Origin: an uncultured Candidatus Saccharibacteria bacterium | Lineage (GTDB): Bacteria > Patescibacteriota > Doudnabacteria > UBA920 | Reading direction: 5' to 3' | DNA: 64,000 bases | NCBI GenBank assembly: GCA_964532425.1 | Contig: CAZHIA010000007.1 | Coordinates: forward strand, 8 to 64,007 | The notes under the pieces: generated by a model | Database searches by the model: none | Told to the model about the DNA's origin: nothing | Seen by the model: the letters and a program-made list of their open reading frames with translations, nothing else | Part shown: positions 1 through 64,000 of the stretch, piece by piece | Layout of the letters: each line of letters starts with the position of its first letter | Position numbering within the stretch: the stretch's first letter is position 1 | Translations under genes and position numbers: made by a program

Positions 1-161
1 TTACTTAACAAACTGCTTGTTGCCTGTTCCATTTGACTAGGTATGCCCCTCAGGCGGCTCTTGACAAAGTGGTTGGTATTATGTATACTATCCCGTTAAT
101 CTTTCGAGGGTATTTTCTCGAGATTACTGGTGTTTTGACATCTTCTCAGGAGGAAAAGACG

Positions 162-1208
162 ATGAGAAAATCGATGGTTTTTGGAACGCTGCTTGCAGCG
201 AGTGTGCCTGCTTTGGCGCAGGCAAAAACAGCAACGCCTGGAACAGTTAAGGCCTGTTTTGTTCTGTTGGCCTTTCTAATTGTTGTTGGAGTAGTATCGT
301 CGTTTCGTAGCATGTGGAAAGAGGCTGCGGAGCGAAGCAAAAATCTCGCGGCTCGGGATGAAGCCCAGGCTGCTGCCCGGGCTGCCGTACAGAAGGTCTC
401 TGATCGTATGCGGCAAGAGCAGGATGATCCCCGTCAGCTCGCGCCGCGCTTGGAAGCTCTGCTGAAGATGTTGTGCCCGAGTAGTCAGGAACAACTAAAA
501 GTTGCCTGGCAAAACTACCTCAGCGCGCGGTTGGCTGTAAACTTTTCGTACCAGACGCTCTGCGGGGGTAGTTTTAACCCTAACGATAAGCGGCTGTTCG
601 CCTCGTTCTACGAGTCGATCGTGTCGTGGTGCAGTAGTCTGACCGTCAAAATCGAGAAAGCGGCGGAGGCCTATCGTAGCTTCGAGGAACTGCTCACCAA
701 GCAGGAACGCAGAATTCTGTATTTGGAAGAAACGATCAAAGAGCTGCAGGCTGAGGCTGTACAGATCAGCGGACAGCTCGACGGTACCGTGCCTGCCTTC
801 GTGCATGATGCGATGTCTAAAACGATGGCCTCGCTTGGTGTGGCTGGGGCGGTTCTGGGCCGGGACAGGGGTGCGGCGATTATCCTTCTTCAGGAAGTGA
901 CGGAAATCCTGTACCTGGTTCGCACGGGCACCGAAGCCCAGCGGAACAGCACGGAACAACTGAACAAGTTTGTCCAAGACGCCGTGGATTTTGCGGAGAG
1001 CGTTCGCGGCCAACTCGCTGCATTCGCTGATTGCGGCGACCAGGCCCGTGAGCTGTTCGCGGTAGCGGAACAGGATCTCGCTGAACTCCAATCGGAGGGA
1101 CGGCTGTCGATCAGGGAGCTGGTCGCAAGCGACCTCAGGATCCATGCCGCCGCGGCTTTGGAGGCAGCCAAGAATCAGAGTCCTACTCCGGCTGAGACGG
1201 TTGCGTAG
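162..1208 (+). CDS. Hypothetical secreted or membrane coiled-coil protein. Start refined to the internal Met (MRKSMVFGTLLAASVPALAQA signal-like N-terminus).
   Basis: AGGAGG lies 8 nt upstream of the ATG at 162. Hydrophobic N-terminus. Long helical, charged body. Ends at a rho-independent terminator. Confidence 0.5.
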   Translation: MRKSMVFGTLLAASVPALAQAKTATPGTVKACFVLLAFLIVVGVVSSFRSMWKEAAERSKNLAARDEAQAAARAAVQKVSDRMRQEQDDPRQLAPRLEALLKMLCPSSQEQLKVAWQNYLSARLAVNFSYQTLCGGSFNPNDKRLFASFYESIVSWCSSLTVKIEKAAEAYRSFEELLTKQERRILYLEETIKELQAEAVQISGQLDGTVPAFVHDAMSKTMASLGVAGAVLGRDRGAAIILLQEVTEILYLVRTGTEAQRNSTEQLNKFVQDAVDFAESVRGQLAAFADCGDQARELFAVAEQDLAELQSEGRLSIRELVASDLRIHAAAALEAAKNQSPTPAETVA

Positions 1209-1244
1209 GTTCGTCTAGCCGAAGTGCTCATCGAAAAACTTGAA

Positions 1245-1275
1245 CCGGCCATCCTGGAAAGGATGGCCGGTTTTT
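1245..1275 (+). terminator. Rho-independent terminator: CCGGCCATCC-TGGAAA-GGATGGCCGG followed by TTTTT.
   Basis: Perfect 10-bp stem plus T-tract directly after the stop of the 162..1208 gene. Confidence 0.75.
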
Positions 1276-1350
1276 AATTTGCAGATTTAAACAATTGAGG
1301 TGTGTCAGTGAGTGCTTATTCGCACGAATAAGCACTTAGGGGGAGTAAAA

Positions 1351-1384
1351 CAAAAAAATACCCGGAAGCATTGCTGCTTCCGGG
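1351..1384 (-). terminator. Rho-independent terminator for the minus-strand gene ending at 1400: CCCGGAAGCA-TTGC-TGCTTCCGGG with T-tract on the minus strand.
   Basis: 10-bp stem. The A-run on the plus strand is a T-run on the minus strand immediately downstream of the stop. Confidence 0.7.
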
Positions 1385-1399
1385 CGGTGTGTGTTGTGC

Positions 1400-2659
1400 T
1401 TACTTACTTTCTTCCTCCGGTTCTTCGGTGAGTACTCGGCTGGCGCGCAGGCGGTCCTGGCGCTGGCGAAGCTCGTCAGCCATGGTGCAGAACTGGTCAA
1501 TGGCCTGAGTGGCCTGGGTCATGCCGGTGTGACTGGCTTCTTCCAGGTCTTCCATTGCCTGGATCATTTTTTGTTGGGCGGCCCGGTGCCGTTCCATGGT
1601 CACAGTCGGATTATAGTAGATCTGGGCTGCTGCTGCCGCGCCCTTGGTTGCCAGGTCCACGGTTAGCGCTTCGGCTTCAGCCACTCCTTCACTGGCAGCG
1701 GTCTGGGCTTTCGAGGCGCGCGCCAGGTTGCCATGCGCCTGCGTGATGGCTTGGGCCATGGGCAGGTACGAGGTGGTTACCATGGCGGTTTGGTTCAGTG
1801 ACTCGGCTACTTTGCATTCGGCATCAATGGTCAGGTCTGTGGCAGCTAAACCTTGCTGCATCAGGTACTCGGCTTCCCTGAGTTTCATGACCTTGACTGT
1901 CAGCCGCTCGACCGCTGTTTGTAAGCGGCCGCGCAATCGTTCCTGATCAGCGGACAGACCGCGGGCAGTTTCAACGAGTTGTTGCACCAGCAATTCCATG
2001 GTGTATGCCCGTTGCTGGACGCGGAGCTGGTCATTGGCCACCACGATGTCATACATCCGTGACAATTCCGTGCTGTCACTGAGGAGCTGCGAAGCGTTGG
2101 CTTCGAGGCTGTCGCGAATGGCTACGATTTGTTCGCGCGTAGTCTCGCGCTGCCGTTCGAACTCACGCAGTCCCGACTGCATCCAAAAATCGGCGAGTGA
2201 TTCGCCCATAAGAGGAACTTTGGACAACATCTTGCCGAAAGTGCTTTGGGTGGCCGGATCGGGATGTAATTCTTCCAGGGATTTGCGGAGCTTACCGACA
2301 GCGGTCGGAATTTCAGTCGAAACGCCCCTCAGCCTTTTGGACGTTTTGTGGATCCGCTCCTCGAGGAACGAGATCCGCTCGTTGACCAACGCGGTTTCTT
2401 CGTTTCCGATCTCCTCGATCTGCATGAAGAAGGTACGCGAGTGGGCCGACTGAACTATGGAGCCGGCGAGTGTGTCCGTTTCCTGCCGGAGCCGGGCGTC
2501 ATCCGCTTCGGCCAGTTGCTCCGGCCGTTTTGGCGTAATGGCTTTGGTCGCATGTCCGGTTTCCGGCAGTAAAGTTGCGGGGAGAGCCGGAGCGAGGGGT
2601 GGAATGATTTGCAGCGATTCCTGCTGTTTTTCAGCTGGGGAATTATCCTGGCTTGACAT
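1400..2659 (-). CDS. All-alpha coiled-coil protein, possibly TelA-like (toxic anion resistance family). Start refined to MSSQDN.
   Basis: AAGGAGGA lies 5 nt upstream of the ATG at 2659 on the minus strand. About 419 aa, rich in Q/E/R/A/L heptads. The TelA assignment is a weak pattern guess only. Confidence 0.5.
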   Translation of the reverse strand: MSSQDNSPAEKQQESLQIIPPLAPALPATLLPETGHATKAITPKRPEQLAEADDARLRQETDTLAGSIVQSAHSRTFFMQIEEIGNEETALVNERISFLEERIHKTSKRLRGVSTEIPTAVGKLRKSLEELHPDPATQSTFGKMLSKVPLMGESLADFWMQSGLREFERQRETTREQIVAIRDSLEANASQLLSDSTELSRMYDIVVANDQLRVQQRAYTMELLVQQLVETARGLSADQERLRGRLQTAVERLTVKVMKLREAEYLMQQGLAATDLTIDAECKVAESLNQTAMVTTSYLPMAQAITQAHGNLARASKAQTAASEGVAEAEALTVDLATKGAAAAAQIYYNPTVTMERHRAAQQKMIQAMEDLEEASHTGMTQATQAIDQFCTMADELRQRQDRLRASRVLTEEPEEESK

Positions 2660-2976
2660 GGGTATCCTCCTTGTGTTGTAAACAGTAAAAATCCGGTATC
2701 TCAATATTCCGTCGCAGAGGCGACGTTATGAGCTCACTAACATAGTACATTTGACGGATTTTGTCAACCGTAAATTTTTTTATTGTTGTTTTGCTCTTGA
2801 CGAAAAAAATAAAATTTGCTAGTCTGGACTGTCCATCTTGTTTGGCTTCAAAGCCAACATTGTTGATGGATACAAGATTTTTGCAGGAGGCTTTCCGGAG
2901 CGGATGTGCCCATAAGGGCAGGTCCGTATTTCGGATGATCTTTAACAAATCAATACAGCACTTAGGAGAGTGCCCT

Positions 2977-3702
2977 ATGGTAGAGCTGTTGTTGTGGTAC
3001 AATCTGCCGTTCGTGCTGCCGTTCGTTGCGGCGCTTGGCTATATTCTACTCCTGGCATCAGGAGCGGTTTCCGCCGGGCACGGCGGAGAGGCAGAAGTCG
3101 ACGTTGGTCACGATGTTGATGTTGGCGATGCCGATGCGGACATGGATCATGATCTGGGTGTGGAGCACGACAGCGATGTCGGCCACGATCACGATCATGA
3201 CGCCGGTGAGCAGAGCTCGTTCGGTAAAGTGTTGGGCTTGCTGGGCGTGGGGAAGACCCCGACCAGCATTGTCTACATTTCATGGTGCCTCATTTGGGGC
3301 TTTGTCGGCTACGCGGCCAATGTGCTACTGGCGCCGGTCCTCCGGTTCCCCGGGGTTTTTTTCTGGGGTTCGGTAGCCGCTGCGCTCTTCGCCTCAATCA
3401 TGCTGACTGGTGCGCTCGCGCGCATTATCGGCCGGTTGATGCCGTCCACGGAAACGTATGTAACTCAGACCCAGGAACTGGTAGGCTGCTCCGGTGTTGC
3501 CGAGCTGGCTATCAACGAGACCTTCGGAAGGGCTCAGGTCTATGACCGGTTCCGCAATCTTCACGCTGTTCCATGCGTGGTGCGGCCCGGACAGGATCCG
3601 ATCGCAAAAGACGCCGAGGTTGTTTTAACCGGTTACGATCGGAGTGGTGGTCGATTCTATGCCAGCCTTGCAAAAAAAGCTGGCGCAGGACTCGGCCGCT
3701 AA
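2977..3702 (+). CDS. NfeD/YqiJ-like membrane protein with an N-terminal TM region, a His/Asp-rich acidic insert and a C-terminal OB-fold-like domain.
   Basis: TAGGAGAG RBS before the ATG at 2977. Several TM helices. The insert HDVDVGDADADMDHDLGVEHDSDVGHDHDHD. Located immediately upstream of a flotillin gene, as in the E. coli yqiJ-yqiK arrangement. Confidence 0.6.
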   Translation: MVELLLWYNLPFVLPFVAALGYILLLASGAVSAGHGGEAEVDVGHDVDVGDADADMDHDLGVEHDSDVGHDHDHDAGEQSSFGKVLGLLGVGKTPTSIVYISWCLIWGFVGYAANVLLAPVLRFPGVFFWGSVAAALFASIMLTGALARIIGRLMPSTETYVTQTQELVGCSGVAELAINETFGRAQVYDRFRNLHAVPCVVRPGQDPIAKDAEVVLTGYDRSGGRFYASLAKKAGAGLGR

Positions 3703-3746
3703 GCGGTAAACAATGCAGTTGAATACAGAAGTACCAGGAGAAAAGT

Positions 3747-5855
3747 ATGGCTTCCCGAAACCCGTATCCCGATGAGCAGCCCTATGCGCAGGCTCAGGTC
3801 CCGGCCCATCGTCCCCGGAAGAAGTCTTCCGGCGCAGGCCTGGGAGTAATCATGGTCTTGTTTTCGCTGATCTTCATCGTCGGCCCGTTTGCGGCCCCGA
3901 TCAAGATCGACAGCTTAAGCCGGCTCATTCTGCTTGGCTTTGGCGTGCTCACGCTGCTCATTGGCAGCATCATTTTGGTCATCACGCGGCTCTACATGAA
4001 GGCTTCGGCGAACGAAGCGTTCGTCAAGACCGGCATGGGCGGCCGCAAGGCTATCATCGACGGCGGCGCCATTGTGGTGCCGGTCGTGCATGAAGTCATT
4101 TGGGTGAGCCTCGAGACTATGAAACTCGAGATCATTAAGATGGCCAAAGATGCGTTGCTGACCATGGACAAGCTGCGTGCCGACATTCGCGCCGAGTTCT
4201 TCATTCGCGTGGAGAAAACGCAAGAAGGTGTGTTGCAGGCAGCGACCTCCCTTGGCGACCGGTGCAGTGAGCCGGCGGCGGTCAAACAACTGGTGGAAGC
4301 CAAGCTGGTTTCCGCTCTGCGCGTCGTGGCTGCGACGATGAATCTCGAGGACCTCAACAAGAACCGTGATAAGTTCGCGGAAGAGGTACAGAAGATTGTC
4401 CAGAACGACATCAAGCATAACGGCTACATGCTGGAAACCGTGACCATTTCGCACTTGGACCAGGCGCCGAAAGACACGCTCGATCCCGAGAATAACGTGT
4501 TCGACGCTGAAGGCGCGCGCAACATGGCGGCCAAGATCCAGGTTCAACTGACCGAGAAGACCGAGATCGAACAGAAGCAGGCGGTCGCTCGCGTAAAGCT
4601 GAAGGCTGCTGCCGAGCAGGAAACCAAGCAGCGCGAAGTCGAGAAGAACGAGTTCATCTTCCAGCAGGACGTCGCCAACACGAAGGCCCAGCAGGACACC
4701 GAGCTGCAGAAGAAGCAGATTCAAGCCGAAACGGCCCGCAAGACTGCTGAAGTCGAAGCGGAAAATACGGCTGCATCAGAAGCGGTGAGGGCCCAGAAAG
4801 GCCGTGAAGCGCAGGAAGCCAAGATCATCGCGGAACAGGCTGTCCAGCTTCGTAACGTGGCCAAGGAACAGGCCGTGCAAGTAGCGAACACGGTTAAGGA
4901 AAAAGAAGTTCAGGCCGCACAGATCGATCGCGATACGCTGATCAAGACCAAGACCGTCGAACAGCAGAAAGACATCGAGACGGCTACGGTCGAAAAGCAG
5001 AAGGCAGTGGAAGTCGCCAAGCGCAACCAGGAAATCACGATTGCGACCAAGGAGCAGGAACTTGCCGCCGCTGCAGCCGCTAAGCTGACCGCCGAAGCCG
5101 ATCGTGAACGGGCCAACCAGGCCAAGCTTACGGTCGAGAAGGAAGGTGAAGCCCAGCGTGCCAAGACAGTTGTGGTCATCAACAAACAGGCCGAAGCCGA
5201 ATCTCGGCAGATTGAGCAGCAAACGCAGGTAAACGTCGAGGCGTATCGCACGACCAAGCTTGCCGAAGCTGAACAGCTTGCTGCGGAGAAGACGGCGACG
5301 GCTGTCCGTACGAAGGCTGAAGCCGATCGTGACGCCAAGCAGATGGCAGCGGCTGGCGATCAGGCTGTTGCGTTGGTGCCGGTCCAGGTCAAGCAGGCCG
5401 AGGTCGATGTCGAAGCCAAGCGGGTCACGGTCCTCAAGTCCGAACTCGAAGCCAAGACAGCCAACGAGAAGATGGCGTTCGATCTGCAGGTCAAGTTGGC
5501 CGAGATCGCGGCCGACCGCGATGTTCGCATGAAGGCTGCCGAGTCTCTCGGCGCCGCCTTAAGTGGTGCGAATATGACCATTTGGGGCGACCAGCGGACC
5601 CTGGAGCAGATCTCGGGGGCGTTCTACGCCGGCCAGCAAAAGGGCAAGTTCATCGAAGGGGTTGCCAATGCCACGCCGGCTGACGTCAAGGAAGCGGTGT
5701 TCGATTCCGTCGAGCGCATCTCCGGGGCAGTCTCCAATCTGGCCAAAAACATGTTCGGCAAGGATATCTCGCCGGACATGATCGCAACGCTGGTTAACGC
5801 GGAGCTGGAGAAGCAGCGTACCGGTGCGCCGGCCGCGGCATCCGCCAAGGCGTGA
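3747..5855 (+). CDS. Flotillin-like SPFH/Band-7 protein (YqiK/FloT family) with an unusually long E/A/K/Q-rich coiled-coil tail (702 aa).
   Basis: N-terminal TM hairpin, an SPFH-like segment (IIDGGAIVVPVVHEVIWVSLETMKLE...) and a long EA-repeat region. AGGAG RBS. Terminator follows. Confidence 0.8.
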   Translation: MASRNPYPDEQPYAQAQVPAHRPRKKSSGAGLGVIMVLFSLIFIVGPFAAPIKIDSLSRLILLGFGVLTLLIGSIILVITRLYMKASANEAFVKTGMGGRKAIIDGGAIVVPVVHEVIWVSLETMKLEIIKMAKDALLTMDKLRADIRAEFFIRVEKTQEGVLQAATSLGDRCSEPAAVKQLVEAKLVSALRVVAATMNLEDLNKNRDKFAEEVQKIVQNDIKHNGYMLETVTISHLDQAPKDTLDPENNVFDAEGARNMAAKIQVQLTEKTEIEQKQAVARVKLKAAAEQETKQREVEKNEFIFQQDVANTKAQQDTELQKKQIQAETARKTAEVEAENTAASEAVRAQKGREAQEAKIIAEQAVQLRNVAKEQAVQVANTVKEKEVQAAQIDRDTLIKTKTVEQQKDIETATVEKQKAVEVAKRNQEITIATKEQELAAAAAAKLTAEADRERANQAKLTVEKEGEAQRAKTVVVINKQAEAESRQIEQQTQVNVEAYRTTKLAEAEQLAAEKTATAVRTKAEADRDAKQMAAAGDQAVALVPVQVKQAEVDVEAKRVTVLKSELEAKTANEKMAFDLQVKLAEIAADRDVRMKAAESLGAALSGANMTIWGDQRTLEQISGAFYAGQQKGKFIEGVANATPADVKEAVFDSVERISGAVSNLAKNMFGKDISPDMIATLVNAELEKQRTGAPAAASAKA

Positions 5856-5887
5856 ACCAGAGTTGAGTGCTCGTATTGATTGACAGT

Positions 5888-5924
5888 GCCCGTCCTCCGA
5901 TGTTGGGGGACGGGCTTTTCTTTT
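5888..5924 (+). terminator. Rho-independent terminator GCCCGTCC...GGACGGGC + TTTTCTTTT after the flotillin gene.
   Basis: 8-bp GC stem followed by a T-tract. Confidence 0.7.
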
Positions 5925-6002
5925 GAGATGGCGAATGCGTTAAGCCTTGACACGAAGACGATTTTTCAGTAACCTGAGTGGAAGCCAAAAGGAGGGTAAG
6001 TC

Positions 6003-6755
6003 ATGACAGTTCAGGAAGAAAAGCCAATAGGCGAGACAGGATGGGAACAGCAGGCTGCTGCAGACATAAAACGGTTGGCTACGAGCGAACCGAGGATGGT
6101 GTTTCAACGGACGCCCGCTATTGAACGCGCGTTTACGCTGTCCGGTCGGCTGCTGTGCTGCGGAGATGAGGGTGTACCGCACGGGGTGCACCTGCCGGGT
6201 TCCGGCGTGCTGCTGCCTCTGGAAGAATTGAAGGCGGTAGTGGCAGCTGCTGGCATCGAGGAGTTAACCTCGCACGACAACTGCGGGGCTTACCGGATGA
6301 AGTTCCCGGGCGACCAAAATCCCAATCGCGGCGCGGAAGAGTGGGGGAGAAGGACCGCTTCCTTGCTGGGGATCAAACATCGCCATATTACCGCAGCGGG
6401 CATGGATCGCCCGGTCAGCCTGCATGCGGCAACCTGCGTGTACTACGATGGGACGGGATCGTTTAATCGAATCCCCGGATTGCCGAGCGGGTTCGTGGTG
6501 AGCCGAAGGTTTTCTCCGACTGGCTTGCAGGACTTGCAGCGATATCTCAGCATAGCGTTCGGTGAACATGGACTCGGTGATCGGCTTACGCCGCGGCAAC
6601 CGTTCCATGTCATTGTTCTGCCACACCCGACCGACCTGGGTTTGTCGCATAAAGTGCTCTCAAGAGAGGCGGTGCAGGCAGTTGTTCCGTACGGCCGCCG
6701 CGTGAGAGTCGGCGTGGTCAAGACCGGCTGGCATATGCGCAATCTTGCGCAGTGA
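6003..6755 (+). CDS. Hypothetical protein (250 aa), no family recognised.
   Basis: AAAGGAGGG RBS 6 nt before the ATG. Clean ORF between two terminators. Confidence 0.55.
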   Translation: MTVQEEKPIGETGWEQQAAADIKRLATSEPRMVFQRTPAIERAFTLSGRLLCCGDEGVPHGVHLPGSGVLLPLEELKAVVAAAGIEELTSHDNCGAYRMKFPGDQNPNRGAEEWGRRTASLLGIKHRHITAAGMDRPVSLHAATCVYYDGTGSFNRIPGLPSGFVVSRRFSPTGLQDLQRYLSIAFGEHGLGDRLTPRQPFHVIVLPHPTDLGLSHKVLSREAVQAVVPYGRRVRVGVVKTGWHMRNLAQ

Positions 6756-6775
6756 CGTGTCTTATATCCTAATGG

Positions 6776-6809
6776 CCAGATACCGTAGTTGCGGTGTCTG
6801 GTCTTTTTA
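6776..6809 (+). terminator. Rho-independent terminator CCAGATACCG-TAGTTG-CGGTGTCTGG + TCTTTTTA.
   Basis: 10-bp stem with a G.T wobble, then a T-tract. Confidence 0.65.
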
Positions 6810-6958
6810 TTTGTGAATCTTTAAAGACGGAAATGCTGCCCGCCCTTATAGGAGATGGGTTGGTGGTCCGCTAGGGGGTTGTGCGTAGCAGAGAATCTTT
6901 AAATCTTTCTATTTTTCAATCTTTAAATTTAGTCCCCGTTGGGCGGGGTCTTGGGTCC

Positions 6959-6987
6959 TTGACCTCTCTTGACAGGCATGGTAGAAT
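6959..6987 (+). promoter_or_regulatory. Putative sigma70 promoter for uvrA: TTGACC, a 17-nt spacer, then TAGAAT.
   Basis: Near-consensus hexamers with optimal spacing, about 220 nt upstream of the uvrA ATG. Confidence 0.5.
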
Positions 6988-7205
6988 GAGGACTGCTTAT
7001 ATCTCTATAAATAATCCCGGCTGATTTTAGAGTAGTTTCGAAATTTTCTTCCCTGTTTCGGCGTCATTCTGAGGGAGTGCATCCGACCGAAGAATCTCAT
7101 TTGAGATCCTTCGCCCTTCAGATGCATTCAGGACTCAGGATGACGCCAGAACAGGATTTGAGAACAGACTCTAATATTACCGTCTGAAGCTGATAATAAT
7201 TCTTT

Positions 7206-10055
7206 ATGGACAACAATAAAATTTCTATCCGCGGAGCGCGGCAGCACAATCTGAAGAATGTGGATGTCGATCTGCCCCGCAACAAACTGATCGTCATGAC
7301 CGGGTTGTCCGGCAGCGGCAAGTCGTCTTTGGCGTTCGATACCATTTATGCCGAAGGCCAGCGCCGCTATGTGGAATCCCTGTCCGCGTATGCCCGCCAG
7401 TTCATCGGGCTCATGGATAAGCCGGATGTGGACAAAATAGAGGGCCTTTCCCCGGCCATTTCCATCGACCAGAAATCCGCCAGCCATAACCCGCGCTCGA
7501 CCGTGGGTACGGTGACGGAAATTTACGATTACATGCGCTTGCTCTACGCCCGCATTGGCATCCCGCACTGCCCGGTCTGCGGTAAGAAAATAGCCGGTCA
7601 GACCATTCAGTCTATGGTTGACCAGCTTTTGGCTTTCCCTGAAGCCACGCGCGTCATTCTGCTTGCCCCGTTCATCAAGGACCAGAAAGGCGAGCACAAG
7701 GTTATCTTCGAACAGATCAAGCGCGCCGGGTTCGCCCGCGTGCGCGTAGACGGCGTACTGATGGATTTGGCCGAAGCCCAGCGTTTGAATTTGGACAAGC
7801 AGAAGAAGCACAGTATTGACGTGGTAGTGGATCGTCTTTCCATCTCCAAACAGGACAAGGGCAGAATTGCCGAAAGTTTGGAAAAAGCCGTTGACCTGGG
7901 CGATGGTATTGCCATGGTGCTTGTGATGAAAGGGGATAAAGCGGAAAAGGAACTCACCTTGTCGCAAAAGTTTGCCTGTCCGGACGGACACATTCAGCTT
8001 TCTGAACTTGATCCGCGCGATTTTTCCTTTAACAGCCCGCATGGTGCCTGTCCGGAATGCAAGGGTCTCGGGACCAAGCTGACGGTGGAACCTGACCTGG
8101 TCATCCCGAATCCCAAACTGACCCTGGCCGAAGGAGCCATCCGTCCCTGGAGCAAGACTACCTCGCGCCTGTCCTGGTACAGCCGCATTATGCAGGCTGT
8201 GGCCAAGGAATATGGTTTTTCCGTTAACACCCCGGTCAAGGACCTGCCTAAAAAGTTTGTGGATGTTATTCTGTACGGCACCGGCGACAAGAAGGTTAAG
8301 GTGGCGGGGGAATTTACCACGCGCGAAGGCGAATTTGAAATGATGACTGCGTTTGAAGGTGTTATCGGCAATTTGGAACGCCGCTACAAGGAGACGGATT
8401 CCGACTATATGCGCGGCGAGATCGAGAACTACATGCGCATCCGCACCTGCCAGGTCTGCCATGGCAAGCGCCTCAAGCCCGAAGTGCTCGGTGTGACTGT
8501 AGGGGACTGCAACATCGTGGATGTTTCCAATATGACCATCGAAAAAACGGCGGACTTTTTCAATACGCTCCCGAAGAAAATTTCGGGCAAGGACCAGGAA
8601 ATAGCCAAGCAGGTCTTAAAGGAGATTAACGCGCGCCTGTCGTTCCTTTTAAATGTTGGCTTGTCATACCTGTCGCTTGACCGCACCGCAGACACCTTGT
8701 CCGGCGGGGAAGCGCAGCGCATTCGTTTGGCTACCCAAATAGGCTCCGGCCTGACCGGTGTCCTCTATATATTAGACGAACCATCCATCGGCTTGCACCA
8801 GCGCGACAACGGCCGCTTGCTGCAGACACTCAAGGATTTGCGTGATTTGGGTAATACTGTCATTGTCGTCGAACACGATGAAGAGACCATCCGCGAGGCT
8901 GACTGGGTCGTGGACATTGGGCCGGGTGCCGGCAAGCACGGCGGGGAAATTGTGGCCGAAGGAACACCCAAGCAGATTGAGAAGGACACCAAGAGCGTGA
9001 CCGGGCAGTATTTGTCCGGCAAGGAAATGATCGAGGTGCCCAAACGCCGCCGTCCGGGCAATGGCCGCAAAATTTCCGTAGTCGGAGCCGAAGAGTTTAA
9101 TTTAAAAAATGTCAGCGTAGACATCCCGCTTGGGAAATTCGTCTGCGTGACTGGTGTGTCCGGTAGCGGCAAATCCACCTTGTTCAATGATATTCTGGCC
9201 AAAGCCCTCTATAAATACTTCTGGGGCAGCAAGGACGAGCCGGGCAAGCACAAAAAGATTTTGGGCATGGAGCATATCGACAAGATCATCAACATTGACC
9301 AGAGTCCTATTGGCCGCACGCCGCGGTCGAATCCGGCCACCTATACCGGACTGTTCACGCCCATTCGCGAACTGTTTGCGGATACGCGCGAGGCGCGCAT
9401 GCGCGGCTACAAGGCCGGGCGCTTCTCGTTCAACGTTAAAGGCGGACGCTGCGAACGCTGCGCCGGCGACGGCGTGCTGCGCGTGGAAATGAACTTCTTG
9501 CCTGATGTCTATATTACCTGTGAGGAGTGCCACGGTAAGCGCTATAACCGCGAGGCGCTGGAGATCCACTATAAAGAACGGACCATTTCTGATGTTCTGG
9601 ATATGACCGTAGACGAGGCTAAGACCTTCTTCGCTTCGGTGCCGGCCTTGTTTAAGAAGCTGGAAATTTTGTCGCAGGTCGGTCTGGGTTACATGCGCCT
9701 CGGTCAGAATGCCACGACCCTGTCCGGCGGTGAGGCCCAGCGCATTAAGCTGGCTACGGAACTTTCGCGCGCCAGCACGGGCCGTACCTTGTATCTTCTG
9801 GATGAGCCGACCACCGGGTTGCACTTTGCCGATGTGAAGAGGTTGATCCACGTTTTGAACCGCCTTGTCGACAAAGGCAACACGGTTGTGGTCATCGAGC
9901 ACAATCTGGATATGATCAAGACTGCGGACTGGATTGTTGACCTCGGACCCGAGGGAGGGGACAAGGGCGGGACCATCGTGGCCACCGGCACGCCTGAAGA
10001 CATTGCTAAAGTAAAGGCGAGCTACACGGGGCAGTATCTGAAAAGCATACTATAG
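7206..10055 (+). CDS. uvrA: Excinuclease ABC subunit A (UvrA).
   Basis: 949 aa. Two ABC ATPase modules with Walker A ([24 protein letters not shown]), LSGGE signatures and zinc-finger Cys pairs. N-terminus [24 protein letters not shown] is typical of UvrA. Confidence 0.96.
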
Positions 10056-10386
10056 TGAAATAGAGAATTAGAGAACTAGTGAACTAGAGAAATAGTAAAC
10101 TAGAAAAGCGAAAAGTAGAACACGGATAAACACTGATAAAATACAAACTGATTAACACAGATAAACCGCCTCGACAATCTGATCGGGGTGGTTTTGTAGA
10201 GCAGGCCCATGGCCTGCATGTGTAGGGGCGGGTCGCTACCCGCCCTTTTGCATTGTCATTGCGAGTCGTTTAAGGGCTTTGGCTTAAACGGCGTGGCAAT
10301 CTCTTTCATCTGGTGTAGATTGCTTTGTCAACAAGTCAAAACCCTTGCTTCTTCACAATGACAAGCAAATTATCTCATATATGCTA

Positions 10387-10422
10387 TTCATCACAATTCA
10401 ACGATCGTTGAATTGTGATGAA
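10387..10422. repeat. 36-bp perfect palindrome TTCATCACAATTCAACGA|TCGTTGAATTGTGATGAA.
   Basis: Exact 18+18 inverted repeat read directly from the sequence. It sits just upstream of the terminator for the minus-strand gene ending at 10509. Confidence 0.8.
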
Positions 10423-10423
10423 T

Positions 10424-10475
10424 AAAAAACACCCCGCTCTTTGATTCGCCAATTGGCGAAAAAGGGCGGGGTGTT
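10424..10475 (-). terminator. Terminator for the minus-strand gene ending at 10509: ACACCCCGC...GCGGGGTGT stem, a nested TTCGCCAATTGGCGAA palindrome, and a T-tract on the minus strand.
   Basis: GC-rich stem. The A-run on the plus strand equals a T-run on the minus strand. Confidence 0.65.
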
Positions 10476-10508
10476 GTCGTATGTCGAAGTCAGGCGAGAT
10501 TATGGGAC

Positions 10509-10940
10509 TTACTCGTGGACCACGTGCTCCTCATAGAGCGGGAACACGTAGACATCGTACTCCCTGTTGAGTAACCAGCATTTGCGGCTGGAGATCTCCG
10601 AGCGGACCACTATAGCGACCAGGTTTATGCCGGGGCGCAGATGGTCGGAAATAATTCTTCCGATTGTCTCAGACGCAGGAATGGCGCTGACATGAAACGA
10701 GCCATCTGTCTCGACAATCAGGTAGGGTTGCTGGAGGTAAACCAGCTTGTCGTTGTGGTTGCGATTTCCTACCAAGTGTTCGCTGGTCATGCTCCCCAGG
10801 TCCTGGTCCAGTTTGGAAAACTGGCAGAACGCGATGTGGTGGACCTTGTCCTTGACCAGCTCGTCTGTCGCCTTCGGATCGACAACCAGCTTTAGCCACG
10901 GGTTGTCTTCCAGAATCTTTCTGTACTTTTCGACTTTCAT
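10509..10940 (-). CDS. Hypothetical protein (143 aa).
   Basis: GAGGAGGA RBS 4 nt upstream of the ATG on the minus strand. No family recognised. Confidence 0.6.
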   Translation of the reverse strand: MKVEKYRKILEDNPWLKLVVDPKATDELVKDKVHHIAFCQFSKLDQDLGSMTSEHLVGNRNHNDKLVYLQQPYLIVETDGSFHVSAIPASETIGRIISDHLRPGINLVAIVVRSEISSRKCWLLNREYDVYVFPLYEEHVVHE

Positions 10941-10994
10941 CGTATCCTCCTCTTCCGGATTTGGATTTTACCAGCCCGCCCTTCCGGGGCACTC

Positions 10995-11100
10995 GGCTGG
11001 GTACTACTAGTGGAACCTGTAGCGTACCGGTTCATCGGCAACCCAAAGCCCATAAACCTGTCCCGTCGAATGACGGGATGGGCACGCTACAAAATCGTTC
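10995..11100. repeat. Structured element copy A, closed by GTAGCGTACC...GGCACGCTAC, containing a CCCGTC-GAAT-GACGGG hairpin and a TTGCCGATGAAC core.
   Basis: The outer 10-nt inverted repeat and the inner conserved block TTGCCGATGAAYCGGYACGCTAC are shared with a second copy at 17163..17220. Confidence 0.5.
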
Positions 11101-11182
11101 TGTCTTACTGCCTCTGCAGCAAGCCTCTGGTGAGACTTGCTCGAGAAGCAGGCGGATCAAGGTGCGATCCGCCAATGCGTGG

Positions 11183-11908
11183 TTAGCGTTGTTGTGGGAC
11201 GGCGGTGGCGTCGATCACAGGCGTGGCCGAGTATATCGGCGTGGCGGTTTGAGTCATGCAGAGCCAGGGTTCGCCCTGGTCCAGCATGGCCCAGTAGACC
11301 GGGTGCCTCCCGCTGGCATCACAATCCAGAAAGTCCACTACCTGGTGGCCTGGTTTAACGGTTTTGATGTGTCCGTCTGGAAAGCGAATCGCATACTGCC
11401 ATCCGTCGGCCGAGTCGCGGTTCCCGACGGTTCCGAGCAGCGTGCCGTCCAAAAGTTCGTAGTCGTCGCGGAACGTCCTGCTTTTTCGGTGATTGTAGAT
11501 GACGAGCGCCAGGACTAGGACAGCGAATGCTATTACCAACGCGATGGGGCTGCTGTACTCCGAGAAAAACGACGCTTTCTTTGTGTAGGGCGTGGCGAAG
11601 TCGCCGGTCTGAGTCTTTCCTTCCAGAGCGTCGAACACTCTGTCGAATGCGTGACCAAGCTTTAAATCAGCTTGTGATTGTTGAAACTTTGTCGCAGCCT
11701 TTCCTTTAACGGTATGGCTGCTGTCTTGTTTCCATTTGTCAGCGCACACGATAACGGTCTCTCTGTGGTCGTCGACGGCCGCGATCTGGTATTTGCAGCC
11801 GGACTGATGAGCAGGGAGAGAGGGGTAGCTTTCGGTGGCGATGTCAACGCTGGCAAAAGCCAGCGCGGAAATTACCAGAAAGAGAACAACAGTAGTGGGC
11901 GTCCTCAT
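11183..11908 (-). CDS. Paralog 1 of a tandem pair of single-pass membrane proteins: signal peptide, Cys-containing extracytoplasmic domain, TM helix, and a conserved C-terminal GTVGNR-x4-GWxYAIR domain.
   Basis: AGGAGGA RBS before the MRTPTT start. Clear similarity to the downstream paralog in the signal region, the CADKW motif and the C-terminal GTVGNRDSADGWQYAIRFPDGH block. Confidence 0.6.
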   Translation of the reverse strand: MRTPTTVVLFLVISALAFASVDIATESYPSLPAHQSGCKYQIAAVDDHRETVIVCADKWKQDSSHTVKGKAATKFQQSQADLKLGHAFDRVFDALEGKTQTGDFATPYTKKASFFSEYSSPIALVIAFAVLVLALVIYNHRKSRTFRDDYELLDGTLLGTVGNRDSADGWQYAIRFPDGHIKTVKPGHQVVDFLDCDASGRHPVYWAMLDQGEPWLCMTQTATPIYSATPVIDATAVPQQR

Positions 11909-12063
11909 AACGCGTAATCCTCCTGTTTTGGTGAACTGGATCCACGGATCTTTCCTAGACCCGCATAAATTTACCTCTTCAGTCAGCCTCAATGGAGACT
12001 AACTAGAGAAGCAGGCGGATCGTGGTGCGATCCGCCGGTGCGCCATATGGCGCGGATTGACGC

Positions 12064-12876
12064 TTACGCGACGGCTAACTCGACTGCCCGGTCCCTGGTC
12101 TCAATGTACCAGGGGCTGTCGTTATCATCGAACCCGGCGACGTACGCCGGGTACTTGTGAGCTTCGGAGAAGTCGGTGAGGTCTTCGACCTCGTGCCCGA
12201 CTTCCACGGCTTCGACCACCCCATCCTTGTCACGGATGGCATACTTCCACCCATGTTTCTTGTTGCGGTTGCCGACTGTGCCGAGCTCCGTGCCGTCCGA
12301 GAGTTTGCATTCGCTCTGGAAAGTCTCTTTTCTGAAGGGGCTGGGTTTCGTGATCACGAATGACATTGTGAACAGGAATCCGATCCATAATACAGCAAGG
12401 AACATTGTGGTTGGGCCAGAGTACTGCTCGGTGGACGAAGGACGGTTGATTTCGTCCTTGATCGCAGCTAGCTCTCGTTCAGCCTGGTGGAGCTCACTTT
12501 CGAACATGAGGTTGGAAAGCTCCGCGACTTGACGCCGGAGCCTGAGCAGCTCGCGATGGTCAAGCTCAGCCTGCACACCTCTTGAGACCGCGGCGTTGAC
12601 GTTGGCGCGGGTCGCGTTGACCCACTTGTCTGCGCAGGTGACTGACGTGGTTCCGTTATCCCACATCGTAGGGATGGGGTTTTTGCACGTCGTATCCTTC
12701 TCTACGATCGCGCCATCCGCTTTCACGTAGGTGTCCGTGCAGACAAACTTCGTCTGCCCATTTTTTGCCAGCGTCAGCTGGCAGGAGGTGGAAAGGGTGG
12801 GATAGCTCGTGGTAGCAACGTCGGTACTGCCAAACATGGCAGCCGAAATCATCAGGGCGAGTGTAAGCGTCTTCAT
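12064..12876 (-). CDS. Paralog 2 of the tandem membrane-protein pair. It also carries a coiled-coil segment before the TM helix.
   Basis: AAGGAGGG RBS 6 nt before the MKTLTLAL start. C-terminal GTVGNRNKKHGWKYAIRDKDG block matches paralog 1. The same 3' hairpin motif (GGCGGATC..GATCCGCC) follows each paralog. Confidence 0.6.
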   Translation of the reverse strand: MKTLTLALMISAAMFGSTDVATTSYPTLSTSCQLTLAKNGQTKFVCTDTYVKADGAIVEKDTTCKNPIPTMWDNGTTSVTCADKWVNATRANVNAAVSRGVQAELDHRELLRLRRQVAELSNLMFESELHQAERELAAIKDEINRPSSTEQYSGPTTMFLAVLWIGFLFTMSFVITKPSPFRKETFQSECKLSDGTELGTVGNRNKKHGWKYAIRDKDGVVEAVEVGHEVEDLTDFSEAHKYPAYVAGFDDNDSPWYIETRDRAVELAVA

Positions 12877-12982
12877 GAATACCCTCCTTGAACATAGGCC
12901 CGAATGTAGCTCTCCGTGAGCTCTAAGGCCGGGGTTGGGGGAGGGGAATCCCACAAACCTGGCATTACAGCTTTAACTGTAT

Positions 12983-13011
12983 ATTATAGCACTTTTTATA
13001 CTTTTTGTCAA
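12983..13011 (-). promoter_or_regulatory. Consensus sigma70 promoter on the minus strand (TTGACA, 17 nt, TATAAT) driving the 12064..12876 paralog.
   Basis: The reverse complement reads TTGACAaaaagtataaaaagtgcTATAAT, located upstream of the AAGGAGGG RBS. Confidence 0.6.
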
Positions 13012-13052
13012 CACTAAAACCCCTTATTTAACAGGGGTTTTGGGGGTTATTC

Positions 13053-13080
13053 TTGACATCTTAGAGAAAAACCGTATAAT
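13053..13080 (+). promoter_or_regulatory. Near-consensus sigma70 promoter (TTGACA, 16 nt, TATAAT) facing the 13170..13739 gene.
   Basis: ttgacatcttagagaaaaaccgtataat. Divergent from the minus-strand promoter, with an AAAACCCCT...AGGGGTTTT hairpin between them. Confidence 0.55.
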
Positions 13081-13169
13081 TAATAGTCCGCTTCTGGCGG
13101 ATATCAAAGGCGCGGCCGCCTTACAAATTCCGGCCGTTATCGCCCTATGGGTGATGCGAGGAGGATCTG

Positions 13170-13739
13170 ATGATCAGCCTTTCTTTGACAATAATGTGCA
13201 GCGATGCGCAACTTGAGGATTTTATCCGAGGGTTTTCACCCCGGGTCAGTAAGATCACTTCGCAGACCATTGTCGATGGCGTCACTAGGATCGTCGATCT
13301 GGTGTGGGAAGAAACCCCAGCTGCGCCCGTGTATCTGGAAGAACCGCTGTGGCATTTTTTCCACGCGCACATCCCGATCTGGGGAGCTGAAGTTTCCATC
13401 GATCAGCAGTTGGGAAGCGGCACCTCATTTTCCCAGGATGGGTACGAAGGTTCCTGGGGATACAACCGCGAGCGGAGGGTTTCCTACTTCCGGCTGCGCG
13501 CGCTGACCGGGGAAGCCTGCGAGAAGATCACGGTTCTGTATTACCAGTTCATGCCGGTTTTTTTACTCTCCTTCAGAATCGCGCGGAAGAACGCCCAGGC
13601 ATTCGGTTTGTGCTGTACGGGGACAATTCCCAAGGCCAAAGAAAAACTGACAGAAGTTTCGTCAGGCATCCATCAGCTTGTTGATGATGTATTCAACAAC
13701 CTGCTGACGTATCAGATGCCGTCGGCGAAAAAAGCCTGA
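13170..13739 (+). CDS. Hypothetical protein (189 aa).
   Basis: GAGGAGGA RBS 4 nt before the ATG. No family recognised. Confidence 0.5.
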   Translation: MISLSLTIMCSDAQLEDFIRGFSPRVSKITSQTIVDGVTRIVDLVWEETPAAPVYLEEPLWHFFHAHIPIWGAEVSIDQQLGSGTSFSQDGYEGSWGYNRERRVSYFRLRALTGEACEKITVLYYQFMPVFLLSFRIARKNAQAFGLCCTGTIPKAKEKLTEVSSGIHQLVDDVFNNLLTYQMPSAKKA

Positions 13740-14117
13740 GAGGTAAAACAAATGCAGCGGTCGCACCTCGTGCGGCCGCTCTTTTTATTTGGTGTTAGCA
13801 CATGTTAACGTACCCCCCTCCCGTCAGTCCGACTGACGGACTCCCCCTATGTAGGGGGAGAGTGACTGCAAGGTGTAGGTCTTCTTACCATAGTAAGTGA
13901 GACGATCTGTTTCCTGCAGTGATGTAGGGGAAGCTACTAGCTTCCCTTGTTTGTGTGAGGGCGGTTAATAACCGCCCCTACATCAGAAGCAGCGGGTTAC
14001 AATTGTTCCAAATTTTTTATTTTTCTATCTTTCTATCAACAGGCCTGCACTACATTGAGATGGTGATCGTCTCAATAAAAAATGCCCCGCCCAAAGAACA
14101 AAGGGCGGGGTGTGTTG

Positions 14118-14366
14118 TTATTTGCCGTCATCGGGGAGGGGGAGTCTGGTGTCGCCGAGCCAAGGAAAATGGGCGTGCAGCCGATCCGAGAGGTGGAGCG
14201 TCCTGTCGAAATCTTTGGAATTGGCAACTGCCATCCGGCCGATGGGGTGCACATGGTGCTGCGCATTGACTGCGGCCTGGCCGCCAAAGGCGGTGATGAG
14301 CTCCTCGGTAAGGCTGGCGTCTTGATGATTGCGCTCGTCGCGTCGGATGGGGATGATGCGTGCCAT
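14118..14366 (-). CDS. Small hypothetical protein (82 aa).
   Basis: Strong GGAGGA RBS 3 nt before the ATG on the minus strand. Preferred over the overlapping plus-strand ORF 14082..14459, which has no RBS. Confidence 0.5.
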   Translation of the reverse strand: MARIIPIRRDERNHQDASLTEELITAFGGQAAVNAQHHVHPIGRMAVANSKDFDRTLHLSDRLHAHFPWLGDTRLPLPDDGK

Positions 14367-14596
14367 ATATCCTCCTGCACATATGGTAGCAAAAAAACAA
14401 CCATAGAGCGAGCGGAGCGAAGCACCTATTTATTCTCCCCCTCCGCAAGTCCGACGTAGCCTTGTGCGAAGTTGGATAGGGGGGAGATGTCCGCCTGAGG
14501 CGGACAGAGAGGGTGTTTATTCGGGCGACCTAGCGATATTGTTGTAAATTTTCGGCTTGGACAAACGTCTTTTATGGTAACTATAGATCCAAACCT

Positions 14597-15829
14597 ATGA
14601 ACATAAAATTTGCGAGTGTTGCGTTTAGCGCTGTTACGGTATTGATGTTATTTGCAGCCCAACCGGCTCGCGCCCAGCAAGTCCCAACATCAACTGGGAC
14701 TGGACAGGCGAGCCTGTCGGGCACAGGCACGTATGATTCCCAGACCGGACAGATCCACTACCAACTTTCCTTTCAGGCCCCGACTGGCACCGCAGTGTCT
14801 CTCATGGTGCCAATTCCTGCAGGTACGACTTTTGTCCCATCCAGTACTCCCGGTACCTTAAACAATAAAGCGGTGGTCTGGGACGTGCGCGGCAGTACGG
14901 CGACAAGTGTCACGTTCTCAGTCTTGGTCGATGCGGCACATATGCTTGATCCGTGGGCGTCAACAATCGTTTCCGTGAATCCCGGTACTGACAGGTTCGG
15001 CAATCGGATTGCTATTCCCGCGGCTGACCAAAAACAAGCCTTAGGACAGGGTGATGGGAATTCGGTGCCTTTAGGGTTCGGCGGCAGCATGGTCCTGGCA
15101 TTCAAAATGCCGATAATCAACGGCCCAGGGGATGATGTGGCAGTATATACGCCGGACAGTCTGGGTCAGGCTATTAAAGTGGAGGCCAGCCAAAATGGCA
15201 GTGATTGGCTGACGCTCGGTACGTTCCATCAGAGCGGTTCGGCAGACTTGGGAAGCTTGCCTTCGGCAACATTTATCCGCCTGACGGATGTCTCGCCCAT
15301 TTCCAGCTCTAACGATTTAGGTTATTCAATAGATGCGGTCCGGCAGTTACAGCTGGTCCCTTTCTCGTGCGGCATAGTCACTAATCCGACGCTGGTCGGA
15401 CAATTTGGCACGCTCGCCACGGCTTCTATTCGTACGGACATCGTGCAAGGATGCGGCGGGGGATCGGGCATGAGCGGTGTACCTATGTCAGGAGTTTCGC
15501 CACCGGCAACTCCAACCTCATCTCAAACTTCCACTGGTTCTGTTCCAACAGCATCAAATACTAACGGCGGCAGTGGGAGTTCGACTGGCTCGCCGGGGAG
15601 CAATCCTGCGGGTGCAGCAGCAGAGCCGACAGGGCCTTATATTGGCAGTAACGGGTTGCTGCATTTGCCGCTCAGTTCAGGCGGAGGAGCGGGGAGCCCT
15701 TCCGGGGAGGTTTTGGGAGCAGGTACGACGTTGCCGCGAACTGGCATACCGCTGGAATTTTACGCTTTTCTATCCCCGGCAATCTTGTATCCGTTATTGA
15801 GGAAGCACGGGAGTGTGAAGAATAAATAA
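14597..15829 (+). CDS. LPXTG-anchored cell-surface protein (sortase substrate).
   Basis: N-terminal signal peptide (MNIKFASVAFSAVTVLMLFAAQPARA). S/T/G-rich body. C-terminal LPRTG followed by a hydrophobic stretch and a basic tail (RKHGSVKNK). Confidence 0.7.
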   Translation: MNIKFASVAFSAVTVLMLFAAQPARAQQVPTSTGTGQASLSGTGTYDSQTGQIHYQLSFQAPTGTAVSLMVPIPAGTTFVPSSTPGTLNNKAVVWDVRGSTATSVTFSVLVDAAHMLDPWASTIVSVNPGTDRFGNRIAIPAADQKQALGQGDGNSVPLGFGGSMVLAFKMPIINGPGDDVAVYTPDSLGQAIKVEASQNGSDWLTLGTFHQSGSADLGSLPSATFIRLTDVSPISSSNDLGYSIDAVRQLQLVPFSCGIVTNPTLVGQFGTLATASIRTDIVQGCGGGSGMSGVPMSGVSPPATPTSSQTSTGSVPTASNTNGGSGSSTGSPGSNPAGAAAEPTGPYIGSNGLLHLPLSSGGGAGSPSGEVLGAGTTLPRTGIPLEFYAFLSPAILYPLLRKHGSVKNK

Positions 15830-15984
15830 TCTTACTCTATCTTTTTCAAAGATGTTCCCTTAAAGTATTTTTAAGCTTCAGGTTTATTCAGCGTACTATC
15901 AGCGGGTTGTAACAAAAAAACCGCCAAGCTGCTGCTTGGCGGTTGGGGTGGGTTCGTGATGTGCGCGATGCGGGGGTGCTATCA

Positions 15985-17124
15985 TTAGTCGATCTTGACG
16001 ACTTCTGCGATCTTGTCGCTACCGGGCTTTTTTCGAATAACTCTCTTAGTAGAGAGTTTGAGTGTCGGGATCGAAGGATCTTTTCGATTGCCGTCCAGGA
16101 TGACCGTGTCATATAGCTGGATGTGGCTATACCTCGGTGGGTCTGGAACCGGATCTGGCGGGTTGCTTGCCGCGGCAGCTGCCGGAACTGTCCTCATGGT
16201 GGGGACGGTGTCCATGTCCATCTGGCTGTAGGGCTGGGTAAAGATGGACGGAATCCGGTACACCGGTTGATCCTTTGATCCGGGAGGGTCCAGGAACTCG
16301 TCGAGTTTCTGCGAGACCCAGTCCCAGAACCTGCTCCAGCTCGGCATTTTGACCTTAGTGGTCCACTGGGGTAATCCGAACTTGAACTTGGGGACTGTGA
16401 CCTTGAACCTCGGTATATGCCAATCCGGCATCTTCGGCCTGGATACCTTGATCTTAGGGAACTTAACCTTGCCGAGCAGTTCTCTGATGCGTTGGCGGTT
16501 GTTGTAAGCCAGCATCAACAGAGCACATATGGCTCCCAGCAGAACCGTCCAGGCAATGACAGTCACGACCTCTATAAAGAACGAAGTATTCGTACCAGTG
16601 GCCTGCTTGCCGTTCTTGCGGCTGCCGCCTAAGGTGCGGTCTGCGTTCTGTTTCGGGGCTGCAGACTTGGGCTGGGCAGTCGACTGGGGGGCAGGGTTCT
16701 TCTGGACTCCGTTACCCGCACTTGGCACCGTAACAGTAACTACGGTATTGTTCGGATCAGGTGCCTTGGTGCTCGAAATCGTCCGCTGGGGGGCGTTCGT
16801 CTGCCGGGTAGCCACTCGAGTGGGGGAATACGTCGCGTTTTCCCATGCGAGCCACTCGGCTACTTCCTGATGGTTAACAGTCGCAGTGACTGGCAACCAA
16901 ACCGGCTGGCCTTCCTGCAGTTGACGGATGTCGGTTTTCTGGATCTTCTGTGTCAGACTGGCGTTCAGGTACAGGTTCGGGTACAGCGTAGGCTTATAGC
17001 CATTCATCTGGAGCGTGGTCCAGGCGGACCGGTGGATATGCATCGCAACAGCCTTAGTGGTCTGTGCGAAGCTTGCCACCATGAACAGCACCAAAAGAAT
17101 GATGGTGCGCATCACGAATTTCAT
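15985..17124 (-). CDS. Hypothetical membrane protein with a signal peptide, a central TM helix and a cytoplasmic Lys/Pro-rich repeat region (KVKFPKIKVSRPKMP...).
   Basis: GGAGGAG RBS before the MKFVMRT start. Topology read from the hydrophobic segments. Confidence 0.55.
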   Translation of the reverse strand: MKFVMRTIILLVLFMVASFAQTTKAVAMHIHRSAWTTLQMNGYKPTLYPNLYLNASLTQKIQKTDIRQLQEGQPVWLPVTATVNHQEVAEWLAWENATYSPTRVATRQTNAPQRTISSTKAPDPNNTVVTVTVPSAGNGVQKNPAPQSTAQPKSAAPKQNADRTLGGSRKNGKQATGTNTSFFIEVVTVIAWTVLLGAICALLMLAYNNRQRIRELLGKVKFPKIKVSRPKMPDWHIPRFKVTVPKFKFGLPQWTTKVKMPSWSRFWDWVSQKLDEFLDPPGSKDQPVYRIPSIFTQPYSQMDMDTVPTMRTVPAAAAASNPPDPVPDPPRYSHIQLYDTVILDGNRKDPSIPTLKLSTKRVIRKKPGSDKIAEVVKID

Positions 17125-17162
17125 GACTCCTCCTAAAATACAAAAGGAACAATTGGGTTCTG

Positions 17163-17220
17163 TAGCGTGCCCATTCATGGGTCTCTCCGGATTGCCGATG
17201 AATCGGCACGCTACCAAACC
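17163..17220. repeat. Structured element copy B: GTAGCGTGCC-CATTCATGGG...CCGATGAATCG-GCACGCTAC.
   Basis: 10-bp outer inverted repeat plus inner CATTCAT/ATGAATG arms. Shares TTGCCGATGAAYCGGYACGCTAC with copy A at 10995..11100. Lies in the 5' leader of the 15985..17124 gene. Confidence 0.5.
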
Positions 17221-17264
17221 TGTTTCGAAGGAACGTTCGAGATTGTTGTCTCGCTTTTGCTTTT

Positions 17265-17435
17265 GTAGGGGCGGGTCGAGACCCGCCCAGAGAAGAGGAA
17301 CGGTCGAGACCGTTCCCTACAGCTGTAGTGCAGGCCCGTGGCCTGCAATGACAGCCAGGTATTTAGGCAGGCCACGGGCCTGCACTACAAGAGAGCCAGT
17401 TCCATCTGCCTGTAGGGGCGGATAGTATCCGCCTG
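17265..17435. repeat. Cluster of GC-rich REP-like palindromes, including a 22-bp-arm inverted repeat GTAGTGCAGGCCCGTGGCCTGC...GCAGGCCACGGGCCTGCACTAC (17325..17388).
   Basis: Four consecutive hairpins (GGGCGGGTC-GAGA-CCCGCCC, GGAACGGTC-GAGA-CCGTTCC, the 22-bp-arm IR, and GGGCGGATA..ATCCGCC). Related copies occur at 10196..10245, 13841..13984, 28900..28975, 29229..29282 and 38140..38215. Confidence 0.6.
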
Positions 17436-17660
17436 TGATGGGACCATGGCTGGCGCTCCTTACGCAAAAGCCAAACAACAAAATGTCATCATATTATACC
17501 GTTTTTCGGGAAAAAGTCAAGAGCTATTAAACCTAATTCCTCACTCTTCGCCAAGGCTTCGGAGGACAGGTAATTTCCAATAAACTTAGCTGTTTAGTAT
17601 TTGCTCTTCGGCCATAAATTAGAAATTGGATATTAGAAATTGGATATTTTATAAACTACC

Positions 17661-18236
17661 ATGCCCTCCCCCCGTTCCCTTCTATTCTCCTCTATTATAA
17701 TACTCGCGCTATTTAGCGTACTCAATTTTGGCTATGTCTCCAAACAGGTGGTATACCGGTTAGGGATTCATACGTCCGAGCCGATGTCTGAGATCCAGAG
17801 AAGCGGTGTTTCCAACCGGGTAGTGGTCCCGAGCCTGCACATAGACGCGCCCCTCGTTGAACCGCGGGGTACCTCCGACAATGAGTTTGAAGCGGCTCTG
17901 GCCGGCGGCGTGGTGCACTATCCGGGAACAGCCGAACCGGGCGAGCAGGGGACTTGCTATCTGTTTGGTCACAGCTCGGACTACCCTTGGGTAGCCGGAA
18001 AGTACAAAGCAGTTTTTGCGCTGCTTCCCTCTATAAAGACGGGCGAGCAGGTGATACTTTTTGGACAGGAGGGAAAGCCGTACATTTATACGGTCACGGG
18101 GACCAAAGTCGCAGCTGCAAGCGATGTGCAGTACGTGCAATTAAAAGATCTTTCAAAAAAGCAGCTCATCCTCCAAACCTCGTACCCGGTAGGCACGGCG
18201 GCGAAAAGGTTTTTAGTGTTTGCTGAGATGAAATAA
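17661..18236 (+). CDS. Sortase-family protein (SrtA-like fold) with Ser at the position of the catalytic Cys.
   Basis: N-terminal TM anchor. YLFGHSS aligns with SrtA IAGHTF (His). KKQLILQTSYP aligns with QLTLITCDD, with Cys replaced by Ser. AAKRFLVFAE aligns with EKRKIFVATE (Arg). An LPXTG substrate gene lies 1.8 kb upstream. Confidence 0.65.
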   Translation: MPSPRSLLFSSIIILALFSVLNFGYVSKQVVYRLGIHTSEPMSEIQRSGVSNRVVVPSLHIDAPLVEPRGTSDNEFEAALAGGVVHYPGTAEPGEQGTCYLFGHSSDYPWVAGKYKAVFALLPSIKTGEQVILFGQEGKPYIYTVTGTKVAAASDVQYVQLKDLSKKQLILQTSYPVGTAAKRFLVFAEMK

Positions 18237-18270
18237 AAAATCCGTTCCGGCAGTAAGCCGGAACGGCGGT
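18233..18270. terminator. Bidirectional terminator CCGTTCCGGC-AGTAA-GCCGGAACGG between the sortase gene and the convergent 18273..18590 gene.
   Basis: 10-bp stem with a preceding A-run and a following T-containing run. Confidence 0.65.
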
Positions 18271-18272
18271 GG

Positions 18273-18590
18273 TTAGCGTCCTGTGATCCAGACCGCAACA
18301 GGGCAGGAGCCGTGGTGGAGCTCGTCGTAGTATCGCTGCCACTCCGTTTCGGGAACGTAGTAGCAGCCGTACGCGCGGCGGAACTTGCCGAGCTTTTCTT
18401 TGGCCGCAGCTTTGGCTGCGTGCGAGACCGGATATATAATCCTGTACTTAGCGGTGCTGGCGATCAGCATATCTGTGCCTTCGCACTTTGCCGTGGATTT
18501 GTCCAGCCAGTTTATGGGACTGAAAAAAATATCCCGGGTCAGATAGACGAGCAATGCCAGAACTGCGACAATCGCTATGGCTGTGAGCAT
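18273..18590 (-). CDS. Small membrane-anchored hypothetical protein (105 aa).
   Basis: AAGGAGGG RBS 5 nt before the ATG on the minus strand. N-terminal TM helix. Confidence 0.5.
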   Translation of the reverse strand: MLTAIAIVAVLALLVYLTRDIFFSPINWLDKSTAKCEGTDMLIASTAKYRIIYPVSHAAKAAAKEKLGKFRRAYGCYYVPETEWQRYYDELHHGSCPVAVWITGR

Positions 18591-19829
18591 AGTTTCCCTC
18601 CTTTACGTATTACGGCTTATCATAGAGTTTTGGGAGGCCGCTGTCAAGCCATAAAAATTTGACTCGAAGGCTGTTTTTATTGGGGAAAAAATTCCAAAAA
18701 CACTCAAAAATAAGGGGTTTTTGCTATTGCAATTTAAGAATTGGTTGCTATAATAATTACAGCCAAAAACAAAATGGCAATTCAAAAAAGTCATGGTTTA
18801 TAGAGTGACTTTTTTAATTCGGAGACAAATATATGATGGCCTTTGAGCCGCACAATTCCTGTGGAATCCAAATATCGAAAGCCCGCCAGACCTTCGTGTT
18901 TTAGTACGGGTTTTTTAATTTGTATTTCACGGTCGATTGTCTGCCTATGGCAGATAGAAATACATTAAAAAGACTTATGAGTTTTGCCCTCATCCCGGAT
19001 CAAGTCCGGGGCAAGCACTAACCTCTCTCTTTAAAGGGAGAGGAATAGATGCAGTGTCTCCTCTCCTTGTCTAAGGAGAGGATTAAGGTGAGGTTGTCTG
19101 CATTCGTATTCGAGTGACAGATGAGGTAATAAGAAAAAATCTTTCACCGCGAAGCACCTAAGTCTGCAGAATATAAAAGACTCTCCTATTGTTTGCGCAA
19201 TAGAAGAGCCCGTGGCACTCTCAAACGGGGGGTGCCCGATAAGAGAGTGCAAAAGAAAGCTACACGTGATCATGGCTAGCGACCTATGACTTTTGTGTTG
19301 CTTTCATGTGCCTTGCGGCGTTGTCATTTTACCATTTTTGAATAGTTTTTTCAAGGGTTTTAGGCCTAAAAGTTGATTCGCTGTAAGTTTAAGCGAGATT
19401 TTCTCAAACTCTTTCTCAGCCAGACCTTCTTCCGAGAGGTGAGAGGCTTAGTATTTCCTCTCCTTATCATAGGAGAGGATTAAGGTGAGGTTATATGTGT
19501 TTGTGACTTGCAGTGCATGAAAAGAATCAGCGATTCTCAAAAGAATTTGGCCTTCAATAAGGGGTCGTCAATAAAATTCAAATTTACCCGCACACCAAAG
19601 TTGTCTGAATAGGTTATTAGTAACTTTGGAATCTCCAGTAAGAATCTCACATCATTGTTAGATGAATTTGGTGTGTGGGATTAGTTGATTGCTCCTATTG
19701 GGGGCGTTAAAAAATTCTTTAATCTTTCTCTCTGTGTCATTCTGAATTTATTTCAGAATCCATGGATTCCGGCTCTTAGGCCGGAATGACACAAAAGTCA
19801 GTTCTCAAGCAAACAATTAAATTCTAAGT

Positions 19830-22800
19830 ATGAACAAACTTATTAATCTCAAAGCTGCTGCCGCTGCGGCCATCATGGCCCTGGCCAGTGCCCTGACCCT
19901 CCTGGTCCCACAGCCGGCGTTGGCAGCACAAACCATCACTTCCGCCACACTTAATGGGGGAAGCTCAGTAGTGGTCAAGCCAGGTACAACCATAACGGCA
20001 AATGTTGTTGGCAGTTTAACTGGAGGGGATCATTGGCACGGCACTCAGTGGCGCATCAGTACCACACCACCTTCAGGGTCTGGTACATCTACTTGTTCAG
20101 ATACAACAGATCATAATAGTGGCACTGGTGTATCATCGGGAAATTTCAACATTACAGCCCCAGGAACAGCAGGTACCTATAATGTCTATTTTATAATGGA
20201 CTCGTCAAGTATTTGTAATGGTAGCGAAGGGGCATACTTTACATTAAGTAATGCAGTGGTTGTCGATGCTACAGCTCCTACAATTACCATCACACCTGGT
20301 GATTCAACCTCGCCAGTAAAGACCGTAACCTGGAACTGGTCGGCTAATGAGGCCTCTACTTATCGGTATATTATAAGCACCAATCCGGCCACAATGCCTT
20401 CCGGAAGTTTTTCTTCCGTGACATCTGCTACTCAGAGTACAGGGAATGGCACATACTATTTGAAAGTTGAGGCACAAGATGCAGCAGGGAATACAACTGT
20501 AAAAGGCGTGTACGCTATTTTGGATAACACAGCGCCAGTAATCGCTCCGGCTTCCGATGTTATCGCTACAGCTAATGCATTGGGTGGTGCAACAGTAAGT
20601 TATGCTCTTCCCACAGCTACAGACAATCATGATTCTACGGTAACTGTAACGTGCAGTCCGGTTTCCGGGAGTTTCTTCTCTCTTGGCCAAACAACTGTTA
20701 CCTGCAATGCCAGCGATGCTGCAGGAAACGCGGCCACTCCTGTTACCTTTAAAGTTACCGTAAATCCAGGTCCGGTCAGTGCGAGTCAGTCAACTGTTGA
20801 AGTGAGTGTCAGCTCCGCTACTACGAACGGCGGCAATGTCATTATTACCATTACTGCCAAGGACCAGTTTGGGAATGTCATACCGAATATTCTGCCTGCA
20901 AATGTAGTCATCTCAGCAAGCGGCAGCGGTAATACTGTTCACCAGCCTTCAGCTCCGACAGATTCCAATGGGAAGACGCAAGGCCAATTGGGATCAAGTG
21001 TTTCAGGGACTAAAACAATTACGGTAACGATAAACGGAACCCCGTTAACACAACAGCCGCAAGTTACATTTACAGTCGGCGATCCGGTCAATGCCACCGT
21101 TACGGCAACACCTAAGCCCCGGGAAGCGAGCCTTTCTGGAGCTTCGGTGGCTTTAGATATTTTTGTCGACGATGGCAATGGCAATGCGGTCAATGATGGT
21201 GTTATTTTAACGGTTACACCGTCTACCTCAGCTCCCCATGGTACACCTACGGTCACCGGTTGTACTCCCACCTCTGCCGGCCATGTCAGCTGCACGTTAA
21301 GCTTCAACTACAAGGGTACGGTCTCTTTAGCCATTTCTTCCTATAAGGGAAGCTTGAATGTACTCGGAGATAATCCGGTAAGCTTTGTTGATACCACCAA
21401 GCCGATTATAGCCGTTATACCGCCGAATCCGGACAGTGTGGAATATAAGGGGACATATACCGATCCTGGCGCAACGGCAACTGACAATATTGATGGTGAT
21501 TTGACTTCGCAGATTGTAAAAACCGGTACCGTCGATCCCAATACGCTCAACGGCGTACCGAATACGACCACGAAGGTGGTAGGCGTGTACACGCTCTATT
21601 ACAATGTGTCCGATTCCAGCACAAACGCCGCTGTACAGCAGACTCGTACGGTCAATGTGGTGGATACCACACCGCCGGTTATTGAGTCAATTACTTCTGA
21701 TGCAACAGCAAGCGGATGGTTAAAGGTCACAGATTCTATTACGTTTACGTTAACGACATCTGTAGTTGAACCCGCTGGTACAATAGTCTCAGGTTCCTAC
21801 AACGGTCGTTCTTTGACCTGGACCACAACGGATAATCGGCACTGGACTGCGGTCTATACGGTAACGGAAGGGGACTCCGATCAGCTTACGCCTTTGCAAA
21901 TTTCCGGTGTAAAGGTTACTGATGAAGCCGGAAACGATAGCACCTTAGCTTCGGGTATTGATGTTCAGAAGACTATTGATGCAAATACGCCAACGACGCC
22001 TACCGTCAACCTTCCTACGTATATCAACAATGCAGGAAAGAGCAATGTAGAATTAACAATTAGTGGCGAGTCGGGAACGACAGCTGATTACGCGCTCACT
22101 GATAGCGGTACTGGTTCAGTTACGGGCTCGGTGGTAATTCCGGGAACCGGTACTGCCGTTGTAAATCTCGATTTGTCTGGTTTGGCTGATGGCACAGTTA
22201 CCGCTTCTGTTACATTGACTGATGTTGCCGGAAATAAAAGCCCGGCAGGTACGGATACTGCCACGAAAGATACCGTTGCTCCCGCCGCCGGAACTCTGAC
22301 CATCGATCCGTACATAAACGTTACGAACCAGTCGCCGTTTGCCGTGAACGGGACGGGTGAGCCAAATGCCAAGCTTCATATTACCATCACTGATTTTGAT
22401 GGTCACACTGAAATTATCGATTACGGAGCAGTGACCGTAGGCGGCAATATTTACGCCATAAAAAATCTCTCGAGCTTACACGACGGAACAGTGACGTTTG
22501 CCCTCGCTTTGGAGGACGCTGCTGGTAATGTTGGCCCGGAATCTACAACTACTGCCGTAAAAGAGACTATCAGGCCTACATTGGTATCACTCGATAACGG
22601 CTCTTTGTACAAAGCCGGTACTTATACCTTGTCGGCGGAGTTTAGCGAAGACGTAACTGCGCCGAAAATTTCCATTGCATATACTTCGGTGAACGGCACT
22701 TGTTCTGATGTGACTAATGCAGCCATGACGCCGGGTAGTGATGCTCTTCATTACACGTACGATCTCGTGATCGATGATGCTTGTGATGGAGCAAATGCCA

Positions 22801-25800
22801 CCATCACCGTCAGTAATGCTACTGACACGGCTGGTAACCCCATGTTAGACGACGCTACTCACACCTTCAAAGTTGATACTTTAGCACCTGCTTTGGCTAT
22901 TACGAGCCCGGCGACTGATGCATATATCAACGCAAACTATTCGGTCAGTTATACTATGAGTGAAGATCTGCAGAGCGGCTCGCTAGTCTTCCACAGCATG
23001 ACTCCTGGCATGACCTGCCCGCTCACAGGCAGCGACTTGTTGTCCGGTACACATACCATAGCTGCTGTCGCGTTGACGACCTGTGGTATTACTTTGACCG
23101 AAGGGACTCATACTATAACGCTCAACGGCACTGATCTGGCTGGTAACAGCAACACGACTACTAACACTAATATCACCTACGATGTGACCGCGCCGACGGT
23201 CGTGAATGTGACTTCTCCTAAAGCAGATGGTATCTACAAGGCCGGTGAGGTGATAGATGTCACTGTACAGTTCAGCGAGCCGGTTAATGTGACTTATGAC
23301 TACACGTCCGGCGGTTGTGGTTATTGGCCGTGGTCACCGTGCTGGGACGGCCACTATTATGCGCCCCAGGTTGCCTTAGAAACAGGCTCGACTGATAGAA
23401 ATGCTGTGTACGACCGGGATGCGGGCGGCAGCGGTACCAACACAATTTCTTTCCGGTACGTAGTAGAAGCTGGTGACATGACATCTGACCTGGATTATAT
23501 ATCCGCCAGTGCGCTCAGTATGAACGGTCAGAGTATTCGCGATTTGGCTGGCAACGATGTTGTTGCAACCCTTGCCGTTCCTGGTGCAGAACATTCATTA
23601 GGCTTTAACAAAGCAATTGTCATTGATACCCAGGCTCCGACAGTTGCTTTGACGACTCCGGTGGCTGATCCGACAAATGTCACGCCGTTTACGGTAACGG
23701 CGACGTTCTCGGAAGATGTAACCGGGTTTGAGTCCTCCGATATAGTAGTGGGAAATGGTTCTGTCAGTAACTTTGCCGGCAGCGGTTCTGTGTATACCTT
23801 TGATGTAACGCCAACCGGCGACGGTTCGGTTACGATCGATGTCCCGGCTGCGGCAGCTGTTGATGCGGCTGGTAACGGTAATACGGTAGCGACCCAACTG
23901 ACTCGTGTCTTTGATGCAACCAAACCAACCGTAACTGCAGTAGCTTTGATGGAAGGAACAGTTGCTTCTGATGGTTTGGTTAAGGCTGGAGATGTGCTCA
24001 CGGTGAATGTGACCTTCAGTGAAGATATGGCGAGCACACCAGTTCCTCAAATCTCTATTGCCGGCGCAAATACGTTGACAGGGGCCGACATGACCAAGGT
24101 TGATGCCAAACATTATACCTACAACTTCACAGTCGGTTCCGGAGACGGTACTGCTACTATTACGATCGATAACGGAAAGGATTTGGCTGGCAATGCCCAG
24201 GTGGCCAATTCCAGTGCAACCTTTAAAGTCGATAACACCGCCCCAGTCATTTCCGGCACTCCTTCCAGCTTTGCCACAACGGCCAATACTACTGGCTATG
24301 CGAACGGCGTAACCTATACCATGCCGACTGCCGCCGATGACGTCGACGGTTCGGTGGCGGTTACCTGTACTCCGGCTTCCGGATCGAATTTCCCGCTCGG
24401 CGGAACAACGGTAACCTGCACAGCCAAGGACGCGGCCGGCAACAATGCCACACCAACAACCTTCACGGTTACCGTTAATCCTGCCGTCATTGCCAAAGTT
24501 ACGGTTTCTGCCTCTCCTTCTACCTTGACCACGGCAGATACTTCCACCCTGACCATCAATGGCCGCGACCAGTATGACAATGTGACGACCAATCAGAGCG
24601 GTACGGTTGTGGCGATCAGCGCGGACAATGGTGGCGCTTTGGGCGCAACCATTGTGACGCTTGCAAGCGGTGCGGCTACGACGAGTCTCAATAAGACTTC
24701 TGCTGGCGATGTGCATGTCACGGTGACCAGCGGTATCCTCACTCCGGGCAACACCACGGTGACGTTTACGAAGGCTGATGTAACTCCTCCGACTGTAGTC
24801 AATTCAAATCCAGCTCCGGGAGCCACAGGGGTTTCGGTGAATGCCTCCCTGTTCGTAACCTTCAGTGAACCCCTTAAGTCCACAAGCATCAATTCCACCA
24901 ACGTCCAGCTGTGGCGCGTAGCTACGGGAACCGAGGTTTCCGATGTGCAAATTCCGGTTACGGTCTCCCTGGTGTCCGGCGATATGCAAGTGAACCTTAC
25001 GCCTGCCGGACCGCTTGAATACACGAATTCTTACTACTTTGTAGTCAGTGGCGTGCAGGATGCCGCGGGTAATGCCATGGCCGACCCGTACACCACCGCG
25101 GGTAATCCGTTCAAGACCGAAGACAGCACGGCGGATGTAACAAACCCGACAGTAAAGAGTCAGTATCCCGCAGCCGCTGCAACGAATGTTGCTATAACAG
25201 TCAAGCCGTCCGTGACCTTCTCGGAAACGATGGACACTACCACGCTGACTGACAGCAACGTCCAACTCATCAAAGATTCAGACAGCTCTGTTATCCCTGC
25301 AACGGTAGTAGTGGGCAATGGAGGCACCCAGGCTATTCTGGAACCGGCTACCGCCCTCTTAAACAGCACGAGCTACCATGTAACCGTTAGTACTGCCGTT
25401 AAGGATCTTGCAGGCAATCCGTTGGCCAGCAGCTATGTTGGAGACAGCTTCACCACGGAAGCCGAGCAGGTGGTAGACTTGGCCGTGACCCAGACCGAAC
25501 TGCTGCAGAGCTATGCCACTCCGAACAATACCTATGCCAGTGGCTGGAAGTGGAAGCTCAAGGTCACGACCCCGAAAGATGAGACTAAATTGCGCATGAA
25601 GTTTACTGACTTCACCAGCGGCGCCAATACCGTGCCCGCTGCAGGCAATATCCATTTCTACTCTGCTCAGTCCTCGGATGCCGCTACGTCTGACACGGCC
25701 CGTGAGATCACGGCAGCCGGCACGTTCAGCTCGGACATTACCCTAAACGGCGATACCGATACCTCCGCTCCTGGACGGCAGATTGAAATTATCGTTGAGG

Positions 25801-25880
25801 TTAAAGTTCCGGCCGGTACCCCGGGCGGTTCGTACTCCAATAGCTACGATATCCAGACCAGTACTCCTTCTGAGACGTAA
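19830..25880 (+). CDS. Giant secreted cell-surface protein (2016 aa) with repeated Ig-like/HYR-like modules; putative adhesin.
   Basis: Signal peptide MNKLINLKAAAAAAIMALASALTLLVPQPALAA. Two near-duplicate HYR-like modules (ATDNHDSTVTVTCSPVSGSFFSLGQTTVTCNASDAAGNAATPVTFKVTVNP and AADDVDGSVAVTCTPASGSNFPLGGTTVTCTAKDAAGNNATPTTFTVTVNP). T/S/V/N-rich beta-type repeats throughout. Confidence 0.8.
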   Translation: MNKLINLKAAAAAAIMALASALTLLVPQPALAAQTITSATLNGGSSVVVKPGTTITANVVGSLTGGDHWHGTQWRISTTPPSGSGTSTCSDTTDHNSGTGVSSGNFNITAPGTAGTYNVYFIMDSSSICNGSEGAYFTLSNAVVVDATAPTITITPGDSTSPVKTVTWNWSANEASTYRYIISTNPATMPSGSFSSVTSATQSTGNGTYYLKVEAQDAAGNTTVKGVYAILDNTAPVIAPASDVIATANALGGATVSYALPTATDNHDSTVTVTCSPVSGSFFSLGQTTVTCNASDAAGNAATPVTFKVTVNPGPVSASQSTVEVSVSSATTNGGNVIITITAKDQFGNVIPNILPANVVISASGSGNTVHQPSAPTDSNGKTQGQLGSSVSGTKTITVTINGTPLTQQPQVTFTVGDPVNATVTATPKPREASLSGASVALDIFVDDGNGNAVNDGVILTVTPSTSAPHGTPTVTGCTPTSAGHVSCTLSFNYKGTVSLAISSYKGSLNVLGDNPVSFVDTTKPIIAVIPPNPDSVEYKGTYTDPGATATDNIDGDLTSQIVKTGTVDPNTLNGVPNTTTKVVGVYTLYYNVSDSSTNAAVQQTRTVNVVDTTPPVIESITSDATASGWLKVTDSITFTLTTSVVEPAGTIVSGSYNGRSLTWTTTDNRHWTAVYTVTEGDSDQLTPLQISGVKVTDEAGNDSTLASGIDVQKTIDANTPTTPTVNLPTYINNAGKSNVELTISGESGTTADYALTDSGTGSVTGSVVIPGTGTAVVNLDLSGLADGTVTASVTLTDVAGNKSPAGTDTATKDTVAPAAGTLTIDPYINVTNQSPFAVNGTGEPNAKLHITITDFDGHTEIIDYGAVTVGGNIYAIKNLSSLHDGTVTFALALEDAAGNVGPESTTTAVKETIRPTLVSLDNGSLYKAGTYTLSAEFSEDVTAPKISIAYTSVNGTCSDVTNAAMTPGSDALHYTYDLVIDDACDGANATITVSNATDTAGNPMLDDATHTFKVDTLAPALAITSPATDAYINANYSVSYTMSEDLQSGSLVFHSMTPGMTCPLTGSDLLSGTHTIAAVALTTCGITLTEGTHTITLNGTDLAGNSNTTTNTNITYDVTAPTVVNVTSPKADGIYKAGEVIDVTVQFSEPVNVTYDYTSGGCGYWPWSPCWDGHYYAPQVALETGSTDRNAVYDRDAGGSGTNTISFRYVVEAGDMTSDLDYISASALSMNGQSIRDLAGNDVVATLAVPGAEHSLGFNKAIVIDTQAPTVALTTPVADPTNVTPFTVTATFSEDVTGFESSDIVVGNGSVSNFAGSGSVYTFDVTPTGDGSVTIDVPAAAAVDAAGNGNTVATQLTRVFDATKPTVTAVALMEGTVASDGLVKAGDVLTVNVTFSEDMASTPVPQISIAGANTLTGADMTKVDAKHYTYNFTVGSGDGTATITIDNGKDLAGNAQVANSSATFKVDNTAPVISGTPSSFATTANTTGYANGVTYTMPTAADDVDGSVAVTCTPASGSNFPLGGTTVTCTAKDAAGNNATPTTFTVTVNPAVIAKVTVSASPSTLTTADTSTLTINGRDQYDNVTTNQSGTVVAISADNGGALGATIVTLASGAATTSLNKTSAGDVHVTVTSGILTPGNTTVTFTKADVTPPTVVNSNPAPGATGVSVNASLFVTFSEPLKSTSINSTNVQLWRVATGTEVSDVQIPVTVSLVSGDMQVNLTPAGPLEYTNSYYFVVSGVQDAAGNAMADPYTTAGNPFKTEDSTADVTNPTVKSQYPAAAATNVAITVKPSVTFSETMDTTTLTDSNVQLIKDSDSSVIPATVVVGNGGTQAILEPATALLNSTSYHVTVSTAVKDLAGNPLASSYVGDSFTTEAEQVVDLAVTQTELLQSYATPNNTYASGWKWKLKVTTPKDETKLRMKFTDFTSGANTVPAAGNIHFYSAQSSDAATSDTAREITAAGTFSSDITLNGDTDTSAPGRQIEIIVEVKVPAGTPGGSYSNSYDIQTSTPSET

Positions 25881-25909
25881 TTACCATCTAACCGCTAACA
25901 TTCAAGACC

Positions 25910-27409
25910 ATGAAGAAATATTTGTTCCTGACATTGCTGCTGGCGGGGATGGCGGCGGCGCCGAAAGTGTTGGCCGTAGCCACACCGCCGGTAACCGGAC
26001 ACACCTCTACCATTTCCGGCACCCTCACGACCGGATTGTCGAGCGGGCCGCAGGTAGTCGTGGTTGTGCCGCCGAGCGCGAGCCCTGATGCCGGCACATA
26101 TACCTCGACCCAGAATGTCGTTTTGACTGCCACGGGCAGCCAGAGCATCCACTACACCACGGACGGCACTGAGCCGACGTGCACTACCGCCTCAACGTAC
26201 AGCGCCGCTATTCCCGTATCCGCCACGCTGACCGTTAAAGCCATCTCCTGCTATCCTGACAGCCATGCCTCAACCGTTGCCAGCTTTACCTACACGATCA
26301 ATACCCCTGCCGCTCCTTCCAGCCCCTCCGGCGGGGGAGGGGGCGGGGGAGGCGGATCGTTCGCACCCTCTTCTCCCTTTGGCACAATTTCAGTCGCCAT
26401 CAATGGCACTGCCACGACAACTTCGAGCCGTACGGTAACGCTGACGCTGACCGCGACCGGCGCGACGCAGATGATCATTTCCAATGCAGCCGATTTATCC
26501 GGATCTTCCTGGCAAACATTCGCTACGACCACAACCTGGACCTTGCCGGCTGGCGATGGCATAAAGGCGGTGTATGCCAAGTTCAAGAACGCTTCGAATG
26601 AATCTTCCGTCGTCAGCGATACCATAACGCTGTACGAAGGCAAGGTCTTGGGAGAAAGCACAGCACTGAATGCTCATCCGAATGGTACTTTGATTCTTGA
26701 CGGCAAAACTATCTATCTCATTGAGAACCGCGAGCGTCATGGTTTCCGCGACCCGCAGGAGTACGCCTCCTACGGTTATCGGTTCGACCAGGCAGTGCCG
26801 GTCATTGAAGCGGACAGCCTATTGCCAGTGGGTGACATCATGAAAGCTATGACAGGAACCCTGGCCCTCGACACTTCCGATAACCGTACGGTCTACATGG
26901 TAGGCAAGAACGCCACCAAGCGCGGTTTCGCCTCGTACAGCGTCTTTACCGGCCTTGGCTATGCTAAAGGTTCGGGTATGTCCGGCCAAGCGGTTAATGG
27001 CATGTTCAAGATTAACATGACCGATTACCCCGCAGGCCTGCCCATTACCTCGGCCACGGAACCGCATCCTGAAGGTGCACTGGTCCGCCAGAGTAACGGT
27101 ACTATTTGGTGGATATTGGACGGCAAGCGCAGTGGCTTTGAATCCGAAGCGGTGTATAACACCTATGGCTTCACCTTTGACCGGGCTGTTCCAGCCAATG
27201 CGGCTGATCTGGCTCTCTCTGAAGGACCGCTGGTCAAGTTCCGCGACGGGACGCTGGTTCGGGACGGTACGGTTTACTATATTATTACCGACGGGCAAAA
27301 AATGCCCTTTGCCTCGGTCCAGTCACTGGCGAGCTGGGGCTACAAGACCTCCAACGTCATAACCGCAAACCTCAGTACTTACACGCAAGCGCCAACTACG
27401 CTACCCTAA
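25910..27409 (+). CDS. Secreted protein with a poly-Gly linker and four C-terminal approximately 45-aa repeats (G-x-KR-x-GF...GY motif); possible cell-wall-binding repeats.
   Basis: Signal peptide. GGGGGGGGG run. Repeats of the form IYLIENRERHGFRDPQEYASYGY, VYMVGKNATKRGFASYSVFTGLGY, IWWILDGKRSGFESEAVYNTYGF and VYYIITDGQKMPFASVQSLASWGY. Confidence 0.65.
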   Translation: MKKYLFLTLLLAGMAAAPKVLAVATPPVTGHTSTISGTLTTGLSSGPQVVVVVPPSASPDAGTYTSTQNVVLTATGSQSIHYTTDGTEPTCTTASTYSAAIPVSATLTVKAISCYPDSHASTVASFTYTINTPAAPSSPSGGGGGGGGGSFAPSSPFGTISVAINGTATTTSSRTVTLTLTATGATQMIISNAADLSGSSWQTFATTTTWTLPAGDGIKAVYAKFKNASNESSVVSDTITLYEGKVLGESTALNAHPNGTLILDGKTIYLIENRERHGFRDPQEYASYGYRFDQAVPVIEADSLLPVGDIMKAMTGTLALDTSDNRTVYMVGKNATKRGFASYSVFTGLGYAKGSGMSGQAVNGMFKINMTDYPAGLPITSATEPHPEGALVRQSNGTIWWILDGKRSGFESEAVYNTYGFTFDRAVPANAADLALSEGPLVKFRDGTLVRDGTVYYIITDGQKMPFASVQSLASWGYKTSNVITANLSTYTQAPTTLP

Positions 27410-27417
27410 GCAATAAA

Positions 27418-27450
27418 ATCCTCCGCCCATATTTGGGCGGAGGATTTTAT
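27418..27450 (+). terminator. Rho-independent terminator AATCCTCCGCCC-ATATTT-GGGCGGAGGATT + TTT.
   Basis: 12-bp stem with a trailing T-run directly after the stop at 27409. Confidence 0.7.
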
Positions 27451-27516
27451 ATATCCATCAACACCCCGCACCATCTTAGTTTTGAAATAACCTAGATTCA
27501 ACACAGCAAAATTTAA

Positions 27517-27558
27517 TTCAGTGGGGAAGTTGTACAAATGTACAACTTCCCCACTGAA
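27517..27558. repeat. Perfect 20-bp-arm hairpin TTCAGTGGGGAAGTTGTACA-AA-TGTACAACTTCCCCACTGAA (copy 1).
   Basis: Exact inverted repeat. A second copy with loop TT (the exact reverse complement) lies at 28298..28339. Confidence 0.85.
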
Positions 27559-27573
27559 ATCGAAACAAAAATA

Positions 27574-28248
27574 ATGACACGATATTATCGTCAAAGATCG
27601 GGATTGGTTGCGGAATTAATGCAACAGATTCCGAAAGCACCGCGTAAGAGGAAAGAGGAGGCGAATTATGATAATCTCAAGCGCGCCAGCGAGATTGTCC
27701 TTGCGGTGGTGGCGGTGGCGGGGTTGGCATCGGTTGCGGTAGTGGCGCCCAATGCGCTGCTTGCCCTGAATAAGTTCTTTTTGAAAAAACACAAGCATCT
27801 CAGTCCCGCAGAGCAGCAACGGAAGATGGTGGACACTTTCTACTATCTGAAACGGAGCGGTAAAATTGACTTACGTCCTGATGGCGGATCATGGAAAGTG
27901 TGGTTGACCGCCAAAGGGAAGCGGCAAGTTTTAGAAATGGACATTGCGACGGTCTATATACCCAAAGCGTCAAAATGGGGAGGCACCTGGTGGCTCATTG
28001 CAGCAGACGTTCCCACGAAGGATCACCGGCAGGGTGCAGACCGGTTGCGTCGCAAATTGAAACAGCTTAATTTATTTCCGCTCCAAAGGACCTTGTGGCT
28101 TTACCCATATGATCCCTGTGAGGCTTTGGAAGTCATACTTCATGCCTATCATATAGAAAATTTTGTAACAGTCATGGAAGTCCGTAAGCTGGACCGGGAG
28201 GATGAAAGGAAAGCCAAGGCACATTTTCGTAACACGGGTGTGCTATAG
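27574..28248 (+). CDS. Hypothetical protein with an N-terminal TM helix, a winged-helix-like segment and a C-terminal Cas2-like/PaaX-like segment. Start uncertain; the ORF could begin at 27538 inside the hairpin.
   Basis: Clean ORF bracketed by the two hairpins. The C-terminal motif GGTWWLIAADVP...DRLRRKLKQLNLFPLQRTLWLYPYD resembles the beta-alpha-beta core of Cas2/VapD-type proteins. This is a pattern-level resemblance only. Confidence 0.45.
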   Translation: MTRYYRQRSGLVAELMQQIPKAPRKRKEEANYDNLKRASEIVLAVVAVAGLASVAVVAPNALLALNKFFLKKHKHLSPAEQQRKMVDTFYYLKRSGKIDLRPDGGSWKVWLTAKGKRQVLEMDIATVYIPKASKWGGTWWLIAADVPTKDHRQGADRLRRKLKQLNLFPLQRTLWLYPYDPCEALEVILHAYHIENFVTVMEVRKLDREDERKAKAHFRNTGVL

Positions 28249-28297
28249 CCGTAGTAGTTTTAATCATGTTTCTATAATAGAAAATTAGTGTAATTAA

Positions 28298-28339
28298 TTC
28301 AGTGGGGAAGTTGTACATTTGTACAACTTCCCCACTGAA
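28298..28339. repeat. Perfect 20-bp-arm hairpin (copy 2, inverted orientation, loop TT). It also serves as a likely bidirectional terminator between the 27574..28248 gene and msrB.
   Basis: Sequence TTCAGTGGGGAAGTTGTACA-TT-TGTACAACTTCCCCACTGAA. Confidence 0.85.
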
Positions 28340-28385
28340 TTTGAGTGTCAGGGCATATATCAAGGGTGTATGTTTTGGATGCTTA

Positions 28386-28847
28386 TTATTGGGAATCGGC
28401 TGGTTTGTGTACCAGGCACGCGCCGTTGATGCAGTACCTTTTTCCTGTCGCAGGCCGCGAGCTGGGCGTGGCGGCCGGAGACCCTGAGCCTGTCGAAGGG
28501 TCGACGAACGCGGGCCCATCGTCAAAAATATGGCCTAAGTGGCTACCGCACGTAGCGCAGACCACCTCGGTGCGGTGCATGCCGTGGCTGTCGTCATCCT
28601 GGAGAATGACCGCGCCGGGCAGGGCTTGGTCAAAACTCGGCCAGCCAGTGCCGGAGTTGAATTTAGCATCCGAGGCAAACAATTGGCTACCGCAGACCGC
28701 GCAGGCGAACATTCCGGGTTCGTGCACATTCAGCAGGGCAGAGGTGTAAGGCGCTTCGGTCCCGTTCTCACGTAGAATGTGGTACTGCTCGGGGGTCAAT
28801 TTTTTCTTGAGTTTTTCTTCGCTAATCTGTTTTGATTGGTTTAACAT
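28386..28847 (-). CDS. msrB: Peptide methionine (R)-S-oxide reductase MsrB.
   Basis: Two CxxC zinc motifs (CAVCGSQLF, CATCGSHLGHIFDDGP) and the catalytic RYCINGA motif near the C-terminus. Confidence 0.85.
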   Translation of the reverse strand: MLNQSKQISEEKLKKKLTPEQYHILRENGTEAPYTSALLNVHEPGMFACAVCGSQLFASDAKFNSGTGWPSFDQALPGAVILQDDDSHGMHRTEVVCATCGSHLGHIFDDGPAFVDPSTGSGSPAATPSSRPATGKRYCINGACLVHKPADSQ

Positions 28848-29159
28848 ACATACGTTTCCTTAATTACTCTTGTCTCTTGGTTATGTATGACGGGCGCCTC
28901 CTGCCTGCCGGCAGGCAGGGTCGGCAGCCCCTACACTGCTGCTTTTCATCGTAGGGGCGTGCGACAGCAGCCCGTTCCCACACATTTTAGTATAAGACGT
29001 AGCAGTAAGAAATTTGTAGCAAATAAAAGGGCGTCTTCCTAATGAAGTCAGCTTAAGGATTAGCACTTGACCCTGCTTCGCATAAAGCTGGGCAGGGCGA
29101 GCATCAGGTAGTGTTTTTTAAGAGAGGCTCGTTTTAGACGACTCTGGTGAAAGAGGGGA

Positions 29160-29186
29160 TTAGCACTTGACAGCCTAGAGTGCTAA
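29160..29186. promoter_or_regulatory. CIRCE operator (HrcA binding site) TTAGCACTT-N9-GAGTGCTAA.
   Basis: Matches the CIRCE consensus TTAGCACTC-N9-GAGTGCTAA with one mismatch. Lies upstream of hrcA. Confidence 0.8.
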
Positions 29187-29199
29187 TAGTAAAATAGTT

Positions 29200-29226
29200 T
29201 TAGCACTCAAATATGGGAATTGCTAA
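29200..29226. promoter_or_regulatory. Second, degenerate CIRCE-like element TTAGCACTC-N9-AATTGCTAA.
   Basis: The left half is perfect and the right half partly matches. It is 13 nt downstream of the first CIRCE. Confidence 0.5.
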
Positions 29227-29286
29227 CTGTAGTGCAGGGCCGTGCCCTGCCCTCAAGAAAGCAGGCCGAGGGCCTGCACTACATCT

Positions 29287-30045
29287 ATGGACAATCCTGA
29301 AATTACAACCCGGCAAGCGAAGATCCTCGCTGCCATCGTGAAAGAGAATTGCGACACCGGCGAGCCGGTGGCGAGCGCCGATTTGGTGGAAAAATACCAG
29401 CTCGACGTGAGCACGGCCACTATCCGCAACGAGATGGCGGCTTTGGAGAAGCTGGGATATATTTACCAACCGCACACTTCTTCCGGCCGCGTGCCGACGG
29501 ACAAAGGCTTTCGTTATTTCGTTAACCAGCTCATGGATAAGGTCAAGCTGACCTTAAAGGAGCAGGAGCTGCTCAAGCGGGAAATGATCAAGCTACAGAT
29601 TGCGCATCACGAGCTCGGTCGCCGATTGACTAAATTGCTCTCTGATCACAGCCAGCAGGCCAGCTTTGCCCTGTTTCCGGAAGAAGTCTCGACTATGGGA
29701 CTTTCAAAGATTTTGAATAATCCCGCCCTGCCGCCGGAAGATGCTCGCGAGATTGCCGAGTTCTTCGATAATATCGATTCCTATGCCGAACAGATGATGA
29801 AAGACTACGGCGAGAAAGGCCAGGCGGAAGCGTACATCGGCAAGGAACTGACCTTGTCTAAGAAGAGCGACTACTCCATGATCGTCTCGCCACTGAAACT
29901 CCCGAGCGGGAAAAAAGGAGTCATCGGACTTATTGGTCCGAAGTCCATGAAGTACGAAAAGAATTTGTCGCTGTTAGAATATATCGCGAAGTTATTGGGA
30001 AGCGGAGGAGGTGCGGCGATATTGGTCATGTTGTTTATTAAATAA
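29287..30045 (+). CDS. hrcA: Heat-inducible transcription repressor HrcA (short form, about 252 aa).
   Basis: N-terminal wHTH (TTRQAKILAAIVKENCDTGEPVASADL). Located downstream of CIRCE and upstream of grpE-dnaK-dnaJ. Start set at MDNPEI; the longer ORF beginning at 29242 starts inside a REP-like palindrome. Confidence 0.75.
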   Translation: MDNPEITTRQAKILAAIVKENCDTGEPVASADLVEKYQLDVSTATIRNEMAALEKLGYIYQPHTSSGRVPTDKGFRYFVNQLMDKVKLTLKEQELLKREMIKLQIAHHELGRRLTKLLSDHSQQASFALFPEEVSTMGLSKILNNPALPPEDAREIAEFFDNIDSYAEQMMKDYGEKGQAEAYIGKELTLSKKSDYSMIVSPLKLPSGKKGVIGLIGPKSMKYEKNLSLLEYIAKLLGSGGGAAILVMLFIK

Positions 30046-30128
30046 AATTAACAAATTCACAAATTAACAAATTGAAACCGCAGTAAATTTTATTTAATTT
30101 GTTAATTTTTACTTAATTTTGTTCAATT
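30046..30128. repeat. AT-rich MITE-like palindromic element (arms AAATTAACAAATT / AATTTGTTAATTT, centre CCGCAGT) in the hrcA-grpE spacer.
   Basis: Internal inverted repeat. A 36-nt near-identical block (AATTTTATTTAATTTGTTAATTTTTACTTAATT) is shared with 44625..44720. Confidence 0.6.
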
Positions 30129-30755
30129 ATGTCTGAAGACAATAACCAGAACGACGAGAATACCCAGCATGAAGAGGTGGCTACCGAACAGCTTCAAGCC
30201 GATCTCAATGCCATGACGGACAATTGGAAGAGAGCCTTGGCAGATTTTGAGAACTATCGCCGCAGGACCGAGGAGCAAAGCCAGGAACTGATTAATTTCG
30301 CCAAGGAAACCGTGATTGCACGGCTGCTACCGACCTTGGATGCGCTGGAGCAGGCGCTTAGGCATCTGCCGGAATACTCCGAAGATGAACCCCTCCTAAC
30401 CTCCCCTTTTGAAAAAGGGGAGGAAACTGCAGGAACCATAGCAAAAGAGAAGGGGTCTGCAGAAACCCCCTCTGTGCAAAAGAGGGGGCAGGGGGAGTTC
30501 AAAAAACAGTACGCGAACTGGCAAACAGGAGTGAACGGCATTATCCTGCAGCTCGACAAGACCTTGGAAGAACTCGGCGTGAAGAAAATTGAAGCCGTGG
30601 GCAAGAAATTTGACCCCAACTTCCATGAAGCGGTTCGCGAAGTGGAAGGGGAAGAGGACGGCATGGTCGTGGAAGAATACCAGACGGGGTTCGAGCTGAA
30701 CGGAAAAGTTATCCGGCCGAGCCAGGTAGTAATCAGCAAGAAAGTTCAAAATTAA
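30129..30755 (+). CDS. grpE: Nucleotide exchange factor GrpE, with a low-complexity insert.
   Basis: GrpE-like coiled-coil N-terminus and C-terminal beta domain (ILQLDKTLEELGVKKIEAVGKKFDPNFHEAV). Sits between hrcA and dnaK. Confidence 0.85.
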   Translation: MSEDNNQNDENTQHEEVATEQLQADLNAMTDNWKRALADFENYRRRTEEQSQELINFAKETVIARLLPTLDALEQALRHLPEYSEDEPLLTSPFEKGEETAGTIAKEKGSAETPSVQKRGQGEFKKQYANWQTGVNGIILQLDKTLEELGVKKIEAVGKKFDPNFHEAVREVEGEEDGMVVEEYQTGFELNGKVIRPSQVVISKKVQN

Positions 30756-30777
30756 AAATGAAAAATTCAAAGTTGAT

Positions 30778-31149
30778 ATGCAGGATTCAAACAAGCAGTT
30801 CAAGGTAGAACTGAAAAAGAGGGTCTATGTTTGGGTTTTGCGCTTAATAAGGTTCTTGAAATCCTTACCGAAAAATTATGTATTTGAGGTATTAGGGAAG
30901 CAGCTATTGAGAAGTGGTACAAGTATCCTGGCTAATTTTATAGAAGCTCAAGCTGCTTCTTCAAGAAAGGATTTTACAAATTTTATTAATCATAGTTTGA
31001 AATCAGCAAATGAAACGAAGGTTTGGTTAAGTCTGTTAAAAGATTCTTTATCTAAAGACTATGAACGTGAAGCAGGTGGGTTGTTAAAAGAAGCAATTGA
31101 ACTATCAAATATTTTTGGAAGTATTGTAACTACGTTGCGGATGAAGTAA
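30778..31149 (+). CDS. Four-helix-bundle protein (the family often found in 23S rRNA intervening sequences), AT-rich, apparently inserted between grpE and dnaK.
   Basis: About 120 aa helical protein matching the four-helix-bundle family (VLRLIRFLKSLPKNYVFEVLGKQLLRSGTSILANFIEAQAASSRKDF...). Flanked by imperfect inverted repeats (AAAATGAAAAATTCAAAGTT / ACTTTGAATTTTT). Confidence 0.7.
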   Translation: MQDSNKQFKVELKKRVYVWVLRLIRFLKSLPKNYVFEVLGKQLLRSGTSILANFIEAQAASSRKDFTNFINHSLKSANETKVWLSLLKDSLSKDYEREAGGLLKEAIELSNIFGSIVTTLRMK

Positions 31150-31197
31150 TTTTTAATTTTTCACTTTGAATTTTTAACTAACAACAGGAGTAATAGT

Positions 31198-33132
31198 ATG
31201 CCAAAAATTATAGGAATTGATTTAGGAACCTCAAACTCAGCCGCGTCTGTTATGGAAGGCGGCAAGCCGGTCATAATTCCGGCGGCGGAAGGCGCCAGCC
31301 TTGGCGGCAAGGCCTTTCCGTCGTATGTGGCGTTTACCAAAGAAGGCCAGCTCTTAGTGGGCGAGCCAGCCCGTCGGCAAGCCGTGACCAACCCGGACGG
31401 CACCATTTTTGAAGCCAAACGCAAAATGGGAACCAACTTCCGCTACACCGTCAACGGCAAGGAATACAGCCCGGAACAAATTTCCGCATTCATTTTGCAG
31501 AAGATCAAGAAAGATGCTGAAACCTTCCTGGGTGAACCGGTCGCTAAAGCCGTCATTACCGTGCCGGCCTACTTTGACGATGCCCAGCGCCAGGCTACTA
31601 AGAACGCCGGCGAGATCGCCGGGCTCGAAGTGGTGCGCGTCATCAACGAGCCGACCGCGGCTGCCTTTGCTTATGGCCTCGATAAGTCTTCCTCCAAAGA
31701 TCAGAAGATTTTGGTTTTTGACCTCGGCGGTGGTACGCTCGATGTGACCATTATGGATTTTTCAGAGATCGACAACCAGGCCACCTTTGAAGTACTGGCC
31801 ACCTCAGGCGACACCCAGCTCGGCGGCAAGGACATGGACAAGGCTCTGATCGATTACATCGTGAACACCTTCAAGCAGGAAAACAGCGTAGATTTGAACA
31901 ATGACAAGATGGCTATGAACCGCGTTAGGGAAGCGGCGGAAAAAGCCAAGATCGAATTATCAACCACCTTGGAGACCGACGTAAACCTGCCATTCATTAC
32001 GGCTGACCAGAACGGTCCCAAGCACTTGCAGATGAAGATTACCCGCGCCAAGCTCGAAGAGCTCATTAAACCCATCGTGGACCGCATGCGCCACCCGGTC
32101 GAGCAGGCTATCAGTGATGCCAAGCTGACCCCGCAGCAGATCGACAAGATCATCTTAATCGGCGGTCCGACCCGTATGCCCGCAGTCAAGAAATTCGTGG
32201 AAGACTACATTGGTAAGCAGGTGGAAGGCGGTATTGACCCCATGGAGGCTGTAGCCAAGGGTGCGGCCATCCAGGCTGGCATTCTGGGCGGCGATGTCCA
32301 GGGCAAAGAAATCTTGCTGCTTGATGTCACACCGTTGACCATGGGTATTGAAACGCTCGGCAGCGTAATGACCCCCATGATCCCGCGCAATACGACCGTG
32401 CCGACATCTAAAACCGAGACATTCTCGACTGCGGCCGATAACCAGACCTCCGTGGAAGTCCGTGTCTACCAGGGCGAGCGTCCGTTGGCTCCGGATAATA
32501 AATTTTTAGGCAATTTCCAGTTGGACGGCATTCCTCCGGCGCCGCGCGGCGTACCGCAGGTGGAAGTCACGTTCGACATTGACGCCAACGGTATTTTGAC
32601 GGTCAAAGCTAAGGACAAGGCTACGGGCAAGGAACAACATATTACCATCCAAGGGTCTTCCAACCTGTCCAAGGACGAGATTGAGCGCATGAAGAAGGAA
32701 GCCGAAGCCCATGCGGCAGAGGACCGGAAGCGCAAAGAGACCATCGACGCCCGCAACCAGGCCGATACGCTGATCTCCGTTTCCGAACGCACGCTTAAAG
32801 ATGCCGCCTCGACAAGCTCGGGGTCTTCGACCGGCTCCAAAGTTACTGATGAGATGAAAAAAGAAGTTGAGGAAAAGATCAAGGCTTTAAAGGATGTCAA
32901 AGACAAGGATGATGTGGATGCCATAAAGAAAGCTATGGACGAACTTTCCACTGCCATCCAGAAGGTTGGCGCGGCTATGTACCAGAGCCAGCAGCCGGAA
33001 GCCGGCAGTCCGAAACCGGAAGCGGGAGCTAATCCGGAGGGGCAAAACCCTTCGTCCGCCCAAGGCGGATCAGGGTCTAATGGAGGCCCCGTTGATGCCG
33101 AATTTTCTGAAGTCAACAATCAAAATAAATAG
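31198..33132 (+). CDS. dnaK: Molecular chaperone DnaK (Hsp70).
   Basis: Canonical Hsp70 motifs [23 protein letters not shown] and [11 protein letters not shown]. 644 aa. Confidence 0.97.
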
Positions 33133-33220
33133 TTTATAATGAAGGTAATTCGCCGCACGGCGAATTACCTTCAAAAGATTTAAAGCGGTGCCGGAATATC
33201 CGGCATTTGCAAACACAAAA

Positions 33221-33961
33221 ATGGACTTCAAACGATTCGTTCTTTGCTTGCTAATCATCTTCATGGGCGTATTTATTTACGTGCGCATCATGTCTTTGGG
33301 TGATGAGCATAGTCGGTTTAACCAGACAACCCGAATCCAACTGGGCAGATTTGCCGTTCTGCGCACGCTCTTTGGCCTGCACAGCGCGGGGGATGCGCGA
33401 GCCGAGTACCTCAAAGCATCAGGACCTATTAGTGTGGAGATTGTCCAGGCGGAAAGCCTGAATCTGCCGCAGGAGGTCATTGATGATTTTACCAGCAAGG
33501 TCAAAGAATACACGGGCCGCCAAACCGTCTTGTATAACATTGATACCGTAAAGCGCGGTTCTTTGAGCGATGCCGATATTAATGATATTATCGCCACTAA
33601 CCGCAGGCATGTTTCGCCGGCCGAGACAAACCTGTTCGTGATTTATGCGGACGATTTTAACAGTAAGACGGATGAAGTTGGCCGGACCGTGAGAGATTTC
33701 GGCATGGTCATTTCTTCAACCCGCCTCCAAGACCTGACCAGGCAATCTCCGAAAGCGCTCAATAGCTATATTCTCTCCACCATGCTTCACGAGTTCGGCC
33801 ACCAGCTCGGCCTTGATCATGTTGGCGACGACCGCTGCATCATGAACAAAGATATCGAAGCCTCTCCGGAACAGTCGTCATTCATAGTCTCATATACGCC
33901 GACTTCGTTTTGCGACAAGGAATTGGAACAGCTGAAGGGGATTAAGGCGGCATTGCAGTAA
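33221..33961 (+). CDS. Membrane-anchored zinc metalloprotease of the metzincin / archaemetzincin-like type.
   Basis: HEFGHQLGLDH (HExxHxxGxxH) followed by C..M and Cys residues. N-terminal TM helix. Start chosen at MDFKRF; the ORF could begin at a GTG at 33188. Confidence 0.6.
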   Translation: MDFKRFVLCLLIIFMGVFIYVRIMSLGDEHSRFNQTTRIQLGRFAVLRTLFGLHSAGDARAEYLKASGPISVEIVQAESLNLPQEVIDDFTSKVKEYTGRQTVLYNIDTVKRGSLSDADINDIIATNRRHVSPAETNLFVIYADDFNSKTDEVGRTVRDFGMVISSTRLQDLTRQSPKALNSYILSTMLHEFGHQLGLDHVGDDRCIMNKDIEASPEQSSFIVSYTPTSFCDKELEQLKGIKAALQ

Positions 33962-34021
33962 GGTGTTAACTTTATTTGTTCGGTGTATGTCTGAGAAGTT
34001 ACAAATTCACACTAAAAAATT

Positions 34022-34330
34022 ATGAACGACAACAAACCATCCCAGCCCGAGAGCGGGCAGCAGATACAGATTAAGATCACTGACGAAACCCTGAGGGGAT
34101 CGTACGCGAATATGCTCCAAGTAGCCCATACTTCCGAGGAGTTCTTTCTGGATTTTATGAATATCATGCCGCCTGCGGGCATTGTCTCCGCCCGGGTCAT
34201 TGTTTCTCCCGGCCACATCAAGCGGATGATAGCGGCAATGCAGGAGAACCTGAAACATTACGAAGAGCAGTTTGGCGAGGTGAAGGCCGCAGCGGTTCCT
34301 GACCACCGAATTGGATTCAAGACCGAATAA
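34022..34330 (+). CDS. Small conserved hypothetical protein, DUF3467-like.
   Basis: About 100 aa. The motif SYANMLQVAHTSEEFFLDFMNIMPP...VSPGHIKRMIAAMQENLKHYEEQFG resembles the DUF3467 family. Recalled from memory, not searched. Confidence 0.45.
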   Translation: MNDNKPSQPESGQQIQIKITDETLRGSYANMLQVAHTSEEFFLDFMNIMPPAGIVSARVIVSPGHIKRMIAAMQENLKHYEEQFGEVKAAAVPDHRIGFKTE

Positions 34331-34411
34331 CTAACCGATAAACACAGATGAAAAACTGATGAACACGGATCCGTGTTTATCTGTTTGCAGTTAATCAGTG
34401 TTAATCACTGT

Positions 34412-35560
34412 ATGAACAAGAATTACTACGACATTTTAGGTGTTTCAAAATCCGCTTCGCAGGAAGAGATTAAGCGCGCGTACCGCAAGTTGGCGCATCA
34501 GTATCATCCTGACAAAGGCAATGGCAACGAGGAAAAATTCAAGGAAGTCAACGAAGCGTACCAGGTCCTGGGAAGCGAGGACCGGCGCCGGCAGTATGAT
34601 ACGTTTGGAACCACCTCGAACCAGCCGCCCGGCGGGGGGTTCGGCGGATTTAACTACCAGGGAGAGAATCCTTTTGGGGATTTTGGATTTGGCGGCTACG
34701 GCGGTGAAGCGGGTTTTGATTTTGGCGACATCTTTGGCGACATCTTCGGGACCCGGACCGAGCGGGCCAGTCGCCGAAACCGTGGCATTGACCTGGAGAT
34801 GGCACTGAAGCTCACGTTCGAGGAGGCGGTCTTTGGGGTGGAAAAAACCATCACGGTCGAAAAACAGGATGCCTGTGCCACCTGCAGCGGCAGCGGGGCT
34901 GAGCCGGGATCTAAAATAGTGACCTGTTCCAAGTGTCACGGCCAGGGACAGATCCGCACTCAGCGGCGTACGATTTTCGGCATGGTGGCATCGTCGACGA
35001 CTTGTGATATGTGTTCGGGGACGGGTAAGGTCCCGGAAACGCCTTGCCACACCTGCAAAGGTAGCGGCGTGGTCCGGCAGGAAAAAACCATCAAGGTTAA
35101 AATTCCAGCTGGTATCGATGACGGGCAGCGCATTCGCGTAGCTGGGGAAGGGGAAGCGGGGTACCGCGGCTCCACTCCTGGTGATTTGTTTTTGGTGATT
35201 CAAGTTGAGCCGTCTAAGGAATTCACTCGGGACGGTTTTACGCTGCATAAGGAATTGCCAGTCAGTTTTACACAGGCTACGCTGGGTGCCCGGTTGATCG
35301 TTAAAACCCTGGATGGTGACATTGAGTTGAAGATTCCGGCCGGCACCCAATCGGGCACTGTTCTTAAGGTTAAGGACAAAGGCGTGCCGAACCTGTCAGG
35401 TAAAGGCAGAGGAGACCTGCTCATTACGGTCCGGGTGGTGGTACCGAACAAATTAAATAAGAAAGAAAAAGAGCTGCTCAAGCAACTAGCCGAAATTCGG
35501 GGTGAGTCTGTGGAGGTGGATCCCGGGTTCTGGGATAACATCCGGGATTCGTTTACATAA
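34412..35560 (+). CDS. dnaJ: Molecular chaperone DnaJ.
   Basis: J-domain (NYYDILGVSKSASQEEIKRAYRKLAHQYHPDK), G/F region, four CxxCxGxG zinc motifs and a C-terminal domain. Confidence 0.93.
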   Translation: MNKNYYDILGVSKSASQEEIKRAYRKLAHQYHPDKGNGNEEKFKEVNEAYQVLGSEDRRRQYDTFGTTSNQPPGGGFGGFNYQGENPFGDFGFGGYGGEAGFDFGDIFGDIFGTRTERASRRNRGIDLEMALKLTFEEAVFGVEKTITVEKQDACATCSGSGAEPGSKIVTCSKCHGQGQIRTQRRTIFGMVASSTTCDMCSGTGKVPETPCHTCKGSGVVRQEKTIKVKIPAGIDDGQRIRVAGEGEAGYRGSTPGDLFLVIQVEPSKEFTRDGFTLHKELPVSFTQATLGARLIVKTLDGDIELKIPAGTQSGTVLKVKDKGVPNLSGKGRGDLLITVRVVVPNKLNKKEKELLKQLAEIRGESVEVDPGFWDNIRDSFT

Positions 35561-35645
35561 AAACAGCGCGTGCGCTGTTTTTTTGATTTTTCTGAATTTT
35601 TGTGCTATAATATATTCAAAAGTTCAATCCGAAGAAACAAAATCC

Positions 35646-36191
35646 ATGTCTGTACATGAAGTTACTACACTCCTCCAGAATTTCAACTGGCACACGCCCA
35701 GCTGGGATTTGTTTATTTTGGGTTTTTGGGCCCTGGGCAGCATTTTGTACGCCTTTACTGCGGGCCGCGGCCGCGTCATTAATATTTTGCTCAGCATCTA
35801 CATCGCCAAGCTCATGGTCTATGAAGCGCCGTTCCTGACTCATGTGGTATCGGGGAAACTGCCCACCACCATGGTGTCTCTGCAGCAGCTTGCTACGTTT
35901 GTCTTGGTCTTTTTGGTACTGTTCTTATTCCTCGGCAGGTATGCCTTCCGTACTTCTGCGGATGGCCGTCAGGCTGGAGCGATCTTGTTTGGTGTTGTAT
36001 TCTCGTTTTTGCAGATTGGGCTGCTCATAAGTATTATTCTCCATTATCTGCCCGCCGGGGCTCAAAGCGCATTCGGCCCCCTTATCCAACTTGTCTTTTT
36101 AAGCAGTATGGCAGGCTTTGTCTGGCTTGCTGCGCCATTGGCTTTTCTTATCTTCCTCGGCAAATTTATTGCTGACCCGAACGAATTATGA
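35646..36191 (+). CDS. Small polytopic membrane protein, possibly CvpA-like.
   Basis: Four predicted TM helices in about 180 aa. The family assignment is tentative. Confidence 0.45.
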   Translation: MSVHEVTTLLQNFNWHTPSWDLFILGFWALGSILYAFTAGRGRVINILLSIYIAKLMVYEAPFLTHVVSGKLPTTMVSLQQLATFVLVFLVLFLFLGRYAFRTSADGRQAGAILFGVVFSFLQIGLLISIILHYLPAGAQSAFGPLIQLVFLSSMAGFVWLAAPLAFLIFLGKFIADPNEL

Positions 36192-36580
36192 CCGCAAATA
36201 AACATATCCTGCTTGTCGTCGACGACGATACGCTCATTTTGAATACCCTGACAAAACGATTTTCGAATTGGGATCTGAATGTCTATACGGCCACCACCCA
36301 GAAGGAAGCCCGAACAATTCTGGATTCAGTCACGCCCGAGGTAGTCATTTTGGATCTGATGCTGAAAGGCGAGGTTAGCGAAGGATTGTTGGATTACATG
36401 CAAAGCCAAGAGCGCCTGGCGGATGTACCGGTGCTTGTGCTGACTAATATGGACAAACCGGAACTCCGCCGCGTGTTGCTCTCGCGCGGGGTCAAAGAGT
36501 ATATCATCAAGGGCAGCATTAGCTTGGATGACTTGTATAAGAAGGTAGTAGGGTATTTGGAGCCGCAGCGAAACATGTAA
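36188..36580 (+). CDS. Stand-alone response-regulator receiver domain (CheY-like).
   Basis: KHILLVVDDD...VILDLMLKGE...PVLVLTNMDKP...KGS. No output domain. Its start overlaps the upstream gene's stop. Confidence 0.7.
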   Translation: MTANKHILLVVDDDTLILNTLTKRFSNWDLNVYTATTQKEARTILDSVTPEVVILDLMLKGEVSEGLLDYMQSQERLADVPVLVLTNMDKPELRRVLLSRGVKEYIIKGSISLDDLYKKVVGYLEPQRNM

Positions 36581-36664
36581 CCTTTGACCATTGACATTTG
36601 ATAAAACCGCAGCCAAAAGGCTGCGGTTTAAAAGTCAAATGTTAAATGTCACCTGTCAAATGTC
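36578..36664. repeat. MITE-like palindromic element with a central GC hairpin (AAACCGCAGCC-AAAA-GGCTGCGGTTT) that doubles as a bidirectional terminator, and arms made of TTGAC heptads (TTGACCATTGACATTTGA).
   Basis: Left and right arms are reverse complements. The stop codons of the convergent genes 36188..36580 and 36649..37575 fall inside the arms. Confidence 0.65.
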
Positions 36665-37575
36665 TTCGAGCTCCATCGTGCAAAGATTCCGGTCGATATC
36701 ATTCGACTCGTTTTTTGTTTGAGACAGAGCTCTCCGGCTTCCACGGTGCCTCCGCGCTGGCGGATGGTGTCTTCCAGGAGGTTATTGATGGCAAGGGCGG
36801 AAGAATTGGTGGCATACCCGTTGATGACTAAAAATCGGGCATTGTCCGAGAGCAGTTGTACGCACTCGGTCAGCATCTTGGGCAAGTCCTTGTTGAACTT
36901 CCAGGTCTTGCCGGTCGGGGAGTGGCCAAAGGCTGGCGGGTCCATGATGATGCCGTCATAGGTGTTGCCGCGCTTGAGTTCACGGTTGACGAATTTTGCC
37001 GCATCGTCCAGGATCCAACGGACTGAGTCGGCTGGTAACTGGTTCAGGGTATGGTTTTCGTTAGCCCAGGTGATGGCCGGCTTGCTGGCATCGACATGGG
37101 TAACATGGCATCCGGCTTTCGCGAGAACCATGGTTGCGCCGCCGGTATAGCCGAATAAGTTAAGAATTTTATATTTTTCTATTTTTATATTTTTCAATCT
37201 GTCTATCATGAATTCCCAATTGGCTGCCTGTTCGGCGAACAGTCCTGTGTGTTTGAACGGGGAAAGTTTGAGCAGGAATTTGACCGGATCACCGGACTGG
37301 CCATCGGGGAGAGGGAAGCTAGCTATCCATGGATTCGGCAGCTGTTTTTTTATGTCCCAGTACCCTTTGTCTTCTCCGCTGGCTGACCTGAACGTGGCAT
37401 GCGTTCTATTCCACTCTGTATCCGGCAGGGATCTTCGCCAGATAATTTGCGGGTCGGGTCGTTGCAAAATAACCTGCCCCCAGCGCTCCAGCCGATAGCC
37501 GTCGCCGGTATCAAGGAGTTCAAAATCGGGGAAATGTTTAAATGTCTCTAATAGCATGTATGAATCGATAATCAA
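36649..37575 (-). CDS. Class I SAM-dependent methyltransferase, probably an RlmI/RlmK-like rRNA methyltransferase.
   Basis: Motif I LNLFGYTGGATMVLA. DPPAFGHS (the DPP(Y/F) motif of N/C5 methyltransferases). About 308 aa. Confidence 0.7.
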   Translation of the reverse strand: MIIDSYMLLETFKHFPDFELLDTGDGYRLERWGQVILQRPDPQIIWRRSLPDTEWNRTHATFRSASGEDKGYWDIKKQLPNPWIASFPLPDGQSGDPVKFLLKLSPFKHTGLFAEQAANWEFMIDRLKNIKIEKYKILNLFGYTGGATMVLAKAGCHVTHVDASKPAITWANENHTLNQLPADSVRWILDDAAKFVNRELKRGNTYDGIIMDPPAFGHSPTGKTWKFNKDLPKMLTECVQLLSDNARFLVINGYATNSSALAINNLLEDTIRQRGGTVEAGELCLKQKTSRMISTGIFARWSSKTFDR

Positions 37576-37661
37576 AATGTATAGTAACTATACCATATTT
37601 TGCCCATCATCATGAAAACGCCATGGCAGGGGAGCCATGGCGTTCGGACATGATTGGATGT

Positions 37662-38069
37662 TTACTCCGCGGCTGTAATGTTGCCGAGTACAAAGCTGTC
37701 GAGCGAGCCTTCGTACGTAACGATAACTTTTTTTCCGATAAGGGAGGAAAAATCGCGGCTGGTTTTGAGATAGATATTCCGCTCGGGGGTGGCAAGCATG
37801 AGATTGCCCTTGGCCCGGTTATTGGATTCTTTCAGAACGCCTTCCCATGAGCTGCCTGCCTGCTTGGTGGTCGTTGTTGCGGCTGGTGCGGGTGTGGAGG
37901 CCTGTTGTTGCTCCTGCTTTTGCGCTTCGCTGTTCGGAACTGCTTCCTCATGCGGATTGCGGGCGAAGAACCAAATGACCGCGGCGATAATGGCAAGTAC
38001 TACAATGGCATACCCCCAGTAGGTTTTGATGATTTTTCCCATAATTATGCTAGATAATGTTTCATACAT
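37662..38069 (-). CDS. Hypothetical membrane-anchored protein (about 125-135 aa).
   Basis: N-terminal TM helix, Q/A/T-rich linker and small C-terminal domain. Start ambiguous, with no strong RBS. Confidence 0.45.
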   Translation of the reverse strand: MYETLSSIIMGKIIKTYWGYAIVVLAIIAAVIWFFARNPHEEAVPNSEAQKQEQQQASTPAPAATTTTKQAGSSWEGVLKESNNRAKGNLMLATPERNIYLKTSRDFSSLIGKKVIVTYEGSLDSFVLGNITAAE

Positions 38070-38287
38070 AGTGTAGCGGTTTTACGGCTTTTGTCAAAGC
38101 ATAAAAATTCCTAAGAAGTCTTAGGGGCTTTTATGGCGAGGCAGACCGCGCCCTGCACTGGATGGTGCAGGGCGGGGATTCCGCCTCGTGGCCCTGCAGG
38201 GCCACTTCGTTGTCCGGGGCAGGGGAGACTAAGGTCCGGCGGGGATACATCCTACGCTAAAGCTTCGGAGTACTGGAGTCGGTCGCC

Positions 38288-38575
38288 TCACGCTGCGCTT
38301 AGATACCCTCTGACCATTTGTCTCAAAGTAACCTTTCCTTTGGTTGTTTTGAAGTAGGATTCTCTTCGTAAAGCGTCTTTCTTGGACGGAAAGGCTTCGT
38401 AGAAGATTAGTTCAAGAGGGCGTCGGTCTTTCGTTGACACGTTTTTCCCGGAATTATGATCGCGTACTCGGGTTTTTAAATTCTCGGAATAACCAATATA
38501 AAACAGCCTATCTTTGAGGCTGCGAAGTATATACACATAATGAAATTGTATTGGCATATAGTTAGCGGTTACCAT
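38288..38575 (-). CDS. GIY-YIG nuclease superfamily protein (UPF0213-like).
   Basis: YVYILRS...LFYIGYSENLKTRVRDHN...KTTKGK matches the GIY-YIG core. The true start may be the internal Met (MPIQFHYVYIL). Confidence 0.7.
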   Translation of the reverse strand: MVTANYMPIQFHYVYILRSLKDRLFYIGYSENLKTRVRDHNSGKNVSTKDRRPLELIFYEAFPSKKDALRRESYFKTTKGKVTLRQMVRGYLSAA

Positions 38576-38747
38576 TGTTTATAGTATACCACTAGTATAA
38601 AACACAAGCCGTGTACCGCTCGCTACGACATAAATGTCGGCTCGGGTACACGGCATGAACCAGTCGCACATAGTTTCGCGCCCATAAACTTACTCAAGTT
38701 CGTGGCCGTGCCATGAACCGGAGCGAATTTGATGAGCGACTGGTTCA

Positions 38748-38823
38748 TGGTGGGTCCGGCGGGGATCGAACCCGCGACAAACGGCTTAAAAGGCCGCTGC
38801 TCTACCAACTGAGCTACAGACCC
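38748..38823 (-). tRNA. tRNA-Lys (anticodon UUU), with encoded CCA.
   Basis: Reverse complement reads GGGTCTGTAGCTCAGTTGGTAGAGCAGCGGCCTTTTAAGCCGTTTGTCGCGGGTTCGATCCCCGCCGGACCCACCA. Canonical cloverleaf, anticodon loop CTTTTAA. Confidence 0.9.
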
Positions 38824-38835
38824 GGATGGATCAAA

Positions 38836-38906
38836 CAATTGACCTTTAACCTTTGACATTTAACCACCCTGCAGCTGTCAAAGGTCAAATGTCACCTGTT
38901 AAATGT
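38836..38906. repeat. MITE-like palindromic element (TTGACCTTTAACCTTTGACATTTAACC - CCTGCAGCTG - TCAAAGGTCAAATGTCACCTGTTAAATG).
   Basis: Central CTGCAG and TTGAC-heptad arms, the same architecture as 36578..36664 and 58078..58147. Confidence 0.6.
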
Positions 38907-39028
38907 TTCATTGCCTTGATATTCTATAATAAATCGCATTTTTTTTCAAGGGCGCGTAGCTTTGAGGATTTATCCACTGGCAATGTCTATTTATTTATGC
39001 CATAATAATAACGAACTGTAAAAAATCC

Positions 39029-39565
39029 ATGAAAAATAAAAATCAAAGCAAGAGCCTCTTCCATTCCAACAAGAGCGCGTCCGGCTTCACCCTTATCGAG
39101 TTACTTGTGGTGGTAGCTATTATCGCATTGCTTGCATCAGTTATTTTGGTTGGTATGTACCAAGCCCGGCAGAAGTCTCGGGATGCCAGACGTATTGCTG
39201 ACATGGCTCAAATGAATACGGCTCTAGAGATTTATTTTAATACATATCGCGGGTATCCTGCGGATGACGATACCAACGGCCAGCCTGATAATTTTGACCA
39301 GTTTACCAGAGTTTTGCCCGTGGCTCCGGTGCCTCCTGACGGGACTTGTTCGGGTTCGACCCATAGCCCGGGGTCTTGTGGAGGAGCTAATCAGATCCCG
39401 TGCGGTATTCCTGCTAACACCTATTATTACGCTCCGACCGGAACCCCTCAGACCATCAATGGCGTTAAGGTGTATCCCGGGTATAATTACCTCTTTTGTC
39501 TTGGCGCTCCTACTGGGAATTTCAGTGCAGGTGAGCATGTGCTTACCGCCCAAGGCATTCGTTGA
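39029..39565 (+). CDS. Type IV pilin-like / pseudopilin protein with a prepilin-type N-terminal cleavage/methylation motif.
   Basis: GFTLIELLVVVAIIALLASV (class III signal, G-F-T-L-I-E) followed by a Cys-containing globular domain. Confidence 0.75.
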   Translation: MKNKNQSKSLFHSNKSASGFTLIELLVVVAIIALLASVILVGMYQARQKSRDARRIADMAQMNTALEIYFNTYRGYPADDDTNGQPDNFDQFTRVLPVAPVPPDGTCSGSTHSPGSCGGANQIPCGIPANTYYYAPTGTPQTINGVKVYPGYNYLFCLGAPTGNFSAGEHVLTAQGIR

Positions 39566-39643
39566 CATTCTGCCGTTTCAAATCCCGGCCTGCAAGACAG
39601 GCCGGGATTTTCATTTGCCCGCAAATCGGTATAATATGAACGT

Positions 39644-41122
39644 ATGCAGTTAACCTTGAATGAAATCAAAAGCCAGGTATACGCTAAACGGCCGATACTG
39701 GGGGAAATCATCGCTACTCATGGGCATCGCACGCTTTTGGACTATGCCAGGCAATATGCGGATAATTTAGCCGCGGTCGAGCCCGCCCGAAAACGCGATT
39801 TTGTCAATGTTGTGGCAGAAGAAGCCGGTCGGGTGCTTGGTGCGGCGACAGCTGAGAGCGTACGCCGTCATTTGAATAAATACTACTATGTTTCTACCAC
39901 CGACCACCATGGTCCGCTCAGTCATCCGTTTTTTTTGCATGCCAACCTGTTAGCCGCTGCCCCGCACGAGCACGCCGAGGCTGGCCATGAGCAATTTGTC
40001 GTATTGGCATGCAGTAATGTCTCGCTGAATAACTCCTCGTATCCCCGCGGCGTTTTATTCCACTCCCATTTGGGCGATGAAGTTTCGCTGAGGTATGTCA
40101 GTTTGTTTCCTTCCCGGGACCGGCACAGCCCGGTCTTCAACCAGCCGGCGTATTCCAGCCGGGCGGCAGCACTGTTGCGCCGCGAGCTGGAACAGACGGT
40201 GGCAGCGGGAGTCCCGCGGTCTCGTGTTGACGCAATTGTCGACCTGTTTGGCCGCGCGGCTTTTTCAGATCAGAATTACTCGGACCAAATTACCAGGATC
40301 AATGCGGAATTATGGCACATGTTTTTTCCCGTGCACAGGACTGCCCCTGGGCTGGTGACCTTGAGCCAGGAGCGTGTGACCTTGCTTTTGCTTGAACGCT
40401 ACCATCTATTCCAGGTAACTGACATACACCGGATCCTGTTTGACCCGGACATTCATCGGGAAGTGTTGGACCGTTTTGAGGGGATCCCCGGAGCCTTCAC
40501 GCTCCGCGAAGGTAGGGGAACGTTTCTGTTCTGGGGGTATGATCGCAAAACCCGATTGCGGTTCAAGCTGCTGCCGGAAGACGGATATCTTGTCTCCCCC
40601 GACCGGACGTTCCGCGTGCGGCTGAATCCGGAAGCTGTAGCTGTGGCTATCAGGGCGGGCGAACTCATCCCAAGCATGCTCGTAACCTTGCTGCTCTATT
40701 CGTGTTATTACGGGGTGAAGTGTTTGGGAGGGTTTAGCCAGGTCAACTATTTGACTTGGATGCAGCAGGCATATGCGAAAATTTTTCCTGCCGCTCAAGC
40801 CATGGGTGATACTAAAGCGCTGTGTGGCGATCTGGTGTTTGCGAATATTTCTCTCGGGAACGACGATACGGCTGCGGCAACCGGACTGGACTTTATTCTG
40901 TACGGGTCGGAAGACTCATATCAGCAGTTTTTAGATCTCTGTCATCGGCACACGTTGGCTGAAACGCTAGATCCTATCCTGCCCGTGCTGCACCGCATCC
41001 TCTATGCTGAAAGCAGTCCGGTCGAATATTCCGGCTCTACTTATGACCGGGAATTTAAGATAGTCAGGCATCCGGCCCAGCCGCTTTTTAAGGTGCGTAA
41101 CCATGCCTTTTGCCCCGTTTAA
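39644..41122 (+). CDS. Hypothetical protein (492 aa), no family recognised.
   Basis: Long clean ORF. The spacer between the pilin gene and this ORF contains a short hairpin. Confidence 0.5.
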   Translation: MQLTLNEIKSQVYAKRPILGEIIATHGHRTLLDYARQYADNLAAVEPARKRDFVNVVAEEAGRVLGAATAESVRRHLNKYYYVSTTDHHGPLSHPFFLHANLLAAAPHEHAEAGHEQFVVLACSNVSLNNSSYPRGVLFHSHLGDEVSLRYVSLFPSRDRHSPVFNQPAYSSRAAALLRRELEQTVAAGVPRSRVDAIVDLFGRAAFSDQNYSDQITRINAELWHMFFPVHRTAPGLVTLSQERVTLLLLERYHLFQVTDIHRILFDPDIHREVLDRFEGIPGAFTLREGRGTFLFWGYDRKTRLRFKLLPEDGYLVSPDRTFRVRLNPEAVAVAIRAGELIPSMLVTLLLYSCYYGVKCLGGFSQVNYLTWMQQAYAKIFPAAQAMGDTKALCGDLVFANISLGNDDTAAATGLDFILYGSEDSYQQFLDLCHRHTLAETLDPILPVLHRILYAESSPVEYSGSTYDREFKIVRHPAQPLFKVRNHAFCPV

Positions 41123-41573
41123 GGTGCTTTGCTGGGGCACATGGCTGCCATGAGCGTATTGTCCAGGGATTTCGTTATGGGACAGTGAACCGTCCGTGTT
41201 GACAAAAGTGAGTAGCAACGATACCATATCCGTATATGAAGCGCTTCGCTCAAAATTTCTGGTTTTATTTTATGTTCGGCCTTAAGGCCGGAAGTTTTGA
41301 GTTGATCAGATCGCAGATACGCGGATAGCGCGGATGACGCTGAACTTTCGACTCCTGACTTCCGGCCTTAAGAGGGGCCGGAGTTTTTTATTTTTGGGGT
41401 CTGTTGCCGAATGCCATTTTGACTGTAATTGCAGAATTTCGGCCATTCGGCCAAAAAAATTTTTCCGCTTAGCCTACAGCTAAACATCAAAATTTATTTT
41501 GCCCGACTGTCTCGAGATTCTGCAATCTCGTCTGAAAAGCGCATTCGGCAATAGACCCATTCAAGGAGGAATC

Positions 41574-41792
41574 ATGTCGCTGTTTGATTTGGTGGGGACC
41601 CATGTCACCATTAATACGCCTGAACACCCACATACGCGCGTGCGGGTCGTCCATGTGTTTCGTGCGCCCGAAGAAAACTGCCAGCGTGCCGGCACTGAAC
41701 AAAAGGCCGAGCTATGGTGCGAGGTTGTACTACCCGATAACCAGGTAGTCACTGTGCAAAACTTGACCATGGAACGAGTGTTGTCGCACTAA
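41574..41792 (+). CDS. Small hypothetical protein (72 aa).
   Basis: AAGGAGG RBS 4 nt before the ATG (MSLFDLVG...). Confidence 0.5.
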   Translation: MSLFDLVGTHVTINTPEHPHTRVRVVHVFRAPEENCQRAGTEQKAELWCEVVLPDNQVVTVQNLTMERVLSH

Positions 41793-41813
41793 GGAATGTA
41801 CCAAGGAGGTTAT

Positions 41814-42050
41814 ATGGATGCTGTTATTAATGATTCCAGCCAGCGAGACCCTGGGAAAGAACCGGTATTTCTGCACTTGCCTGACCATTGCATTATGGTG
41901 CGCCTGGGAGAATACCATGTGCGCTGCGTCTACCATGATACACCGCCGTTAGTTATTAGCGATCCATCTGTTATTACCGCAGCGCGGTTGAAGGAAGAAT
42001 GGGGGAGCGCGGGGGATCGGATGGGAGGTAGGCCGGTGCCTGCAGCCTGA
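41814..42050 (+). CDS. Small hypothetical protein (78 aa).
   Basis: AAGGAGG RBS 5 nt before the ATG (MDAVINDSS...). Sits 21 nt after the preceding small gene. Confidence 0.5.
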   Translation: MDAVINDSSQRDPGKEPVFLHLPDHCIMVRLGEYHVRCVYHDTPPLVISDPSVITAARLKEEWGSAGDRMGGRPVPAA

Positions 42051-42254
42051 TTATGGAGCGAGGTCTGTATCGTCATGTGTGGGGAGATACTCATGTCTCC
42101 CCATTTTTATTTTGTCGGTCGTCTATAGCTTTACTGGAACCGCCTGGGGGTTTTCCGCAACACCCTATGTATGGTATGATTAATCATGCGGGATTAGACT
42201 AAAATTCCCAGAATTAAGCACAGGAAGCGCGGAGTATAATTAATTTTTACGTTC

Positions 42255-43820
42255 ATGAATGCCCGGGGCTTTTTTACCAAAAAGAAAATAATTTGGACAA
42301 TCATCATCCTTCTCATTGTCGGATTTGTCGGGTACCGCATTTCCCAGCGGGGGAAGGGGGTGTCCGGTATACAGACCGATACGGCCAAGGTGCGAAATCT
42401 GAAGTCAACAGTGCTGGCTACCGGCCAAGTAGTCTCGGGCACCGATCTTCAGCTGAGCTTTAAATCGGGCGGAATCGTGGAGCGGGTTTTAGTTAAAGAA
42501 GGTTCAAAGGTCAAACAGGGAGATGTCCTGGCGTCTTTGGACCAGCGGGACCAGCAGGCCAGTCTGACTTCGGCCCGTGGGAGCTTAGCCCAGGCCCAGG
42601 CCGGTTATCAGCGCGTCATTGCCGGGGCATCCTCTGAAGAAGTAGCGGTTTCCCAGCGTGCGGTAGATGCCGCCCAGGTGGCGCTTGAGAGCGCAAAAAA
42701 GAGCCTTGAGAATACCCGGCAGCAGCAGGAAACAGCCGTGCAGAATGCTTACTCAAGCTTGCTGAATTCCGGCTTGGCAGCGGTTGCCAGTCCGGGGAAT
42801 ACCGGCAGCGGTTCCCTGGCGGTGACCGGCACCTATACCGGTACGGACCAGGGTATGTACAAGATTTCTATTTATAGTTCCGGTTCTGGGCAGCGCTTCC
42901 AGATTTCCGGATTGGAAAGTATGGACGGCGAAGTGAAGTCGGTCCCGGTTCCTCTCGGTACCCGCGGGCTGTTCGTTCAATCCGTTGGCCAGTTGAACGC
43001 TAATGATTCCTGGACGGTTACGATCCCGAATACTATGTCAGCCACCTATGTGACCGCTTATAACGCGTATCAGGCGGCCTTAAAAGCCAGGCAGTCAGCC
43101 GTGGACGCCGCCCAATCTCAAATCAACAGCGCCCAGACGAGCCTAGACCAGGCTCGCGCCGCCCTCGACCTGAAGCGGGCCCAGGCCCGTCCGGCCGACA
43201 TCGAAGCGGCGCAGGCTCAGATTTTGACTGCTCAAGGACAGGTACAAGCCGCACAGGCAGCTTTGGAAAATACCGTCATTCGCGCGCCGGCAGATGGCAC
43301 CATTACCGGAGTCGATATTAAGCCCGGCGAACTGGCGACAGCTATGAAAGAGGTTTTCGTCCTGCAGGATATCGGCAATTTGCATGCGGAAGCCAATGTT
43401 AGCGAAGCTAATATTGCTTCGCTCCAATCCGGACAAAGCGTTGATCTGACCTTTGATGCTTTAGGCCCGGACCGGCATTTTACCGGTACCGTACAAACGG
43501 TGAACCCGGCCTCAACTGTGGTTTCTGGGGTGGTAAACTACAAGGTAACCGCGAGTCTCGACAATATTCCGGACATCAAGCCGGGTATGACCGCGAATAT
43601 GACAGTGCTGGTCGCCCAAAAGGATAATGTCCTGGCCATTCCGCTGCGGGCGGTCATAAACCGGGATAACAAGAAGTATGTACGGGTTATTACTGATCCC
43701 AAAAAGAATACGTACGAAGAACGCCAGGTCACGACCGGCTTGGAAGCGGACGAAGGCCTCGTCGAAGTAACCTCAGGCCTGAAAGCAGGAGACGTTGTGG
43801 TGACGTTTATTAAGCAATAG
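42255..43820 (+). CDS. Efflux-pump periplasmic adaptor (HlyD/MacA family) with an enlarged central domain.
   Basis: N-terminal TM helix. Lipoyl-like GDVLASLD motif. Long coiled-coil hairpin (QAQAGYQRV...AAQAQILTAQGQVQAAQAALENTVIRAP). C-terminal beta-barrel domain. First gene of an operon with an ABC ATPase and two FtsX-like permeases. Confidence 0.75.
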   Translation: MNARGFFTKKKIIWTIIILLIVGFVGYRISQRGKGVSGIQTDTAKVRNLKSTVLATGQVVSGTDLQLSFKSGGIVERVLVKEGSKVKQGDVLASLDQRDQQASLTSARGSLAQAQAGYQRVIAGASSEEVAVSQRAVDAAQVALESAKKSLENTRQQQETAVQNAYSSLLNSGLAAVASPGNTGSGSLAVTGTYTGTDQGMYKISIYSSGSGQRFQISGLESMDGEVKSVPVPLGTRGLFVQSVGQLNANDSWTVTIPNTMSATYVTAYNAYQAALKARQSAVDAAQSQINSAQTSLDQARAALDLKRAQARPADIEAAQAQILTAQGQVQAAQAALENTVIRAPADGTITGVDIKPGELATAMKEVFVLQDIGNLHAEANVSEANIASLQSGQSVDLTFDALGPDRHFTGTVQTVNPASTVVSGVVNYKVTASLDNIPDIKPGMTANMTVLVAQKDNVLAIPLRAVINRDNKKYVRVITDPKKNTYEERQVTTGLEADEGLVEVTSGLKAGDVVVTFIKQ

Positions 43821-43907
43821 TTAGTTCACGGATACGCTGATATCACGGATGACGCAGAAGTGCCATCCGCGGGGTCCGCGTACTCCGCGTATCAGCGAGA
43901 TAACTGT

Positions 43908-44624
43908 ATGAGCTTAATCAAAGTAGATAATCTTAAAAAGGATTATGTGAATGAAGGCGTGGTCACACCGGTACTCCACGGAATGTCTTTTGCTATTGAG
44001 CCCGGCGAGTTCGTGGCTATTATGGGTCCGTCCGGTAGCGGTAAATCCACGCTCATGCATATTTTGAGCTTTCTCGACCGGTCGACGGGTGGTCGGTACG
44101 AGTTTGAAGGGGAGGATACCGTGAATTTTGACGATGATTACCTGGCTGAGCTGCGCAACCAGCGGGTCGGTTTCGTATTCCAATCATTTAACCTTCTCGC
44201 CCGCACTACGGTGTTCGACAACGTAAAACTTCCCCTACTGTACAGCGGCAAGAAGGATCAAAATGCCCTAGCCCGCCAAGCGCTGGATGCGGTGGGTCTG
44301 TCCCACCGGCTTGGGTACTATACTAATCAGATTTCCGGCGGGGAGAAACAGCGCGTGGCCATTGCGCGCGCCTTGGTCTGTGATCCAGCCGTTATTTTTG
44401 CCGATGAGCCCACCGGCAACCTGGATTCCAAATCCGGCAATACGGTTATGTACCTGTTACAGCAACTTAATGATCAGGGGAGGACTATTATTCTGGTTAC
44501 GCATGAGTCCGATACGGCCAATCATGCCAAGCGTATCATTCGCGTTAAAGACGGCTTGCTCGTAAGTGACCAGCCTGTGACGCACCGGACAATTGCCACG
44601 GCGGACAAAGAACTGATAAAGTAA
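43908..44624 (+). CDS. ABC transporter ATP-binding protein (MacB/LolD-type).
   Basis: Walker [10 protein letters not shown], signature [15 protein letters not shown] and Walker [13 protein letters not shown]. Start set at MSLIKVDNL. Confidence 0.9.
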
Positions 44625-44720
44625 TTGATCAAAATTAAATAAACTTAAGTAAAATTGACAAAATTGACTGCAGTTACAATTTGTTAATTTTATTTAATTT
44701 GTAAATTTTACTTAATTCCG
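44625..44720. repeat. AT-rich MITE-like palindromic element (centre GACTGCAGTTAC) in the ATPase-permease spacer.
   Basis: Shares the block AATTTGTTAATTTTATTTAATTTGTAAATTTTACTTAATT with 30046..30128. The left arm also carries TTGAC repeats. Confidence 0.6.
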
Positions 44721-45992
44721 TTGAATTTTTTAAGCACGCTCAAACTCATCTCCCGTACCTTGCTGGCCCGCAAAGGCCGGTCCTTTTTGACAATCCTTGG
44801 GATCGTGATCGGCGTTGCTGGTGTTATTATCATCATCGCACTTGGCGCCGGGGCGCAGTCATTGGTCCTCGGTCAGGTGACCAAGCTCGGTTCGAACCTG
44901 CTTTCAGTCCAGCCGGGCAAGAGCAATGAAAAAGGTCCGCCGTCCCAGGTATTTGGTATCGTGGTGACTTCCCTGATCGGGCAGGATGCTGACGCGCTGC
45001 GTGATTCCGGCCGCGTACCGCATGCTGCGGCGGTCAACGCCAATGTCAGGGGTGGGGGAGCGGCGGTGTGGGGCAACCAGAGTACGGATACTAATTTCGT
45101 CGGAACGGATTACGCTTACCCGCTGGTGGTGAACATTACCATGAAGGAAGGGCAGTTTTTAGACAAGCAGCAGGACCAGGGAAATGCCAACGTTGTTGTG
45201 TTGGGGTCGCAGGTGGCCGATGAATTGTTCGGCGGCAGCGGCGTCGATCCGGTTGGTCAGGTGATAAAGCTTAAAAGCGCCAATAACCCTGATGCAGGAG
45301 GCGTGCCGCTGCGTGTTATCGGCGTAGTGGCCCCGCGCGGTAGCGCGTTTTTCCAGAACATGGACGACCAGGTTTTTGTACCGCTCGCCATTGCTCAGGA
45401 GCAGCTGCTCGGTATCCATTACTTGCAGGCGATTAACATTAAAGTCGACAGTTCCGAAAATGTAGACCAGACCATCAGCGACGTAAAAGCAGTGTTGAAC
45501 CAGCAACACCATATTAAGCGGGATATTGACGCTGATTTCACCGTACGCAACGTTGCGGATGCCGTGGATATTTTAAAGACTATCACCAATGCTTTGAGCC
45601 TGTTCCTGACGGCTATGGCTGCCATTTCGCTCGTTGTCGGCGGGATTGGTATATTGAATATCATGCTCGTGACCGTAGCGGAACGGACGCGCGAAATTGG
45701 ACTGCGCAAGGCGGTCGGCGCGAAGAATGGAGCTATATTGACCCAGTTCCTGTTCGAAGCCGGTATTCTGACATCTCTCGGAGGCATTGTTGGAATTATT
45801 GTCGGCGTGATCGTTTCGTATTTGGCTGCCGTGCTTATGGACCATTTGGGATACGACTGGGCTTTCGTGGTCTCGCCGTTGTCAGTGGTTCTCGCAGTCG
45901 GTGTCTCCATTCTGACCGGTGTGGTATTCGGCTCCTACCCGGCGTATAAGGCCAGCAAACTCGACCCTATAGAAGCGCTCAGGTACGAATAA
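44721..45992 (+). CDS. ABC transporter permease, FtsX/MacB-type (1 of 2).
   Basis: N-terminal TM helix, large periplasmic domain and C-terminal three TM helices with the RTREIGLRKAVGA motif. Confidence 0.85.
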   Translation: MNFLSTLKLISRTLLARKGRSFLTILGIVIGVAGVIIIIALGAGAQSLVLGQVTKLGSNLLSVQPGKSNEKGPPSQVFGIVVTSLIGQDADALRDSGRVPHAAAVNANVRGGGAAVWGNQSTDTNFVGTDYAYPLVVNITMKEGQFLDKQQDQGNANVVVLGSQVADELFGGSGVDPVGQVIKLKSANNPDAGGVPLRVIGVVAPRGSAFFQNMDDQVFVPLAIAQEQLLGIHYLQAINIKVDSSENVDQTISDVKAVLNQQHHIKRDIDADFTVRNVADAVDILKTITNALSLFLTAMAAISLVVGGIGILNIMLVTVAERTREIGLRKAVGAKNGAILTQFLFEAGILTSLGGIVGIIVGVIVSYLAAVLMDHLGYDWAFVVSPLSVVLAVGVSILTGVVFGSYPAYKASKLDPIEALRYE

Positions 45993-46086
45993 GGTATTAG
46001 CTGCCAGCTTATAGCTTATAGGAGAATCCGATTAAGTGTTCTGAACAGGTGTTCCTATAAGCTGAAAGCTATAAGCTCATAAATAT

Positions 46087-47334
46087 ATGTTTCGCTCATT
46101 TACTCTCGCTATTAAACAGTTGTTCTCTAATCCCGCCCGTACAGGGTTGACGACACTTGGTATTGTCATCGGCATAGCAACAGTCATTTTGGTATTGTCT
46201 GCCGGGGCGGGATTTCGGAGTCTGATCAATAACCAGGTGGAGCAGGCGGGAACCAATTTGGTCGAAGTTCAAACGCGCGTACCGGCGGTGACCAAAAACC
46301 GGAGTGCGGCCAGTGCGGGAGTCAGCCGCGCTAATTCCGCCGTAGCAATTACGACGCTCAAGAATCGAGATATTGCCTCGATCAAGCGCGTGCCGAACGT
46401 AGTCAATGCTTACGGGGTCGTGCTGACCCAGAAGGTTGCCGGTTACCGCGATGTAGTTAAGAACGTGCTGGTCTACGGGGCCGGTGCCGAACGGTTTGAG
46501 ATCGACAAGAATACTTTGAGCGAAGGGCAATTCTATACCCAGGAGCAGGATAACGCGGCTGACCAGGTAGTGATCTTGGGCAACAAGCTGGCAGAAGACC
46601 TGTTCGGGCAAGACGAGCCGCTTGGCCAACTGGTTAAGATTGGCGATTTGAATTTCCGCGTCATTGGCGTGTACAAGACCATGGGCGGTTTTAACTCCAT
46701 GGAAGACGAGGCGGCGTTTGTTCCACTCGTGACGACCCAGAAAAAGCTGATGGGTGTCGACTATATGACGGTGATAGTCGCGCAGATGAGGGATGGTAAT
46801 CTTGGTGAATCAACGTCTCAGGATATTACTGCCGTGCTGCGACAGAATCATCGCATCACCGACCCGGACAAGGACGATTTTATCGTTCAAACTGCAACTC
46901 AGGCACTGGATACGTTTAATACTATCTTCAACGGCATCACTATTCTACTCATTGCCATAGCGGCAATTTCACTCGTAGTCGGTGGAGTGGGAATTATGAA
47001 TATTATGTACGTGGTGGTGACCGAGCGCACTTCGGAGATTGGCCTGAAAAAAGCCGTAGGCGCGAAAAATTCCGACATTTTGTCCGAGTTCCTCATAGAA
47101 TCGATATTGGTCACGGTTGTGGGAGGGGGAGTGGGGATATTGTTCGGAGGTTTCTTGGGCTGGGTGGTGGCCGTCATTGCTGAAGCCAATAACTTGGCGT
47201 GGACTTTTTCCGTGCCGCTCTATGCAGTTCTGATAGGTTTTGGGGTTTCGGCTGCCATCGGCATTGTGTTCGGCGTTCTTCCTGCCCGGTCTGCGGCTAA
47301 GCTTGATCCAGTCGAGGCAATGAGATACGAATGA
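46087..47334 (+). CDS. ABC transporter permease, FtsX/MacB-type (2 of 2).
   Basis: Same architecture, with the motif RTSEIGLKKAVGA. Confidence 0.85.
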   Translation: MFRSFTLAIKQLFSNPARTGLTTLGIVIGIATVILVLSAGAGFRSLINNQVEQAGTNLVEVQTRVPAVTKNRSAASAGVSRANSAVAITTLKNRDIASIKRVPNVVNAYGVVLTQKVAGYRDVVKNVLVYGAGAERFEIDKNTLSEGQFYTQEQDNAADQVVILGNKLAEDLFGQDEPLGQLVKIGDLNFRVIGVYKTMGGFNSMEDEAAFVPLVTTQKKLMGVDYMTVIVAQMRDGNLGESTSQDITAVLRQNHRITDPDKDDFIVQTATQALDTFNTIFNGITILLIAIAAISLVVGGVGIMNIMYVVVTERTSEIGLKKAVGAKNSDILSEFLIESILVTVVGGGVGILFGGFLGWVVAVIAEANNLAWTFSVPLYAVLIGFGVSAAIGIVFGVLPARSAAKLDPVEAMRYE

Positions 47335-47527
47335 TTTCTACTAAATACGAACACTGCGTACGAAACTACTAAATCTTTCATGTACGGTTTAGTAGTTTAG
47401 TACAATTTAGTATTTAGTAGAGAAATGGAGATTGTTAAAACGCACGGTCTGTACAAGACCGTGCGTTGTGCGTATGTATGGCAGGGGCAGTGTTGGTGCC
47501 GTCCCAAGCCGTGGGCCTGAAGATATA

Positions 47528-47914
47528 TTAGGTCTGGCTGACGGGTGGTGCCGGTTCCTGCTCGAAAGCCTGGGTAGCCTCGAGTTCCGTGGCATACACC
47601 GGAAAAAGCTGGAGTAGGCAGCAAAGTCGTAACTTATCTTTCAGCTTGCTGTCAGGCGCCATTATGAAGTGGACGCGGCCTCCGCGCTCTGAAACTTTGG
47701 TCAACAACCAGGCCATAGGCCCAATGCCTGCCTGGCCAATCACCATGCAATCGCGAAGATTGACGAGTACGCGGGTGACTCGGATGTCTTGAACGAGCTC
47801 TTCGCATTTTTTATCAAATAGCAGATCCAGGTCGCCGCCCTCTTTCATGGTGCCGATGACGGTGATGAGCGAGATGGGGGTTTCCCCGTCAAACACACCG
47901 GTAATAATTGCCAT
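47528..47914 (-). CDS. STAS-domain protein (anti-sigma-factor antagonist, SpoIIAA-like).
   Basis: Very strong AAAGGAGGG RBS 3 nt before MAIITGV. The body DLDLLFDKKCEELVQDIRVTRVLVNLRDCMVIGQAG...LCCLLQLFPVYATELEA follows the STAS pattern. Confidence 0.65.
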   Translation of the reverse strand: MAIITGVFDGETPISLITVIGTMKEGGDLDLLFDKKCEELVQDIRVTRVLVNLRDCMVIGQAGIGPMAWLLTKVSERGGRVHFIMAPDSKLKDKLRLCCLLQLFPVYATELEATQAFEQEPAPPVSQT

Positions 47915-48122
47915 GTTCCCTCCTTTCACATCATCATACCATACCCCATTCATAAATGGCTGTCAATAACGGCAGGGTATGATGCGAGAACATGCATCCT
48001 ATCCCAGGCGAGCGAACATGTGAACGCACACCCTTTTCGCATGTTCGCATTGCATTTAGATTTCGCCTCATGGTTCCAATAATGGTATACTATAGGGGAA
48101 GGTAAGACACCCAGAAACAAAT

Positions 48123-49358
48123 ATGAAAAATATAGTTATTATCGGCGCAGGCTATGGCGGGGTGGCTGCAGCCCTGAATCTCTCCAAACGGTTTCGCGGC
48201 AGAAGCGATGTATTGCTGACTCTTATTGACCGGCGCAACTACCATTTATACGCGCCAGATCTGTATGAGGTCGCCAGCTCCGAAGAGGAATTAACGACTG
48301 TACAGGGGCTTCAGAAAAGCATTACCGTGCCATTGGCGGAAATTTTTGGCGCTGCAAGTCCGGTTAGGATAGTTACTGCAGAGGTGACTGGGGTTGATAT
48401 CGGAAGCAAGACCATTACAGCTGGCATTGCGAAGATCCCATTCGATTATCTGGTCATGGCTGCCGGATCGGTGACTGATTATTGGGGAGTGCCGGGTGCG
48501 GAAAAATTTGCGATGCCTTTAAAGACTTTGCCGGACGCGCTGGCCATCCGCAACCGCATCGGTTTTGTCTTTGAAACGAGAAAATTGGAATATAGCAACC
48601 GGACCATCCGCATGATTGTAGCCGGCGGGGGATATACGGGTTGCGAGCTGGCAGCAGAGCTTGCGGGTTTGGCAGAGTTCCTATGCTGGAAATACGGCTG
48701 TCCGCGGGAGCAAGTGGAGATTATGGTGCTGCAAGCGGGCGGCGAGCTTATTCCGGGCTTGTCTCATCAGCTCAGCCGCGATACCTGGGGTCGCTTGCGC
48801 GAGCTCGGAGTGCGCGTGGAAGTACAGAGTAGGATTGTGGCCGTCACGGAACATTATGTCGAGCTCGATTCGCTGCAGCGGGAGCCATATGATGTTTTGG
48901 TGTGGGCGGCCGGGGTGAGGGCAGTGAAAATACCGCTTGTCGGCACGTGTGATATTGATGGTAAAGGGCGGATTGAAGTGAATGAGCTGCTCCAGAGCAA
49001 GTCCTGCGATTTTATTTATGCAATTGGGGATACGGCGGCGGTTCATGATTCGGATGGCCACGTATTGCCCGGGACAGCGCCGAATGCAATTGACCAGGGA
49101 CGCTATGTGGCGTACGCTTTGCCGCTTATTATGCAGAATATTCGTCCGAAACCCTATCAAGCCCGACACTACGGTTTTATTGTGGCGCTCGGCGGCAAAT
49201 GGGCCATCCTTAAATCCGGACCACTCTATTGGTTTGGCTGGTGTGCCTATGTGATTCGGTCTTTGGTTACGCTGCATTATTACCATAGCATTGTTGGCTG
49301 GTGGCGCGCCGTGAAATACGTTTGGCTGCAATGGGAAGAATATGAAAAAAACGATTAA
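48123..49358 (+). CDS. Type II NADH dehydrogenase (NDH-2) / FAD-dependent pyridine nucleotide-disulfide oxidoreductase.
   Basis: N-terminal Rossmann motif IVIIGAGYGGVAAAL. A second dinucleotide motif IVAGGGYTGCELAAEL. C-terminal membrane-association helices. Confidence 0.8.
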   Translation: MKNIVIIGAGYGGVAAALNLSKRFRGRSDVLLTLIDRRNYHLYAPDLYEVASSEEELTTVQGLQKSITVPLAEIFGAASPVRIVTAEVTGVDIGSKTITAGIAKIPFDYLVMAAGSVTDYWGVPGAEKFAMPLKTLPDALAIRNRIGFVFETRKLEYSNRTIRMIVAGGGYTGCELAAELAGLAEFLCWKYGCPREQVEIMVLQAGGELIPGLSHQLSRDTWGRLRELGVRVEVQSRIVAVTEHYVELDSLQREPYDVLVWAAGVRAVKIPLVGTCDIDGKGRIEVNELLQSKSCDFIYAIGDTAAVHDSDGHVLPGTAPNAIDQGRYVAYALPLIMQNIRPKPYQARHYGFIVALGGKWAILKSGPLYWFGWCAYVIRSLVTLHYYHSIVGWWRAVKYVWLQWEEYEKND

Positions 49359-49400
49359 CCGCTGAAAGATCGCTAATAGCTACGTTGATCACTCGTTGAA

Positions 49401-49436
49401 AATCGCTCCGACGTTAGGCCGGAGCGATTTTGTTTG
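49401..49436 (+). terminator. Rho-independent terminator ATCGCTCCG...CGGAGCGAT + TTTGTTTG after the NDH-2 gene.
   Basis: 9-bp stem followed by a T-rich run. Confidence 0.65.
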
Positions 49437-49440
49437 CGAT

Positions 49441-49698
49441 TCAGGTATTGACGATGAGTGTCATGTCTTTTGCGGTCATCCGCTGCGAGCGTGCTATCGC
49501 ATCTCTCAGCGGCTTGGTCCGTTTTTTCCAGGAGCGGCGGCTTTTCTCCATGCGCGCATACGCTGGCGTGCCCGGAGTGTTAGCTTCCACCAAGAGTTTC
49601 TCGATGTTTGAGCTGTCCGTCTTTGCGGGCGGGGGAGGGGTTTTGCTTTTCGATTTTGTACTGGGTTTGCCTGCATGCATCGTCACTGCTTTTGCCAT
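49441..49698 (-). CDS. Small basic hypothetical protein (85 aa, Lys/Pro/Thr-rich N-terminus).
   Basis: AAGGAGG RBS 4 nt before the ATG on the minus strand. Preferred over the overlapping plus-strand ORF 49430..49798. Confidence 0.5.
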   Translation of the reverse strand: MAKAVTMHAGKPSTKSKSKTPPPPAKTDSSNIEKLLVEANTPGTPAYARMEKSRRSWKKRTKPLRDAIARSQRMTAKDMTLIVNT

Positions 49699-49766
49699 GA
49701 TTCCTCCTTATGAGGGCAGTATGCCACATTATCTTTGTACATTCCAGGGGAAGACTGCTTTGACAT

Positions 49767-50147
49767 TTATTCTGTCAGGGTCTTCTGTAAGCTGCTAATG
49801 AGCTCCGGGACGCTAAATGGTTTGCTCAAAAAAACTGTCTTTCCTGGAGGGAGTGATGATTCCGGCTGTAAATATCCGGAGATGGCGATGACCGGAGCAT
49901 GGGGATGAGAGCGGTGAAAATAATCGCTGACTTCGTACCCGCTCTGGTATGTGTGATCTGGTCGCGGCAGGGTCAGGTCGACGATTGCCGCGTCAAAGTT
50001 TTTAATACTGTCAATCAGCTCATATGCCTCCCGGCTGTTTTGAGCAGAACTCACTTGGTAGCCGCTCTGTTCCAGGAAAATACGTATCAGGCCTAGTAAC
50101 TGTTTTTCGTCTTCCACGACCAGTATGTGGCGCGGTTGTTGTTCCAT
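49767..50147 (-). CDS. Stand-alone response-regulator receiver domain.
   Basis: HILVVEDEKQL...AAIVDLTLP...PVIAISGY...KPF. No DNA-binding or other output domain. Confidence 0.7.
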   Translation of the reverse strand: MEQQPRHILVVEDEKQLLGLIRIFLEQSGYQVSSAQNSREAYELIDSIKNFDAAIVDLTLPRPDHTYQSGYEVSDYFHRSHPHAPVIAISGYLQPESSLPPGKTVFLSKPFSVPELISSLQKTLTE

Positions 50148-50198
50148 ACACTCCTCCTTCGTACTTAAAACGCACTATGTGAAATACTCTTAGTGTTC

Positions 50199-50230
50199 AA
50201 AAACGAAAAGCCGCCTTTCAGGCGGCTTTT
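50199..50230. terminator. Terminator AAGCCGCC-TTTCA-GGCGGCTT, flanked by A and T runs, for topA on the minus strand.
   Basis: 8-9 bp GC stem. T-tract on the minus strand immediately after the topA stop. Confidence 0.7.
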
Positions 50231-50253
50231 ACTGTAAGGATATCTGATTTGGT

Positions 50254-52572
50254 TTAAGAACTACCGCTCAAAGCTGTCTTTTTTTTGGCAAAGACTTTTT
50301 TCGGCTTTGGCGGATTGGTTAACCAGTCCTGGTAGGCCTGGTCCAGCTGTTCCTGTGATTCCGGCTTGCTGTTTAAGACGAAGGTGCAATCCGGGAACCG
50401 TGTGCAACCGTAAAACGGTTTGCCGCGGCCGCGGGACTTCCGTTCAACAACGTCGCCAGGATTGTCTTTGCGGGCTTCGGTATGTTGACAGGCCGGGCAC
50501 TTGTACCCGGTTTTGTTCCAAATTTTGCTGATACCTTTGCATTTCGGGTAGTTCTTGCAGCCCAGGAAAAAACCGAATCGGCCGCGTTTGACGTCCATGG
50601 GTCCGCCGCAGAGCGGGCATTTTTCACCTTTGGTCTTTTCTTCCAGTTCTTTGATCTTAGCTGCTTCTTCCGGCATGGGCTGGGTAATCTTTTCGCCTTC
50701 CGGGCAGGCCAGGAATTTTCCCATGCGTCCGAATTTGATAAGCATGGGTTTGCCGCAGTGCGGGCAGGGGGTATCGGAGACTTCGACCTGCTTTTCCACT
50801 TCCTTTTCTTTGATGGTTAGATGCTGTTTGAACGGGCTGTAGAACTCACGCATGACTTCGGTCCAGCTGATCTTGCCTTCAGCAATGTCGTCGAGCTCCT
50901 CTTCGATGTGCGAAGTAAAATTGACATCCACAATCTCGGGGAAATGTTCGACCAGGAGATCATTGACCAGCATGCCTTCCTCTGTCGGCTGGTACTTTTT
51001 TTCGATCTTTTCGACATAGCCGCGGTCCTGGATGGTCGAGAGAGTCGGGGCGTAGGTGGACGGCCGACCGACGCCGGCAGCTTCCAGGGCTTTGATGAGG
51101 GTTGCATCGGTATAACGGGCAGGGGGTTCCGTAAAGTGCTGGAGTGGCTTGAGTTCGTGCAGTTTGAGTTGCTCTTGTACGGTAAGCTCCGGCAGTACGC
51201 CTTCAATTTCATCTTCGGCTTTTTCATCCTGGCCTTCGGTGTAGGCGCGGATAAAGCCGTCGAACTTGATGGTCTGGCCGTTGGCGCGGAAAATATACGG
51301 TGCAACAATTGACCTTTGACCATTGACATTTGACGCGCTGATATCAACAGCCGTCTGCTCCAATACGGCCTGCGCCATCTGGCAGGCAATGGTGCGCTTC
51401 CAAATCAGGTCATATAATTTATATTCATTCCGGTCGAGGAACGATTTTACCGCTTCCGGTTTGCGAAAGACGTCGGTCGGCCGGATAGCTTCGTGTGCTT
51501 CCTGTGCACCCTTGCTCTTGTTGGTATAGTGGCGCGGCTGATCCAATACATACTGGTTGCCGAATTCATTCGTGACGACTTGTTTGATAGCAGTAAGGGC
51601 TGACTGGGCAAGGTTCAAGCTGTCGGTTCTCATGTAGGTGATAAGACCGACACTGCCCTCACTTCCGAGTTCGATGCCCTCATACAGCTTTTGGGCAATA
51701 ACCATGGTCTGTTTGGCGGAAAAGCCAAGCTTGCGCGCGGCTTCCTGCTGAAGAGTGGATGTCGTGAACGGGGCAGCGGGAGTGCGTTTGACCTCTTTAG
51801 TCTGAATTTCAGCCACGCGGTATTCGGCGCCGTTAAGATCGGCGACGATCTTTTTCGCATCAACCTCGGCGGTGATGTCCATTTTACCGACAGTCTTGTC
51901 GCCAATCTTGTGGAGTTTGGCGGTAAAGATTTTGCTGTCTTGCTGTTTTGATAGCTGGGCTTCTATGCTCCAATATTCTTCCTGCTTAAAATTCCGTATC
52001 TCTCGTTCGCGTTCCACGACTAAGCGGACCGCAACCGATTGGACACGCCCGGCAGAAAGGCCGAAGCGGATTTTTTTCCATAGGAAGGGGGAAAGTTCGT
52101 ACCCAACCAGGCGGTCAAGGACGCGGCGGGCTTGCTGGGCATCCACCAGGCGCAGGTCAAGATCACGCGGGTTTTTGAGGGCTTCCTCGATAGCCGATTT
52201 GGTGATTTCGTGGAAAACGATGCGCTGAATGCGCTTATCTTTAAGACCGTTCGCAATATCTTTCTCTTTGCCTAAGCCCAATGCCTGCACCAAATGCCAG
52301 GAAATGGCTTCCCCTTCGCGGTCCTCGTCAGTTGCCAATATAATAGAGGGGGCTTCTTGAGCCTGTTTTTTCAGTTTCGTTACGACTTCCTTGGCTTTCG
52401 GGGGTATCACATAGGTGGGCTCGAAGTCATGGTCTACGTCAATTGAGAGCTTGCTCTTGGGCAGGTCGCGCACATGACCCATGCTGGCTTCTACCAGAAA
52501 TTGGCCGCCAAGAAAACGCGAGATGGTTCTCGCTTTGGTAGGTGATTCAACGATAATAAGAGGTTTGCTCAT
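50254..52572 (-). CDS. topA: DNA topoisomerase I (TopA) with C-terminal zinc-ribbon repeats.
   Basis: TOPRIM N-terminus (MSKPLIIVESPTKARTISRFLG). Active-site region. Multiple C4 zinc fingers (CPHCGKPM, CPLCGGPM, CPACQH). Basic tail. Confidence 0.95.
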   Translation of the reverse strand: MSKPLIIVESPTKARTISRFLGGQFLVEASMGHVRDLPKSKLSIDVDHDFEPTYVIPPKAKEVVTKLKKQAQEAPSIILATDEDREGEAISWHLVQALGLGKEKDIANGLKDKRIQRIVFHEITKSAIEEALKNPRDLDLRLVDAQQARRVLDRLVGYELSPFLWKKIRFGLSAGRVQSVAVRLVVEREREIRNFKQEEYWSIEAQLSKQQDSKIFTAKLHKIGDKTVGKMDITAEVDAKKIVADLNGAEYRVAEIQTKEVKRTPAAPFTTSTLQQEAARKLGFSAKQTMVIAQKLYEGIELGSEGSVGLITYMRTDSLNLAQSALTAIKQVVTNEFGNQYVLDQPRHYTNKSKGAQEAHEAIRPTDVFRKPEAVKSFLDRNEYKLYDLIWKRTIACQMAQAVLEQTAVDISASNVNGQRSIVAPYIFRANGQTIKFDGFIRAYTEGQDEKAEDEIEGVLPELTVQEQLKLHELKPLQHFTEPPARYTDATLIKALEAAGVGRPSTYAPTLSTIQDRGYVEKIEKKYQPTEEGMLVNDLLVEHFPEIVDVNFTSHIEEELDDIAEGKISWTEVMREFYSPFKQHLTIKEKEVEKQVEVSDTPCPHCGKPMLIKFGRMGKFLACPEGEKITQPMPEEAAKIKELEEKTKGEKCPLCGGPMDVKRGRFGFFLGCKNYPKCKGISKIWNKTGYKCPACQHTEARKDNPGDVVERKSRGRGKPFYGCTRFPDCTFVLNSKPESQEQLDQAYQDWLTNPPKPKKVFAKKKTALSGSS
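51305..51336. repeat. Half-copy of the TTGAC-heptad element (AATTGACCTTTGACCATTGACATTTGACGCG) lying in-frame inside topA.
   Basis: It encodes SASNVNGQRSIVA in the TopA reading frame, at a position where E. coli TopA lacks about 10 residues. The nucleotide string matches the arms of the MITE-like elements at 36578 and 38836. Confidence 0.5.
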
Positions 52573-53006
52573 GGATAGATTTAAGATGCAGGATTTAAGA
52601 TTAAAGATTCCAGTGCAGATACGAGATAGATATTACAGATGAAAAAAATATTTGTCAAATAATGCCTCAATAAATTTTTTTTAATAAGGCACCATTCTCT
52701 GTATCCCTGAAAGCATTTTAGGGGAGTAGCAGGATCTTTCTAGGGAGAAGAAGTTGCTTAAACCCAATGCACCAATGACGGACGTGAAAACATATAATTA
52801 CACGCGGCGTCTTTATGGTAATTCGTTTAAGTTGTGATCTATGGGTTTATTGTTGTCAAAAATAGGACTGGAGAGTTGAGTGGTAGAGAGATAACAGGTG
52901 TCACTTTAGAGCACTAATTTGTCAGCTACTGATATTAAATGCCAAAGGTATTGACATTCCAATAAACCATGCGCTACTATACGAGGAATGTTCTAAAGGA
53001 GGAGTT

Positions 53007-53222
53007 GTGAAAATCGTATGGAATTGTCTTGCCGTCGTCTTTTACGGAATAGCCGTATTGGCGTTACTTCTGACGACCCTTTCAGCCTATTTGATGTCTC
53101 AAGGGTACCTCTACCATATGCGGGGGTGGAATCGGTGGTTCGTGCTGGGGTTCTTGATGGTTTGGGGGTTTTCGTCTTTTCAAACCGCCAAACTTTGCCG
53201 CAATAAGGCTATACAGCGTTAA
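53007..53222 (+). CDS. Small membrane protein (71 aa, two TM helices).
   Basis: AAGGAGGAG RBS upstream of the ATG. Confidence 0.5.
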   Translation: MKIVWNCLAVVFYGIAVLALLLTTLSAYLMSQGYLYHMRGWNRWFVLGFLMVWGFSSFQTAKLCRNKAIQR

Positions 53223-53233
53223 AGGAGAGGGTA

Positions 53234-53536
53234 ATGGCTAAGAAATTAGCACATCGCATGACACCTGCCGAAATTCGGGATCGGCTGAAAAAACTTGCAA
53301 AAGCAGATAGCAATCCATTTCGCTTCGAAAACTGCTATGAACGGGCTGCCCGCCATGTGCAAGAGCGCGAGGTTCTTGTTTTGAAGCTTTGGCTGAAACC
53401 GGACTACGGTACGTGTTCGCTATGTCATATGGCCGGACGTGGCAAGGTGCCATTGGTTCCGGTTGAGGCTGAAGCTTTGGAAGGATTCCTGGCCTGCGCC
53501 CACCCTGAGTGTGGGTTGGTGTTTTACAGGCCATGA
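53234..53536 (+). CDS. Small hypothetical protein (100 aa) with a Cys/His cluster (possible zinc ribbon).
   Basis: AAAGGAGAGGG RBS 3 nt before the ATG. The motif CSLCHM...CAHPEC. Confidence 0.5.
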   Translation: MAKKLAHRMTPAEIRDRLKKLAKADSNPFRFENCYERAARHVQEREVLVLKLWLKPDYGTCSLCHMAGRGKVPLVPVEAEALEGFLACAHPECGLVFYRP

Positions 53537-53583
53537 ACCCTGAGGCTTATAACAGATGGACGGTGCGCAAGCGCCGTTCTTTT

Positions 53584-54924
53584 TTATTTTAATACGTTTT
53601 GTGTTTCTCCGATCTCACCTAAGATTTTTTTTGCCTCTTCGGCCGTAGCTGGACGAGGGGTGCTGTAGTTTTCGATGACTACGGGAATGAGTTCTATTGA
53701 TTCCAGTTTGGCCGGCTGCCGCGGGCCTTGGAGATCGCTTAGGGTAGCGGCGTTGGTTGATTTTCCCGGTACGGACAGGTCGCGACCTGTCCGTACACCA
53801 TTTTCCGATAGCGTAATCTTAAGTGCCAGCCCTTCTTTTGTCTCCCGGCTCCACTCTTGGTCAAAAATGAAATTACCGAGGGAATAGAAGATATACTTGG
53901 GGTTTGGACAGGGGGGTGCGGAAATTTTGGGATCAGGAGACTCAACCTCTCCCCCCGCCCCCTCCCCATTTCTTGGGGAGGGGAAGTCCGATTTTGTTGC
54001 GTTATTGCTGGCGCAATAACGCTCTATGGTTTGCACCCAGTGGGGATGAGCGCCAATAACCATGTCGGCTCCGTCTTCGATGGCTGCATGGGCAAAATCG
54101 ATCTGCGCTTGATTGGGATCGCGGGTATATTCGGTACCGGCATGCATGGTAACAATTACGAAATTGCATCCTAATTTTGAATTTTGAATTTTTAACTTTA
54201 AATTCTCTTTATCTTCAATTCTAGCCACATAATCATTTTTCGATACGCCATTATCATTAATCGATGCGTATGATGCGCCGATAAAGCAGATTTTAACGCC
54301 TTGGGCCTCAACGACAGCTGGCTGCCAGGCTTCGGCTGTGGTCGATCCCGTGCCTACGTGCCGAATGCCGAAAGTATCGAGGAAGCTCTGGGTATGGAAC
54401 AGCCCTTTAAGTCCCTGGTCAAAGGCGTGGTTGTTAGCCAGGTTCAGTACTTGGAAATTATAACTTCTAAGCTTGCTCGCATATTCTTCCGGAGCATTAA
54501 AGACCATGCTGCCGGATCGGCCGAATGAGTTACTGCCAGAAACGGGGGACTCCAGGTTGGCGAAATTAAAATCCGTGGACTTGAGGATTGACGCCATTTT
54601 TTCGAATGGCAAATCGGGATTGCCGGATTTTTGAATAGTCGCGGCTACGCTGCGGGAAAGTACAATATCGCCTGTAGCCAAAAAAGATACGGTAGTATGC
54701 CGACTGCTGCTCGCGATTTCCTGGCCTTTTTGGTAGTATCCTTCCAGACTGTCAGCACTCGGCTGGGTAAAATGGGGGACGGCCGATTCTTTGAGGTGCG
54801 GCTCGTACGTGCGCTGGTAAAAACCCAAAGCGATGGCAGCGGCCATCAATAACGGAATGAGATATTTCAGCAGTACAGTTTTTTTCATATCTGCATCATA
54901 CCGAACTTTGCGTGGTTTTGCCAA
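53584..54924 (-). CDS. CapA-family (PGA_cap) metallophosphoesterase-like protein, membrane anchored, with low-complexity inserts.
   Basis: N-terminal TM helix. Metal-binding motifs (LATGDIVLSR, NLESP, MHAGTEY, IGAHPHW). Pro/Gly-rich insert near the C-terminus. Confidence 0.7.
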   Translation of the reverse strand: MAKPRKVRYDADMKKTVLLKYLIPLLMAAAIALGFYQRTYEPHLKESAVPHFTQPSADSLEGYYQKGQEIASSSRHTTVSFLATGDIVLSRSVAATIQKSGNPDLPFEKMASILKSTDFNFANLESPVSGSNSFGRSGSMVFNAPEEYASKLRSYNFQVLNLANNHAFDQGLKGLFHTQSFLDTFGIRHVGTGSTTAEAWQPAVVEAQGVKICFIGASYASINDNGVSKNDYVARIEDKENLKLKIQNSKLGCNFVIVTMHAGTEYTRDPNQAQIDFAHAAIEDGADMVIGAHPHWVQTIERYCASNNATKSDFPSPRNGEGAGGEVESPDPKISAPPCPNPKYIFYSLGNFIFDQEWSRETKEGLALKITLSENGVRTGRDLSVPGKSTNAATLSDLQGPRQPAKLESIELIPVVIENYSTPRPATAEEAKKILGEIGETQNVLK

Positions 54925-54997
54925 TTGACCTGACCGAACCGCCTATGGTACGGTGTGGGTACGCTTGGTAAGATTCCAAAATGTTGAAGGAGGTTCA

Positions 54998-55801
54998 GTG
55001 GAACCTGCAATAACTGATGTGCGGCTGCCAGGATTGGAAGCCATGTGCCAGAGCATCCCGATTGCCCGGCTTTGGTCCCAGAGCCAGCTAATGCTGCCGA
55101 ATGTGGTGCGCTGGGGAGGTTTTTACGGCCGCGGCAAGTGCCGGCGCCAAGACGATCTGGAACATAGCCATTCGGTACAGTTGGCCGGTTCGTTCATTAT
55201 CGGAAAGCTTAAAAAGCATCTGGTTTTTGACTCCGATCTTCTGAGGGATGCCCTGCTGCTGCACGAAATGGGCGAAGCCATATTGCAGCGCGACGTGTTG
55301 GCCAACATTAAAAACGGCGATCCCTACCACGACGCCCGGGAGTACGCGGCTTTCTTGGAGTCCATTGAATCGATCCGGACCTTAGACAGCTGCTTGTACG
55401 ACTACTACCAGAAAGCCTTTCTGCTCCAATTCTGCCTCGGAAACGGCACACTGAAAGGATTTCCTGAACCGGCATACGCTCTCATGCGGCAACTGGCCTC
55501 AGAATGCCGGATTGAAGCGTTGCTGTTTAAGGCTATTGAGCGATGGGATTACGTTTTGTTTGCTTATGAACAGGCCGTACAGCGGCAATCCTTATTGTTG
55601 CTAGTCGGCGTGCTTCACGACGAAATGACCCCGCTCAACCAGCTGGCTTTGGAGCTCCCGCCGTTCGGTAGAGAGATCTGGACACCCGAAGTGGAGCAGG
55701 AAGCTGGACGGTTCGTGGCTAACCACCCCGAGTTGCTCGCTGAGTACCAACGGATCCAGCAGGAAGAGAAAGAAAAATACCTTGCCGCAAAGCAAGGCTA
55801 A
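54998..55801 (+). CDS. Putative HD-domain hydrolase (YfbR-like 5'-deoxynucleotidase pattern). The start could be the GTG at 54998 (4 nt after GAAGGAGG) or the upstream ATG at 54953.
   Basis: EHSHSV...LLHEMGEAI resembles the H..HD signature of YfbR-type HD domains, with E in place of D. Weak assignment. Confidence 0.4.
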   Translation: MEPAITDVRLPGLEAMCQSIPIARLWSQSQLMLPNVVRWGGFYGRGKCRRQDDLEHSHSVQLAGSFIIGKLKKHLVFDSDLLRDALLLHEMGEAILQRDVLANIKNGDPYHDAREYAAFLESIESIRTLDSCLYDYYQKAFLLQFCLGNGTLKGFPEPAYALMRQLASECRIEALLFKAIERWDYVLFAYEQAVQRQSLLLLVGVLHDEMTPLNQLALELPPFGREIWTPEVEQEAGRFVANHPELLAEYQRIQQEEKEKYLAAKQG

Positions 55802-55963
55802 ACTCGAACGCCCTGATCGTCAGATTGGGGTGTTTTATAATGCCAATTTACAGATAAGAACAAATCTACAAATACCTACGAATACTGTTAATGGGGATCT
55901 GTAGGTATTTGTAGATCTGCATTCATCTGTAGATTTGTTATTACTCAGTCATGTATGAACATA

Positions 55964-57061
55964 TTACCTACTGAGGATATACTGCTGCCCTCCAAGATTT
56001 CTAATCCGGCCTTTCATCTCCAAAAATGTCAGTGCCGAGGTTGCGTCGGCAGGGGAAAGTCCAGATTGCTTAATAATCTCATTGATGTTGGTGGGCTGCC
56101 GCGTAATGACTTTTAGCAATGCGCTCTCGGCGGGGCTGTCCCCGAACATGTCTTGGACAGAGCGCTGGTCTGGCAGGGTATTAAGATTGAGATCTTCGAA
56201 AATGTCGTCGGCCGATGTCAGCGGCCGCGCGCCCATCTTGAGTAAATTGTTCGGTCCCTGGCTTTGCGGGGAATAGATGGGACCGGGAACGGCATAGACG
56301 GTGCGGTCCTGCTCCAAAGCAAAGCGCGCGGTAATGAGCGATCCGCTTTTTACGTCGCACTCGACCACTGCCGTAGCTGTACTCATACCGGATATAATGC
56401 GGTTGCGCGCTATGAAGTGGTGTCTGAGCGGCGGCATGCCCGGCGGATACTCGCTCATAATGGCACCGCCGGCTGCAATAATTTCGTCAGCCAGATACTG
56501 GTGCTCTTTGGGATAGAAAGAGGCCGCATCAAGTCCGCCGCCCAACACCGCTACGGTGCGCCGGCCGTTCTTTGCCGCGATGCGTTGGACTTCGCTGTCG
56601 ACGCCATAGGCCAGTCCGGAGACGATGGTGACGCCGGCATGTACGAGCGGTTCGATGAGATATGTAATAGCTGCCCGCCCGTACCCGGTGATCTTCCTCG
56701 TTCCAACCACGGCTACGCAGAGGTCGTCACTGTCCCGCATGGATCCTTTATAGTACAACAACTGTGGGGGAGCGGCTATTTCATTCAGGAGCGCGGGGTA
56801 GCCGGGGTCGCTTCTGCCAAGTAGTGAGATATGCTCGCGTTCAAGGCTGGCTATCTCCCGGGCCAAATCGATGCTGTGGGTATGGCTGGCTACGACTTTA
56901 GCTAAATCCGGCTCTAATCCTGCTTCTTTAAGCTCTGTCTGGCTTGCAAAATATACCTTTCGGGCGCTGCCGAAGCGTTTTACCAACTGTGCCGTGCGAA
57001 CCGGACTCAGCTGAGGCAGGAGATTGAGCGCATGGCAATAGAAATTTTCAGGGAAATCCAT
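55964..57061 (-). CDS. dprA: DNA processing protein DprA (Smf).
   Basis: Rossmann-like core (VAVVGTRKITGYGRAAITYLIEPLVHAGVTIVSGLAYGVDSEVQRIA...VLGGGLD) plus a C-terminal winged helix. Confidence 0.85.
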   Translation of the reverse strand: MDFPENFYCHALNLLPQLSPVRTAQLVKRFGSARKVYFASQTELKEAGLEPDLAKVVASHTHSIDLAREIASLEREHISLLGRSDPGYPALLNEIAAPPQLLYYKGSMRDSDDLCVAVVGTRKITGYGRAAITYLIEPLVHAGVTIVSGLAYGVDSEVQRIAAKNGRRTVAVLGGGLDAASFYPKEHQYLADEIIAAGGAIMSEYPPGMPPLRHHFIARNRIISGMSTATAVVECDVKSGSLITARFALEQDRTVYAVPGPIYSPQSQGPNNLLKMGARPLTSADDIFEDLNLNTLPDQRSVQDMFGDSPAESALLKVITRQPTNINEIIKQSGLSPADATSALTFLEMKGRIRNLGGQQYILSR

Positions 57062-57116
57062 AGTCTTTTATAGAGGGGAAGTGTTAAAAACCTAATAAAA
57101 CCGTCTATTTTAGGCC

Positions 57117-57145
57117 TTGACAAATTCTCGAAATAGGAGTATAAT
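57117..57145 (+). promoter_or_regulatory. Perfect consensus sigma70 promoter TTGACA, 17 nt, TATAAT.
   Basis: ccTTGACAaattctcgaaataggagTATAATattg, read directly. No protein-coding gene follows on this strand before the terminator at 57436..57459. Confidence 0.7.
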
Positions 57146-57151
57146 ATTGAT

Positions 57152-57440
57152 ACTGAAGTTGTAGTACCTTGTATTAGCACCCAGTGCCCTATTTGCAAGT
57201 CGCAAGAGCCGGTATCATCCCTCCTACTACTGGCTTGAGCATTAAGCAAAGGTTTGTAGGCGTCTGTCTGCAGCCTTTCACTTGCAAGTGGGGTTCTGGG
57301 TGGTATTTTTTTAGGAAGACAAACCCTACCGGGTTTTTCTTCCCAACCATTTCAACTTCGTCGAAATCCCATCTTTTCCGGAGAGGTTTTTCTTTGGCAC
57401 GGAGTGAATCCGATGCCAAAGAAATCTACAAGAATTAAAA
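57152..57440 (+). ncRNA. Candidate novel structured non-coding RNA (about 290 nt) transcribed from the consensus promoter to the GC hairpin terminator.
   Basis: Long-range helix CACCCAGUGCCCUAUUUGCAAGU paired with ACUUGCAAGUGGGGUUCUGGGUG. Internal hairpin GCCGGUA...UACUGGC with a CCCUCCU loop. A 5' GAAGUUG / 3' CAACUUC closing pair. No convincing ORF: the only one uses a GTG start and lacks an RBS. Not recognisable as 6S, RNase P, tmRNA or SRP RNA. Confidence 0.35.
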
Positions 57441-57459
57441 AACGCCCATGGGCGTTTTT
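57436..57459. terminator. Bidirectional terminator AAAAAACGCCCA-TGGGCGTTTTTT shared by the candidate ncRNA (+) and pth (-).
   Basis: Perfect stem ACGCCCA/TGGGCGT with an A-run before and a T-run after. Confidence 0.8.
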
Positions 57460-58010
57460 TAATTGGCAGCAATAAAATTTTTAATTTGTTCAGCTATCTT
57501 CGGAAAGATCTCCGAATTCAGCATCATGAGTTCTTCATCGGTGAACCTGCTCAGGACGAAGTCAGAAGTTTCCATCGGACTTTCTGCGGGCCGGGCTTCC
57601 ACGCCGATGCGGATGCGGTGGAAATCCTGCGTTTTAATTTCCTCGATAATACTCTTAATGCCATTATGTCCGGCAGCTGATGAGCTGTCCGTGGACCGGA
57701 TAGTGCCAAAGGGTAAGTCTTTGTCATCATGAATGACGAGCAGATCTTTGGCCAGGTCCATCTTATAGAAGTTGCAAATAACCTTCAAAGCTTGTCCTGA
57801 GTCGTTCATATACGTCTGCGGCTTCATGAGAATGATTTTTTCGTTATTGCTGCCGAGCGTATAGGTTTCTGACTTGAATTCATGGCTTGGGCGCGCCTCC
57901 ATAAAGCCATCGCCATCATTCAAGATAAAATCTATGGCTAAAAAGCCCGCGTTGTGGCGGGTGTATTTATATTTTTCCCCGGGATTACCGAGTCCGACAA
58001 TGAGTTTCAT
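57459..58010 (-). CDS. pth: Peptidyl-tRNA hydrolase.
   Basis: MKLIVGLGNPGEKYKYTRHNAGF...HNGIKSI, the classic Pth signature. Confidence 0.9.
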   Translation of the reverse strand: MKLIVGLGNPGEKYKYTRHNAGFLAIDFILNDGDGFMEARPSHEFKSETYTLGSNNEKIILMKPQTYMNDSGQALKVICNFYKMDLAKDLLVIHDDKDLPFGTIRSTDSSSAAGHNGIKSIIEEIKTQDFHRIRIGVEARPAESPMETSDFVLSRFTDEELMMLNSEIFPKIAEQIKNFIAAN

Positions 58011-58077
58011 GGGAGTATTATAGCAGTTTCAGCTCTTGCTGATAAGAGCCGACATCGAGGACTTTGGGGGCGAGTAA

Positions 58078-58147
58078 CATTTGACCTTTAACCTTTTACT
58101 TTTGGCTTACTGCAGCTGGTCAATGGTTAATTGTTAATGGTCAGGTG
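58078..58147. repeat. MITE-like palindromic element (TTTGACCTTTAACCTTTTACTTTTGG - CTTACTGCAGCTGG - TCAATGGTTAATTGTTAATGGTCAGGTG).
   Basis: Central CTGCAG. TTGAC-containing arms. Located between pth and the 58238 small ORF. Confidence 0.55.
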
Positions 58148-58237
58148 TTGCCTTCTTTGTCTCAAGAAGGCGCCTTCTGGGCACGCTTGACGGGTCGCTC
58201 TGAGGCGGGTAAGCTAAGGGCACCCAAAAAGGAGGCG

Positions 58238-58411
58238 TATGATAAGCGATGTGGAGTTCCAGCAAAGGCTGGAACGGGCTATTGCGATGGCGCAGGCTCC
58301 AATCAAGCCGTGCGGCATCTGGCGTGAAGTGGTAAAACCCATTTTTCCGCTTTTGTTGAAAGCCGGCCGCCAGTTTTTGCAAGAGAAACGGCTGTTGGGC
58401 AGTAAAGCGTG
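58238..58411 (+). CDS. Small ORF (57 aa) with a strong RBS, not present in the supplied ORF track.
   Basis: AAGGAGG 4 nt before ATGATAAGCGATGTGGAG. Ends 16 nt before the next gene's RBS. Confidence 0.4.
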
Positions 58412-58427
58412 AGCCTGGAGGATATAT

Positions 58428-58850
58428 ATGGTCACAGATCAGAGCGCGGGGATTCATAACCAGACCGGTGTCCAGGAACTATCCTGCCCAGAAGGGAAGC
58501 TTGAGTGCCGGTCAATTGTCGTGGCGGGGACGGTTTATAAGTTCGTAAAGATTCCGGAACCGATCGATGACAGCCAGTTCCTAGACATGTGTGGGAAATG
58601 CGGATGCAAACCGCTCCCGACGGATGTCTTGACGATCGATCTAGCCCGGGAGATTGAACGCGTATCAGGCTGGTGGGCAGGCAGGGTTGAACCGCATCCG
58701 GCGCGCGGGTTCGAACACTATTACCAGTTTGTCAGCTGGTGCAGCTTCATATTCCAGCTTCGTTTCTTCGAATCATACCTTGGCGGCAGTTTCGCTGCCG
58801 TGATCGATCATAAGGACTTCAGTGTCTGGCTGATGGTCGAGAGCGCATGA
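58428..58850 (+). CDS. Hypothetical Cys-rich protein (140 aa).
   Basis: GGAGGA RBS before the ATG. Motifs CPEGKLEC and CGKCGC. Confidence 0.55.
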   Translation: MVTDQSAGIHNQTGVQELSCPEGKLECRSIVVAGTVYKFVKIPEPIDDSQFLDMCGKCGCKPLPTDVLTIDLAREIERVSGWWAGRVEPHPARGFEHYYQFVSWCSFIFQLRFFESYLGGSFAAVIDHKDFSVWLMVESA

Positions 58851-58933
58851 ATTCGCCGCATCCAAAAAAGCCCGCAGACCACCGGTCTGCGGGTTTACTT
58901 TATAACTTTCAACTTTATAACTTAATAACTCGT

Positions 58934-60265
58934 TTAAGCCTTGTCCTTCCCGTGCAGCCTGAGGTTGATCGGCGTGCCCCAAAAATCCAGGTCCTTGATG
59001 ATGGAGTTTTCCACGAACTTCCGGAACTGCTGGGAAATGGCGGCCGGATGGTTGACGACCAATTCGAATAGGGGTGGGTTGGTGTCGATCTGGTGGAGTG
59101 AGAAGACTTTAGGCTTTTTTTGGTCGCGCAGGAGCTTGGGAGGGTTAATCTTCATCTTCTTGTTCAAAAACTCGCTCAAGGTCTGGTTGTCGATAGTCTT
59201 ATTGCGGCGCTCCCAGATCGGTTTGATAGCAACCAGCGCCTCTTCGATGCCTTGTCCTGTCTTGCCTGAAACGAAAAACAGGGGAGACATCCACAGGAAC
59301 GGGAAGTGCATAGAAATATAATCCTGCAGTTTTTCCCGGTCACCCTGGTATAGATCGATCTTGTTGGCAAGGATCACGATTCCTTTGTCGAGTTGGAAGG
59401 CTTCCTGTGCTACCCGCTGGTCCTGTTTAGTGATGTCTTCGATCGAGTTGATAACAAACAGACAGATGTCAGACCGCCGAATAGCCTTAAAAGTTTGGAA
59501 GCCGCCGTAAATGTCCGGCTGGGCTTGGCGGTAGCTTTTCTTCTTCAAACCTGCGGTATCGACGAAAGTAAAAGCCTGGCCGTCCAATTCCAGCCGGCTG
59601 TCAATGGCGGTGCGGGTGGTCCCCGGCACTTCCGACACCACTACCCGTTCTTCTTTTAAGATTGCGTTAAAAATACTGGATTTGCCAACGTTCGGTTTTC
59701 CAATAATGGAAACGTGGATAGAGTTAGATTCTTCTGGTTGTTCGGCGCCCAAACCAAGTTTTTTGAGTTCCTCGGTCAGATGGTCAAGCATGTCCCCGGT
59801 ACCGCGCCCATTGAGCGCTGAAATAGGAAAAATGGGCTTGAGGCCTAAGGATGCGAACTCTGCGGATTTTTCTTCCCAGCGTGCGGGCGAGTCCAACTTG
59901 TTGAGGGCGAATATGACGGGCTTTTTGGCCTTACGGAATTTTTGAAGTGTGCCTTGCTCTACGGAAAAGCGGTTCATTCGGCCGTCGACGACGAATAATA
60001 AGGCATCAGCCTCTTCCATGGCAATGTCAATCTGGCGGTTAAGGTTGACCTCAAGCTCATCCTTAGCAGCAAGGTTCAGTCCTGCCGTATCGACGAGTGT
60101 AAAGTGGGCGCCGTTCCAGGCGACATCAATATATTGCCGGTCGCGGGTCGTGCCGGCAACGGGGGAGGTGACGGCCACGGGCCGGCCGGCTATTTTGTTG
60201 AGGAGTGTCGATTTGCCGGCATTCGGCTGTCCGACAATGGCGACGATGGGAAGCTGGGTGTTCAT
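58934..60265 (-). CDS. der: Ribosome-associated GTPase Der (EngA), double GTPase.
   Basis: Two G-domains (GQPNAGKSTL, DTAG; GKPNVGKSS, DTAG, NKID) and a C-terminal KH-like domain. Confidence 0.93.
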   Translation of the reverse strand: MNTQLPIVAIVGQPNAGKSTLLNKIAGRPVAVTSPVAGTTRDRQYIDVAWNGAHFTLVDTAGLNLAAKDELEVNLNRQIDIAMEEADALLFVVDGRMNRFSVEQGTLQKFRKAKKPVIFALNKLDSPARWEEKSAEFASLGLKPIFPISALNGRGTGDMLDHLTEELKKLGLGAEQPEESNSIHVSIIGKPNVGKSSIFNAILKEERVVVSEVPGTTRTAIDSRLELDGQAFTFVDTAGLKKKSYRQAQPDIYGGFQTFKAIRRSDICLFVINSIEDITKQDQRVAQEAFQLDKGIVILANKIDLYQGDREKLQDYISMHFPFLWMSPLFFVSGKTGQGIEEALVAIKPIWERRNKTIDNQTLSEFLNKKMKINPPKLLRDQKKPKVFSLHQIDTNPPLFELVVNHPAAISQQFRKFVENSIIKDLDFWGTPINLRLHGKDKA

Positions 60266-60354
60266 ACGTTTAACAATAACAATAAAGGTAACGATAACTG
60301 TAAAAATATAATAATATTAGTGTCGGGTGATTGTAATTTTTATAGTTATGGTTA

Positions 60355-62055
60355 TTATTTCGTGGTGCTTGCCGTCCTGTTTTGCTTTGTCGTTTGCAGT
60401 TGTGCCGGCGTGGTGGTCGGTAATTTCATTAGCGTCGACGTGGCAGTGCGCGACGGGAGCGTAGAGGTCGGGAGATAGTCGGGGGTAGAGGTGGAAAGGT
60501 CGGTGTTCAGGTCGGTTTCCGGTGTGGCGGTTGCTTTGCGGGATGGTGGTGCAATGTATGGAGCCGGATCAGGTTCGACAAGAGCATCCTGGCCTAGTAT
60601 CACTATCGCGTCGACGCGGTCTTTGGAAATGTGCACGCTCGGCGGGGGCAGGGTAACTTCGCTGGCATTTAGCGTGTTGGTGATGAATTCGACCGTCGCC
60701 GGCTTTGGGTTAGCTTGATACACAATGGAATGGGGGAGATTGTCTTTGCTATAGGAAAGCTCGAATACGGTAATCCCCGCGTCGACCAGTTTGCGATAGG
60801 CGGTTTTATACGCTTGCTTATCGCCGGTCGACGAGGCCAGCCAGACCGTAGCCTGCTCCGAATTGAGCCGGCTGATGGCAAAACTATTCTTAAAGAAATT
60901 CTTAATGTCTTCCTCGCTTTTACCCGGGCAGGGGACTAATACATAGGCACCGTTGGATTCCAGAATCTCCGGGCACACCATGTTTGTTTCGGGGTCAAGG
61001 CTGAGTGAGGCGGTGGACAGGTTCTTTTCGCGCGCGATGGAATACAGGCGAAAGATCTCGCCGGGACCAAGGTTGGTATGGAAGTGGTCGGCGAATGTAT
61101 CGAGCAGGCTGTTAATTTTGCCCGCATCGGTAATCATATTCAACTGGAAGACTCTAGATTTGAAAGCTTCTATGATCTTTTGCTGCCGCTGACCGCGGGC
61201 GAAGTCTGACCCTTCTGGCCCGGCGGCATGCCGCGACCGGGAAAAGATGAGGGCGCGCGAACCATTCATATGCTCGTCGCCTTCCTTAAAGGTTACTGGC
61301 GGCAGATAGCCGTTTGTCGCGTCGTTGGGGTAGCTGTAGTCCGTGAATGTGCGGTCTATGTGCACATCGACACCTCCCACTTGGTCAATAGCTTTCTCAA
61401 ATCCATTGAAGTCGATGACCGCGAAGTACGGTACCGACAATCCGGACATTTTTTCTACGGATTGCCGGGCCCATTGCCCGGCTGTGTTGTAGTCATGGGA
61501 TTTGGAATAGCCTTGGGCAAAAGCGGCATTGATCTTTTGCTGTCCGAAGCCGTCAGGCAGGTCTGTCAAATAATCGCGGGGAATATGGGTCAAGGTGATC
61601 TGTCCAAGGTCAGGGCGGATTTGAGCCAGGATGATGGTGTCGGTGAGGTATGGTCCATCATGACCTTCGCCGCCGATGCCAAGCAGGAGAATGTTCACCT
61701 GCCCCAGATCCTCGCCTTGGAGCTGAGTTTGGCCGGAAGACCCGCGGATAATTTCTCCGATCTTATGGATAAAGCTGGTCTTTTGACCGACGAAAATTTT
61801 ATTGGAAAGGTTGATTGCCCGCGCCGCTACATACACGCCTGCTGCTAACAAGCATAAAAAAATAAGCGCAAGGATGGTTTTAAATATCTTGCGCGGCTTC
61901 TTGGCCGTAGTCGTGCCGAGCAGGTCGACTTTGGCGGGGGAGAGGCCGGTGCTGACTGTCACCCGGGGGCCGTGCAGGGAAGGCTTTTGGCCAGACTCAA
62001 TGGAATCGAAATTTTTCATGCGTATTTCCTGGTGCGTCCGCAGCGGTAGCGTCAA
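60355..62055 (-). CDS. LytR-CpsA-Psr (LCP) family cell-envelope phosphotransferase with a C-terminal Thr/Pro-rich extension.
   Basis: N-terminal TM helix. LCP core (NILLLGIGGEGHDGPYLTDTIILAQI...THIPRDY...). The true start may be the internal MKNFDS. Confidence 0.8.
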   Translation of the reverse strand: MTLPLRTHQEIRMKNFDSIESGQKPSLHGPRVTVSTGLSPAKVDLLGTTTAKKPRKIFKTILALIFLCLLAAGVYVAARAINLSNKIFVGQKTSFIHKIGEIIRGSSGQTQLQGEDLGQVNILLLGIGGEGHDGPYLTDTIILAQIRPDLGQITLTHIPRDYLTDLPDGFGQQKINAAFAQGYSKSHDYNTAGQWARQSVEKMSGLSVPYFAVIDFNGFEKAIDQVGGVDVHIDRTFTDYSYPNDATNGYLPPVTFKEGDEHMNGSRALIFSRSRHAAGPEGSDFARGQRQQKIIEAFKSRVFQLNMITDAGKINSLLDTFADHFHTNLGPGEIFRLYSIAREKNLSTASLSLDPETNMVCPEILESNGAYVLVPCPGKSEEDIKNFFKNSFAISRLNSEQATVWLASSTGDKQAYKTAYRKLVDAGITVFELSYSKDNLPHSIVYQANPKPATVEFITNTLNASEVTLPPPSVHISKDRVDAIVILGQDALVEPDPAPYIAPPSRKATATPETDLNTDLSTSTPDYLPTSTLPSRTATSTLMKLPTTTPAQLQTTKQNRTASTTK

Positions 62056-62196
62056 TTCTTAAAGGCTGCATGGTACAAGCAAGTCGCGTTTATTATACCG
62101 TAAATCGAAGGTTTGTGGTAGTGTGTTTTGATTAAGAGGAGGTATTGGGTAAATGCGTAATTTGTTGCTGTCATAGATCGTTATAAAGTAGTTATC

Positions 62197-62270
62197 TCGC
62201 GGATACGCGGATAACGCTAAAGCCGCAAATACCTATTCCAGCGCATTCCGCGTTATCCGCGTATCCGCGA
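62197..62270. repeat. Inverted repeat with 21-bp perfect arms TCGCGGATACGCGGATAACGC...GCGTTATCCGCGTATCCGCGA separated by 32 nt.
   Basis: Exact arms read from the sequence. Related CGGATACGC motifs occur at 41322..41347 and 43835..43900. Confidence 0.8.
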
Positions 62271-62397
62271 AAGAACTAGCATAAATCGAGAAAGGGTCGA
62301 GAGCTTGTCAACCAGTTGCATAACGTTCAAAGGAGTGATATAGTTTACCCAGCGCTGTGTGAAAATTTTCGTCGACGGCGCATGCTTACGCAAACTT

Positions 62398-62419
62398 GGA
62401 CCTGTAGCTCAGTTGGTTA
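62398..62419 (+). other. tRNA 5'-fragment 1 (GGACCTGTAGCTCAGTTGGTTA, 22 nt) with no matching tRNA body.
   Basis: Identical to the first 22 nt of the fragment at 62538. It is followed by unrelated hairpins rather than D-stem closure or an anticodon arm. Confidence 0.5.
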
Positions 62420-62537
62420 TCCGCCAAAAGGCCGCAGGCCATTTAGGCGGACCCGCAACAATGTTCGCCTTCGGCGAACTTTGGGCGGGGAGCACGCCGT
62501 TTCACCCCGCACCTTTTGTTTACTTTTATTTGAGGAC

Positions 62538-62586
62538 CTGTAGCTCAGTTGGTTAGAGCGTTCGACCTGCCTGCCGGCAGGCAGGT
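62538..62586 (+). pseudogene. tRNA 5'-fragment 2 (27 nt through the D-arm) fused to a 22-nt REP-like palindrome ACCTGCCTGCCGGCAGGCAGGT. No anticodon or T arm follows.
   Basis: GGACCTGTAGCTCAGTTGGTTAGAGCG, then the palindrome (also present at 28900..28919), then the flank of tRNA-Val. Confidence 0.5.
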
Positions 62587-62611
62587 TCACACCCGCCCCG
62601 TCACCTATGCT

Positions 62612-62688
62612 TGGACAATTAGCTCAGCTGGTTAGAGCGCGCCGTTCACATCGGCGAGGTCACTGGTTCGAATCCAGTATTGTCCACC
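62612..62688 (+). tRNA. tRNA-Val (anticodon CAC), with encoded CCA.
   Basis: GGACAATTAGCTCAGCTGGTTAGAGCGCGCCGTTCACATCGGCGAGGTCACTGGTTCGAATCCAGTATTGTCCACCA. Canonical arms, anticodon loop TTCACAT. Flanked by a perfect 13-bp inverted repeat CCCCGTCACCTAT / ATAGGTGACGGGG. Confidence 0.88.
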
Positions 62689-62760
62689 ATAGGTGACGGG
62701 GTGAAAAAGGTCAGAGGTTCGCCAGGTCATCCGACCTGGCGTCCGGTCGAATGACCGGAC

Positions 62761-62781
62761 GAATCCAGTATTGTCCACCAC
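62761..62781 (+). repeat. 21-nt direct duplicate of the tRNA-Val 3' end (CGAATCCAGTATTGTCCACCA); att-site-like scar.
   Basis: Exact copy of 62668..62688, 72 nt downstream, preceded by a GTCCGGTC-GAAT-GACCGGAC hairpin. Confidence 0.7.
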
Positions 62782-63118
62782 TTCTTCGCCAAAGCTACGA
62801 AGTGCAAGCACTCACTTGCTATGTACGTTGGCGGTGAAGCGGGGTTTCAAAATATAGTTGCGAAGAAGTGTACTGCGAAGCTTTATGCGGAGCAGTGCAG
62901 TGCAATCTTTGTGTTAAGGCCTTATGCCGAAGTAAAACCTGTAACTCAGACCGTGTTCCTCTTGCAATATTTTGGTGCCTGTGGTAAACCCAGGCACCAA
63001 AGCGGAAACTACGAGGACTGAATTGCTGAAGTGGGCCATAATCAAGAATTTAAATCTGTACTCTTGCAATATTTTGGTGCCTGGGTAAAATGAACTTACA
63101 CTAATATATTTTCATTCT

Positions 63119-63721
63119 ATGGAGACGGGTGGAAACAAAAATCATGAGCAGCAGCCAAGCACGATGAGTGAGATAGGGTCTTTTTTCTGGGACCTGTTCA
63201 AGATTTTTTTGGTTGCTCTCGTTATTATTATCCCATTCCGCATTTTTGTAGCCGAGCCGTTCGTGGTATCCGGTTCCTCCATGGTGCCTAACTTCCACAA
63301 CCGCGATTATTTGATCGTTGACCGCCTTAGTTACCGGAGCCACGCCCCGCAGCGGGGAGATGTGGTGGTGCTGAAATACCCAAAGGATACGAGCCAGTAT
63401 TTCATTAAGCGCATTATCGGGCTGCCGGGTGAGACAGTACAGTTCGAGGGCGGACATGTCGTGATCATAAATAGCAGCCATCCGCAAGGCTGGATTTTGA
63501 ATGAACCGTACTTGCAGAGCCAGGTAGAGACGATCGGACGCCGCGACCCGCTGACATTGCGGGAAGGTGAATATTACGTTTTGGGAGATAATCGCACGGC
63601 AAGTTCCGATTCTCGCGTCTGGGGAGTGTTGCCGGCTGATGATATTGTGGGAAGAGCCTGGCTGAGAGTATTCCCGGTCGGCAGTTTTTCCGTTGTAAAA
63701 ACACCAACATACAATCAATAA
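63119..63721 (+). CDS. lepB: Signal peptidase I (LepB).
   Basis: TM helix, then the SGSSMVP catalytic Ser box, the GDVVVLKYP/KRIIGLPGE Lys box, and GDNRTASSDSRVWG. Confidence 0.85.
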   Translation: METGGNKNHEQQPSTMSEIGSFFWDLFKIFLVALVIIIPFRIFVAEPFVVSGSSMVPNFHNRDYLIVDRLSYRSHAPQRGDVVVLKYPKDTSQYFIKRIIGLPGETVQFEGGHVVIINSSHPQGWILNEPYLQSQVETIGRRDPLTLREGEYYVLGDNRTASSDSRVWGVLPADDIVGRAWLRVFPVGSFSVVKTPTYNQ

Positions 63722-63816
63722 TTTAAAAGATTGACATGATTGGTCAGGATTGACAAGATTGCCAGTCCTCATTCATGTTCAATCATTTAATTCTTTTAAA
63801 TCTTGTCAATCTAACT

Positions 63817-64000
63817 ATGGGCAGACCCAAAAAGAATCCGACGGCTGCAGCCGTGCCTCCGAAGAAGATATTAAGCCTGGACGGTTTAAACGATGTTTTG
63901 TCAGAAACTGATGTGCTGTGGGATGCAATCCTACGGCGTTTGACGAAGGTTTCCCGCACCTACGGATTCTTTCGCGTGGAAACGCCGTTAGTCGAGGATG
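63817..64000 (+). CDS. 5' end of a class II aminoacyl-tRNA synthetase gene, HisRS-like (truncated by the window end), with a short basic N-terminal extension.
   Basis: LDGLNDVLSETDVLWDAILRRLTKVSRTYGFFRVETPLVED aligns with the HisRS N-terminus (IRGMNDYLP...W..IE..L..V...YGYSEIRLPIVE). Confidence 0.45.
   Translation, partial: MGRPKKNPTAAAVPPKKILSLDGLNDVLSETDVLWDAILRRLTKVSRTYGFFRVETPLVED

Follow-up and report, generated by a model that had tools for sequence, protein, structure and literature searches.

Tandem paralogous genes for predicted type I membrane proteins, each followed by a double stem-loop, form an orphan family in a strain-specific island of Candidatus Doudnabacteria

Results and Discussion

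A and B are real paralogous genes

Two neighbouring genes, here designated A and B, are real, lineage-specific paralogs of Candidatus Doudnabacteria (Patescibacteria/CPR); they encode predicted bitopic type I membrane proteins, and their family is an orphan. They lie in a window of 64 kb (the whole stretch of DNA that was analysed), together with a third, smaller gene:

12064..12876, minus strand: gene A, 270 aa; the call matches the public-contig gene calls
11183..11908, minus strand: gene B, 241 aa; the call matches the public-contig gene calls
10509..10940, minus strand: gene C, 143 aa; a predicted cytoplasmic orphan with the strong Shine-Dalgarno sequence GAGGAGG

The preliminary description of this DNA regarded A and B as tandem paralogs, and this is borne out by BLASTP, which aligns the two proteins at E=6e-28 with 28% identity over 260 columns; in a MAFFT alignment the identity is 34%. 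The coding DNA is 50% identical overall, with identities of 0.49, 0.62 and 0.40 at codon positions 1, 2 and 3, respectively, which is the pattern expected for coding sequence under purifying selection. The absence of homologs would also fit ORFs that are mis-called or non-functional, either as decaying duplicates or as chance reading frames. We consider this extremely unlikely, however: identity ranks 2 > 1 > 3 over the codon positions, long ORFs are still intact at such a divergence, the genes have Shine-Dalgarno sequences and a perfect promoter, the motif described below is also kept in an unrelated metagenome protein (P0003), and both contigs from two further sequencing runs are 100% identical to the window.

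Layout and topology of the two proteins

In protein A, a signal peptide is followed by the conserved start of the mature protein (DVATTSYPTL) and by two modules with a Cys pair each (C32-C46 and C64-C81, the latter ending in CADKW); then come a long helix, a TM segment and, at the C-terminus, an all-beta domain of some 90 aa. B is laid out in the same way, with a single Cys-pair module (C38-C55, CADKW). Rule-of-thumb analysis of hydrophobic segments revealed a signal-like N-terminal segment in both proteins and one strong internal hydrophobic segment in each (residues 159-175 in A and 122-138 in B), in agreement with the arrangement first proposed for both paralogs, namely a signal peptide, an ectodomain, one TM helix and a conserved C-terminal domain. 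The eight residues that follow the TM segment hold three basic residues (+3) in A as well as in B, and these, together with the N-terminal signal-like segment, indicate an N-out/C-in orientation. No LPXTG sorting signal was found in A or B, in which about 90 residues follow the TM segment.

The motifs CADKW, LGTVGNR and GW(K/Q)YAIR..DG, already singled out in the preliminary description, are invariant columns of the A/B alignment. The extra coiled coil attributed there to A, on the other hand, did not hold: the chief length difference is a 29-residue insertion in which the Cys-pair module is present a second time (FVCTDTYV versus VTCADKWV, E=3e-5), and the helical stalk of A is only about 13 residues longer than that of B. 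A full-length AlphaFold model of A was unusable (pLDDT 39.8).

We propose that A and B are made with a signal peptide that would be cleaved, and that each presents a small extracytoplasmic head of Cys-pair beta-hairpin modules, one in B and two in A, which are probably braced by disulfides. The head would be held by an alpha-helical stalk with a single TM anchor below it, and an all-beta domain of about 90 residues, unassigned in fold, is predicted to lie at the inner face of the membrane. We place high confidence in this anatomy.

The C-terminal domain matches no known family or fold

The C-terminal domain could not be assigned to a known family when A and B were first described, and it remains so after searches of Pfam, NCBIfam, PHROGs, PADLOC and PDB sequences and Foldseek searches of PDB and BFVD, none of which returned a significant match. 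In Pfam and NCBIfam, only DUF6799 and Tudor_3 noise appeared for A and B at E<=1; DUF6799 (Pfam) was matched by A only, at 17.7 bits, below the gathering threshold of 26.8. PHROGs gave no match for A, B or C, and PADLOC nothing meaningful for A, B, C or P0003, its only match being that of B to MTase_II (E=0.013). An AlphaFold model of the domain, of moderate confidence and based on three sequences, features seven strands (pLDDT 71.8, pTM 0.61). Foldseek matched this model to no solved (PDB) or viral (BFVD) fold, and the top PDB match had an E-value of 0.09 and a TM score of 0.33.

A likeness to SH3/Tudor barrels is to be taken as a lead only. The order of elements in A and B (strand, basic loop, (G)W.YAIR strand, DG turn, strand) resembles the core of Tudor/SH3-like barrels, and Tudor_3 (PF18115) gives a sub-threshold Pfam match for B (E=0.02-0.06, 13.6-15.2 bits; cut-off 25.8 bits). 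However, A and P0003 give no Tudor_3 match, no SH3/Tudor structure was found by Foldseek with the pLDDT-72 model, and the seven strands of that model are two more than those of a minimal SH3/Tudor barrel. The A/B family is new in the narrow sense that no known family or fold was matched with the tools used; this does not imply a new kind of biology, and nothing sets the family apart as unusual among this bacterial group.

A single remote relative

When 1.84 billion representatives were scanned exhaustively with HMMER, a single relative was recovered, with an E-value of 2.3e-4 for the whole library and of 1e-7 to 1e-8 in pairwise tblastn:

5678-6133 of locus L003 (Logan SRR28285590 contig): P0003, an uncharacterised metagenome protein of 151 aa

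P0003 has in common with A and B an ETF motif next to the membrane, the block L-x-DG-x-x-LGTVGN-x-x-K-x-x-W-x-[YF]-A-[IL]-R-x-x-[DN]-G and the beta region behind this block. Unlike A and B, it is present in single copy, lacks the Cys-pair ectodomain and the helical stalk, and has no double stem-loop at its 3' end. Its translation probably starts at the GTG at L003:5733, with AAGGAG ahead of it, and the domain comes directly after an N-terminal signal or anchor segment, a position from which it is predicted to be exported, the opposite of A and B. Unless one of the two predictions is mistaken, the domain must function at both faces of the membrane. The cytoplasmic location originally given for the conserved domain is thus supported by the rule-of-thumb prediction for A and B and made uncertain by the exported counterpart in P0003. 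P0003 is encoded by a small gene that stands by itself under its own promoter; nearby is a tRNA gene, adjoined by an integrated element of low GC content. We considered P0003 as prophage cargo and rejected this, the gene being on the 42%-GC host side of the tRNA-Glu and the serine recombinase in the 30%-GC element opposite.

No further members were found in 80 uvrA neighbourhoods of related Patescibacteria, searched by tblastn and six-frame hmmsearch with A, B, C and the neighbouring orphans, and regex motif scans detected neither further members nor a third paralog within the window. The A/B profile found nothing in a collection of genome contigs (the source genome being left out) or in viral contigs, and tblastn with A and C had no match in 50,697 phage and 72,556 plasmid records. 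When B, A and the C-terminal alignment were used in word-index searches of proteins, nothing came back but the query or P0003; as these searches missed even the other paralog, they say little on absence, and the exhaustive HMMER run is the informative one. The sole metagenome-contig match (L004) was a false positive, FDGWQYAIRNPDEA within a 520-aa FolD-like fusion protein. The suggestion of an expanding family is contradicted by this distribution, with two copies here, in the one genome that carries the pair, and one remote relative elsewhere.

Promoter and proposed transcription unit

The elements that would govern transcription of the pair are as follows:

12983..13011, minus strand: promoter for A, B and probably C, TTGACA and TATAAT spaced by 17 nt with an extended TG; 12/12 consensus
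10421..10474, minus strand: canonical intrinsic terminator after C, a GC-rich stem then UUUUUUAUU; -32.3 kcal/mol, z -5.7 by folding
13053..13739, plus strand: divergent neighbour, with a second 12/12 consensus promoter (13053..13080) and a 189-aa orphan gene (13170..13739)

The consensus promoter reported upstream of the distal copy A is confirmed by its 12/12 match, and it is the only strong promoter on the minus strand. A leader of about 100 nt separates it from the ATG of A at 12876, and the Shine-Dalgarno sequences are AAGGAGG, 7 nt before the ATG, for A and AGGAGG, 10 nt before the ATG, for B. The 143-aa ORF noted earlier is present as C and is not related to A or B. The first U-tract terminator on the minus strand is that after C, which is probably the last gene of an A-B-C unit; we infer co-transcription of C with A and B from one fact, the absence of a terminator before C. 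One very strong sigma-70-type promoter would thus transcribe A, B and probably C, with a stop at the U-tract terminator after C. The divergent 189-aa gene has its own U-tract terminator at 13756-13780 (terminator scan) and shares one repeat-bounded module with A, B and C.

A double stem-loop follows both genes

Each of the two genes is followed by a copy of one structured element:

11972..12042, minus strand: double stem-loop after A, a 9-bp hairpin and a 17-18 bp interrupted hairpin, no U-tract
11109..11179, minus strand: double stem-loop after B, the second copy of A's element

A hairpin of the form GGCGGATC-N7-GATCCGCC had been noted after each gene, and it does occur exactly twice in 64 kb (11151-11173 and 12014-12036); the unit is larger, however, a double stem-loop of 69-71 nt of which this hairpin is one half. 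The count of two alone is not decisive, because 8 of 100 shuffles also gave two (3-mismatch setting). The claim that the duplicated unit includes the 3' end is upheld by the presence of the same element after both A and B. The two copies are 80% identical over 69 nt, compared with 50% in the coding DNA as a whole and 40% at its third codon positions. All 26 of 26 pairs are retained in both copies, with two compensatory and two one-sided changes, and differences occur in 6 of 52 paired columns versus 9 of 19 unpaired ones (Fisher p=0.002); a covariation shuffle control (124/500) is uninformative with two copies. Alternatively, the similarity of the two copies could be maintained by gene conversion confined to the 3' end. 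On the sense strand the elements fold at -39.3 kcal/mol (z -7.0) after A and -41.5 kcal/mol (z -5.9) after B, versus -30 and -34 kcal/mol (z -3 and -4) for the antisense strand; owing to three to four G-U pairs per copy, the sense-strand RNA folds much better than the antisense. Rfam (at the gathering threshold and at E<=1) returned only two tRNAs and chance matches to miRNA-like hairpins, and a search of 1.5 Mb of related genomes with a covariance model yielded one marginal match (L026, E=0.018) but no further significant copy.

Like intrinsic terminators, the elements are GC-rich stem-loops located right after the stop codons. Their stems are followed by GUAAAUUUAUG in A and AGUAAGACAG in B, however, neither of which is a U-tract, and the terminator scan is silent on both, whereas both C and the 189-aa gene, in this same locus, are followed by real U-tract terminators. 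Because of the missing U-tract, we read the double stem-loop as a protecting or attenuating element and not as a full terminator: it would act in the RNA, protecting the 3' end or partially attenuating transcription, and might thereby set the relative amounts of A, B and C. In its operon-internal position it resembles mRNA-stabilising REP stem-loops, with strand-specific folding at -39 to -42 kcal/mol in the present case. In Escherichia coli, the stem-loop of the malE-malF REP shields the upstream mRNA from 3' exonucleases. We judge the RNA-element reading to be an even call.

The roles of REP elements have been reviewed (PMC3733652), and REP/REPIN palindromes are marked at one end by a conserved GTAG tetranucleotide (PMC3733652, PMC2817692). 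Three classes of GTAG-tagged palindromes, distinct from the double stem-loop, are found near A and B, among them the following:

11018..11091, no strand assigned: palindromic element with a GTAG tag, TGTAGCGTGCC ... GGTACGCTACA; located between B and C, in what is presumed to be the leader of C

A related copy of this palindrome is present at 17161-17215, upstream of another minus-strand gene. The abundance of such repeats around A and B raises the alternative that the 3' hairpins are themselves DNA-level repeats (REP- or MITE-like palindromes, or recombination sites) which were copied with the gene and are not functional RNA; palindromes can be maintained at the DNA level, and the arms of TGTAGGGGCGGAT-AGT-ATCCGCC at 17411 resemble GGCGGATC. 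This alternative seems rather unlikely to us, since no GTAG flanks the A and B elements, which occur only twice in the 64-kb window and gave no other significant covariance-model match in the related genomes. In addition, several of their G-U pairs would be A-C mismatches on the opposite strand, the sense fold is better by 7-10 kcal/mol, and both copies occupy the same place, immediately after a stop codon.

Genomic island and proposed function

A and B are located within a 19-kb (19.2 kb) strain-specific insertion between uvrA and hrcA-grpE-dnaK; the distance from uvrA to the hrcA homolog is 0.1-7.2 kb in 27 relatives versus 19.2 kb here, and the organism was identified through UvrA relatives at 84-86% identity. 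A mobile element was considered for this insertion and rejected, there being no integrase, transposase or RAYT gene in 64 kb and the GC content being no different in kind from that of the flanks. Surface genes of the island encode a sortase, an LPRTG protein, a 2016-aa Ig-repeat protein and another type I membrane protein:

14597..15829: ORF ending in LPRTG, a TM segment and the basic tail RKHGSVKNK

Neither homology to characterised proteins nor a fold match was found for A and B. As the island is otherwise full of cell-surface genes, a surface role is the most likely one: A and B may be envelope or cell-surface components of an episymbiont, involved in surface recognition, attachment or envelope organisation. 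This is the weakest step of our proposal, drawn from the island context in a single genome, and we advance it tentatively, as possible but short of probable. The whole package of A/B anatomy, RNA element and surface role falls somewhat below an even call.

The preliminary description likened the pair to signalling, anti-sigma or immunity modules, for which we found no support, as no recognisable sigma factor, kinase, regulator, toxin or defence gene adjoins it. In a transmembrane signalling or anti-sigma-like module, the ectodomain would sense a cue and the cytoplasmic domain would bind or release a partner that alters transcription, the candidate partners being C or the divergent 189-aa protein. 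Such a module would suit the single TM segment between extracytoplasmic and cytoplasmic parts and the combination of a small, variable ectodomain (20-33% identity between A and B) with a better conserved inner domain (44% identity), as well as the presence of a cytoplasmic orphan, C, in the unit and of the 189-aa orphan, which is divergent and has a control region in common with the A unit, containing a palindrome at 13014-13043. Anti-sigma factors of the zf-HC2/RskA type are oriented N-in, the reverse of the predicted N-out/C-in topology of A and B, and A and B match no anti-sigma model of Pfam or NCBIfam. There is no adjacent ECF sigma gene; the C, 189-aa, 410-aa and 382-aa ORFs lack sigma-70 r2/r4 and any other Pfam or NCBIfam domain, and no sigma factor, HTH, kinase or receiver domain was detected in C, the 189-aa protein or any neighbour. 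P0003, moreover, has no ectodomain at all, and the two perfect-consensus promoters suggest constitutive high expression over tight regulation. Taken together, these observations make a signalling module improbable.

Accessory defence or immunity genes, with A and B as membrane phage-exclusion or immunity proteins carried as cargo of a variable island, are another alternative. The pair is strain-specific, absent from the uvrA neighbourhoods of the 80 related genomes and situated at a hypervariable locus, in a module that is bounded by GTAG-tagged palindromic repeats and has its own strong promoter, and the P0003 gene is solitary and near a tRNA with an integrated element. We nevertheless give this alternative little credence: PADLOC and PHROGs offered no support, the phage and plasmid records were negative, toxin, nuclease and effector genes are absent nearby, integrase and transposase genes are absent throughout the window, the GC content is like that of the flanks, and P0003 lies outside the element, on the host side of its tRNA.

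Significance

The value of this analysis is chiefly that of a documented negative. A and B are a clean example of the orphan genes of CPR/Patescibacteria: they are clearly real and, judging by their sequence signals, strongly expressed, and they have essentially no relatives in about 15 billion public proteins. The double stem-loop is a small but clearly delimited example of a structured 3' element that was inherited together with a gene, being 80% identical with structure-preserving changes only, while the adjoining coding DNA diverged to saturation.

A bolder reading, in which A, B and P0003 represent an all-beta fold not seen before and a novel class of envelope proteins in episymbionts, with the 3' double stem-loop as a dedicated cis-acting RNA element, is in our opinion very unlikely. 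If it were true, the double stem-loop might set the A:B:C stoichiometry, the inner domain of A and B might bind the double stem-loop for membrane-localised translation or autoregulation, and a membrane protein family would have kept a structured 3' RNA partner of its own when its gene was duplicated.

The locus itself is a hot spot of surface-gene turnover flanked by two housekeeping operons. If the envelope reading of A and B is true, host-attachment specificity likely evolves at loci of this kind, and A and B would be candidates for a part in it.

A and B are diverged paralogs

A and B are real paralogous genes whose products have the same type-I-like layout, with a conserved beta domain at the C-terminus; a third gene, the orphan C, lies next to them. 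The coordinates in the ORF list agree with those called independently on two Logan contigs from public data that are 100% identical to the window:

12064..12876, minus: gene A, 270 aa
11183..11908, minus: gene B, 241 aa
10509..10940, minus: gene C, 143 aa

The paralogy claimed in the preliminary description is borne out by BLASTP (E=6e-28, 28% identity) and by MAFFT alignment (34% identity), in which the motifs that it quoted, CADKW, LGTVGNR and GW.YAIR..DG, are invariant columns. Codon-aligned comparison gives nucleotide identities of 0.49, 0.62 and 0.40 at codon positions 1, 2 and 3, a pattern that reads as a protein-coding signature of purifying selection with synonymous sites near saturation, pointing to an old duplication of which both copies have been maintained. 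Conservation along the proteins is uneven.

Amino-acid identity of A and B by region
Signal peptide and mature N-terminus (D[VI]AT.SYP.L): 53%
Cys module: 33%
Helical linker: 20%
TM helix: 26%
C-terminal domain: 44%

Both proteins begin with a signal-peptide-like segment, which in B carries an AFA↓S cleavage-type motif, and both have a single strong internal hydrophobic segment (A 159-175, B 122-138) with three basic residues within the 8 positions past it; by the positive-inside rule an N-out/C-in type I topology is predicted. The ectodomain holds a Cys pair of 16-residue spacing with CADKW at its end. An extra coiled coil had been attributed to A, but the main length difference is instead a 29-residue insertion, a second copy of the Cys module (C32-x13-C46-TDTYV); the two halves are 40% identical (E=3e-5). 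The helix predicted at 82-142 of A, in a low-confidence model, is about 13 residues longer than the aligned region of B. The full-length model of A is unusable (pLDDT 39.8); the C-terminal 98 residues, modelled from a three-sequence alignment, give a moderate model with seven beta strands (pLDDT 71.8, pTM 0.61). A sub-threshold Pfam Tudor_3 match to B only (E=0.02-0.06), together with the strand-loop-strand pattern, suggests as a lead that this domain has an SH3/Tudor-like core.

A proposed transcription unit

The following signals flank the three genes:

13011..12983, minus: perfect extended -10 promoter (TTGACA-17-TATAAT) upstream of A
13053..13080, plus: mirror-image perfect promoter driving a divergent 189-aa orphan (13170..13739)
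13014-13043: 9+9 palindrome, AAAACCCCT-N8-AGGGGTTTT, between the -35 boxes of the two promoters
10421-10474, minus: U-tract terminator after C

The strong promoter reported earlier upstream of the pair is one of two back-to-back promoters (12983-13080), each matching the sigma-70 consensus at 12/12 positions; the palindrome between them could be a shared operator or insulator. A good Shine-Dalgarno sequence precedes each of A, B and C, and the terminator after C is the first U-tract terminator on this strand, which argues for an A-B-C transcription unit; as judged from these signals, the three genes would form one operon. Just past this terminator is a perfect 40-bp palindrome without spacer (10385-10424; TATTCATCACAATTCAACGA followed directly by TCGTTGAATTGTGATGAATA). 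A public contig matching the window (L001) ends inside it, at 10395, and its other end breaks within an inverted doublet at 17324-17389.

A structured 3' element follows each paralog

A structured element is conserved at the 3' side of both A and B:

11972-12042, minus: double stem-loop after A
11109-11179, minus: double stem-loop after B

The preliminary description placed the same hairpin after each gene, and GGCGGATC-N7-GATCCGCC does occur exactly twice in the 64-kb window, but it makes up just the opening half of a longer duplicated element, 69-71 nt in length. A 9-bp and a 17-18-bp stem-loop stand side by side in each copy; the copies are 80% identical to each other, and their sense strands fold at -39.3 (A) and -41.5 (B) kcal/mol (z -7.0 and -5.9). 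When the two sequences are aligned, each of the 26 pairs is kept in both copies; two pairs are changed on both sides (U-A to C-G, U-G to A-U) and two on one side (G-C to G-U); differences occupy 6/52 paired versus 9/19 unpaired columns (Fisher p=0.002). The antisense strand folds 7-10 kcal/mol worse owing to 3-4 G-U pairs per copy, a strand bias which suggests that the structure counts at the transcript level; the double stem-loops would act in RNA. The adjoining coding DNA is only 50% identical overall and 40% at third codon positions; the higher conservation of the element reflects either selection or homogenisation by local gene conversion. Neither copy has a U-tract after it, and true U-tract terminators exist elsewhere in the locus; we therefore read the double stem-loops as something other than full terminators, which may process, stabilise or partially attenuate the message inside the operon. 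Searching the window and 1.5 Mb of related genomes with a two-copy covariance model yielded no further convincing copy, and Rfam gave no match. One marginal covariance-model match (24.3 bits, E=0.018) was seen at 17056-17140 of L026, a contig of a related Patescibacteria genome.

Database searches

The A/B family is almost without relatives. None of A, B and C scores above threshold in Pfam, NCBIfam, PHROGs or PADLOC, and PDB sequence searches with the A/B profile, the C-terminal domain profile and C returned nothing better than E=0.6; the C-terminal domain accordingly stays without a known family, as first noted. By tblastn A matched no phage or plasmid record and C no phage record. In a 15-billion-protein collection, A, B, C and the 189-aa protein form a singleton cluster each. 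A word-index protein search returned only the query, never the other paralog, despite their common 7-residue word LGTVGNR; since it misses so significant a paralog, its negatives are not readable as absence.

Exhaustive HMMER with the A/B profile against 1.84 billion representatives returned only A, B and P0003 (E=2.3e-4), an uncharacterised metagenome protein of 151 aa on L003, a Logan contig of SRR28285590. It has the juxtamembrane ETF motif in common with A/B and likewise matches their LGTVGN...W.[YF]A[IL]R..[DN]G block, which makes homology credible. P0003 differs from A/B in having no ectodomain and in its hydrophobic segment, which is N-terminal with basic residues before it. Its annotated ATG lies only about 5 nt past its -10 box (TATAGT), and an in-frame GTG with an AAGGAG ribosome-binding site is present at L003:5733 (region 5678-5740); the GTG is probably the start, which gives P0003 133 rather than 151 aa and an MKKN-type signal peptide or anchor. 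With this N-terminus the P0003 domain is predicted to be exported, opposite to A/B, which weakens the label "cytoplasmic domain" given to the A/B block. P0003 is not evident as prophage cargo, because a tRNA-Glu gene separates its gene from a recombinase and it lies on the host side, which has 42% GC. That tRNA-Glu(CTC) gene (L003 5222-5294, minus) is overlapped by the 3' end of the serine recombinase ORF. Positions 1-5300 of L003, across the tRNA from P0003, form a 30%-GC element ending in the 516-aa large serine recombinase and are probably an integrated mobile element.

The uvrA-hrcA gap

A and B come from a CPR bacterium and occupy a variable locus of surface genes. UvrA (7206..10055) shares 84-86% identity with its counterparts in MAGs of Candidatus Doudnabacteria and other Patescibacteria. 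The window genes 29242.., 30129.. and 31198.. are hrcA, grpE and dnaK (Pfam); their homologs follow uvrA after 0.1-7.2 kb in 27 related Patescibacteria genomes, versus 19.2 kb here, so that 10056-29241 is a strain-specific insertion between uvrA and hrcA-grpE-dnaK-dnaJ. The window genes between 10.1 and 17.2 kb have no homolog in any of 80 uvrA neighbourhoods. The gap contains:

189-aa gene and A-B-C unit, as one module
14597..15829: orphan 410-aa protein with C-terminal LPRTG sorting signal, TM segment and basic tail
15985..17133: orphan type I membrane protein with signal peptide, ectodomain, TM and long basic cytoplasmic tail
17661..18236: sortase
19830-25880: 2016-aa protein with Big_5, HYR, Big_12 and Big_1 Ig-like repeats
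a CHB_HEX_C/Fn3-associated protein

Outside the gap the window is ordinary housekeeping DNA (dnaJ, topA, dprA, pth, der, LCP and MacB-type ABC transporter genes). In relatives the gap cargo varies, being CcdA/thioredoxin-like clusters, pilus genes, or a sortase with an LPXTG protein; the 64-kb window has no integrase or transposase, and its GC content is uniform. Taken together, the gap looks like a strain-specific hot spot of envelope-gene turnover, not a recognisable mobile element. Directly past the uvrA stop codon (10056-10170) lies an AT-rich tract of short imperfect repeats, TAGAGAA/CTAG units and then GATAAAC-like units about 11 nt apart.

Three classes of GC-rich palindromes, all starting with (T)GTAG, occur in the window (TGTAGGGGCGG..CCGCCC; TGTAGTGCAGGCC..GGCCTGCACTACA; TGTAGCGTGCC..GGCACGCTACA), many of them as inverted doublets:

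10195-10245, 11018-11091, 13920-14054, 17156-17434, 29228-29283: GTAG palindromes

Two classes are strongly over-represented (5 matches versus 0.03 expected; 6 versus 0.07), and the third has 4 versus 0.9 (0/100 shuffles reached 4). Within the window they are found only in the variable gap, at gene-module boundaries. The combination of a hairpin with a GTAG tag characterises REP/REPIN elements, which RAYT transposases mobilise (PMC3733652, PMC2817692); the 64-kb window contains no RAYT gene. The minus-strand leaders of C (10941-11090) and of the 382-aa membrane protein gene (17150-17220) have a structure in common, with GUAGCGUGCC...GG(U/C)ACGCUAC as its closing stem. Ahead of C it folds as a three-way junction (-68.9 kcal/mol, z -4.6); the structure may be REP-derived or a shared regulatory leader.

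Significance

We tentatively infer an envelope or surface role for A and B. The signalling, anti-sigma or immunity role proposed earlier found no positive evidence; three defining features of anti-sigma factors were tested, and A/B showed none. CPR genomes commonly carry orphan membrane proteins in their variable loci. The A/B family is new, yet not surprising to a specialist; what sets it apart most is the 3' RNA element, co-duplicated and structure-preserving.

Follow-up and report, generated by a model that had tools for sequence, protein, structure and literature searches.

The 64-kb window analyzed here (that is, the whole stretch of DNA) contains two similar palindromic sequences, one near 11 kb (copy A) and the other near 17 kb (copy B), and the question raised by this locus is whether these represent a functional RNA motif or a miniature mobile element, the two options named in the original prediction. 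The nearest named relatives of the UvrA protein encoded in the window come from Candidatus Doudnabacteria (86% identity), and because of this similarity, the host is best placed as a Doudnabacteria-like member of Patescibacteria (CPR). Within this host, copies A and B are, very probably, copies of a GTAG-tagged REP doublet (REPIN) that would be mobilized by a RAYT transposase. The mobile element part of the prediction is supported by the REP anatomy, the RAYT flanks and the dispersed copies; the leader RNA part is not.

The arms of this family share a simple plan, in which GTAG and CGT are followed by a hairpin with a stem of 6 bp and a loop of 2 nt. All four arms of copies A and B start with GTAG-CGT followed by such a stem and loop. 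There are two arm types, the G-type (GCCGAT-TC-ATCGGC) and the C-type (GCCCAT-(TT or TC)-ATGGGC), which differ by a G-to-C change on one side of the stem and the matching change on the other. The pairing-preserving stem difference that had been attributed to divergence between the two copies is really a difference between these arm types, GCCGAT/ATCGGC versus GCCCAT/ATGGGC, and is found in every doublet. The consensus of the doublet is t-GTAGCGT-GCCGAT-TC-ATCGGC-[spacer]-GCCCAT-AA-ATGGGC-ACGCTAC-a, with the boundaries T-GTAG...CTAC-A (the T precedes GTAG in 70 of the 82 doublets, and the A follows CTAC in 67 of the 82); the spacer lengths cluster at 10–11, 18, and 4 nt, with 10–11 nt being the commonest. 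The GTAG heads point outward in copies A and B and in 35 doublets of related loci; heads-inward arrangements are found as well (L040, L081, and L097). Following the nomenclature of Di Nocera et al. 2013, the doublet is a head-to-head heterodimer, and following that of Bertels and Rainey, a REPIN. Judging from its anatomy, the doublet appears to combine the defining features of GTAG-tagged REPs, head-to-head heterodimers, and REP-flanked transposase units. Its location is predominantly extragenic, as is the case for copies A and B and for most of the family.

The two copies are preserved to different extents (Table 1). In both, GTAGCGT(G/A)CC forms the left boundary and GGCACGCTAC the right one. 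The 10-nt outer inverted repeat claimed for copy A is present there, but with 9 of the 10 positions matching (GTAGCGTACC); it is perfect only in copy B, where the outer 10-mers GTAGCGTGCC and GGCACGCTAC are fully complementary. The element was correctly located, but the originally proposed span of 10995–11100 includes about 24 extra bases on the left. The G-type arm of copy A carries two substitutions compared to the family consensus GCCGAT, one of which breaks a stem pair; in the pair count described below, the row of copy A lacks a pair at column 8:21 and has a G-U pair at column 12:17. The hairpin CCCGTC-GAAT-GACGGG (11062–11077) that had been taken as a component of the element exists, but it belongs to an insertion in the loop of the C-type arm (given as 23 nt relative to the covariance model in the model alignment) and is not part of the family: this insertion is present in none of the 29 aligned doublets, nor in the other family members examined. 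Because of the damaged arm and the foreign hairpin in one loop, copy A is probably an immobile fossil, whereas copy B, with its near-consensus sequence, could still serve as a transposase substrate.

Table 1 Coordinates in the window of the two putative REP doublets, their parts, and GTAG units with other stems
Feature	Position	Strand	Basis
Copy A, whole REP doublet (REPIN), decayed, GTAG heads outward	11019..11090	+	covariance model and sequence
Copy A, G-type arm, GTAG-CGT-ACCGGT-TC-ATCGGC	11019..11039	+	sequence, pair count
Copy A, spacer AACCCAAA	11040..11047	.	sequence and alignment to covariance model
Copy A, C-type arm, plus-strand reading GCCCAT-AA-(insert)-ATGGGC-ACG-CTAC	11048..11090	-	sequence
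Copy A, insertion in loop of C-type arm, 22 nt	11056..11077	.	sequence, fold, model alignment
Copy B, whole REP doublet (REPIN), near consensus	17162..17214	-	covariance model and inverted-repeat search
Copy B, C-type arm, GTAG-CGT-GCCCAT-TC-ATGGGT	17162..17182	+	sequence
Copy B, spacer CTCTCCGGATT, 11 nt, the commonest spacer length of the family	17183..17193	.	
Copy B, G-type arm, minus-strand GTAG-CGT-GCCGAT-TC-ATCGGC, exact family consensus	17194..17214	-	
GTAG units with other stems	10196 and 10222		
GTAG units with other stems	13924 and 13981		
GTAG units with other stems	17265 and 17320		
GTAG units with other stems	17325 and 17388		
GTAG unit with other stem	17412		
GTAG units with other stems	29229 and 29282		

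The similarity between the two copies is far beyond the random expectation. The core common to both, noticed originally, is an exact 23-nt match that occurs twice in the window compared to 0.00 occurrences expected from shuffled sequences; it is found in both copies as described, but on opposite strands, minus in copy A (11019–11041) and plus in copy B (17192–17214). A covariance model (R1) was constructed from 29 doublets, namely, those from other genomes together with copy B, with copy A left out, and was run against the whole window with the filters off. This model, which had not seen copy A, detected it with a score of 45.6 bits on the plus strand (E = 3e-11; 34.3 bits on the minus strand), in agreement with the original view that the element is not a product of chance. 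Copy B, which is among the training sequences, scored 66.9 bits on the minus strand (E = 1e-17) versus 60.9 bits on the plus strand, and no further significant match beyond the two copies was detected across the 64 kb. Folded as single-stranded DNA, copy A reaches −19.9 kcal/mol (z = −5.4), and copy B yields z from −6.2 to −6.6.

Two conformations were compared by counting pairs in 16 distinct arm pairs from which the spacers and the loop insert of copy A had been removed. The three-way structure, in which an outer stem (GTAGCGT/ACGCTAC) encloses the two arm hairpins, is 97.7% paired, with five pairs changing on both sides, values that were reached in none of the 500 shuffles. A single long hairpin formed between the arms is 85.4% paired, with columns 11:32 and 18:25 mismatched in 15 of the 16 rows. 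Pairing is retained both in stem variants (GCTGAT/ATCAGC) and in variants of the outer stem (GTAGTTA/TGACTAC), and GTAG is unchanged across all 16 arm pairs. The covariation is supportive of the three-way structure, short of proof, because the rows are few and related; given that the energy model favors the long hairpin over the three-way fold, both conformations are plausible.

The two doublets, one of them (copy A) degenerate, are the only members of this family in the window, but they are not the only GTAG hairpins. Altogether, 12 occurrences of GTAG followed within 0–2 nt by a perfect hairpin were found in the window, whereas shuffled sequences gave 1.25 on average and never more than 5. 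The window holds several GTAG hairpin families, and the units with other stems (Table 1) mostly form inverted pairs with GTAG outside. One such doublet, at 29229–29282, sits between CIRCE-like operators and the start of hrcA. In addition, the Logan contig L001 ends within a REP doublet that neighbors the copies. Exact matches to two proteins of the window were found only on two short Logan contigs, both identical to the window.

Searching relatives, as had been suggested, revealed copies of the doublet in many CPR genomes. A scan of a genome collection that includes one genome per species, with GTAGCGTRCCNRTTCATNGG as the query, produced at least 100 matching stretches. Of the 100 stretches listed, MAGs labelled Patescibacteria, Doudnabacteria, Kerfeldbacteria, Saccharibacteria, Daviesbacteria or Microgenomatus account for 45, and MAGs without a group label for 4 more (three with doublets and one with a single arm). 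The 21-nt arms are nearly invariant over MAGs labelled as different CPR lineages. About half of the stretches listed come from Proteobacteria, Actinobacteria and others; these read GTAGCGTGCCAGTTCATCGG, with ...DELARY encoded on the opposite strand, lack the second arm and look like coding coincidences. They were set aside by eye, and their number is close to a rough estimate of the chance matches for a pattern of such length. The full 42-base doublet pattern was found in 55 stretches of JGI metagenomes, and a search of viral contigs with the doublet pattern produced no match. The number of separate stretches per related MAG, among the matches listed, is at least 8 in JBBREH01 and at least 6 in JAHFJJ01. 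In the stretches covered, the family is absent from two relatives: in the contigs L113 and L114, whose UvrA proteins are 86–88% identical to that of the window, no arms of the doublet family were found in 22.8 kb each (one lacks any GTAG-headed hairpin, and the other has three weak matches only), and no gene order downstream of uvrA is shared with the window.

Several observations point to mobility of the doublet. The flanks are unrelated at the five loci that carry a doublet with the spacer TGCA, and two of these loci are on the same contig (L130); this is consistent with the doublet being copied in its entirety. A search for target-site duplications at 75 loci found no matches for k ≥ 4, and the counts for k of 2–3 equaled the permutation expectation, as would fit an HUH/Y1 mechanism but not a DDE-type MITE. 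Elsewhere, the doublet is found between convergent, divergent and same-strand genes as well as in frame inside genes. Under a test that requires an open frame of 60 or more codons on either side, complemented by Pfam checks, about 25–35% of the doublets lie in the middle of a long open frame (approximately 13 of the 35 in related loci and 13 of the 56 in the metagenome set); within the window, no in-gene doublets of this family were found. Pfam domains on either side of the doublet confirm that these are real genes, which encode LeuRS (two inserts), a UvrD-like helicase, UvrC, MnmA (at the same site in two MAGs), PurD and one glycosyltransferase (L016); in the glycosyltransferase of L097, the doublet lies three codons from the C-terminal end. 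An in-gene doublet provides one open frame per strand, so that the encoded peptide is either (R/C)SVPI(H/Y)(R/G)R...P(I/M)N(G/R)HAT or V(A/V)RPFMG...AD(E/K)SARY. Among 120 LeuRS homologs, only two proteins per site contain doublet peptides; the presence of these peptides in the alignment is patchy, and a clean empty site was not found there because the insertions fall within variable linkers.

Another indication of the nature of the doublet comes from genes that are flanked by its arms. In a MAG labelled Saccharibacteria (L043), a 137-aa ORF (4891–5304, minus strand) is located exactly between a G-type arm (4870–4890) and a C-type arm (5312–5332), with the GTAG heads outward. The protein matches the Pfam family Y1_Tnp with 32.9 bits (cut-off 23), and among the NCBIfam models, the best match is REP_Tyr_transpos with 72.1 bits, compared to 25 bits for the IS200 model; as 72.1 bits falls below the curated equivalog cut-off of 80, the protein represents a divergent branch and is best called RAYT-like. 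Its sole match in the PDB is E. coli TnpA_REP (4ER8, E = 3e-8), and the translation contains the HUH motif PNHVHLI and the motif YYEHVIRN. There are 1045 homologs at E ≤ 1e-5, and the best 120 of these are mostly 137 aa long; several homologs are named Doudnabacteria or Patescibacteria by source, and some are labelled "REP element-mobilizing transposase RayT" by JGI, so that automatic annotation already names these proteins RayT. Arms surround the RAYT-like gene in four related genomes (L043, L104, L106, and L110). In two Doudnabacteria MAGs, this gene lies between purC and purB, with tGTAGCGTGCCCATTTATGGGC before and GCCGATAAATCGGCACGCTACa after it, and in a third MAG, variant arms surround it in a different neighborhood. 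Furthermore, in at least nine other homologs, the annotated ends run into the arms, yielding the peptides PINRHAT, ADESARY and SVPIY. The doublet thus has the structure of the transposase unit minus the gene. The arms are almost invariant while the RAYTs around which they are found are only 53–72% identical, and because of this, there may be a constraint on the arms besides recognition by the transposase. A tblastn search of the 64 kb with the L043 protein as the query detected no RAYT gene (best E = 1.7), and a Pfam search of the ORFs at 6–18.2 kb and of six ORFs at 19.8–30.8 kb identified UvrA, sortase, HrcA, GrpE, Ig-like and PaaX_M only; the putative partner enzyme of the window doublets is thus seen in the genomes of relatives.

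Against this background, the alternative that copies A and B are cis-regulatory RNAs (a riboswitch, an attenuator or a protein-binding leader) in the 5' UTRs of the genes 10509–10940 and 15985–17124 appears highly improbable. As originally described, both are upstream of minus-strand genes, copy A at 78 nt from the ATG at 10940 and copy B at 37 nt from the ATG at 17124, and both are intergenic (according to gene calls on the Logan contig L001, with ribosome-binding sites preceding both ATGs); the stable folds and the compensatory changes in the stems would also be compatible with such a role. However, by arm asymmetry, copy A is oriented plus and copy B minus, and therefore, the copies face their downstream genes in opposite senses. 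Orientation had been set beforehand as a check on the regulatory option, and its variation among the copies argues against a cis-regulatory RNA. Neither downstream protein has a Pfam match, so that nothing connects the two genes, and the contexts in other genomes are heterogeneous, up to in-frame copies inside genes. Copy B lies in a divergent intergenic region together with five other GTAG REP units (seven units within 17162–17433); a promoter-like sequence, TTGACT-16-TATAAT, is present on the minus strand at 17520–17493, and copy B would be inside a leader only if this site is used. Neither copy has an Rfam match, at the gathering threshold or at E ≤ 1, where both searches returned only tRNAs and microRNA-like noise on other REP doublets. 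Finally, that the arms flank a transposase gene is not what one would expect of a leader RNA. A somewhat better case, still an unlikely one, can be made for adoption of the REPs by the host, whereby the hairpin would stabilize the upstream message or partly terminate transcription, or else would bind a DNA-bending protein or gyrase, roles reported for the REPs and BIMEs of E. coli; this possibility is compatible with mobilization by a RAYT. Copy A lies 92 nt past the stop codon of the gene 11183–11908, that is, between two same-strand genes, which is a typical REP site according to Di Nocera et al. (PMC3733652). The hairpins are strong, the palindrome forms in RNA whichever the orientation, and the position of the other GTAG doublet, near hrcA, is suggestive as well. 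Conversely, no T-run follows copy A or copy B, and a terminator scan flags neither; the decay of copy A speaks against selection on the structure; and the divergent region that harbors copy B is an unexpected place for a 3'-end stabilizer. If the copies are primarily mobile elements, as in the favored reading, any effects on the neighbor genes would be a by-product of adding a stable hairpin to the transcript.

The terminal inverted repeats of about 10 bp, the small size and the dispersed copies are also what a MITE derived from an insertion sequence with a DDE transposase, recognized as double-stranded DNA through these repeats, would have. This possibility is even less credible than a leader RNA: the 75 loci show no 2–8 bp target-site duplication in excess of the permutation expectation, each arm has its own hairpin with compensated changes, and the gene between the arms encodes an HUH/Y1 enzyme rather than a DDE one. 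That the similarity between 11 kb and 17 kb arose by chance or is debris of a local duplication has a negligible probability. All that speaks for it is that the window has only two copies, 6 kb apart; against it stand the expected frequency of the 23-mer, the E-values of both copies under the covariance model, and the near-identical doublets with unrelated flanks in dozens of genomes and in metagenomes.

The REP doublet that we consider to be the best reading of both copies has close parallels among known systems. The GTAG-tagged REPs (which include Pseudomonas GTAG-1 and Stenotrophomonas SMAG; PMC3733652) share with it the terminal GTAG followed by a few unpaired bases, a GC-rich stem of 6–9 bp with a loop of 2–3 nt, heterodimers with GTAG outside, differing stems and variable spacers, and the presence of several REP families per genome. 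Di Nocera, De Gregorio and Rocco 2013 report that in-gene REPs prefer excision-repair genes and tRNA synthetases, and liken such REPs to Rickettsia palindromic elements (PMC3733652). The differences are that the GCCGAT/GCCCAT stems come from a phylum not named in the accessible part of that paper; that the host, a CPR bacterium, has a very small genome; that the copy number appears modest, at least 6 to at least 8 stretches per MAG among the matches listed; and that the in-gene fraction, roughly 25–35%, seems high. The Rickettsia palindromic elements themselves are likewise in-frame palindromes in housekeeping genes of a reduced genome that add a short peptide, but there is no sequence kinship, RPE-1 is longer, and the window copies are intergenic. 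Di Nocera et al. count RPE-4 and RPE-6 among the CGTC-tagged repeats, a group in which their study detected no associated transposase (PMC3733652).

The E. coli REP/BIME system with TnpA_REP (4ER8, PMC3479197, PMC8266576) resembles the CPR system in the combination of a GTAG head with a hairpin, in single-stranded recognition (predicted for CPR), in having two inverted REP types that alternate (Y and Z in the BIMEs, G-type and C-type in the CPR doublet), and in an enzyme with the HUH motif and a catalytic tyrosine. In contrast to the CPR arms, the E. coli REPs have longer stems with bulges; furthermore, E. coli BIMEs bind IHF and gyrase, and the REPs stabilize mRNA. Compared to TnpA_REP, the CPR RAYT is distant and below the equivalog cut-off. 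In the REPIN-RAYT system of Pseudomonas fluorescens studied by Bertels and Rainey, two inverted REPs are reportedly copied as a unit. Like this system and the REPtrons (Nunvar et al. 2010, PMC2817692), the CPR family includes a RAYT gene flanked by matching REPs, and the purC-purB position of this gene in two related MAGs is as for a vertically inherited gene; the CPR RAYT differs in being short (137 aa), as do the CPR arms in their near invariance across divergent RAYTs. With IS200/IS605 elements, there are in common a Y1/HUH transposase, subterminal single-stranded DNA hairpins and the lack of target-site duplication, but the CPR protein scores 72 bits on the RAYT model versus 25 on that of IS200, the unit has a GTAG REP at both ends instead of distinct left and right ends, and the repeats far outnumber the gene.

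By analogy with the E. coli system, each arm of the doublet would fold when the DNA is single-stranded, the RAYT, an HUH/Y1 enzyme, would recognize the hairpin together with the GTAG guide, and by cutting and rejoining the strand, would copy the doublet elsewhere as a unit, without a target-site duplication. This scheme follows work on the E. coli system (PMC3479197, PMC8266576). Background to it is reportedly given by Ton-Hoang et al. (2012) and by Bertels and Rainey (2011). To our knowledge, REP transposition by a RAYT has been shown solely as cleavage and rejoining in vitro, in E. coli. Under this scheme, the organism represented by the window would be expected to encode a RAYT between GTAGCGTGCCCAT... 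and ...ATCGGCACGCTAC, and to have tens of doublets.

Elements of this kind are well known; REPs, REPINs or RAYTs in CPR bacteria are apparently undescribed. In the literature searched, no paper was found that links REPs, REPINs or RAYTs with Patescibacteria, CPR, Saccharibacteria or Parcubacteria; one preprint mentions an archaeal RAYT that neighbors rbcL. Whether a REPIN-RAYT system with near-invariant 21-nt arms and many in-gene copies is spread across the CPR, in streamlined genomes of about 1 Mb, is, in our estimate, evenly poised.

For the annotation of this window, the consequence is the removal of one candidate regulatory RNA. The findings are also relevant to MAG assembly and gene calling: REP doublets would explain the short-read assembly breaks in this region, such as the end of L001 inside a neighboring doublet, and would cause false N-terminal extensions and odd peptide inserts in predicted proteins. 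The short RAYT and its two 21-nt substrates comprise a compact family that would be a convenient biochemical test system. More generally, the results suggest that streamlined CPR genomes carry a REP/RAYT system with highly conserved arms that is tolerated in frame even in essential genes, and bear on whether bacterial genomes retain REPIN-RAYT pairs over long periods through vertical inheritance.

Doublets of the family to which the two intergenic window copies belong (inverted pairs of 21-nt arms with outward GTAG heads) are also found, in frame, within protein-coding genes of relatives, namely those for LeuRS (twice), a UvrD-like helicase, UvrC, MnmA, PurD, and glycosyltransferases; the MnmA doublet occupies the identical site in two MAGs. 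These in-gene doublets encode peptides of 14–20 residues, for example, RSVPIHRRPETPINGHAT or VARPFMGKSADESARY. The LeuRS of Doudnabacteria-like genomes, including many homologues of the one listed, additionally has a domain of the alpha/beta-hydrolase type inserted in it (Pfam Ser_hydrolase and related families); in some homologues, NUDIX or methyltransferase domains are present too.

In one Doudnabacteria MAG and one MAG labelled Daviesbacteria, the doublet is enclosed by a larger palindromic repeat with outer arms GTAACTATTCACCTTTTCC...GGAAAAGGTGAATAGTTAC, the core of which (GTAACTATT / AATAGTTAC) is absent from the window. Four MAGs carry a lone CTAC-closed arm, ccccGTAGCGTGCC(A/G)ATTCAT(T/C)GGCTCTGCTACtgggg, within an ORF with conserved flanks; its stem shows a compensated A-T / G-C difference. 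Two readings fit this arm: one isolated REP that has become fixed within a gene, or a coding sequence that only resembles a REP. A homologue of the RAYT, the REP-associated tyrosine transposase, is split across two reading frames about 500 nt from a doublet; the split reflects either decay to a pseudogene or a mistake in the assembly.

The window itself contains at least three further families of GTAG-headed hairpins, with the stems GGGCGG(G/T/A)T., GGAACGGTC, GGGAAGCTA, and TGCAGG(C/G)C, most of them arranged as inverted pairs with GTAG outside. The GGAACGGTC/GGAAAGGTC-stem unit is present also in a Doudnabacteria locus. One GTAG REP doublet, at 29229–29282, separates the operator from the hrcA start codon, likely the ATG at 29287; two CIRCE-like inverted repeats are located upstream of hrcA (region 29160–29289). 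Elsewhere in the window, a sortase gene is found near the gene for a 2016-aa protein with bacterial Ig-like, HYR, and related repeats, presumably a surface protein.

Features in the window and in other stretches (L-numbers)
Feature	Position	Detail
GTAG-headed hairpin units, other families	10196-10245; 13924-13981; 17265-17433; 29229-29282	
Truncated GTAG hairpin unit	near 14042-14056	
GGAACGGTC/GGAAAGGTC-stem unit	L008:449-476	
CIRCE-like repeat 1	29160-29186	TTAGCACTT-N9-GAGTGCTAA
CIRCE-like repeat 2	29200-29226	imperfect
grpE	30129-30755	downstream of hrcA
Sortase gene	17661-18236	
Repeat protein gene	19830-25880	
Doublet-bearing genes	L042:3735-6722; L061:4340-7303; L038:5445-7379; L008:285-1598; L072:5118-6338; L070:3206-4588; L016:6012-7187; L097:1367-2545	
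LeuRS hydrolase insert	L042:3735-6722	residues 249-403
Nested doublets	L005:2740-3110 and 6310-6690; L018:900-1430; L029:1500-1880; L034:760-1130	
Lone CTAC-closed arm	L003:625-645; L050:1924-1944; L069:1374-1394; L071:950-970	
Split RAYT homologue	L156:5176-5582	
Palindrome, arms 20-22 bp	27517-27558; 28296-28341	TTCAGTGGGGAAGTTGTACA / TGTACAACTTCCCCACTGAA
ORF, 236 aa	27538-28248	PaaX_M (Cas2-like) domain
Palindrome, 40 nt	10385-10424	TATTCATCACAATTCAACGA / TCGTTGAATTGTGATGAATA

Perfect palindromes occur in the window as well. Two copies of one bracket the ORF with the PaaX_M domain; another occupies the convergent spacer after uvrA, and a GC-rich hairpin comes after it. The Logan contig identical to the window (L001) has one end inside the latter palindrome and the other inside a REP doublet (~17341), which indicates that such repeats break short-read assemblies.

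Follow-up and report, generated by a model that had tools for sequence, protein, structure and literature searches.

Bacteria fix proteins to their cell surface with enzymes called sortases, which reviews and databases define as cysteine transpeptidases whose catalytic His, Cys, and Arg are universal (for example, PMC8703055). One gene in the 64,000-nucleotide stretch of DNA analyzed here (the window) raises the question of whether a sortase can work with another nucleophile. The first-pass annotation read its product as a sortase homolog in which Ser replaces the catalytic Cys, encoded near an LPRTG protein, and left open whether it was a serine enzyme, an inactive relative, or an error in the sequence. 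The features of the locus are collected in Table 1.

Table 1. Features of the sortase gene and its surroundings (window coordinates; residue numbers are those of the window sortase).
Feature	Position	Strand	Evidence
Candidate substrate, secreted 410-aa protein with C-terminal LPRTG sorting signal	14597..15829	+	Signal peptide, LPRTG, hydrophobic segment, basic tail
Substrate signal peptide, MNIKFASVAFSAVTVLMLFAAQPARAQ	14597..14677	+	Direct reading of sequence
Extended sorting motif, VLGAGTTLPRTG (VLGA 15710..15721, LPRTG 15731..15745)	15710..15745	+	Sequence; pattern in other substrates
Hydrophobic segment and basic tail (RKHGSVKNK) of sorting signal, IPLEFYAFLSPAILYPLLRKHGSVKNK	15746..15826	+	Sequence
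Intervening ORF, 410 aa, predicted membrane or secreted, no family	15985..17217	-	ORF call; Pfam
Ser-type sortase gene, 191 aa, ATG start	17661..18236	+	ORF call; Pfam PF04203; AF2; PDB fold search
N-terminal membrane anchor, residues 7-25, LLFSSIIILALFSVLNFGY	17679..17735	+	Hydrophobic segment; AF2 helix residues 4-21
Sortase beta-barrel catalytic domain, residues 53-190	17817..18230	+	Pfam match 55-190; AF2 strands E53-56 through E182-190
His104 codon CAC, catalytic His, proposed general base	17970..17972	+	His 150/150 representatives; = SrtA H120; directly after AF2 strand E97-103
Asp107 codon, HSSD motif, Ser-clade-specific	17979..17981	+	Asp 101/106 Ser-type vs 6/41 Cys-type
Gln172 codon, LQTS, Ser-clade-specific, invariant	18174..18176	+	Gln 106/106 Ser-type vs 2/41 Cys-type
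Ser174 codon TCG, proposed nucleophile at catalytic-Cys position	18180..18182	+	Alignments and conservation
Arg183 codon AGG, catalytic Arg	18207..18209	+	Arg 146/146 full-length representatives; = SrtA R197; in last AF2 strand E182-190
Hairpin, 10 bp, GC-rich, directly 3' of sortase stop	18242..18266	.	T-run after hairpin on minus strand

Serine in the Cysteine Column

The profile search that the first-pass annotation had proposed matched the Pfam Sortase family (PF04203) over residues 55–190 with 68.8 bits (cutoff 26.6). TIGR01076 (sortase_fam) scored 38.6, just under its cutoff of 39.35. The AF2 model has a pLDDT of 90.9 and a pTM of 0.85, and in a Foldseek search of the PDB all of the 50 best matches are sortases (E 2.9e-11 to 5e-9), among them SrtD, 4d70, at E 2.9e-11; the best TM, normalized by target length, is 0.78. 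The position of the anchor is common to the homologs that align from residue ~5. An identical protein is in the database (P0001), with a 100% match on a 130,744-nt NCBI contig.

The catalytic Cys of the TLxTC motif is absent from the window sortase, and Ser174 stands in its place. This placement was examined by alignment, as follows. phmmer sets LILQTS opposite the ITLITC of 2kw8. The family profile, compared with 4d70 (SrtD), 8t28 and 2xwg (SrtC), and 5go5 (SrtE), sets TS opposite TC every time. The nearest Cys-type relatives have LTLMTCWP aligned with LTLQTSYP. Finally, hhalign against S. aureus SrtA pairs H104 with H120, S174 with C184, and R183 with R197 at 95% probability. At the level of alignment, then, four independent comparisons confirm that Ser174 occupies the column of the sortase catalytic Cys. 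In the AF2 secondary structure, the predicted positions of His, Ser, and Arg are at strand ends, as is typical for sortases, and this together with the four alignments rules out a misaligned motif. The first reading, Ser for Cys with the His and Arg boxes conserved relative to SrtA, is thus upheld by every alignment and by the predicted fold.

Two details of that reading need correction. The Ser codon is indeed TCG, but it is located at 18180..18182; the triplet first given for it, 18196..18198, is CGG and belongs to another codon. The two-base difference between TCG and TGC, offered as an argument against a simple substitution, has no weight, because one base change turns TGC into TCC, and all of the TCN and AGY codons occur among homologs. 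Recoding or selenocysteine at position 174 is ruled out, the codon being TCG (TCN) and not TGA.

A Clade of Serine-Type Homologs

The replacement is a trait of a whole conserved clade, beyond this one gene, a point absent from the first-pass annotation. An index-free HMMER search was run over 1.84 billion representatives, and the best 150 matches were scored by column. Ser is found at position 174 in 106 of these 150, including all of the top ~77 cluster representatives; Cys forms enter the ranking only past about 5e-29. His is present in 150/150 and Arg in all 146 full-length sequences. A word-seeded homolog search gave Ser in 119/120; a bias of the seeding toward LQTSY was considered and rejected, since the index-free search still returns nothing except Ser in the top ~77. 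In GTDB species genomes 426 loci were found, and the His, Ser, and Arg set is intact in 82/82 genomic copies examined. The Ser174 codons in these 82 copies are TCT (23), TCC (22), TCG (20), TCA (15), AGT (1), and AGC (1).

Cys99, in GTCYLFGH, had been pointed to as the residue that might prove to be the true nucleophile. It cannot be, because its column is variable, with Cys in 14/106 clade members. Most members are Cys-free: 70/106 lack Cys throughout and 86/106 lack it in the catalytic domain, and no Cys is conserved anywhere among the 106.

The clade is under purifying selection with no relaxed constraint (median NG86 dN/dS 0.12, 27 pairs). Identity within the clade is 0.46 versus 0.44 for the Cys relatives. 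A single split in the NJ tree holds 105/106 Ser sequences and 1/41 Cys sequences; the Ser clade is essentially monophyletic. The homologs are labeled mostly as Patescibacteria, the ultra-small bacteria, many of them as Doudnabacteria; these labels, together with shared synteny, are the basis of the taxonomic placement. The clade is Patescibacteria-restricted, large, and ancient.

Ser is not a drop-in replacement for Cys, because the engineered C184S variant of S. aureus SrtA is reported to lose most of its activity, a dramatic decrease (PMC4827206). Activity in the Ser clade would hinge on compensating residues. Four positions distinguish the clade from its Cys-type relatives. In addition to D107 and Q172 (Table 1; position 172 is Met in 28/41 Cys-type sequences), Y100 is found in 92/106 Ser-type versus 2/41 Cys-type sequences, and Y175 in 95/106 versus 3/41. 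D107, Q172, and the two Tyr residues may contribute to catalysis, and D107 could conceivably be part of a catalytic triad.

The Neighboring LPRTG Protein

The canonical LPRTG gene reported 1.8 kb upstream of the sortase gene is real; 1,832 nt lie between its end and the beginning of the sortase gene, and it carries the one convincing sorting signal in the window. Its signal peptide is predicted to be cleaved at AQPARA-Q. The protein matches no Pfam or NCBIfam family, nor the NCBIfam LPXTG-anchor model. By BLASTP, it clusters with proteins directly upstream of Ser-sortases at 17 other loci.

The linkage was surveyed at 80 Ser-sortase loci with a strict filter that demanded a same-strand ORF upstream with LPxTG, a TM segment, and a basic tail. 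Such an ORF is present at 58/80 loci, ending a median of 59.5 bp upstream of the sortase, against a background of 65 such sorting signals among the 2,566 ORFs that are 90 aa or longer. The addition of L025, L055, and the fused locus L010 brings the count to at least 61/80 loci with a substrate upstream or fused; at ~15 loci with enough flank, no substrate adjoins. The core motif of the 58 upstream substrates is LPRTG in 54 and LPVTG in 4, and in 48 of them V-L-G-A precedes LPxTG by 1–5 residues, mostly 3. Pro is found at +2 after the motif Gly in 34/53. The extended signal of the adhesin-like substrates is VLGAxT(E)LPRTG followed by the TM segment and basic tail, and their domains include SpaA/CnaB-like, VWA, SdrD_B, and DUF11. 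At some loci, L048 for one, two LPRTG proteins are encoded one after the other.

Three lineages join the substrate to the sortase within a single ORF. These in-frame fusions, found in three cluster representatives and in L010, run adhesin-LPRTG-TM-basic tail-TM-Ser-sortase, a topology consistent with both parts being outside the cell.

The window pair matches this substrate-sortase pattern, except that it is split by one inserted opposite-strand gene, 15985..17217, which is outside the conserved cassette. The minus strand has a hairpin resembling a terminator at 15944..15919, in keeping with this ORF being a real minus-strand gene. The hairpin beyond the sortase stop is probably the terminator of a convergent gene, because its T-run lies on the minus strand; it may act in both directions.

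Proposed Mechanism and Alternatives

We suggest that the window gene encodes an active, membrane-anchored, extracytoplasmic sortase that uses Ser174 as nucleophile, is dedicated to the neighboring LPRTG protein, and belongs to a Patescibacteria-specific clade, a reading that its sequence and relatives make probable. Points against it are the activity loss reported for SrtA C184S, the ~15 loci where no substrate adjoins, the inserted gene that splits the window pair, and the lack of a match between the window substrate and the LPXTG-anchor model. For the clade at large, the balance tips slightly toward true serine sortases that form one monophyletic family, spread over at least ~400 species, and would use Ser-His (possibly Ser-His-Asp107) plus Arg183, each dedicated to a neighboring or fused VLGAxT(E)LPRTG adhesin.

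The proposed reaction is as follows. The surface protein would be secreted by Sec and retained at the membrane through the hydrophobic segment and basic tail at its C-terminus, where the sortase would recognize the extended VLGAxT(E)LPRTG signal. With His104 as general base, Ser174 would attack the Thr-Gly bond. The resulting acyl-enzyme would be an ester in place of the canonical sortase thioester, resembling the acyl-enzyme of penicillin-binding proteins. Arg183, possibly with Y100, D107, Q172, and Y175, would position the substrate, stabilize the oxyanion, or orient the His. An amine, probably from a peptidoglycan precursor and possibly from a pilin lysine, would then resolve the ester, leaving the adhesin anchored or polymerized. 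The activity, the cleavage site, and the acceptor are all parts of this proposal. An active enzyme is expected to cleave or transpeptidate a VLGAGTTLPRTGIP peptide with its catalytic domain (residues ~45–191).

A sequencing or assembly error, or a mutation private to one genome, was among the explanations first considered, and nothing speaks for it except the prior expectation of Cys in sortases. It is excluded, with a probability next to nil, because Ser is invariant in hundreds of independent assemblies (NCBI, ENA, JGI, Logan) and is written with six different codons; in addition, nothing interrupts the ORF, and purifying selection acts on it. A conserved pseudo-sortase is a more serious contender, although we regard it as unlikely. 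Such a protein would keep the fold and the groove and form no acyl-enzyme. It would bind the neighbor's LPRTG signal without catalysis, as its receptor, chaperone, or retention factor, or else regulate a true Cys sortase elsewhere. In favor of this view, sortase chemistry relies on a thiolate, and SrtA C184S is nearly inactive (PMC4827206); the strong conservation, tight synteny, and fusions would also suit a partner that only binds. Its Cys sortase could be encoded elsewhere in the genome; the scan covered ±10 kb per locus, and within that distance no Cys sortase was found at any of the 80 loci. However, pseudoenzymes normally relax their remaining catalytic residues and show a raised rate, whereas here His (150/150), Arg (146/146), and Ser (106/106) are invariant, dN/dS is 0.12, and divergence does not exceed that of the Cys relatives. 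A merely structural position would accept Ala, Gly, or Thr, yet Ser has been kept through six codons, and extra polar residues became fixed around the active site. As judged from sequence, the evidence leans clearly to an active enzyme because of the invariant His, Ser, and Arg, the clade-specific polar residues, the dN/dS of ~0.12, the LPRTG linkage and fusions, and the lack of relaxed constraint.

An active enzyme need not be a transpeptidase. It is conceivable, if rather improbable, that the Ser clade consists of serine hydrolases or maturation proteases that cut LPRT|G to shed the adhesin or to free a fused precursor, with no link to peptidoglycan. Serine acyl-enzymes transpeptidate efficiently in penicillin-binding proteins, which argues against this view; on the other side, ester acyl-enzymes hydrolyze readily and the in-frame fusions would need cis-cleavage only. 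It is also uncertain how the cell envelope of Patescibacteria is built (PMC5220378). The substrates, however, keep the full sorting signal of LPRTG, TM segment, and basic tail, an architecture for membrane retention before transfer. The present data are compatible with hydrolysis and aminolysis alike.

If the serine sortase reading is correct, this would be the first natural sortase with a hydroxyl nucleophile and the first nucleophile switch in the sortase fold, and it would overturn the definition of sortases as universally His-Cys-Arg cysteine transpeptidases (PMC8703055). No natural Ser-type sortase and no Cys/Ser interchange among sortases came up in the literature that can be searched in full text without a subscription. 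The sortase fold would join a short list of folds with natural thiol/hydroxyl interchange. Cys and Ser nucleophiles interchange in the PA-clan proteases (chymotrypsin, viral 3C), and in cell-wall transpeptidation the penicillin-binding proteins use Ser and the L,D-transpeptidases use Cys, both via an acyl-enzyme. These precedents are analogies and not homologies, because their folds are unrelated to that of sortase. The co-varying Y100, D107, Q172, and Y175 may amount to a natural recipe for a working Ser where the engineered C184S fails, which mutagenesis can test. A Cys-free sortase with defined LPRTG specificity would withstand oxidation and alkylation, which could make it useful when proteins are ligated with sortases. 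In the Patescibacteria (CPR), whose envelope and host attachment are poorly understood, the pair would represent a conserved, syntenic adhesin-attachment module in which the sortase presumably attaches its neighbor to the cell surface.

Relation to Known Sortases

The canonical sortases (PF04203, MEROPS C60), represented by SrtA, C. perfringens SrtD (4d70), Actinomyces SrtC (2xwg and 8t28), and Streptomyces SrtE (5go5), have in common with the Ser clade the eight-stranded beta-barrel fold, an N-terminal anchor, the His after beta4, the Arg in the last strand, a T-x motif before the nucleophile, and, in the substrate, an LPxTG-type motif followed by a TM segment and basic tail. The Ser clade differs in having Ser at the nucleophile position, in mostly lacking Cys, in the motif LTLQTSYP instead of TLxTC, and in the added Y100, D107, and Q172, which are invariant or nearly so.

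The nearest relatives in sequence are Cys-type Patescibacteria sortases (LxLMTCWP / GHSS(N/Y)), with 36–47% identity. They share with the Ser clade the GHSS His box, the P176/G178/T179/R183 block, and the length of the catalytic domain. The Cys-type loci sampled, L081–L160, keep the Cys and encode proteins of ~330 aa with an extended N-terminus; none of them has an adjacent LPxTG substrate. These loci are largely from UGA-recoding lineages: 67/80 contain an in-frame TGA, and their ORFs are fragmented under table 11. When TGA is read as sense, 80/80 are intact H-C-R sortases.

The arrangement of the Ser-clade loci is like that of dedicated sortase-substrate pairs, such as SrtB with IsdC/NPQTN and the pilus class C systems, in which the sortase gene adjoins its likely cargo. 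The cargo of the Ser clade, with CnaB/SpaA-type and VWA domains, also resembles pilins and adhesins. In contrast to the pilus class C sortases, the window sortase has no class C lid and does not reach the class models. We know of no dedicated pair that has an extended VLGA...LPRTG signal or in-frame substrate-enzyme fusions.

None of the NCBIfam class models, A–F and GN, matches the window sortase at cutoff. The scores and cutoffs are 44.5 versus 165 for class D, 46.5 versus 140 for the SrtD exception model, 34 versus 166 for class F, 30.2 versus 160 for class E, and 30.6 versus 158 for class GN. That is, the window sortase is outside the NCBIfam classes, and class D is the nearest by score and fold. 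In current annotation, the Ser-clade proteins are labeled plainly as "sortase", which masks the difference.

Sortase Fold and Nucleophile Position

The Pfam Sortase model (PF04203, cutoff 26.6 bits) matches residues 55–190 of the window sortase with a score of 68.8. All NCBIfam class models (A–F and GN) score far below their cutoffs, the best being class D at 44.5 versus 165, and the general model TIGR01076 falls narrowly short, at 38.6 versus 39.35. From an alignment of 60 sequences, AlphaFold2 gave a high-confidence model (pLDDT 90.9, pTM 0.85) that displays an N-terminal helix, the predicted membrane anchor, followed by a β-barrel. A Foldseek search of the PDB has nothing but sortases among its 50 best matches; they belong to classes D, C, A, and E, and 4d70 leads (E 2.9e-11). 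Elsewhere in the window, the family HMM detects no further sortase. According to reviews, His, Cys, and Arg form the set common to every sortase class, and some class F enzymes carry Asn instead of Arg (PMC8703055). By fold and sequence, the window protein belongs to the sortase family, without the family's defining chemical feature.

The first-pass annotation had proposed a sortase homolog with Ser in place of the catalytic Cys, and the alignments bear this out. phmmer sets the window's LILQTS opposite ITLITC of 2kw8, and the family profile sets TS opposite TC in 4d70, 8t28, 2xwg, and 5go5. hhalign against S. aureus SrtA pairs H104 with H120, S174 with C184, and R183 with R197 at 95% probability. 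The same columns read LTLQTSYP in the Ser clade, i.e., the Patescibacteria homologs with Ser at the catalytic Cys column, versus LTLMTCWP in the closest Cys-type relatives. These four independent alignments concur in assigning Ser174 to the nucleophile position. In the model, one strand ends at residue 103, followed by His104, another at 173, followed by Ser174, and Arg183 is in the last strand; the predicted placement is that of a sortase active site. The Ser174 codon had been put at 18196..18198, which is a different codon.

The Cys of GTCYLFGH had been considered as an alternative nucleophile. That residue, Cys99, lies in a variable column (Cys in just 14 of the 106 Ser-clade representatives), and Cys is absent from the whole protein in 70 of the 106 and from the catalytic domain in 86; it is therefore rejected as the nucleophile.

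Features of the window and of related Ser-sortase loci (L handles)
Feature	Position	Strand	Description
Candidate substrate	14597..15829	+	signal peptide; C-terminus GEVLGAGTTLPRTG-IPLEFYAFLSPAILYPLL-RKHGSVKNK
Intervening ORF	15985..17217	-	410 aa; signal-peptide-like N-terminus, mid-protein TM segment, no Pfam family
Direct repeat	17620..17647		perfect 14-bp tandem repeat, TAGAAATTGGATAT x2
Sortase ORF	17661..18236	+	191 aa, ATG start, intact
Ser174 codon	18180..18182	+	TCG, read from sequence
Convergent neighbor	18273..18590	-	105 aa, N-terminal hydrophobic segment
Ig-repeat gene	19830..25880	+	2,016-aa secreted protein, signal peptide; Big_5, HYR, Big_12, Big_1, Big_13
Next gene	25910..27409		499 aa; CHB_HEX_C_1, Fn3_assoc
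hrcA, grpE, dnaK	29242..33132
hrcA-grpE-dnaK(-dnaJ) operon region	29242..35560
Type IV pilin-like gene	39029..39565		N_methyl motif
PGA_cap homolog	53584..54924		capsule synthesis
DprA	55964..57061
Tandem Ser-type sortases	L021:8447-10429; L039:9914-11162		all H/S/R
Adhesin-sortase fusion	L010:8873-10426		single ORF, Doudnabacteria
PEP-CTERM-like proteins	L023:7801-8469; L036:7837-8508, 9-329, 521-1285; L038:7379-8023; L051:2966-3661

Conservation and Origin of the Serine

The relatives carry Ser as well: it occupies the nucleophile column in 119 of the 120 closest proteins found by a word-seeded search. Since such a search could favor sequences sharing LQTSY, it was repeated without an index, by HMMER against 1.84 billion cluster representatives; 3,787 of these match at E ≤ 1e-3, including 1,896 at E ≤ 1e-10. 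Of the best 150, 106 have Ser in the column, 41 have Cys, and 3 are truncated. Ser is the residue in all of the top ~77, and Cys forms begin at E 5e-29. In the same set, the His is found in 150/150 and the Arg in 146/146 full-length sequences. With each GTDB species represented by one genome, a scan yielded 426 loci. Eighty of these are nearly all labeled Patescibacteria, many of them Doudnabacteria; the other genomes include members of the Uhr-, Kerfeld-, Veblen-, and Kazan-groups, and two of the chromosomes are complete. H/S/R is present in 82 of 82 genomic copies, a total that includes the window and two tandem pairs.

The Ser codons of the genomic copies are TCT (23), TCC (22), TCG (20), TCA (15), AGT (1), and AGC (1). 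Synonymous sites are saturated and both codon families are in use, with the amino acid fixed. Median dN/dS in the catalytic domain is 0.12 over 27 usable pairs, a rough NG86 estimate. A rough NJ tree, for which the motif columns were masked, has one split that groups 105 of the 106 Ser sequences with 1 of the 41 Cys sequences. Ser-clade members share 0.46 identity (minimum 0.29), which is no lower than the 0.44 among the Cys relatives. Together, the split, identities, codons, and dN/dS indicate that the switch to Ser happened essentially once, long ago, and that constraint has not relaxed since. The sequencing or assembly error entertained at first pass is excluded, as is a pseudogene in this genome, by a Ser that is invariant in related genomes and encoded by six codons, in a catalytic domain with this dN/dS.

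One of the tandem copies in L039 reads LQASYP, with Ala instead of Thr before the Ser. The database protein P0109 (199 aa, 9 contigs) is the sole Cys bearer among the 120 closest homologs; it has LQTCWP, its catalytic His is replaced by Asn (FGNSSD), and it might represent an intermediate between the Ser and Cys groups, or a degenerate form. Two more database proteins, P0226 and P0260, also have LQTC, with the His intact.

Linkage to a Candidate LPRTG Substrate

The LPRTG signal noted at first pass, on the gene ~1.8 kb upstream of the sortase, is real, and it is the only convincing sorting signal within the 64-kb window. The exact gap of 1,832 nt is due to the reverse-strand ORF between the pair, which is missing from this position in related loci. 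By BLASTP, the candidate substrate falls in one cluster with substrates found upstream in 17 other loci. hrcA, grpE, and dnaK are downstream of the sortase in 15–17 related loci, including L004, and this shared context supports orthology of the window cassette with those of its relatives. In the window, ~11 kb of surface-protein genes is inserted between the cassette and the hrcA operon.

A strict filter (same-strand ORF ending ≤2.5 kb upstream of the sortase, with LPxTG, hydrophobic segment, and basic tail) selects a substrate in 58 of the 80 related loci, at a median gap of 59.5 bp; 54 of these substrates have LPRTG and 4 have LPVTG. Such signals are found in only 65 of 2,566 ORFs of ≥90 aa across all these loci. 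Three further loci were missed, L025 and L055 through overlapping ORF calls and L010 because it is fused, and in four others the sequence reaches <900 nt upstream. The signal extends beyond the pentapeptide: V-L-G-A precedes LPxTG by 1–5 residues (mostly 3) in 48/58 substrates, and Pro lies two residues after the motif Gly in 34/53. The cargo proteins appear adhesin- or pilin-like, as they are large (median 812 aa) and have SpaA/CnaB-like, VWA, SdrD_B, and DUF11 domains.

Gene fusions are classic evidence of functional coupling. Single-ORF fusions are found in L010 and in three cluster representatives, P0121, P0124, and P0180. Their order, in frame, is adhesin, LPRTG, TM, basic stretch, TM anchor, and Ser-sortase catalytic domain. 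The predicted topology places cargo and enzyme both outside the cell, and the fused polypeptide would cleave itself if the sortase is active. None of 21 long Cys-type relatives is such a fusion.

In 80 Cys-type sister loci from metagenomes (L081–L160), no LPxTG protein adjoins the sortase, which is ~330 aa with an extended N-terminus. In-frame TGA occurs in 67 of the 80 genes, up to 34 per gene; since these are intact only with TGA as sense, the loci are ascribed to UGA-recoding lineages (Gracilibacteria/Absconditabacteria-like, code 25).

A Serine-Nucleophile Sortase?

The most economical reading is that the window protein is an active serine-nucleophile sortase dedicated to the neighboring LPRTG protein. 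We consider this probable; we infer its activity, its cleavage site, and its acceptor. With His104 as the presumed general base, the intermediate would be an ester acyl-enzyme in place of a thioester, and the transition state would be supported by Arg183 and new polar residues. Penicillin-binding proteins are serine acyl-enzymes capable of cell-wall transpeptidation, and the acyl-enzyme proposed here is like theirs.

Most activity is reportedly lost in the engineered SrtA mutant C184S (PMC4827206), and compensation would hence be needed for Ser to work. This precedent would be accounted for by the main rival, a pseudo-sortase that is conserved yet inert and does no more than bind the signal. 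Such a protein, which we think rather unlikely, fits poorly with a Ser, a His, and an Arg that are all invariant and with additional polar residues having become fixed. Judged from alignment columns, the Ser clade, unlike its Cys relatives, has fixed several such residues close to the catalytic ones in sequence: Y100 (92/106 versus 2/41, where Phe is usual), D107, three residues past the His (101/106 versus 6/41), Q172, two residues ahead of the Ser (106/106 versus 2/41, Met being usual), and Y175 (95/106 versus 3/41, mostly Trp). An active enzyme that hydrolyzes instead of transferring would fit the same data as transpeptidation; it is a third option, which we consider quite improbable.

A search of openly accessible literature for a natural serine sortase, or for sortases with Patescibacteria, returned nothing relevant. 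The word "serine" is absent from the main text of a 2024 structural review (PMC11231552), and CPR genomics papers report sortases as common in CPR, with the catalytic residue undiscussed (PMC6744442).

Other Features of the Loci

The direct repeat, whose end is 13 nt upstream of the sortase ATG, may serve as an operator or promoter element. The small convergent neighbor, beside this cell-wall enzyme gene, has a YkuD_2 (L,D-transpeptidase) match far under cutoff (E 0.089, 12.6 bits), which is probably due to chance. The Ig-repeat protein encoded 1.6 kb downstream of the sortase has no LPxTG or other recognizable anchor.

PEP-CTERM signals are normally tied to exosortases of Gram-negative bacteria. 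In several loci, proteins adjoining the LPRTG/Ser-sortase cassette end in PEP-CTERM-like tails composed of VPEP, a hydrophobic segment, and RRR; finding both sorting systems together in these MAGs would thus be odd, and mis-binning is possible. The pilin-like, DprA, and PGA_cap genes of the window are typical Patescibacteria competence and surface genes, which fits the taxonomic placement.
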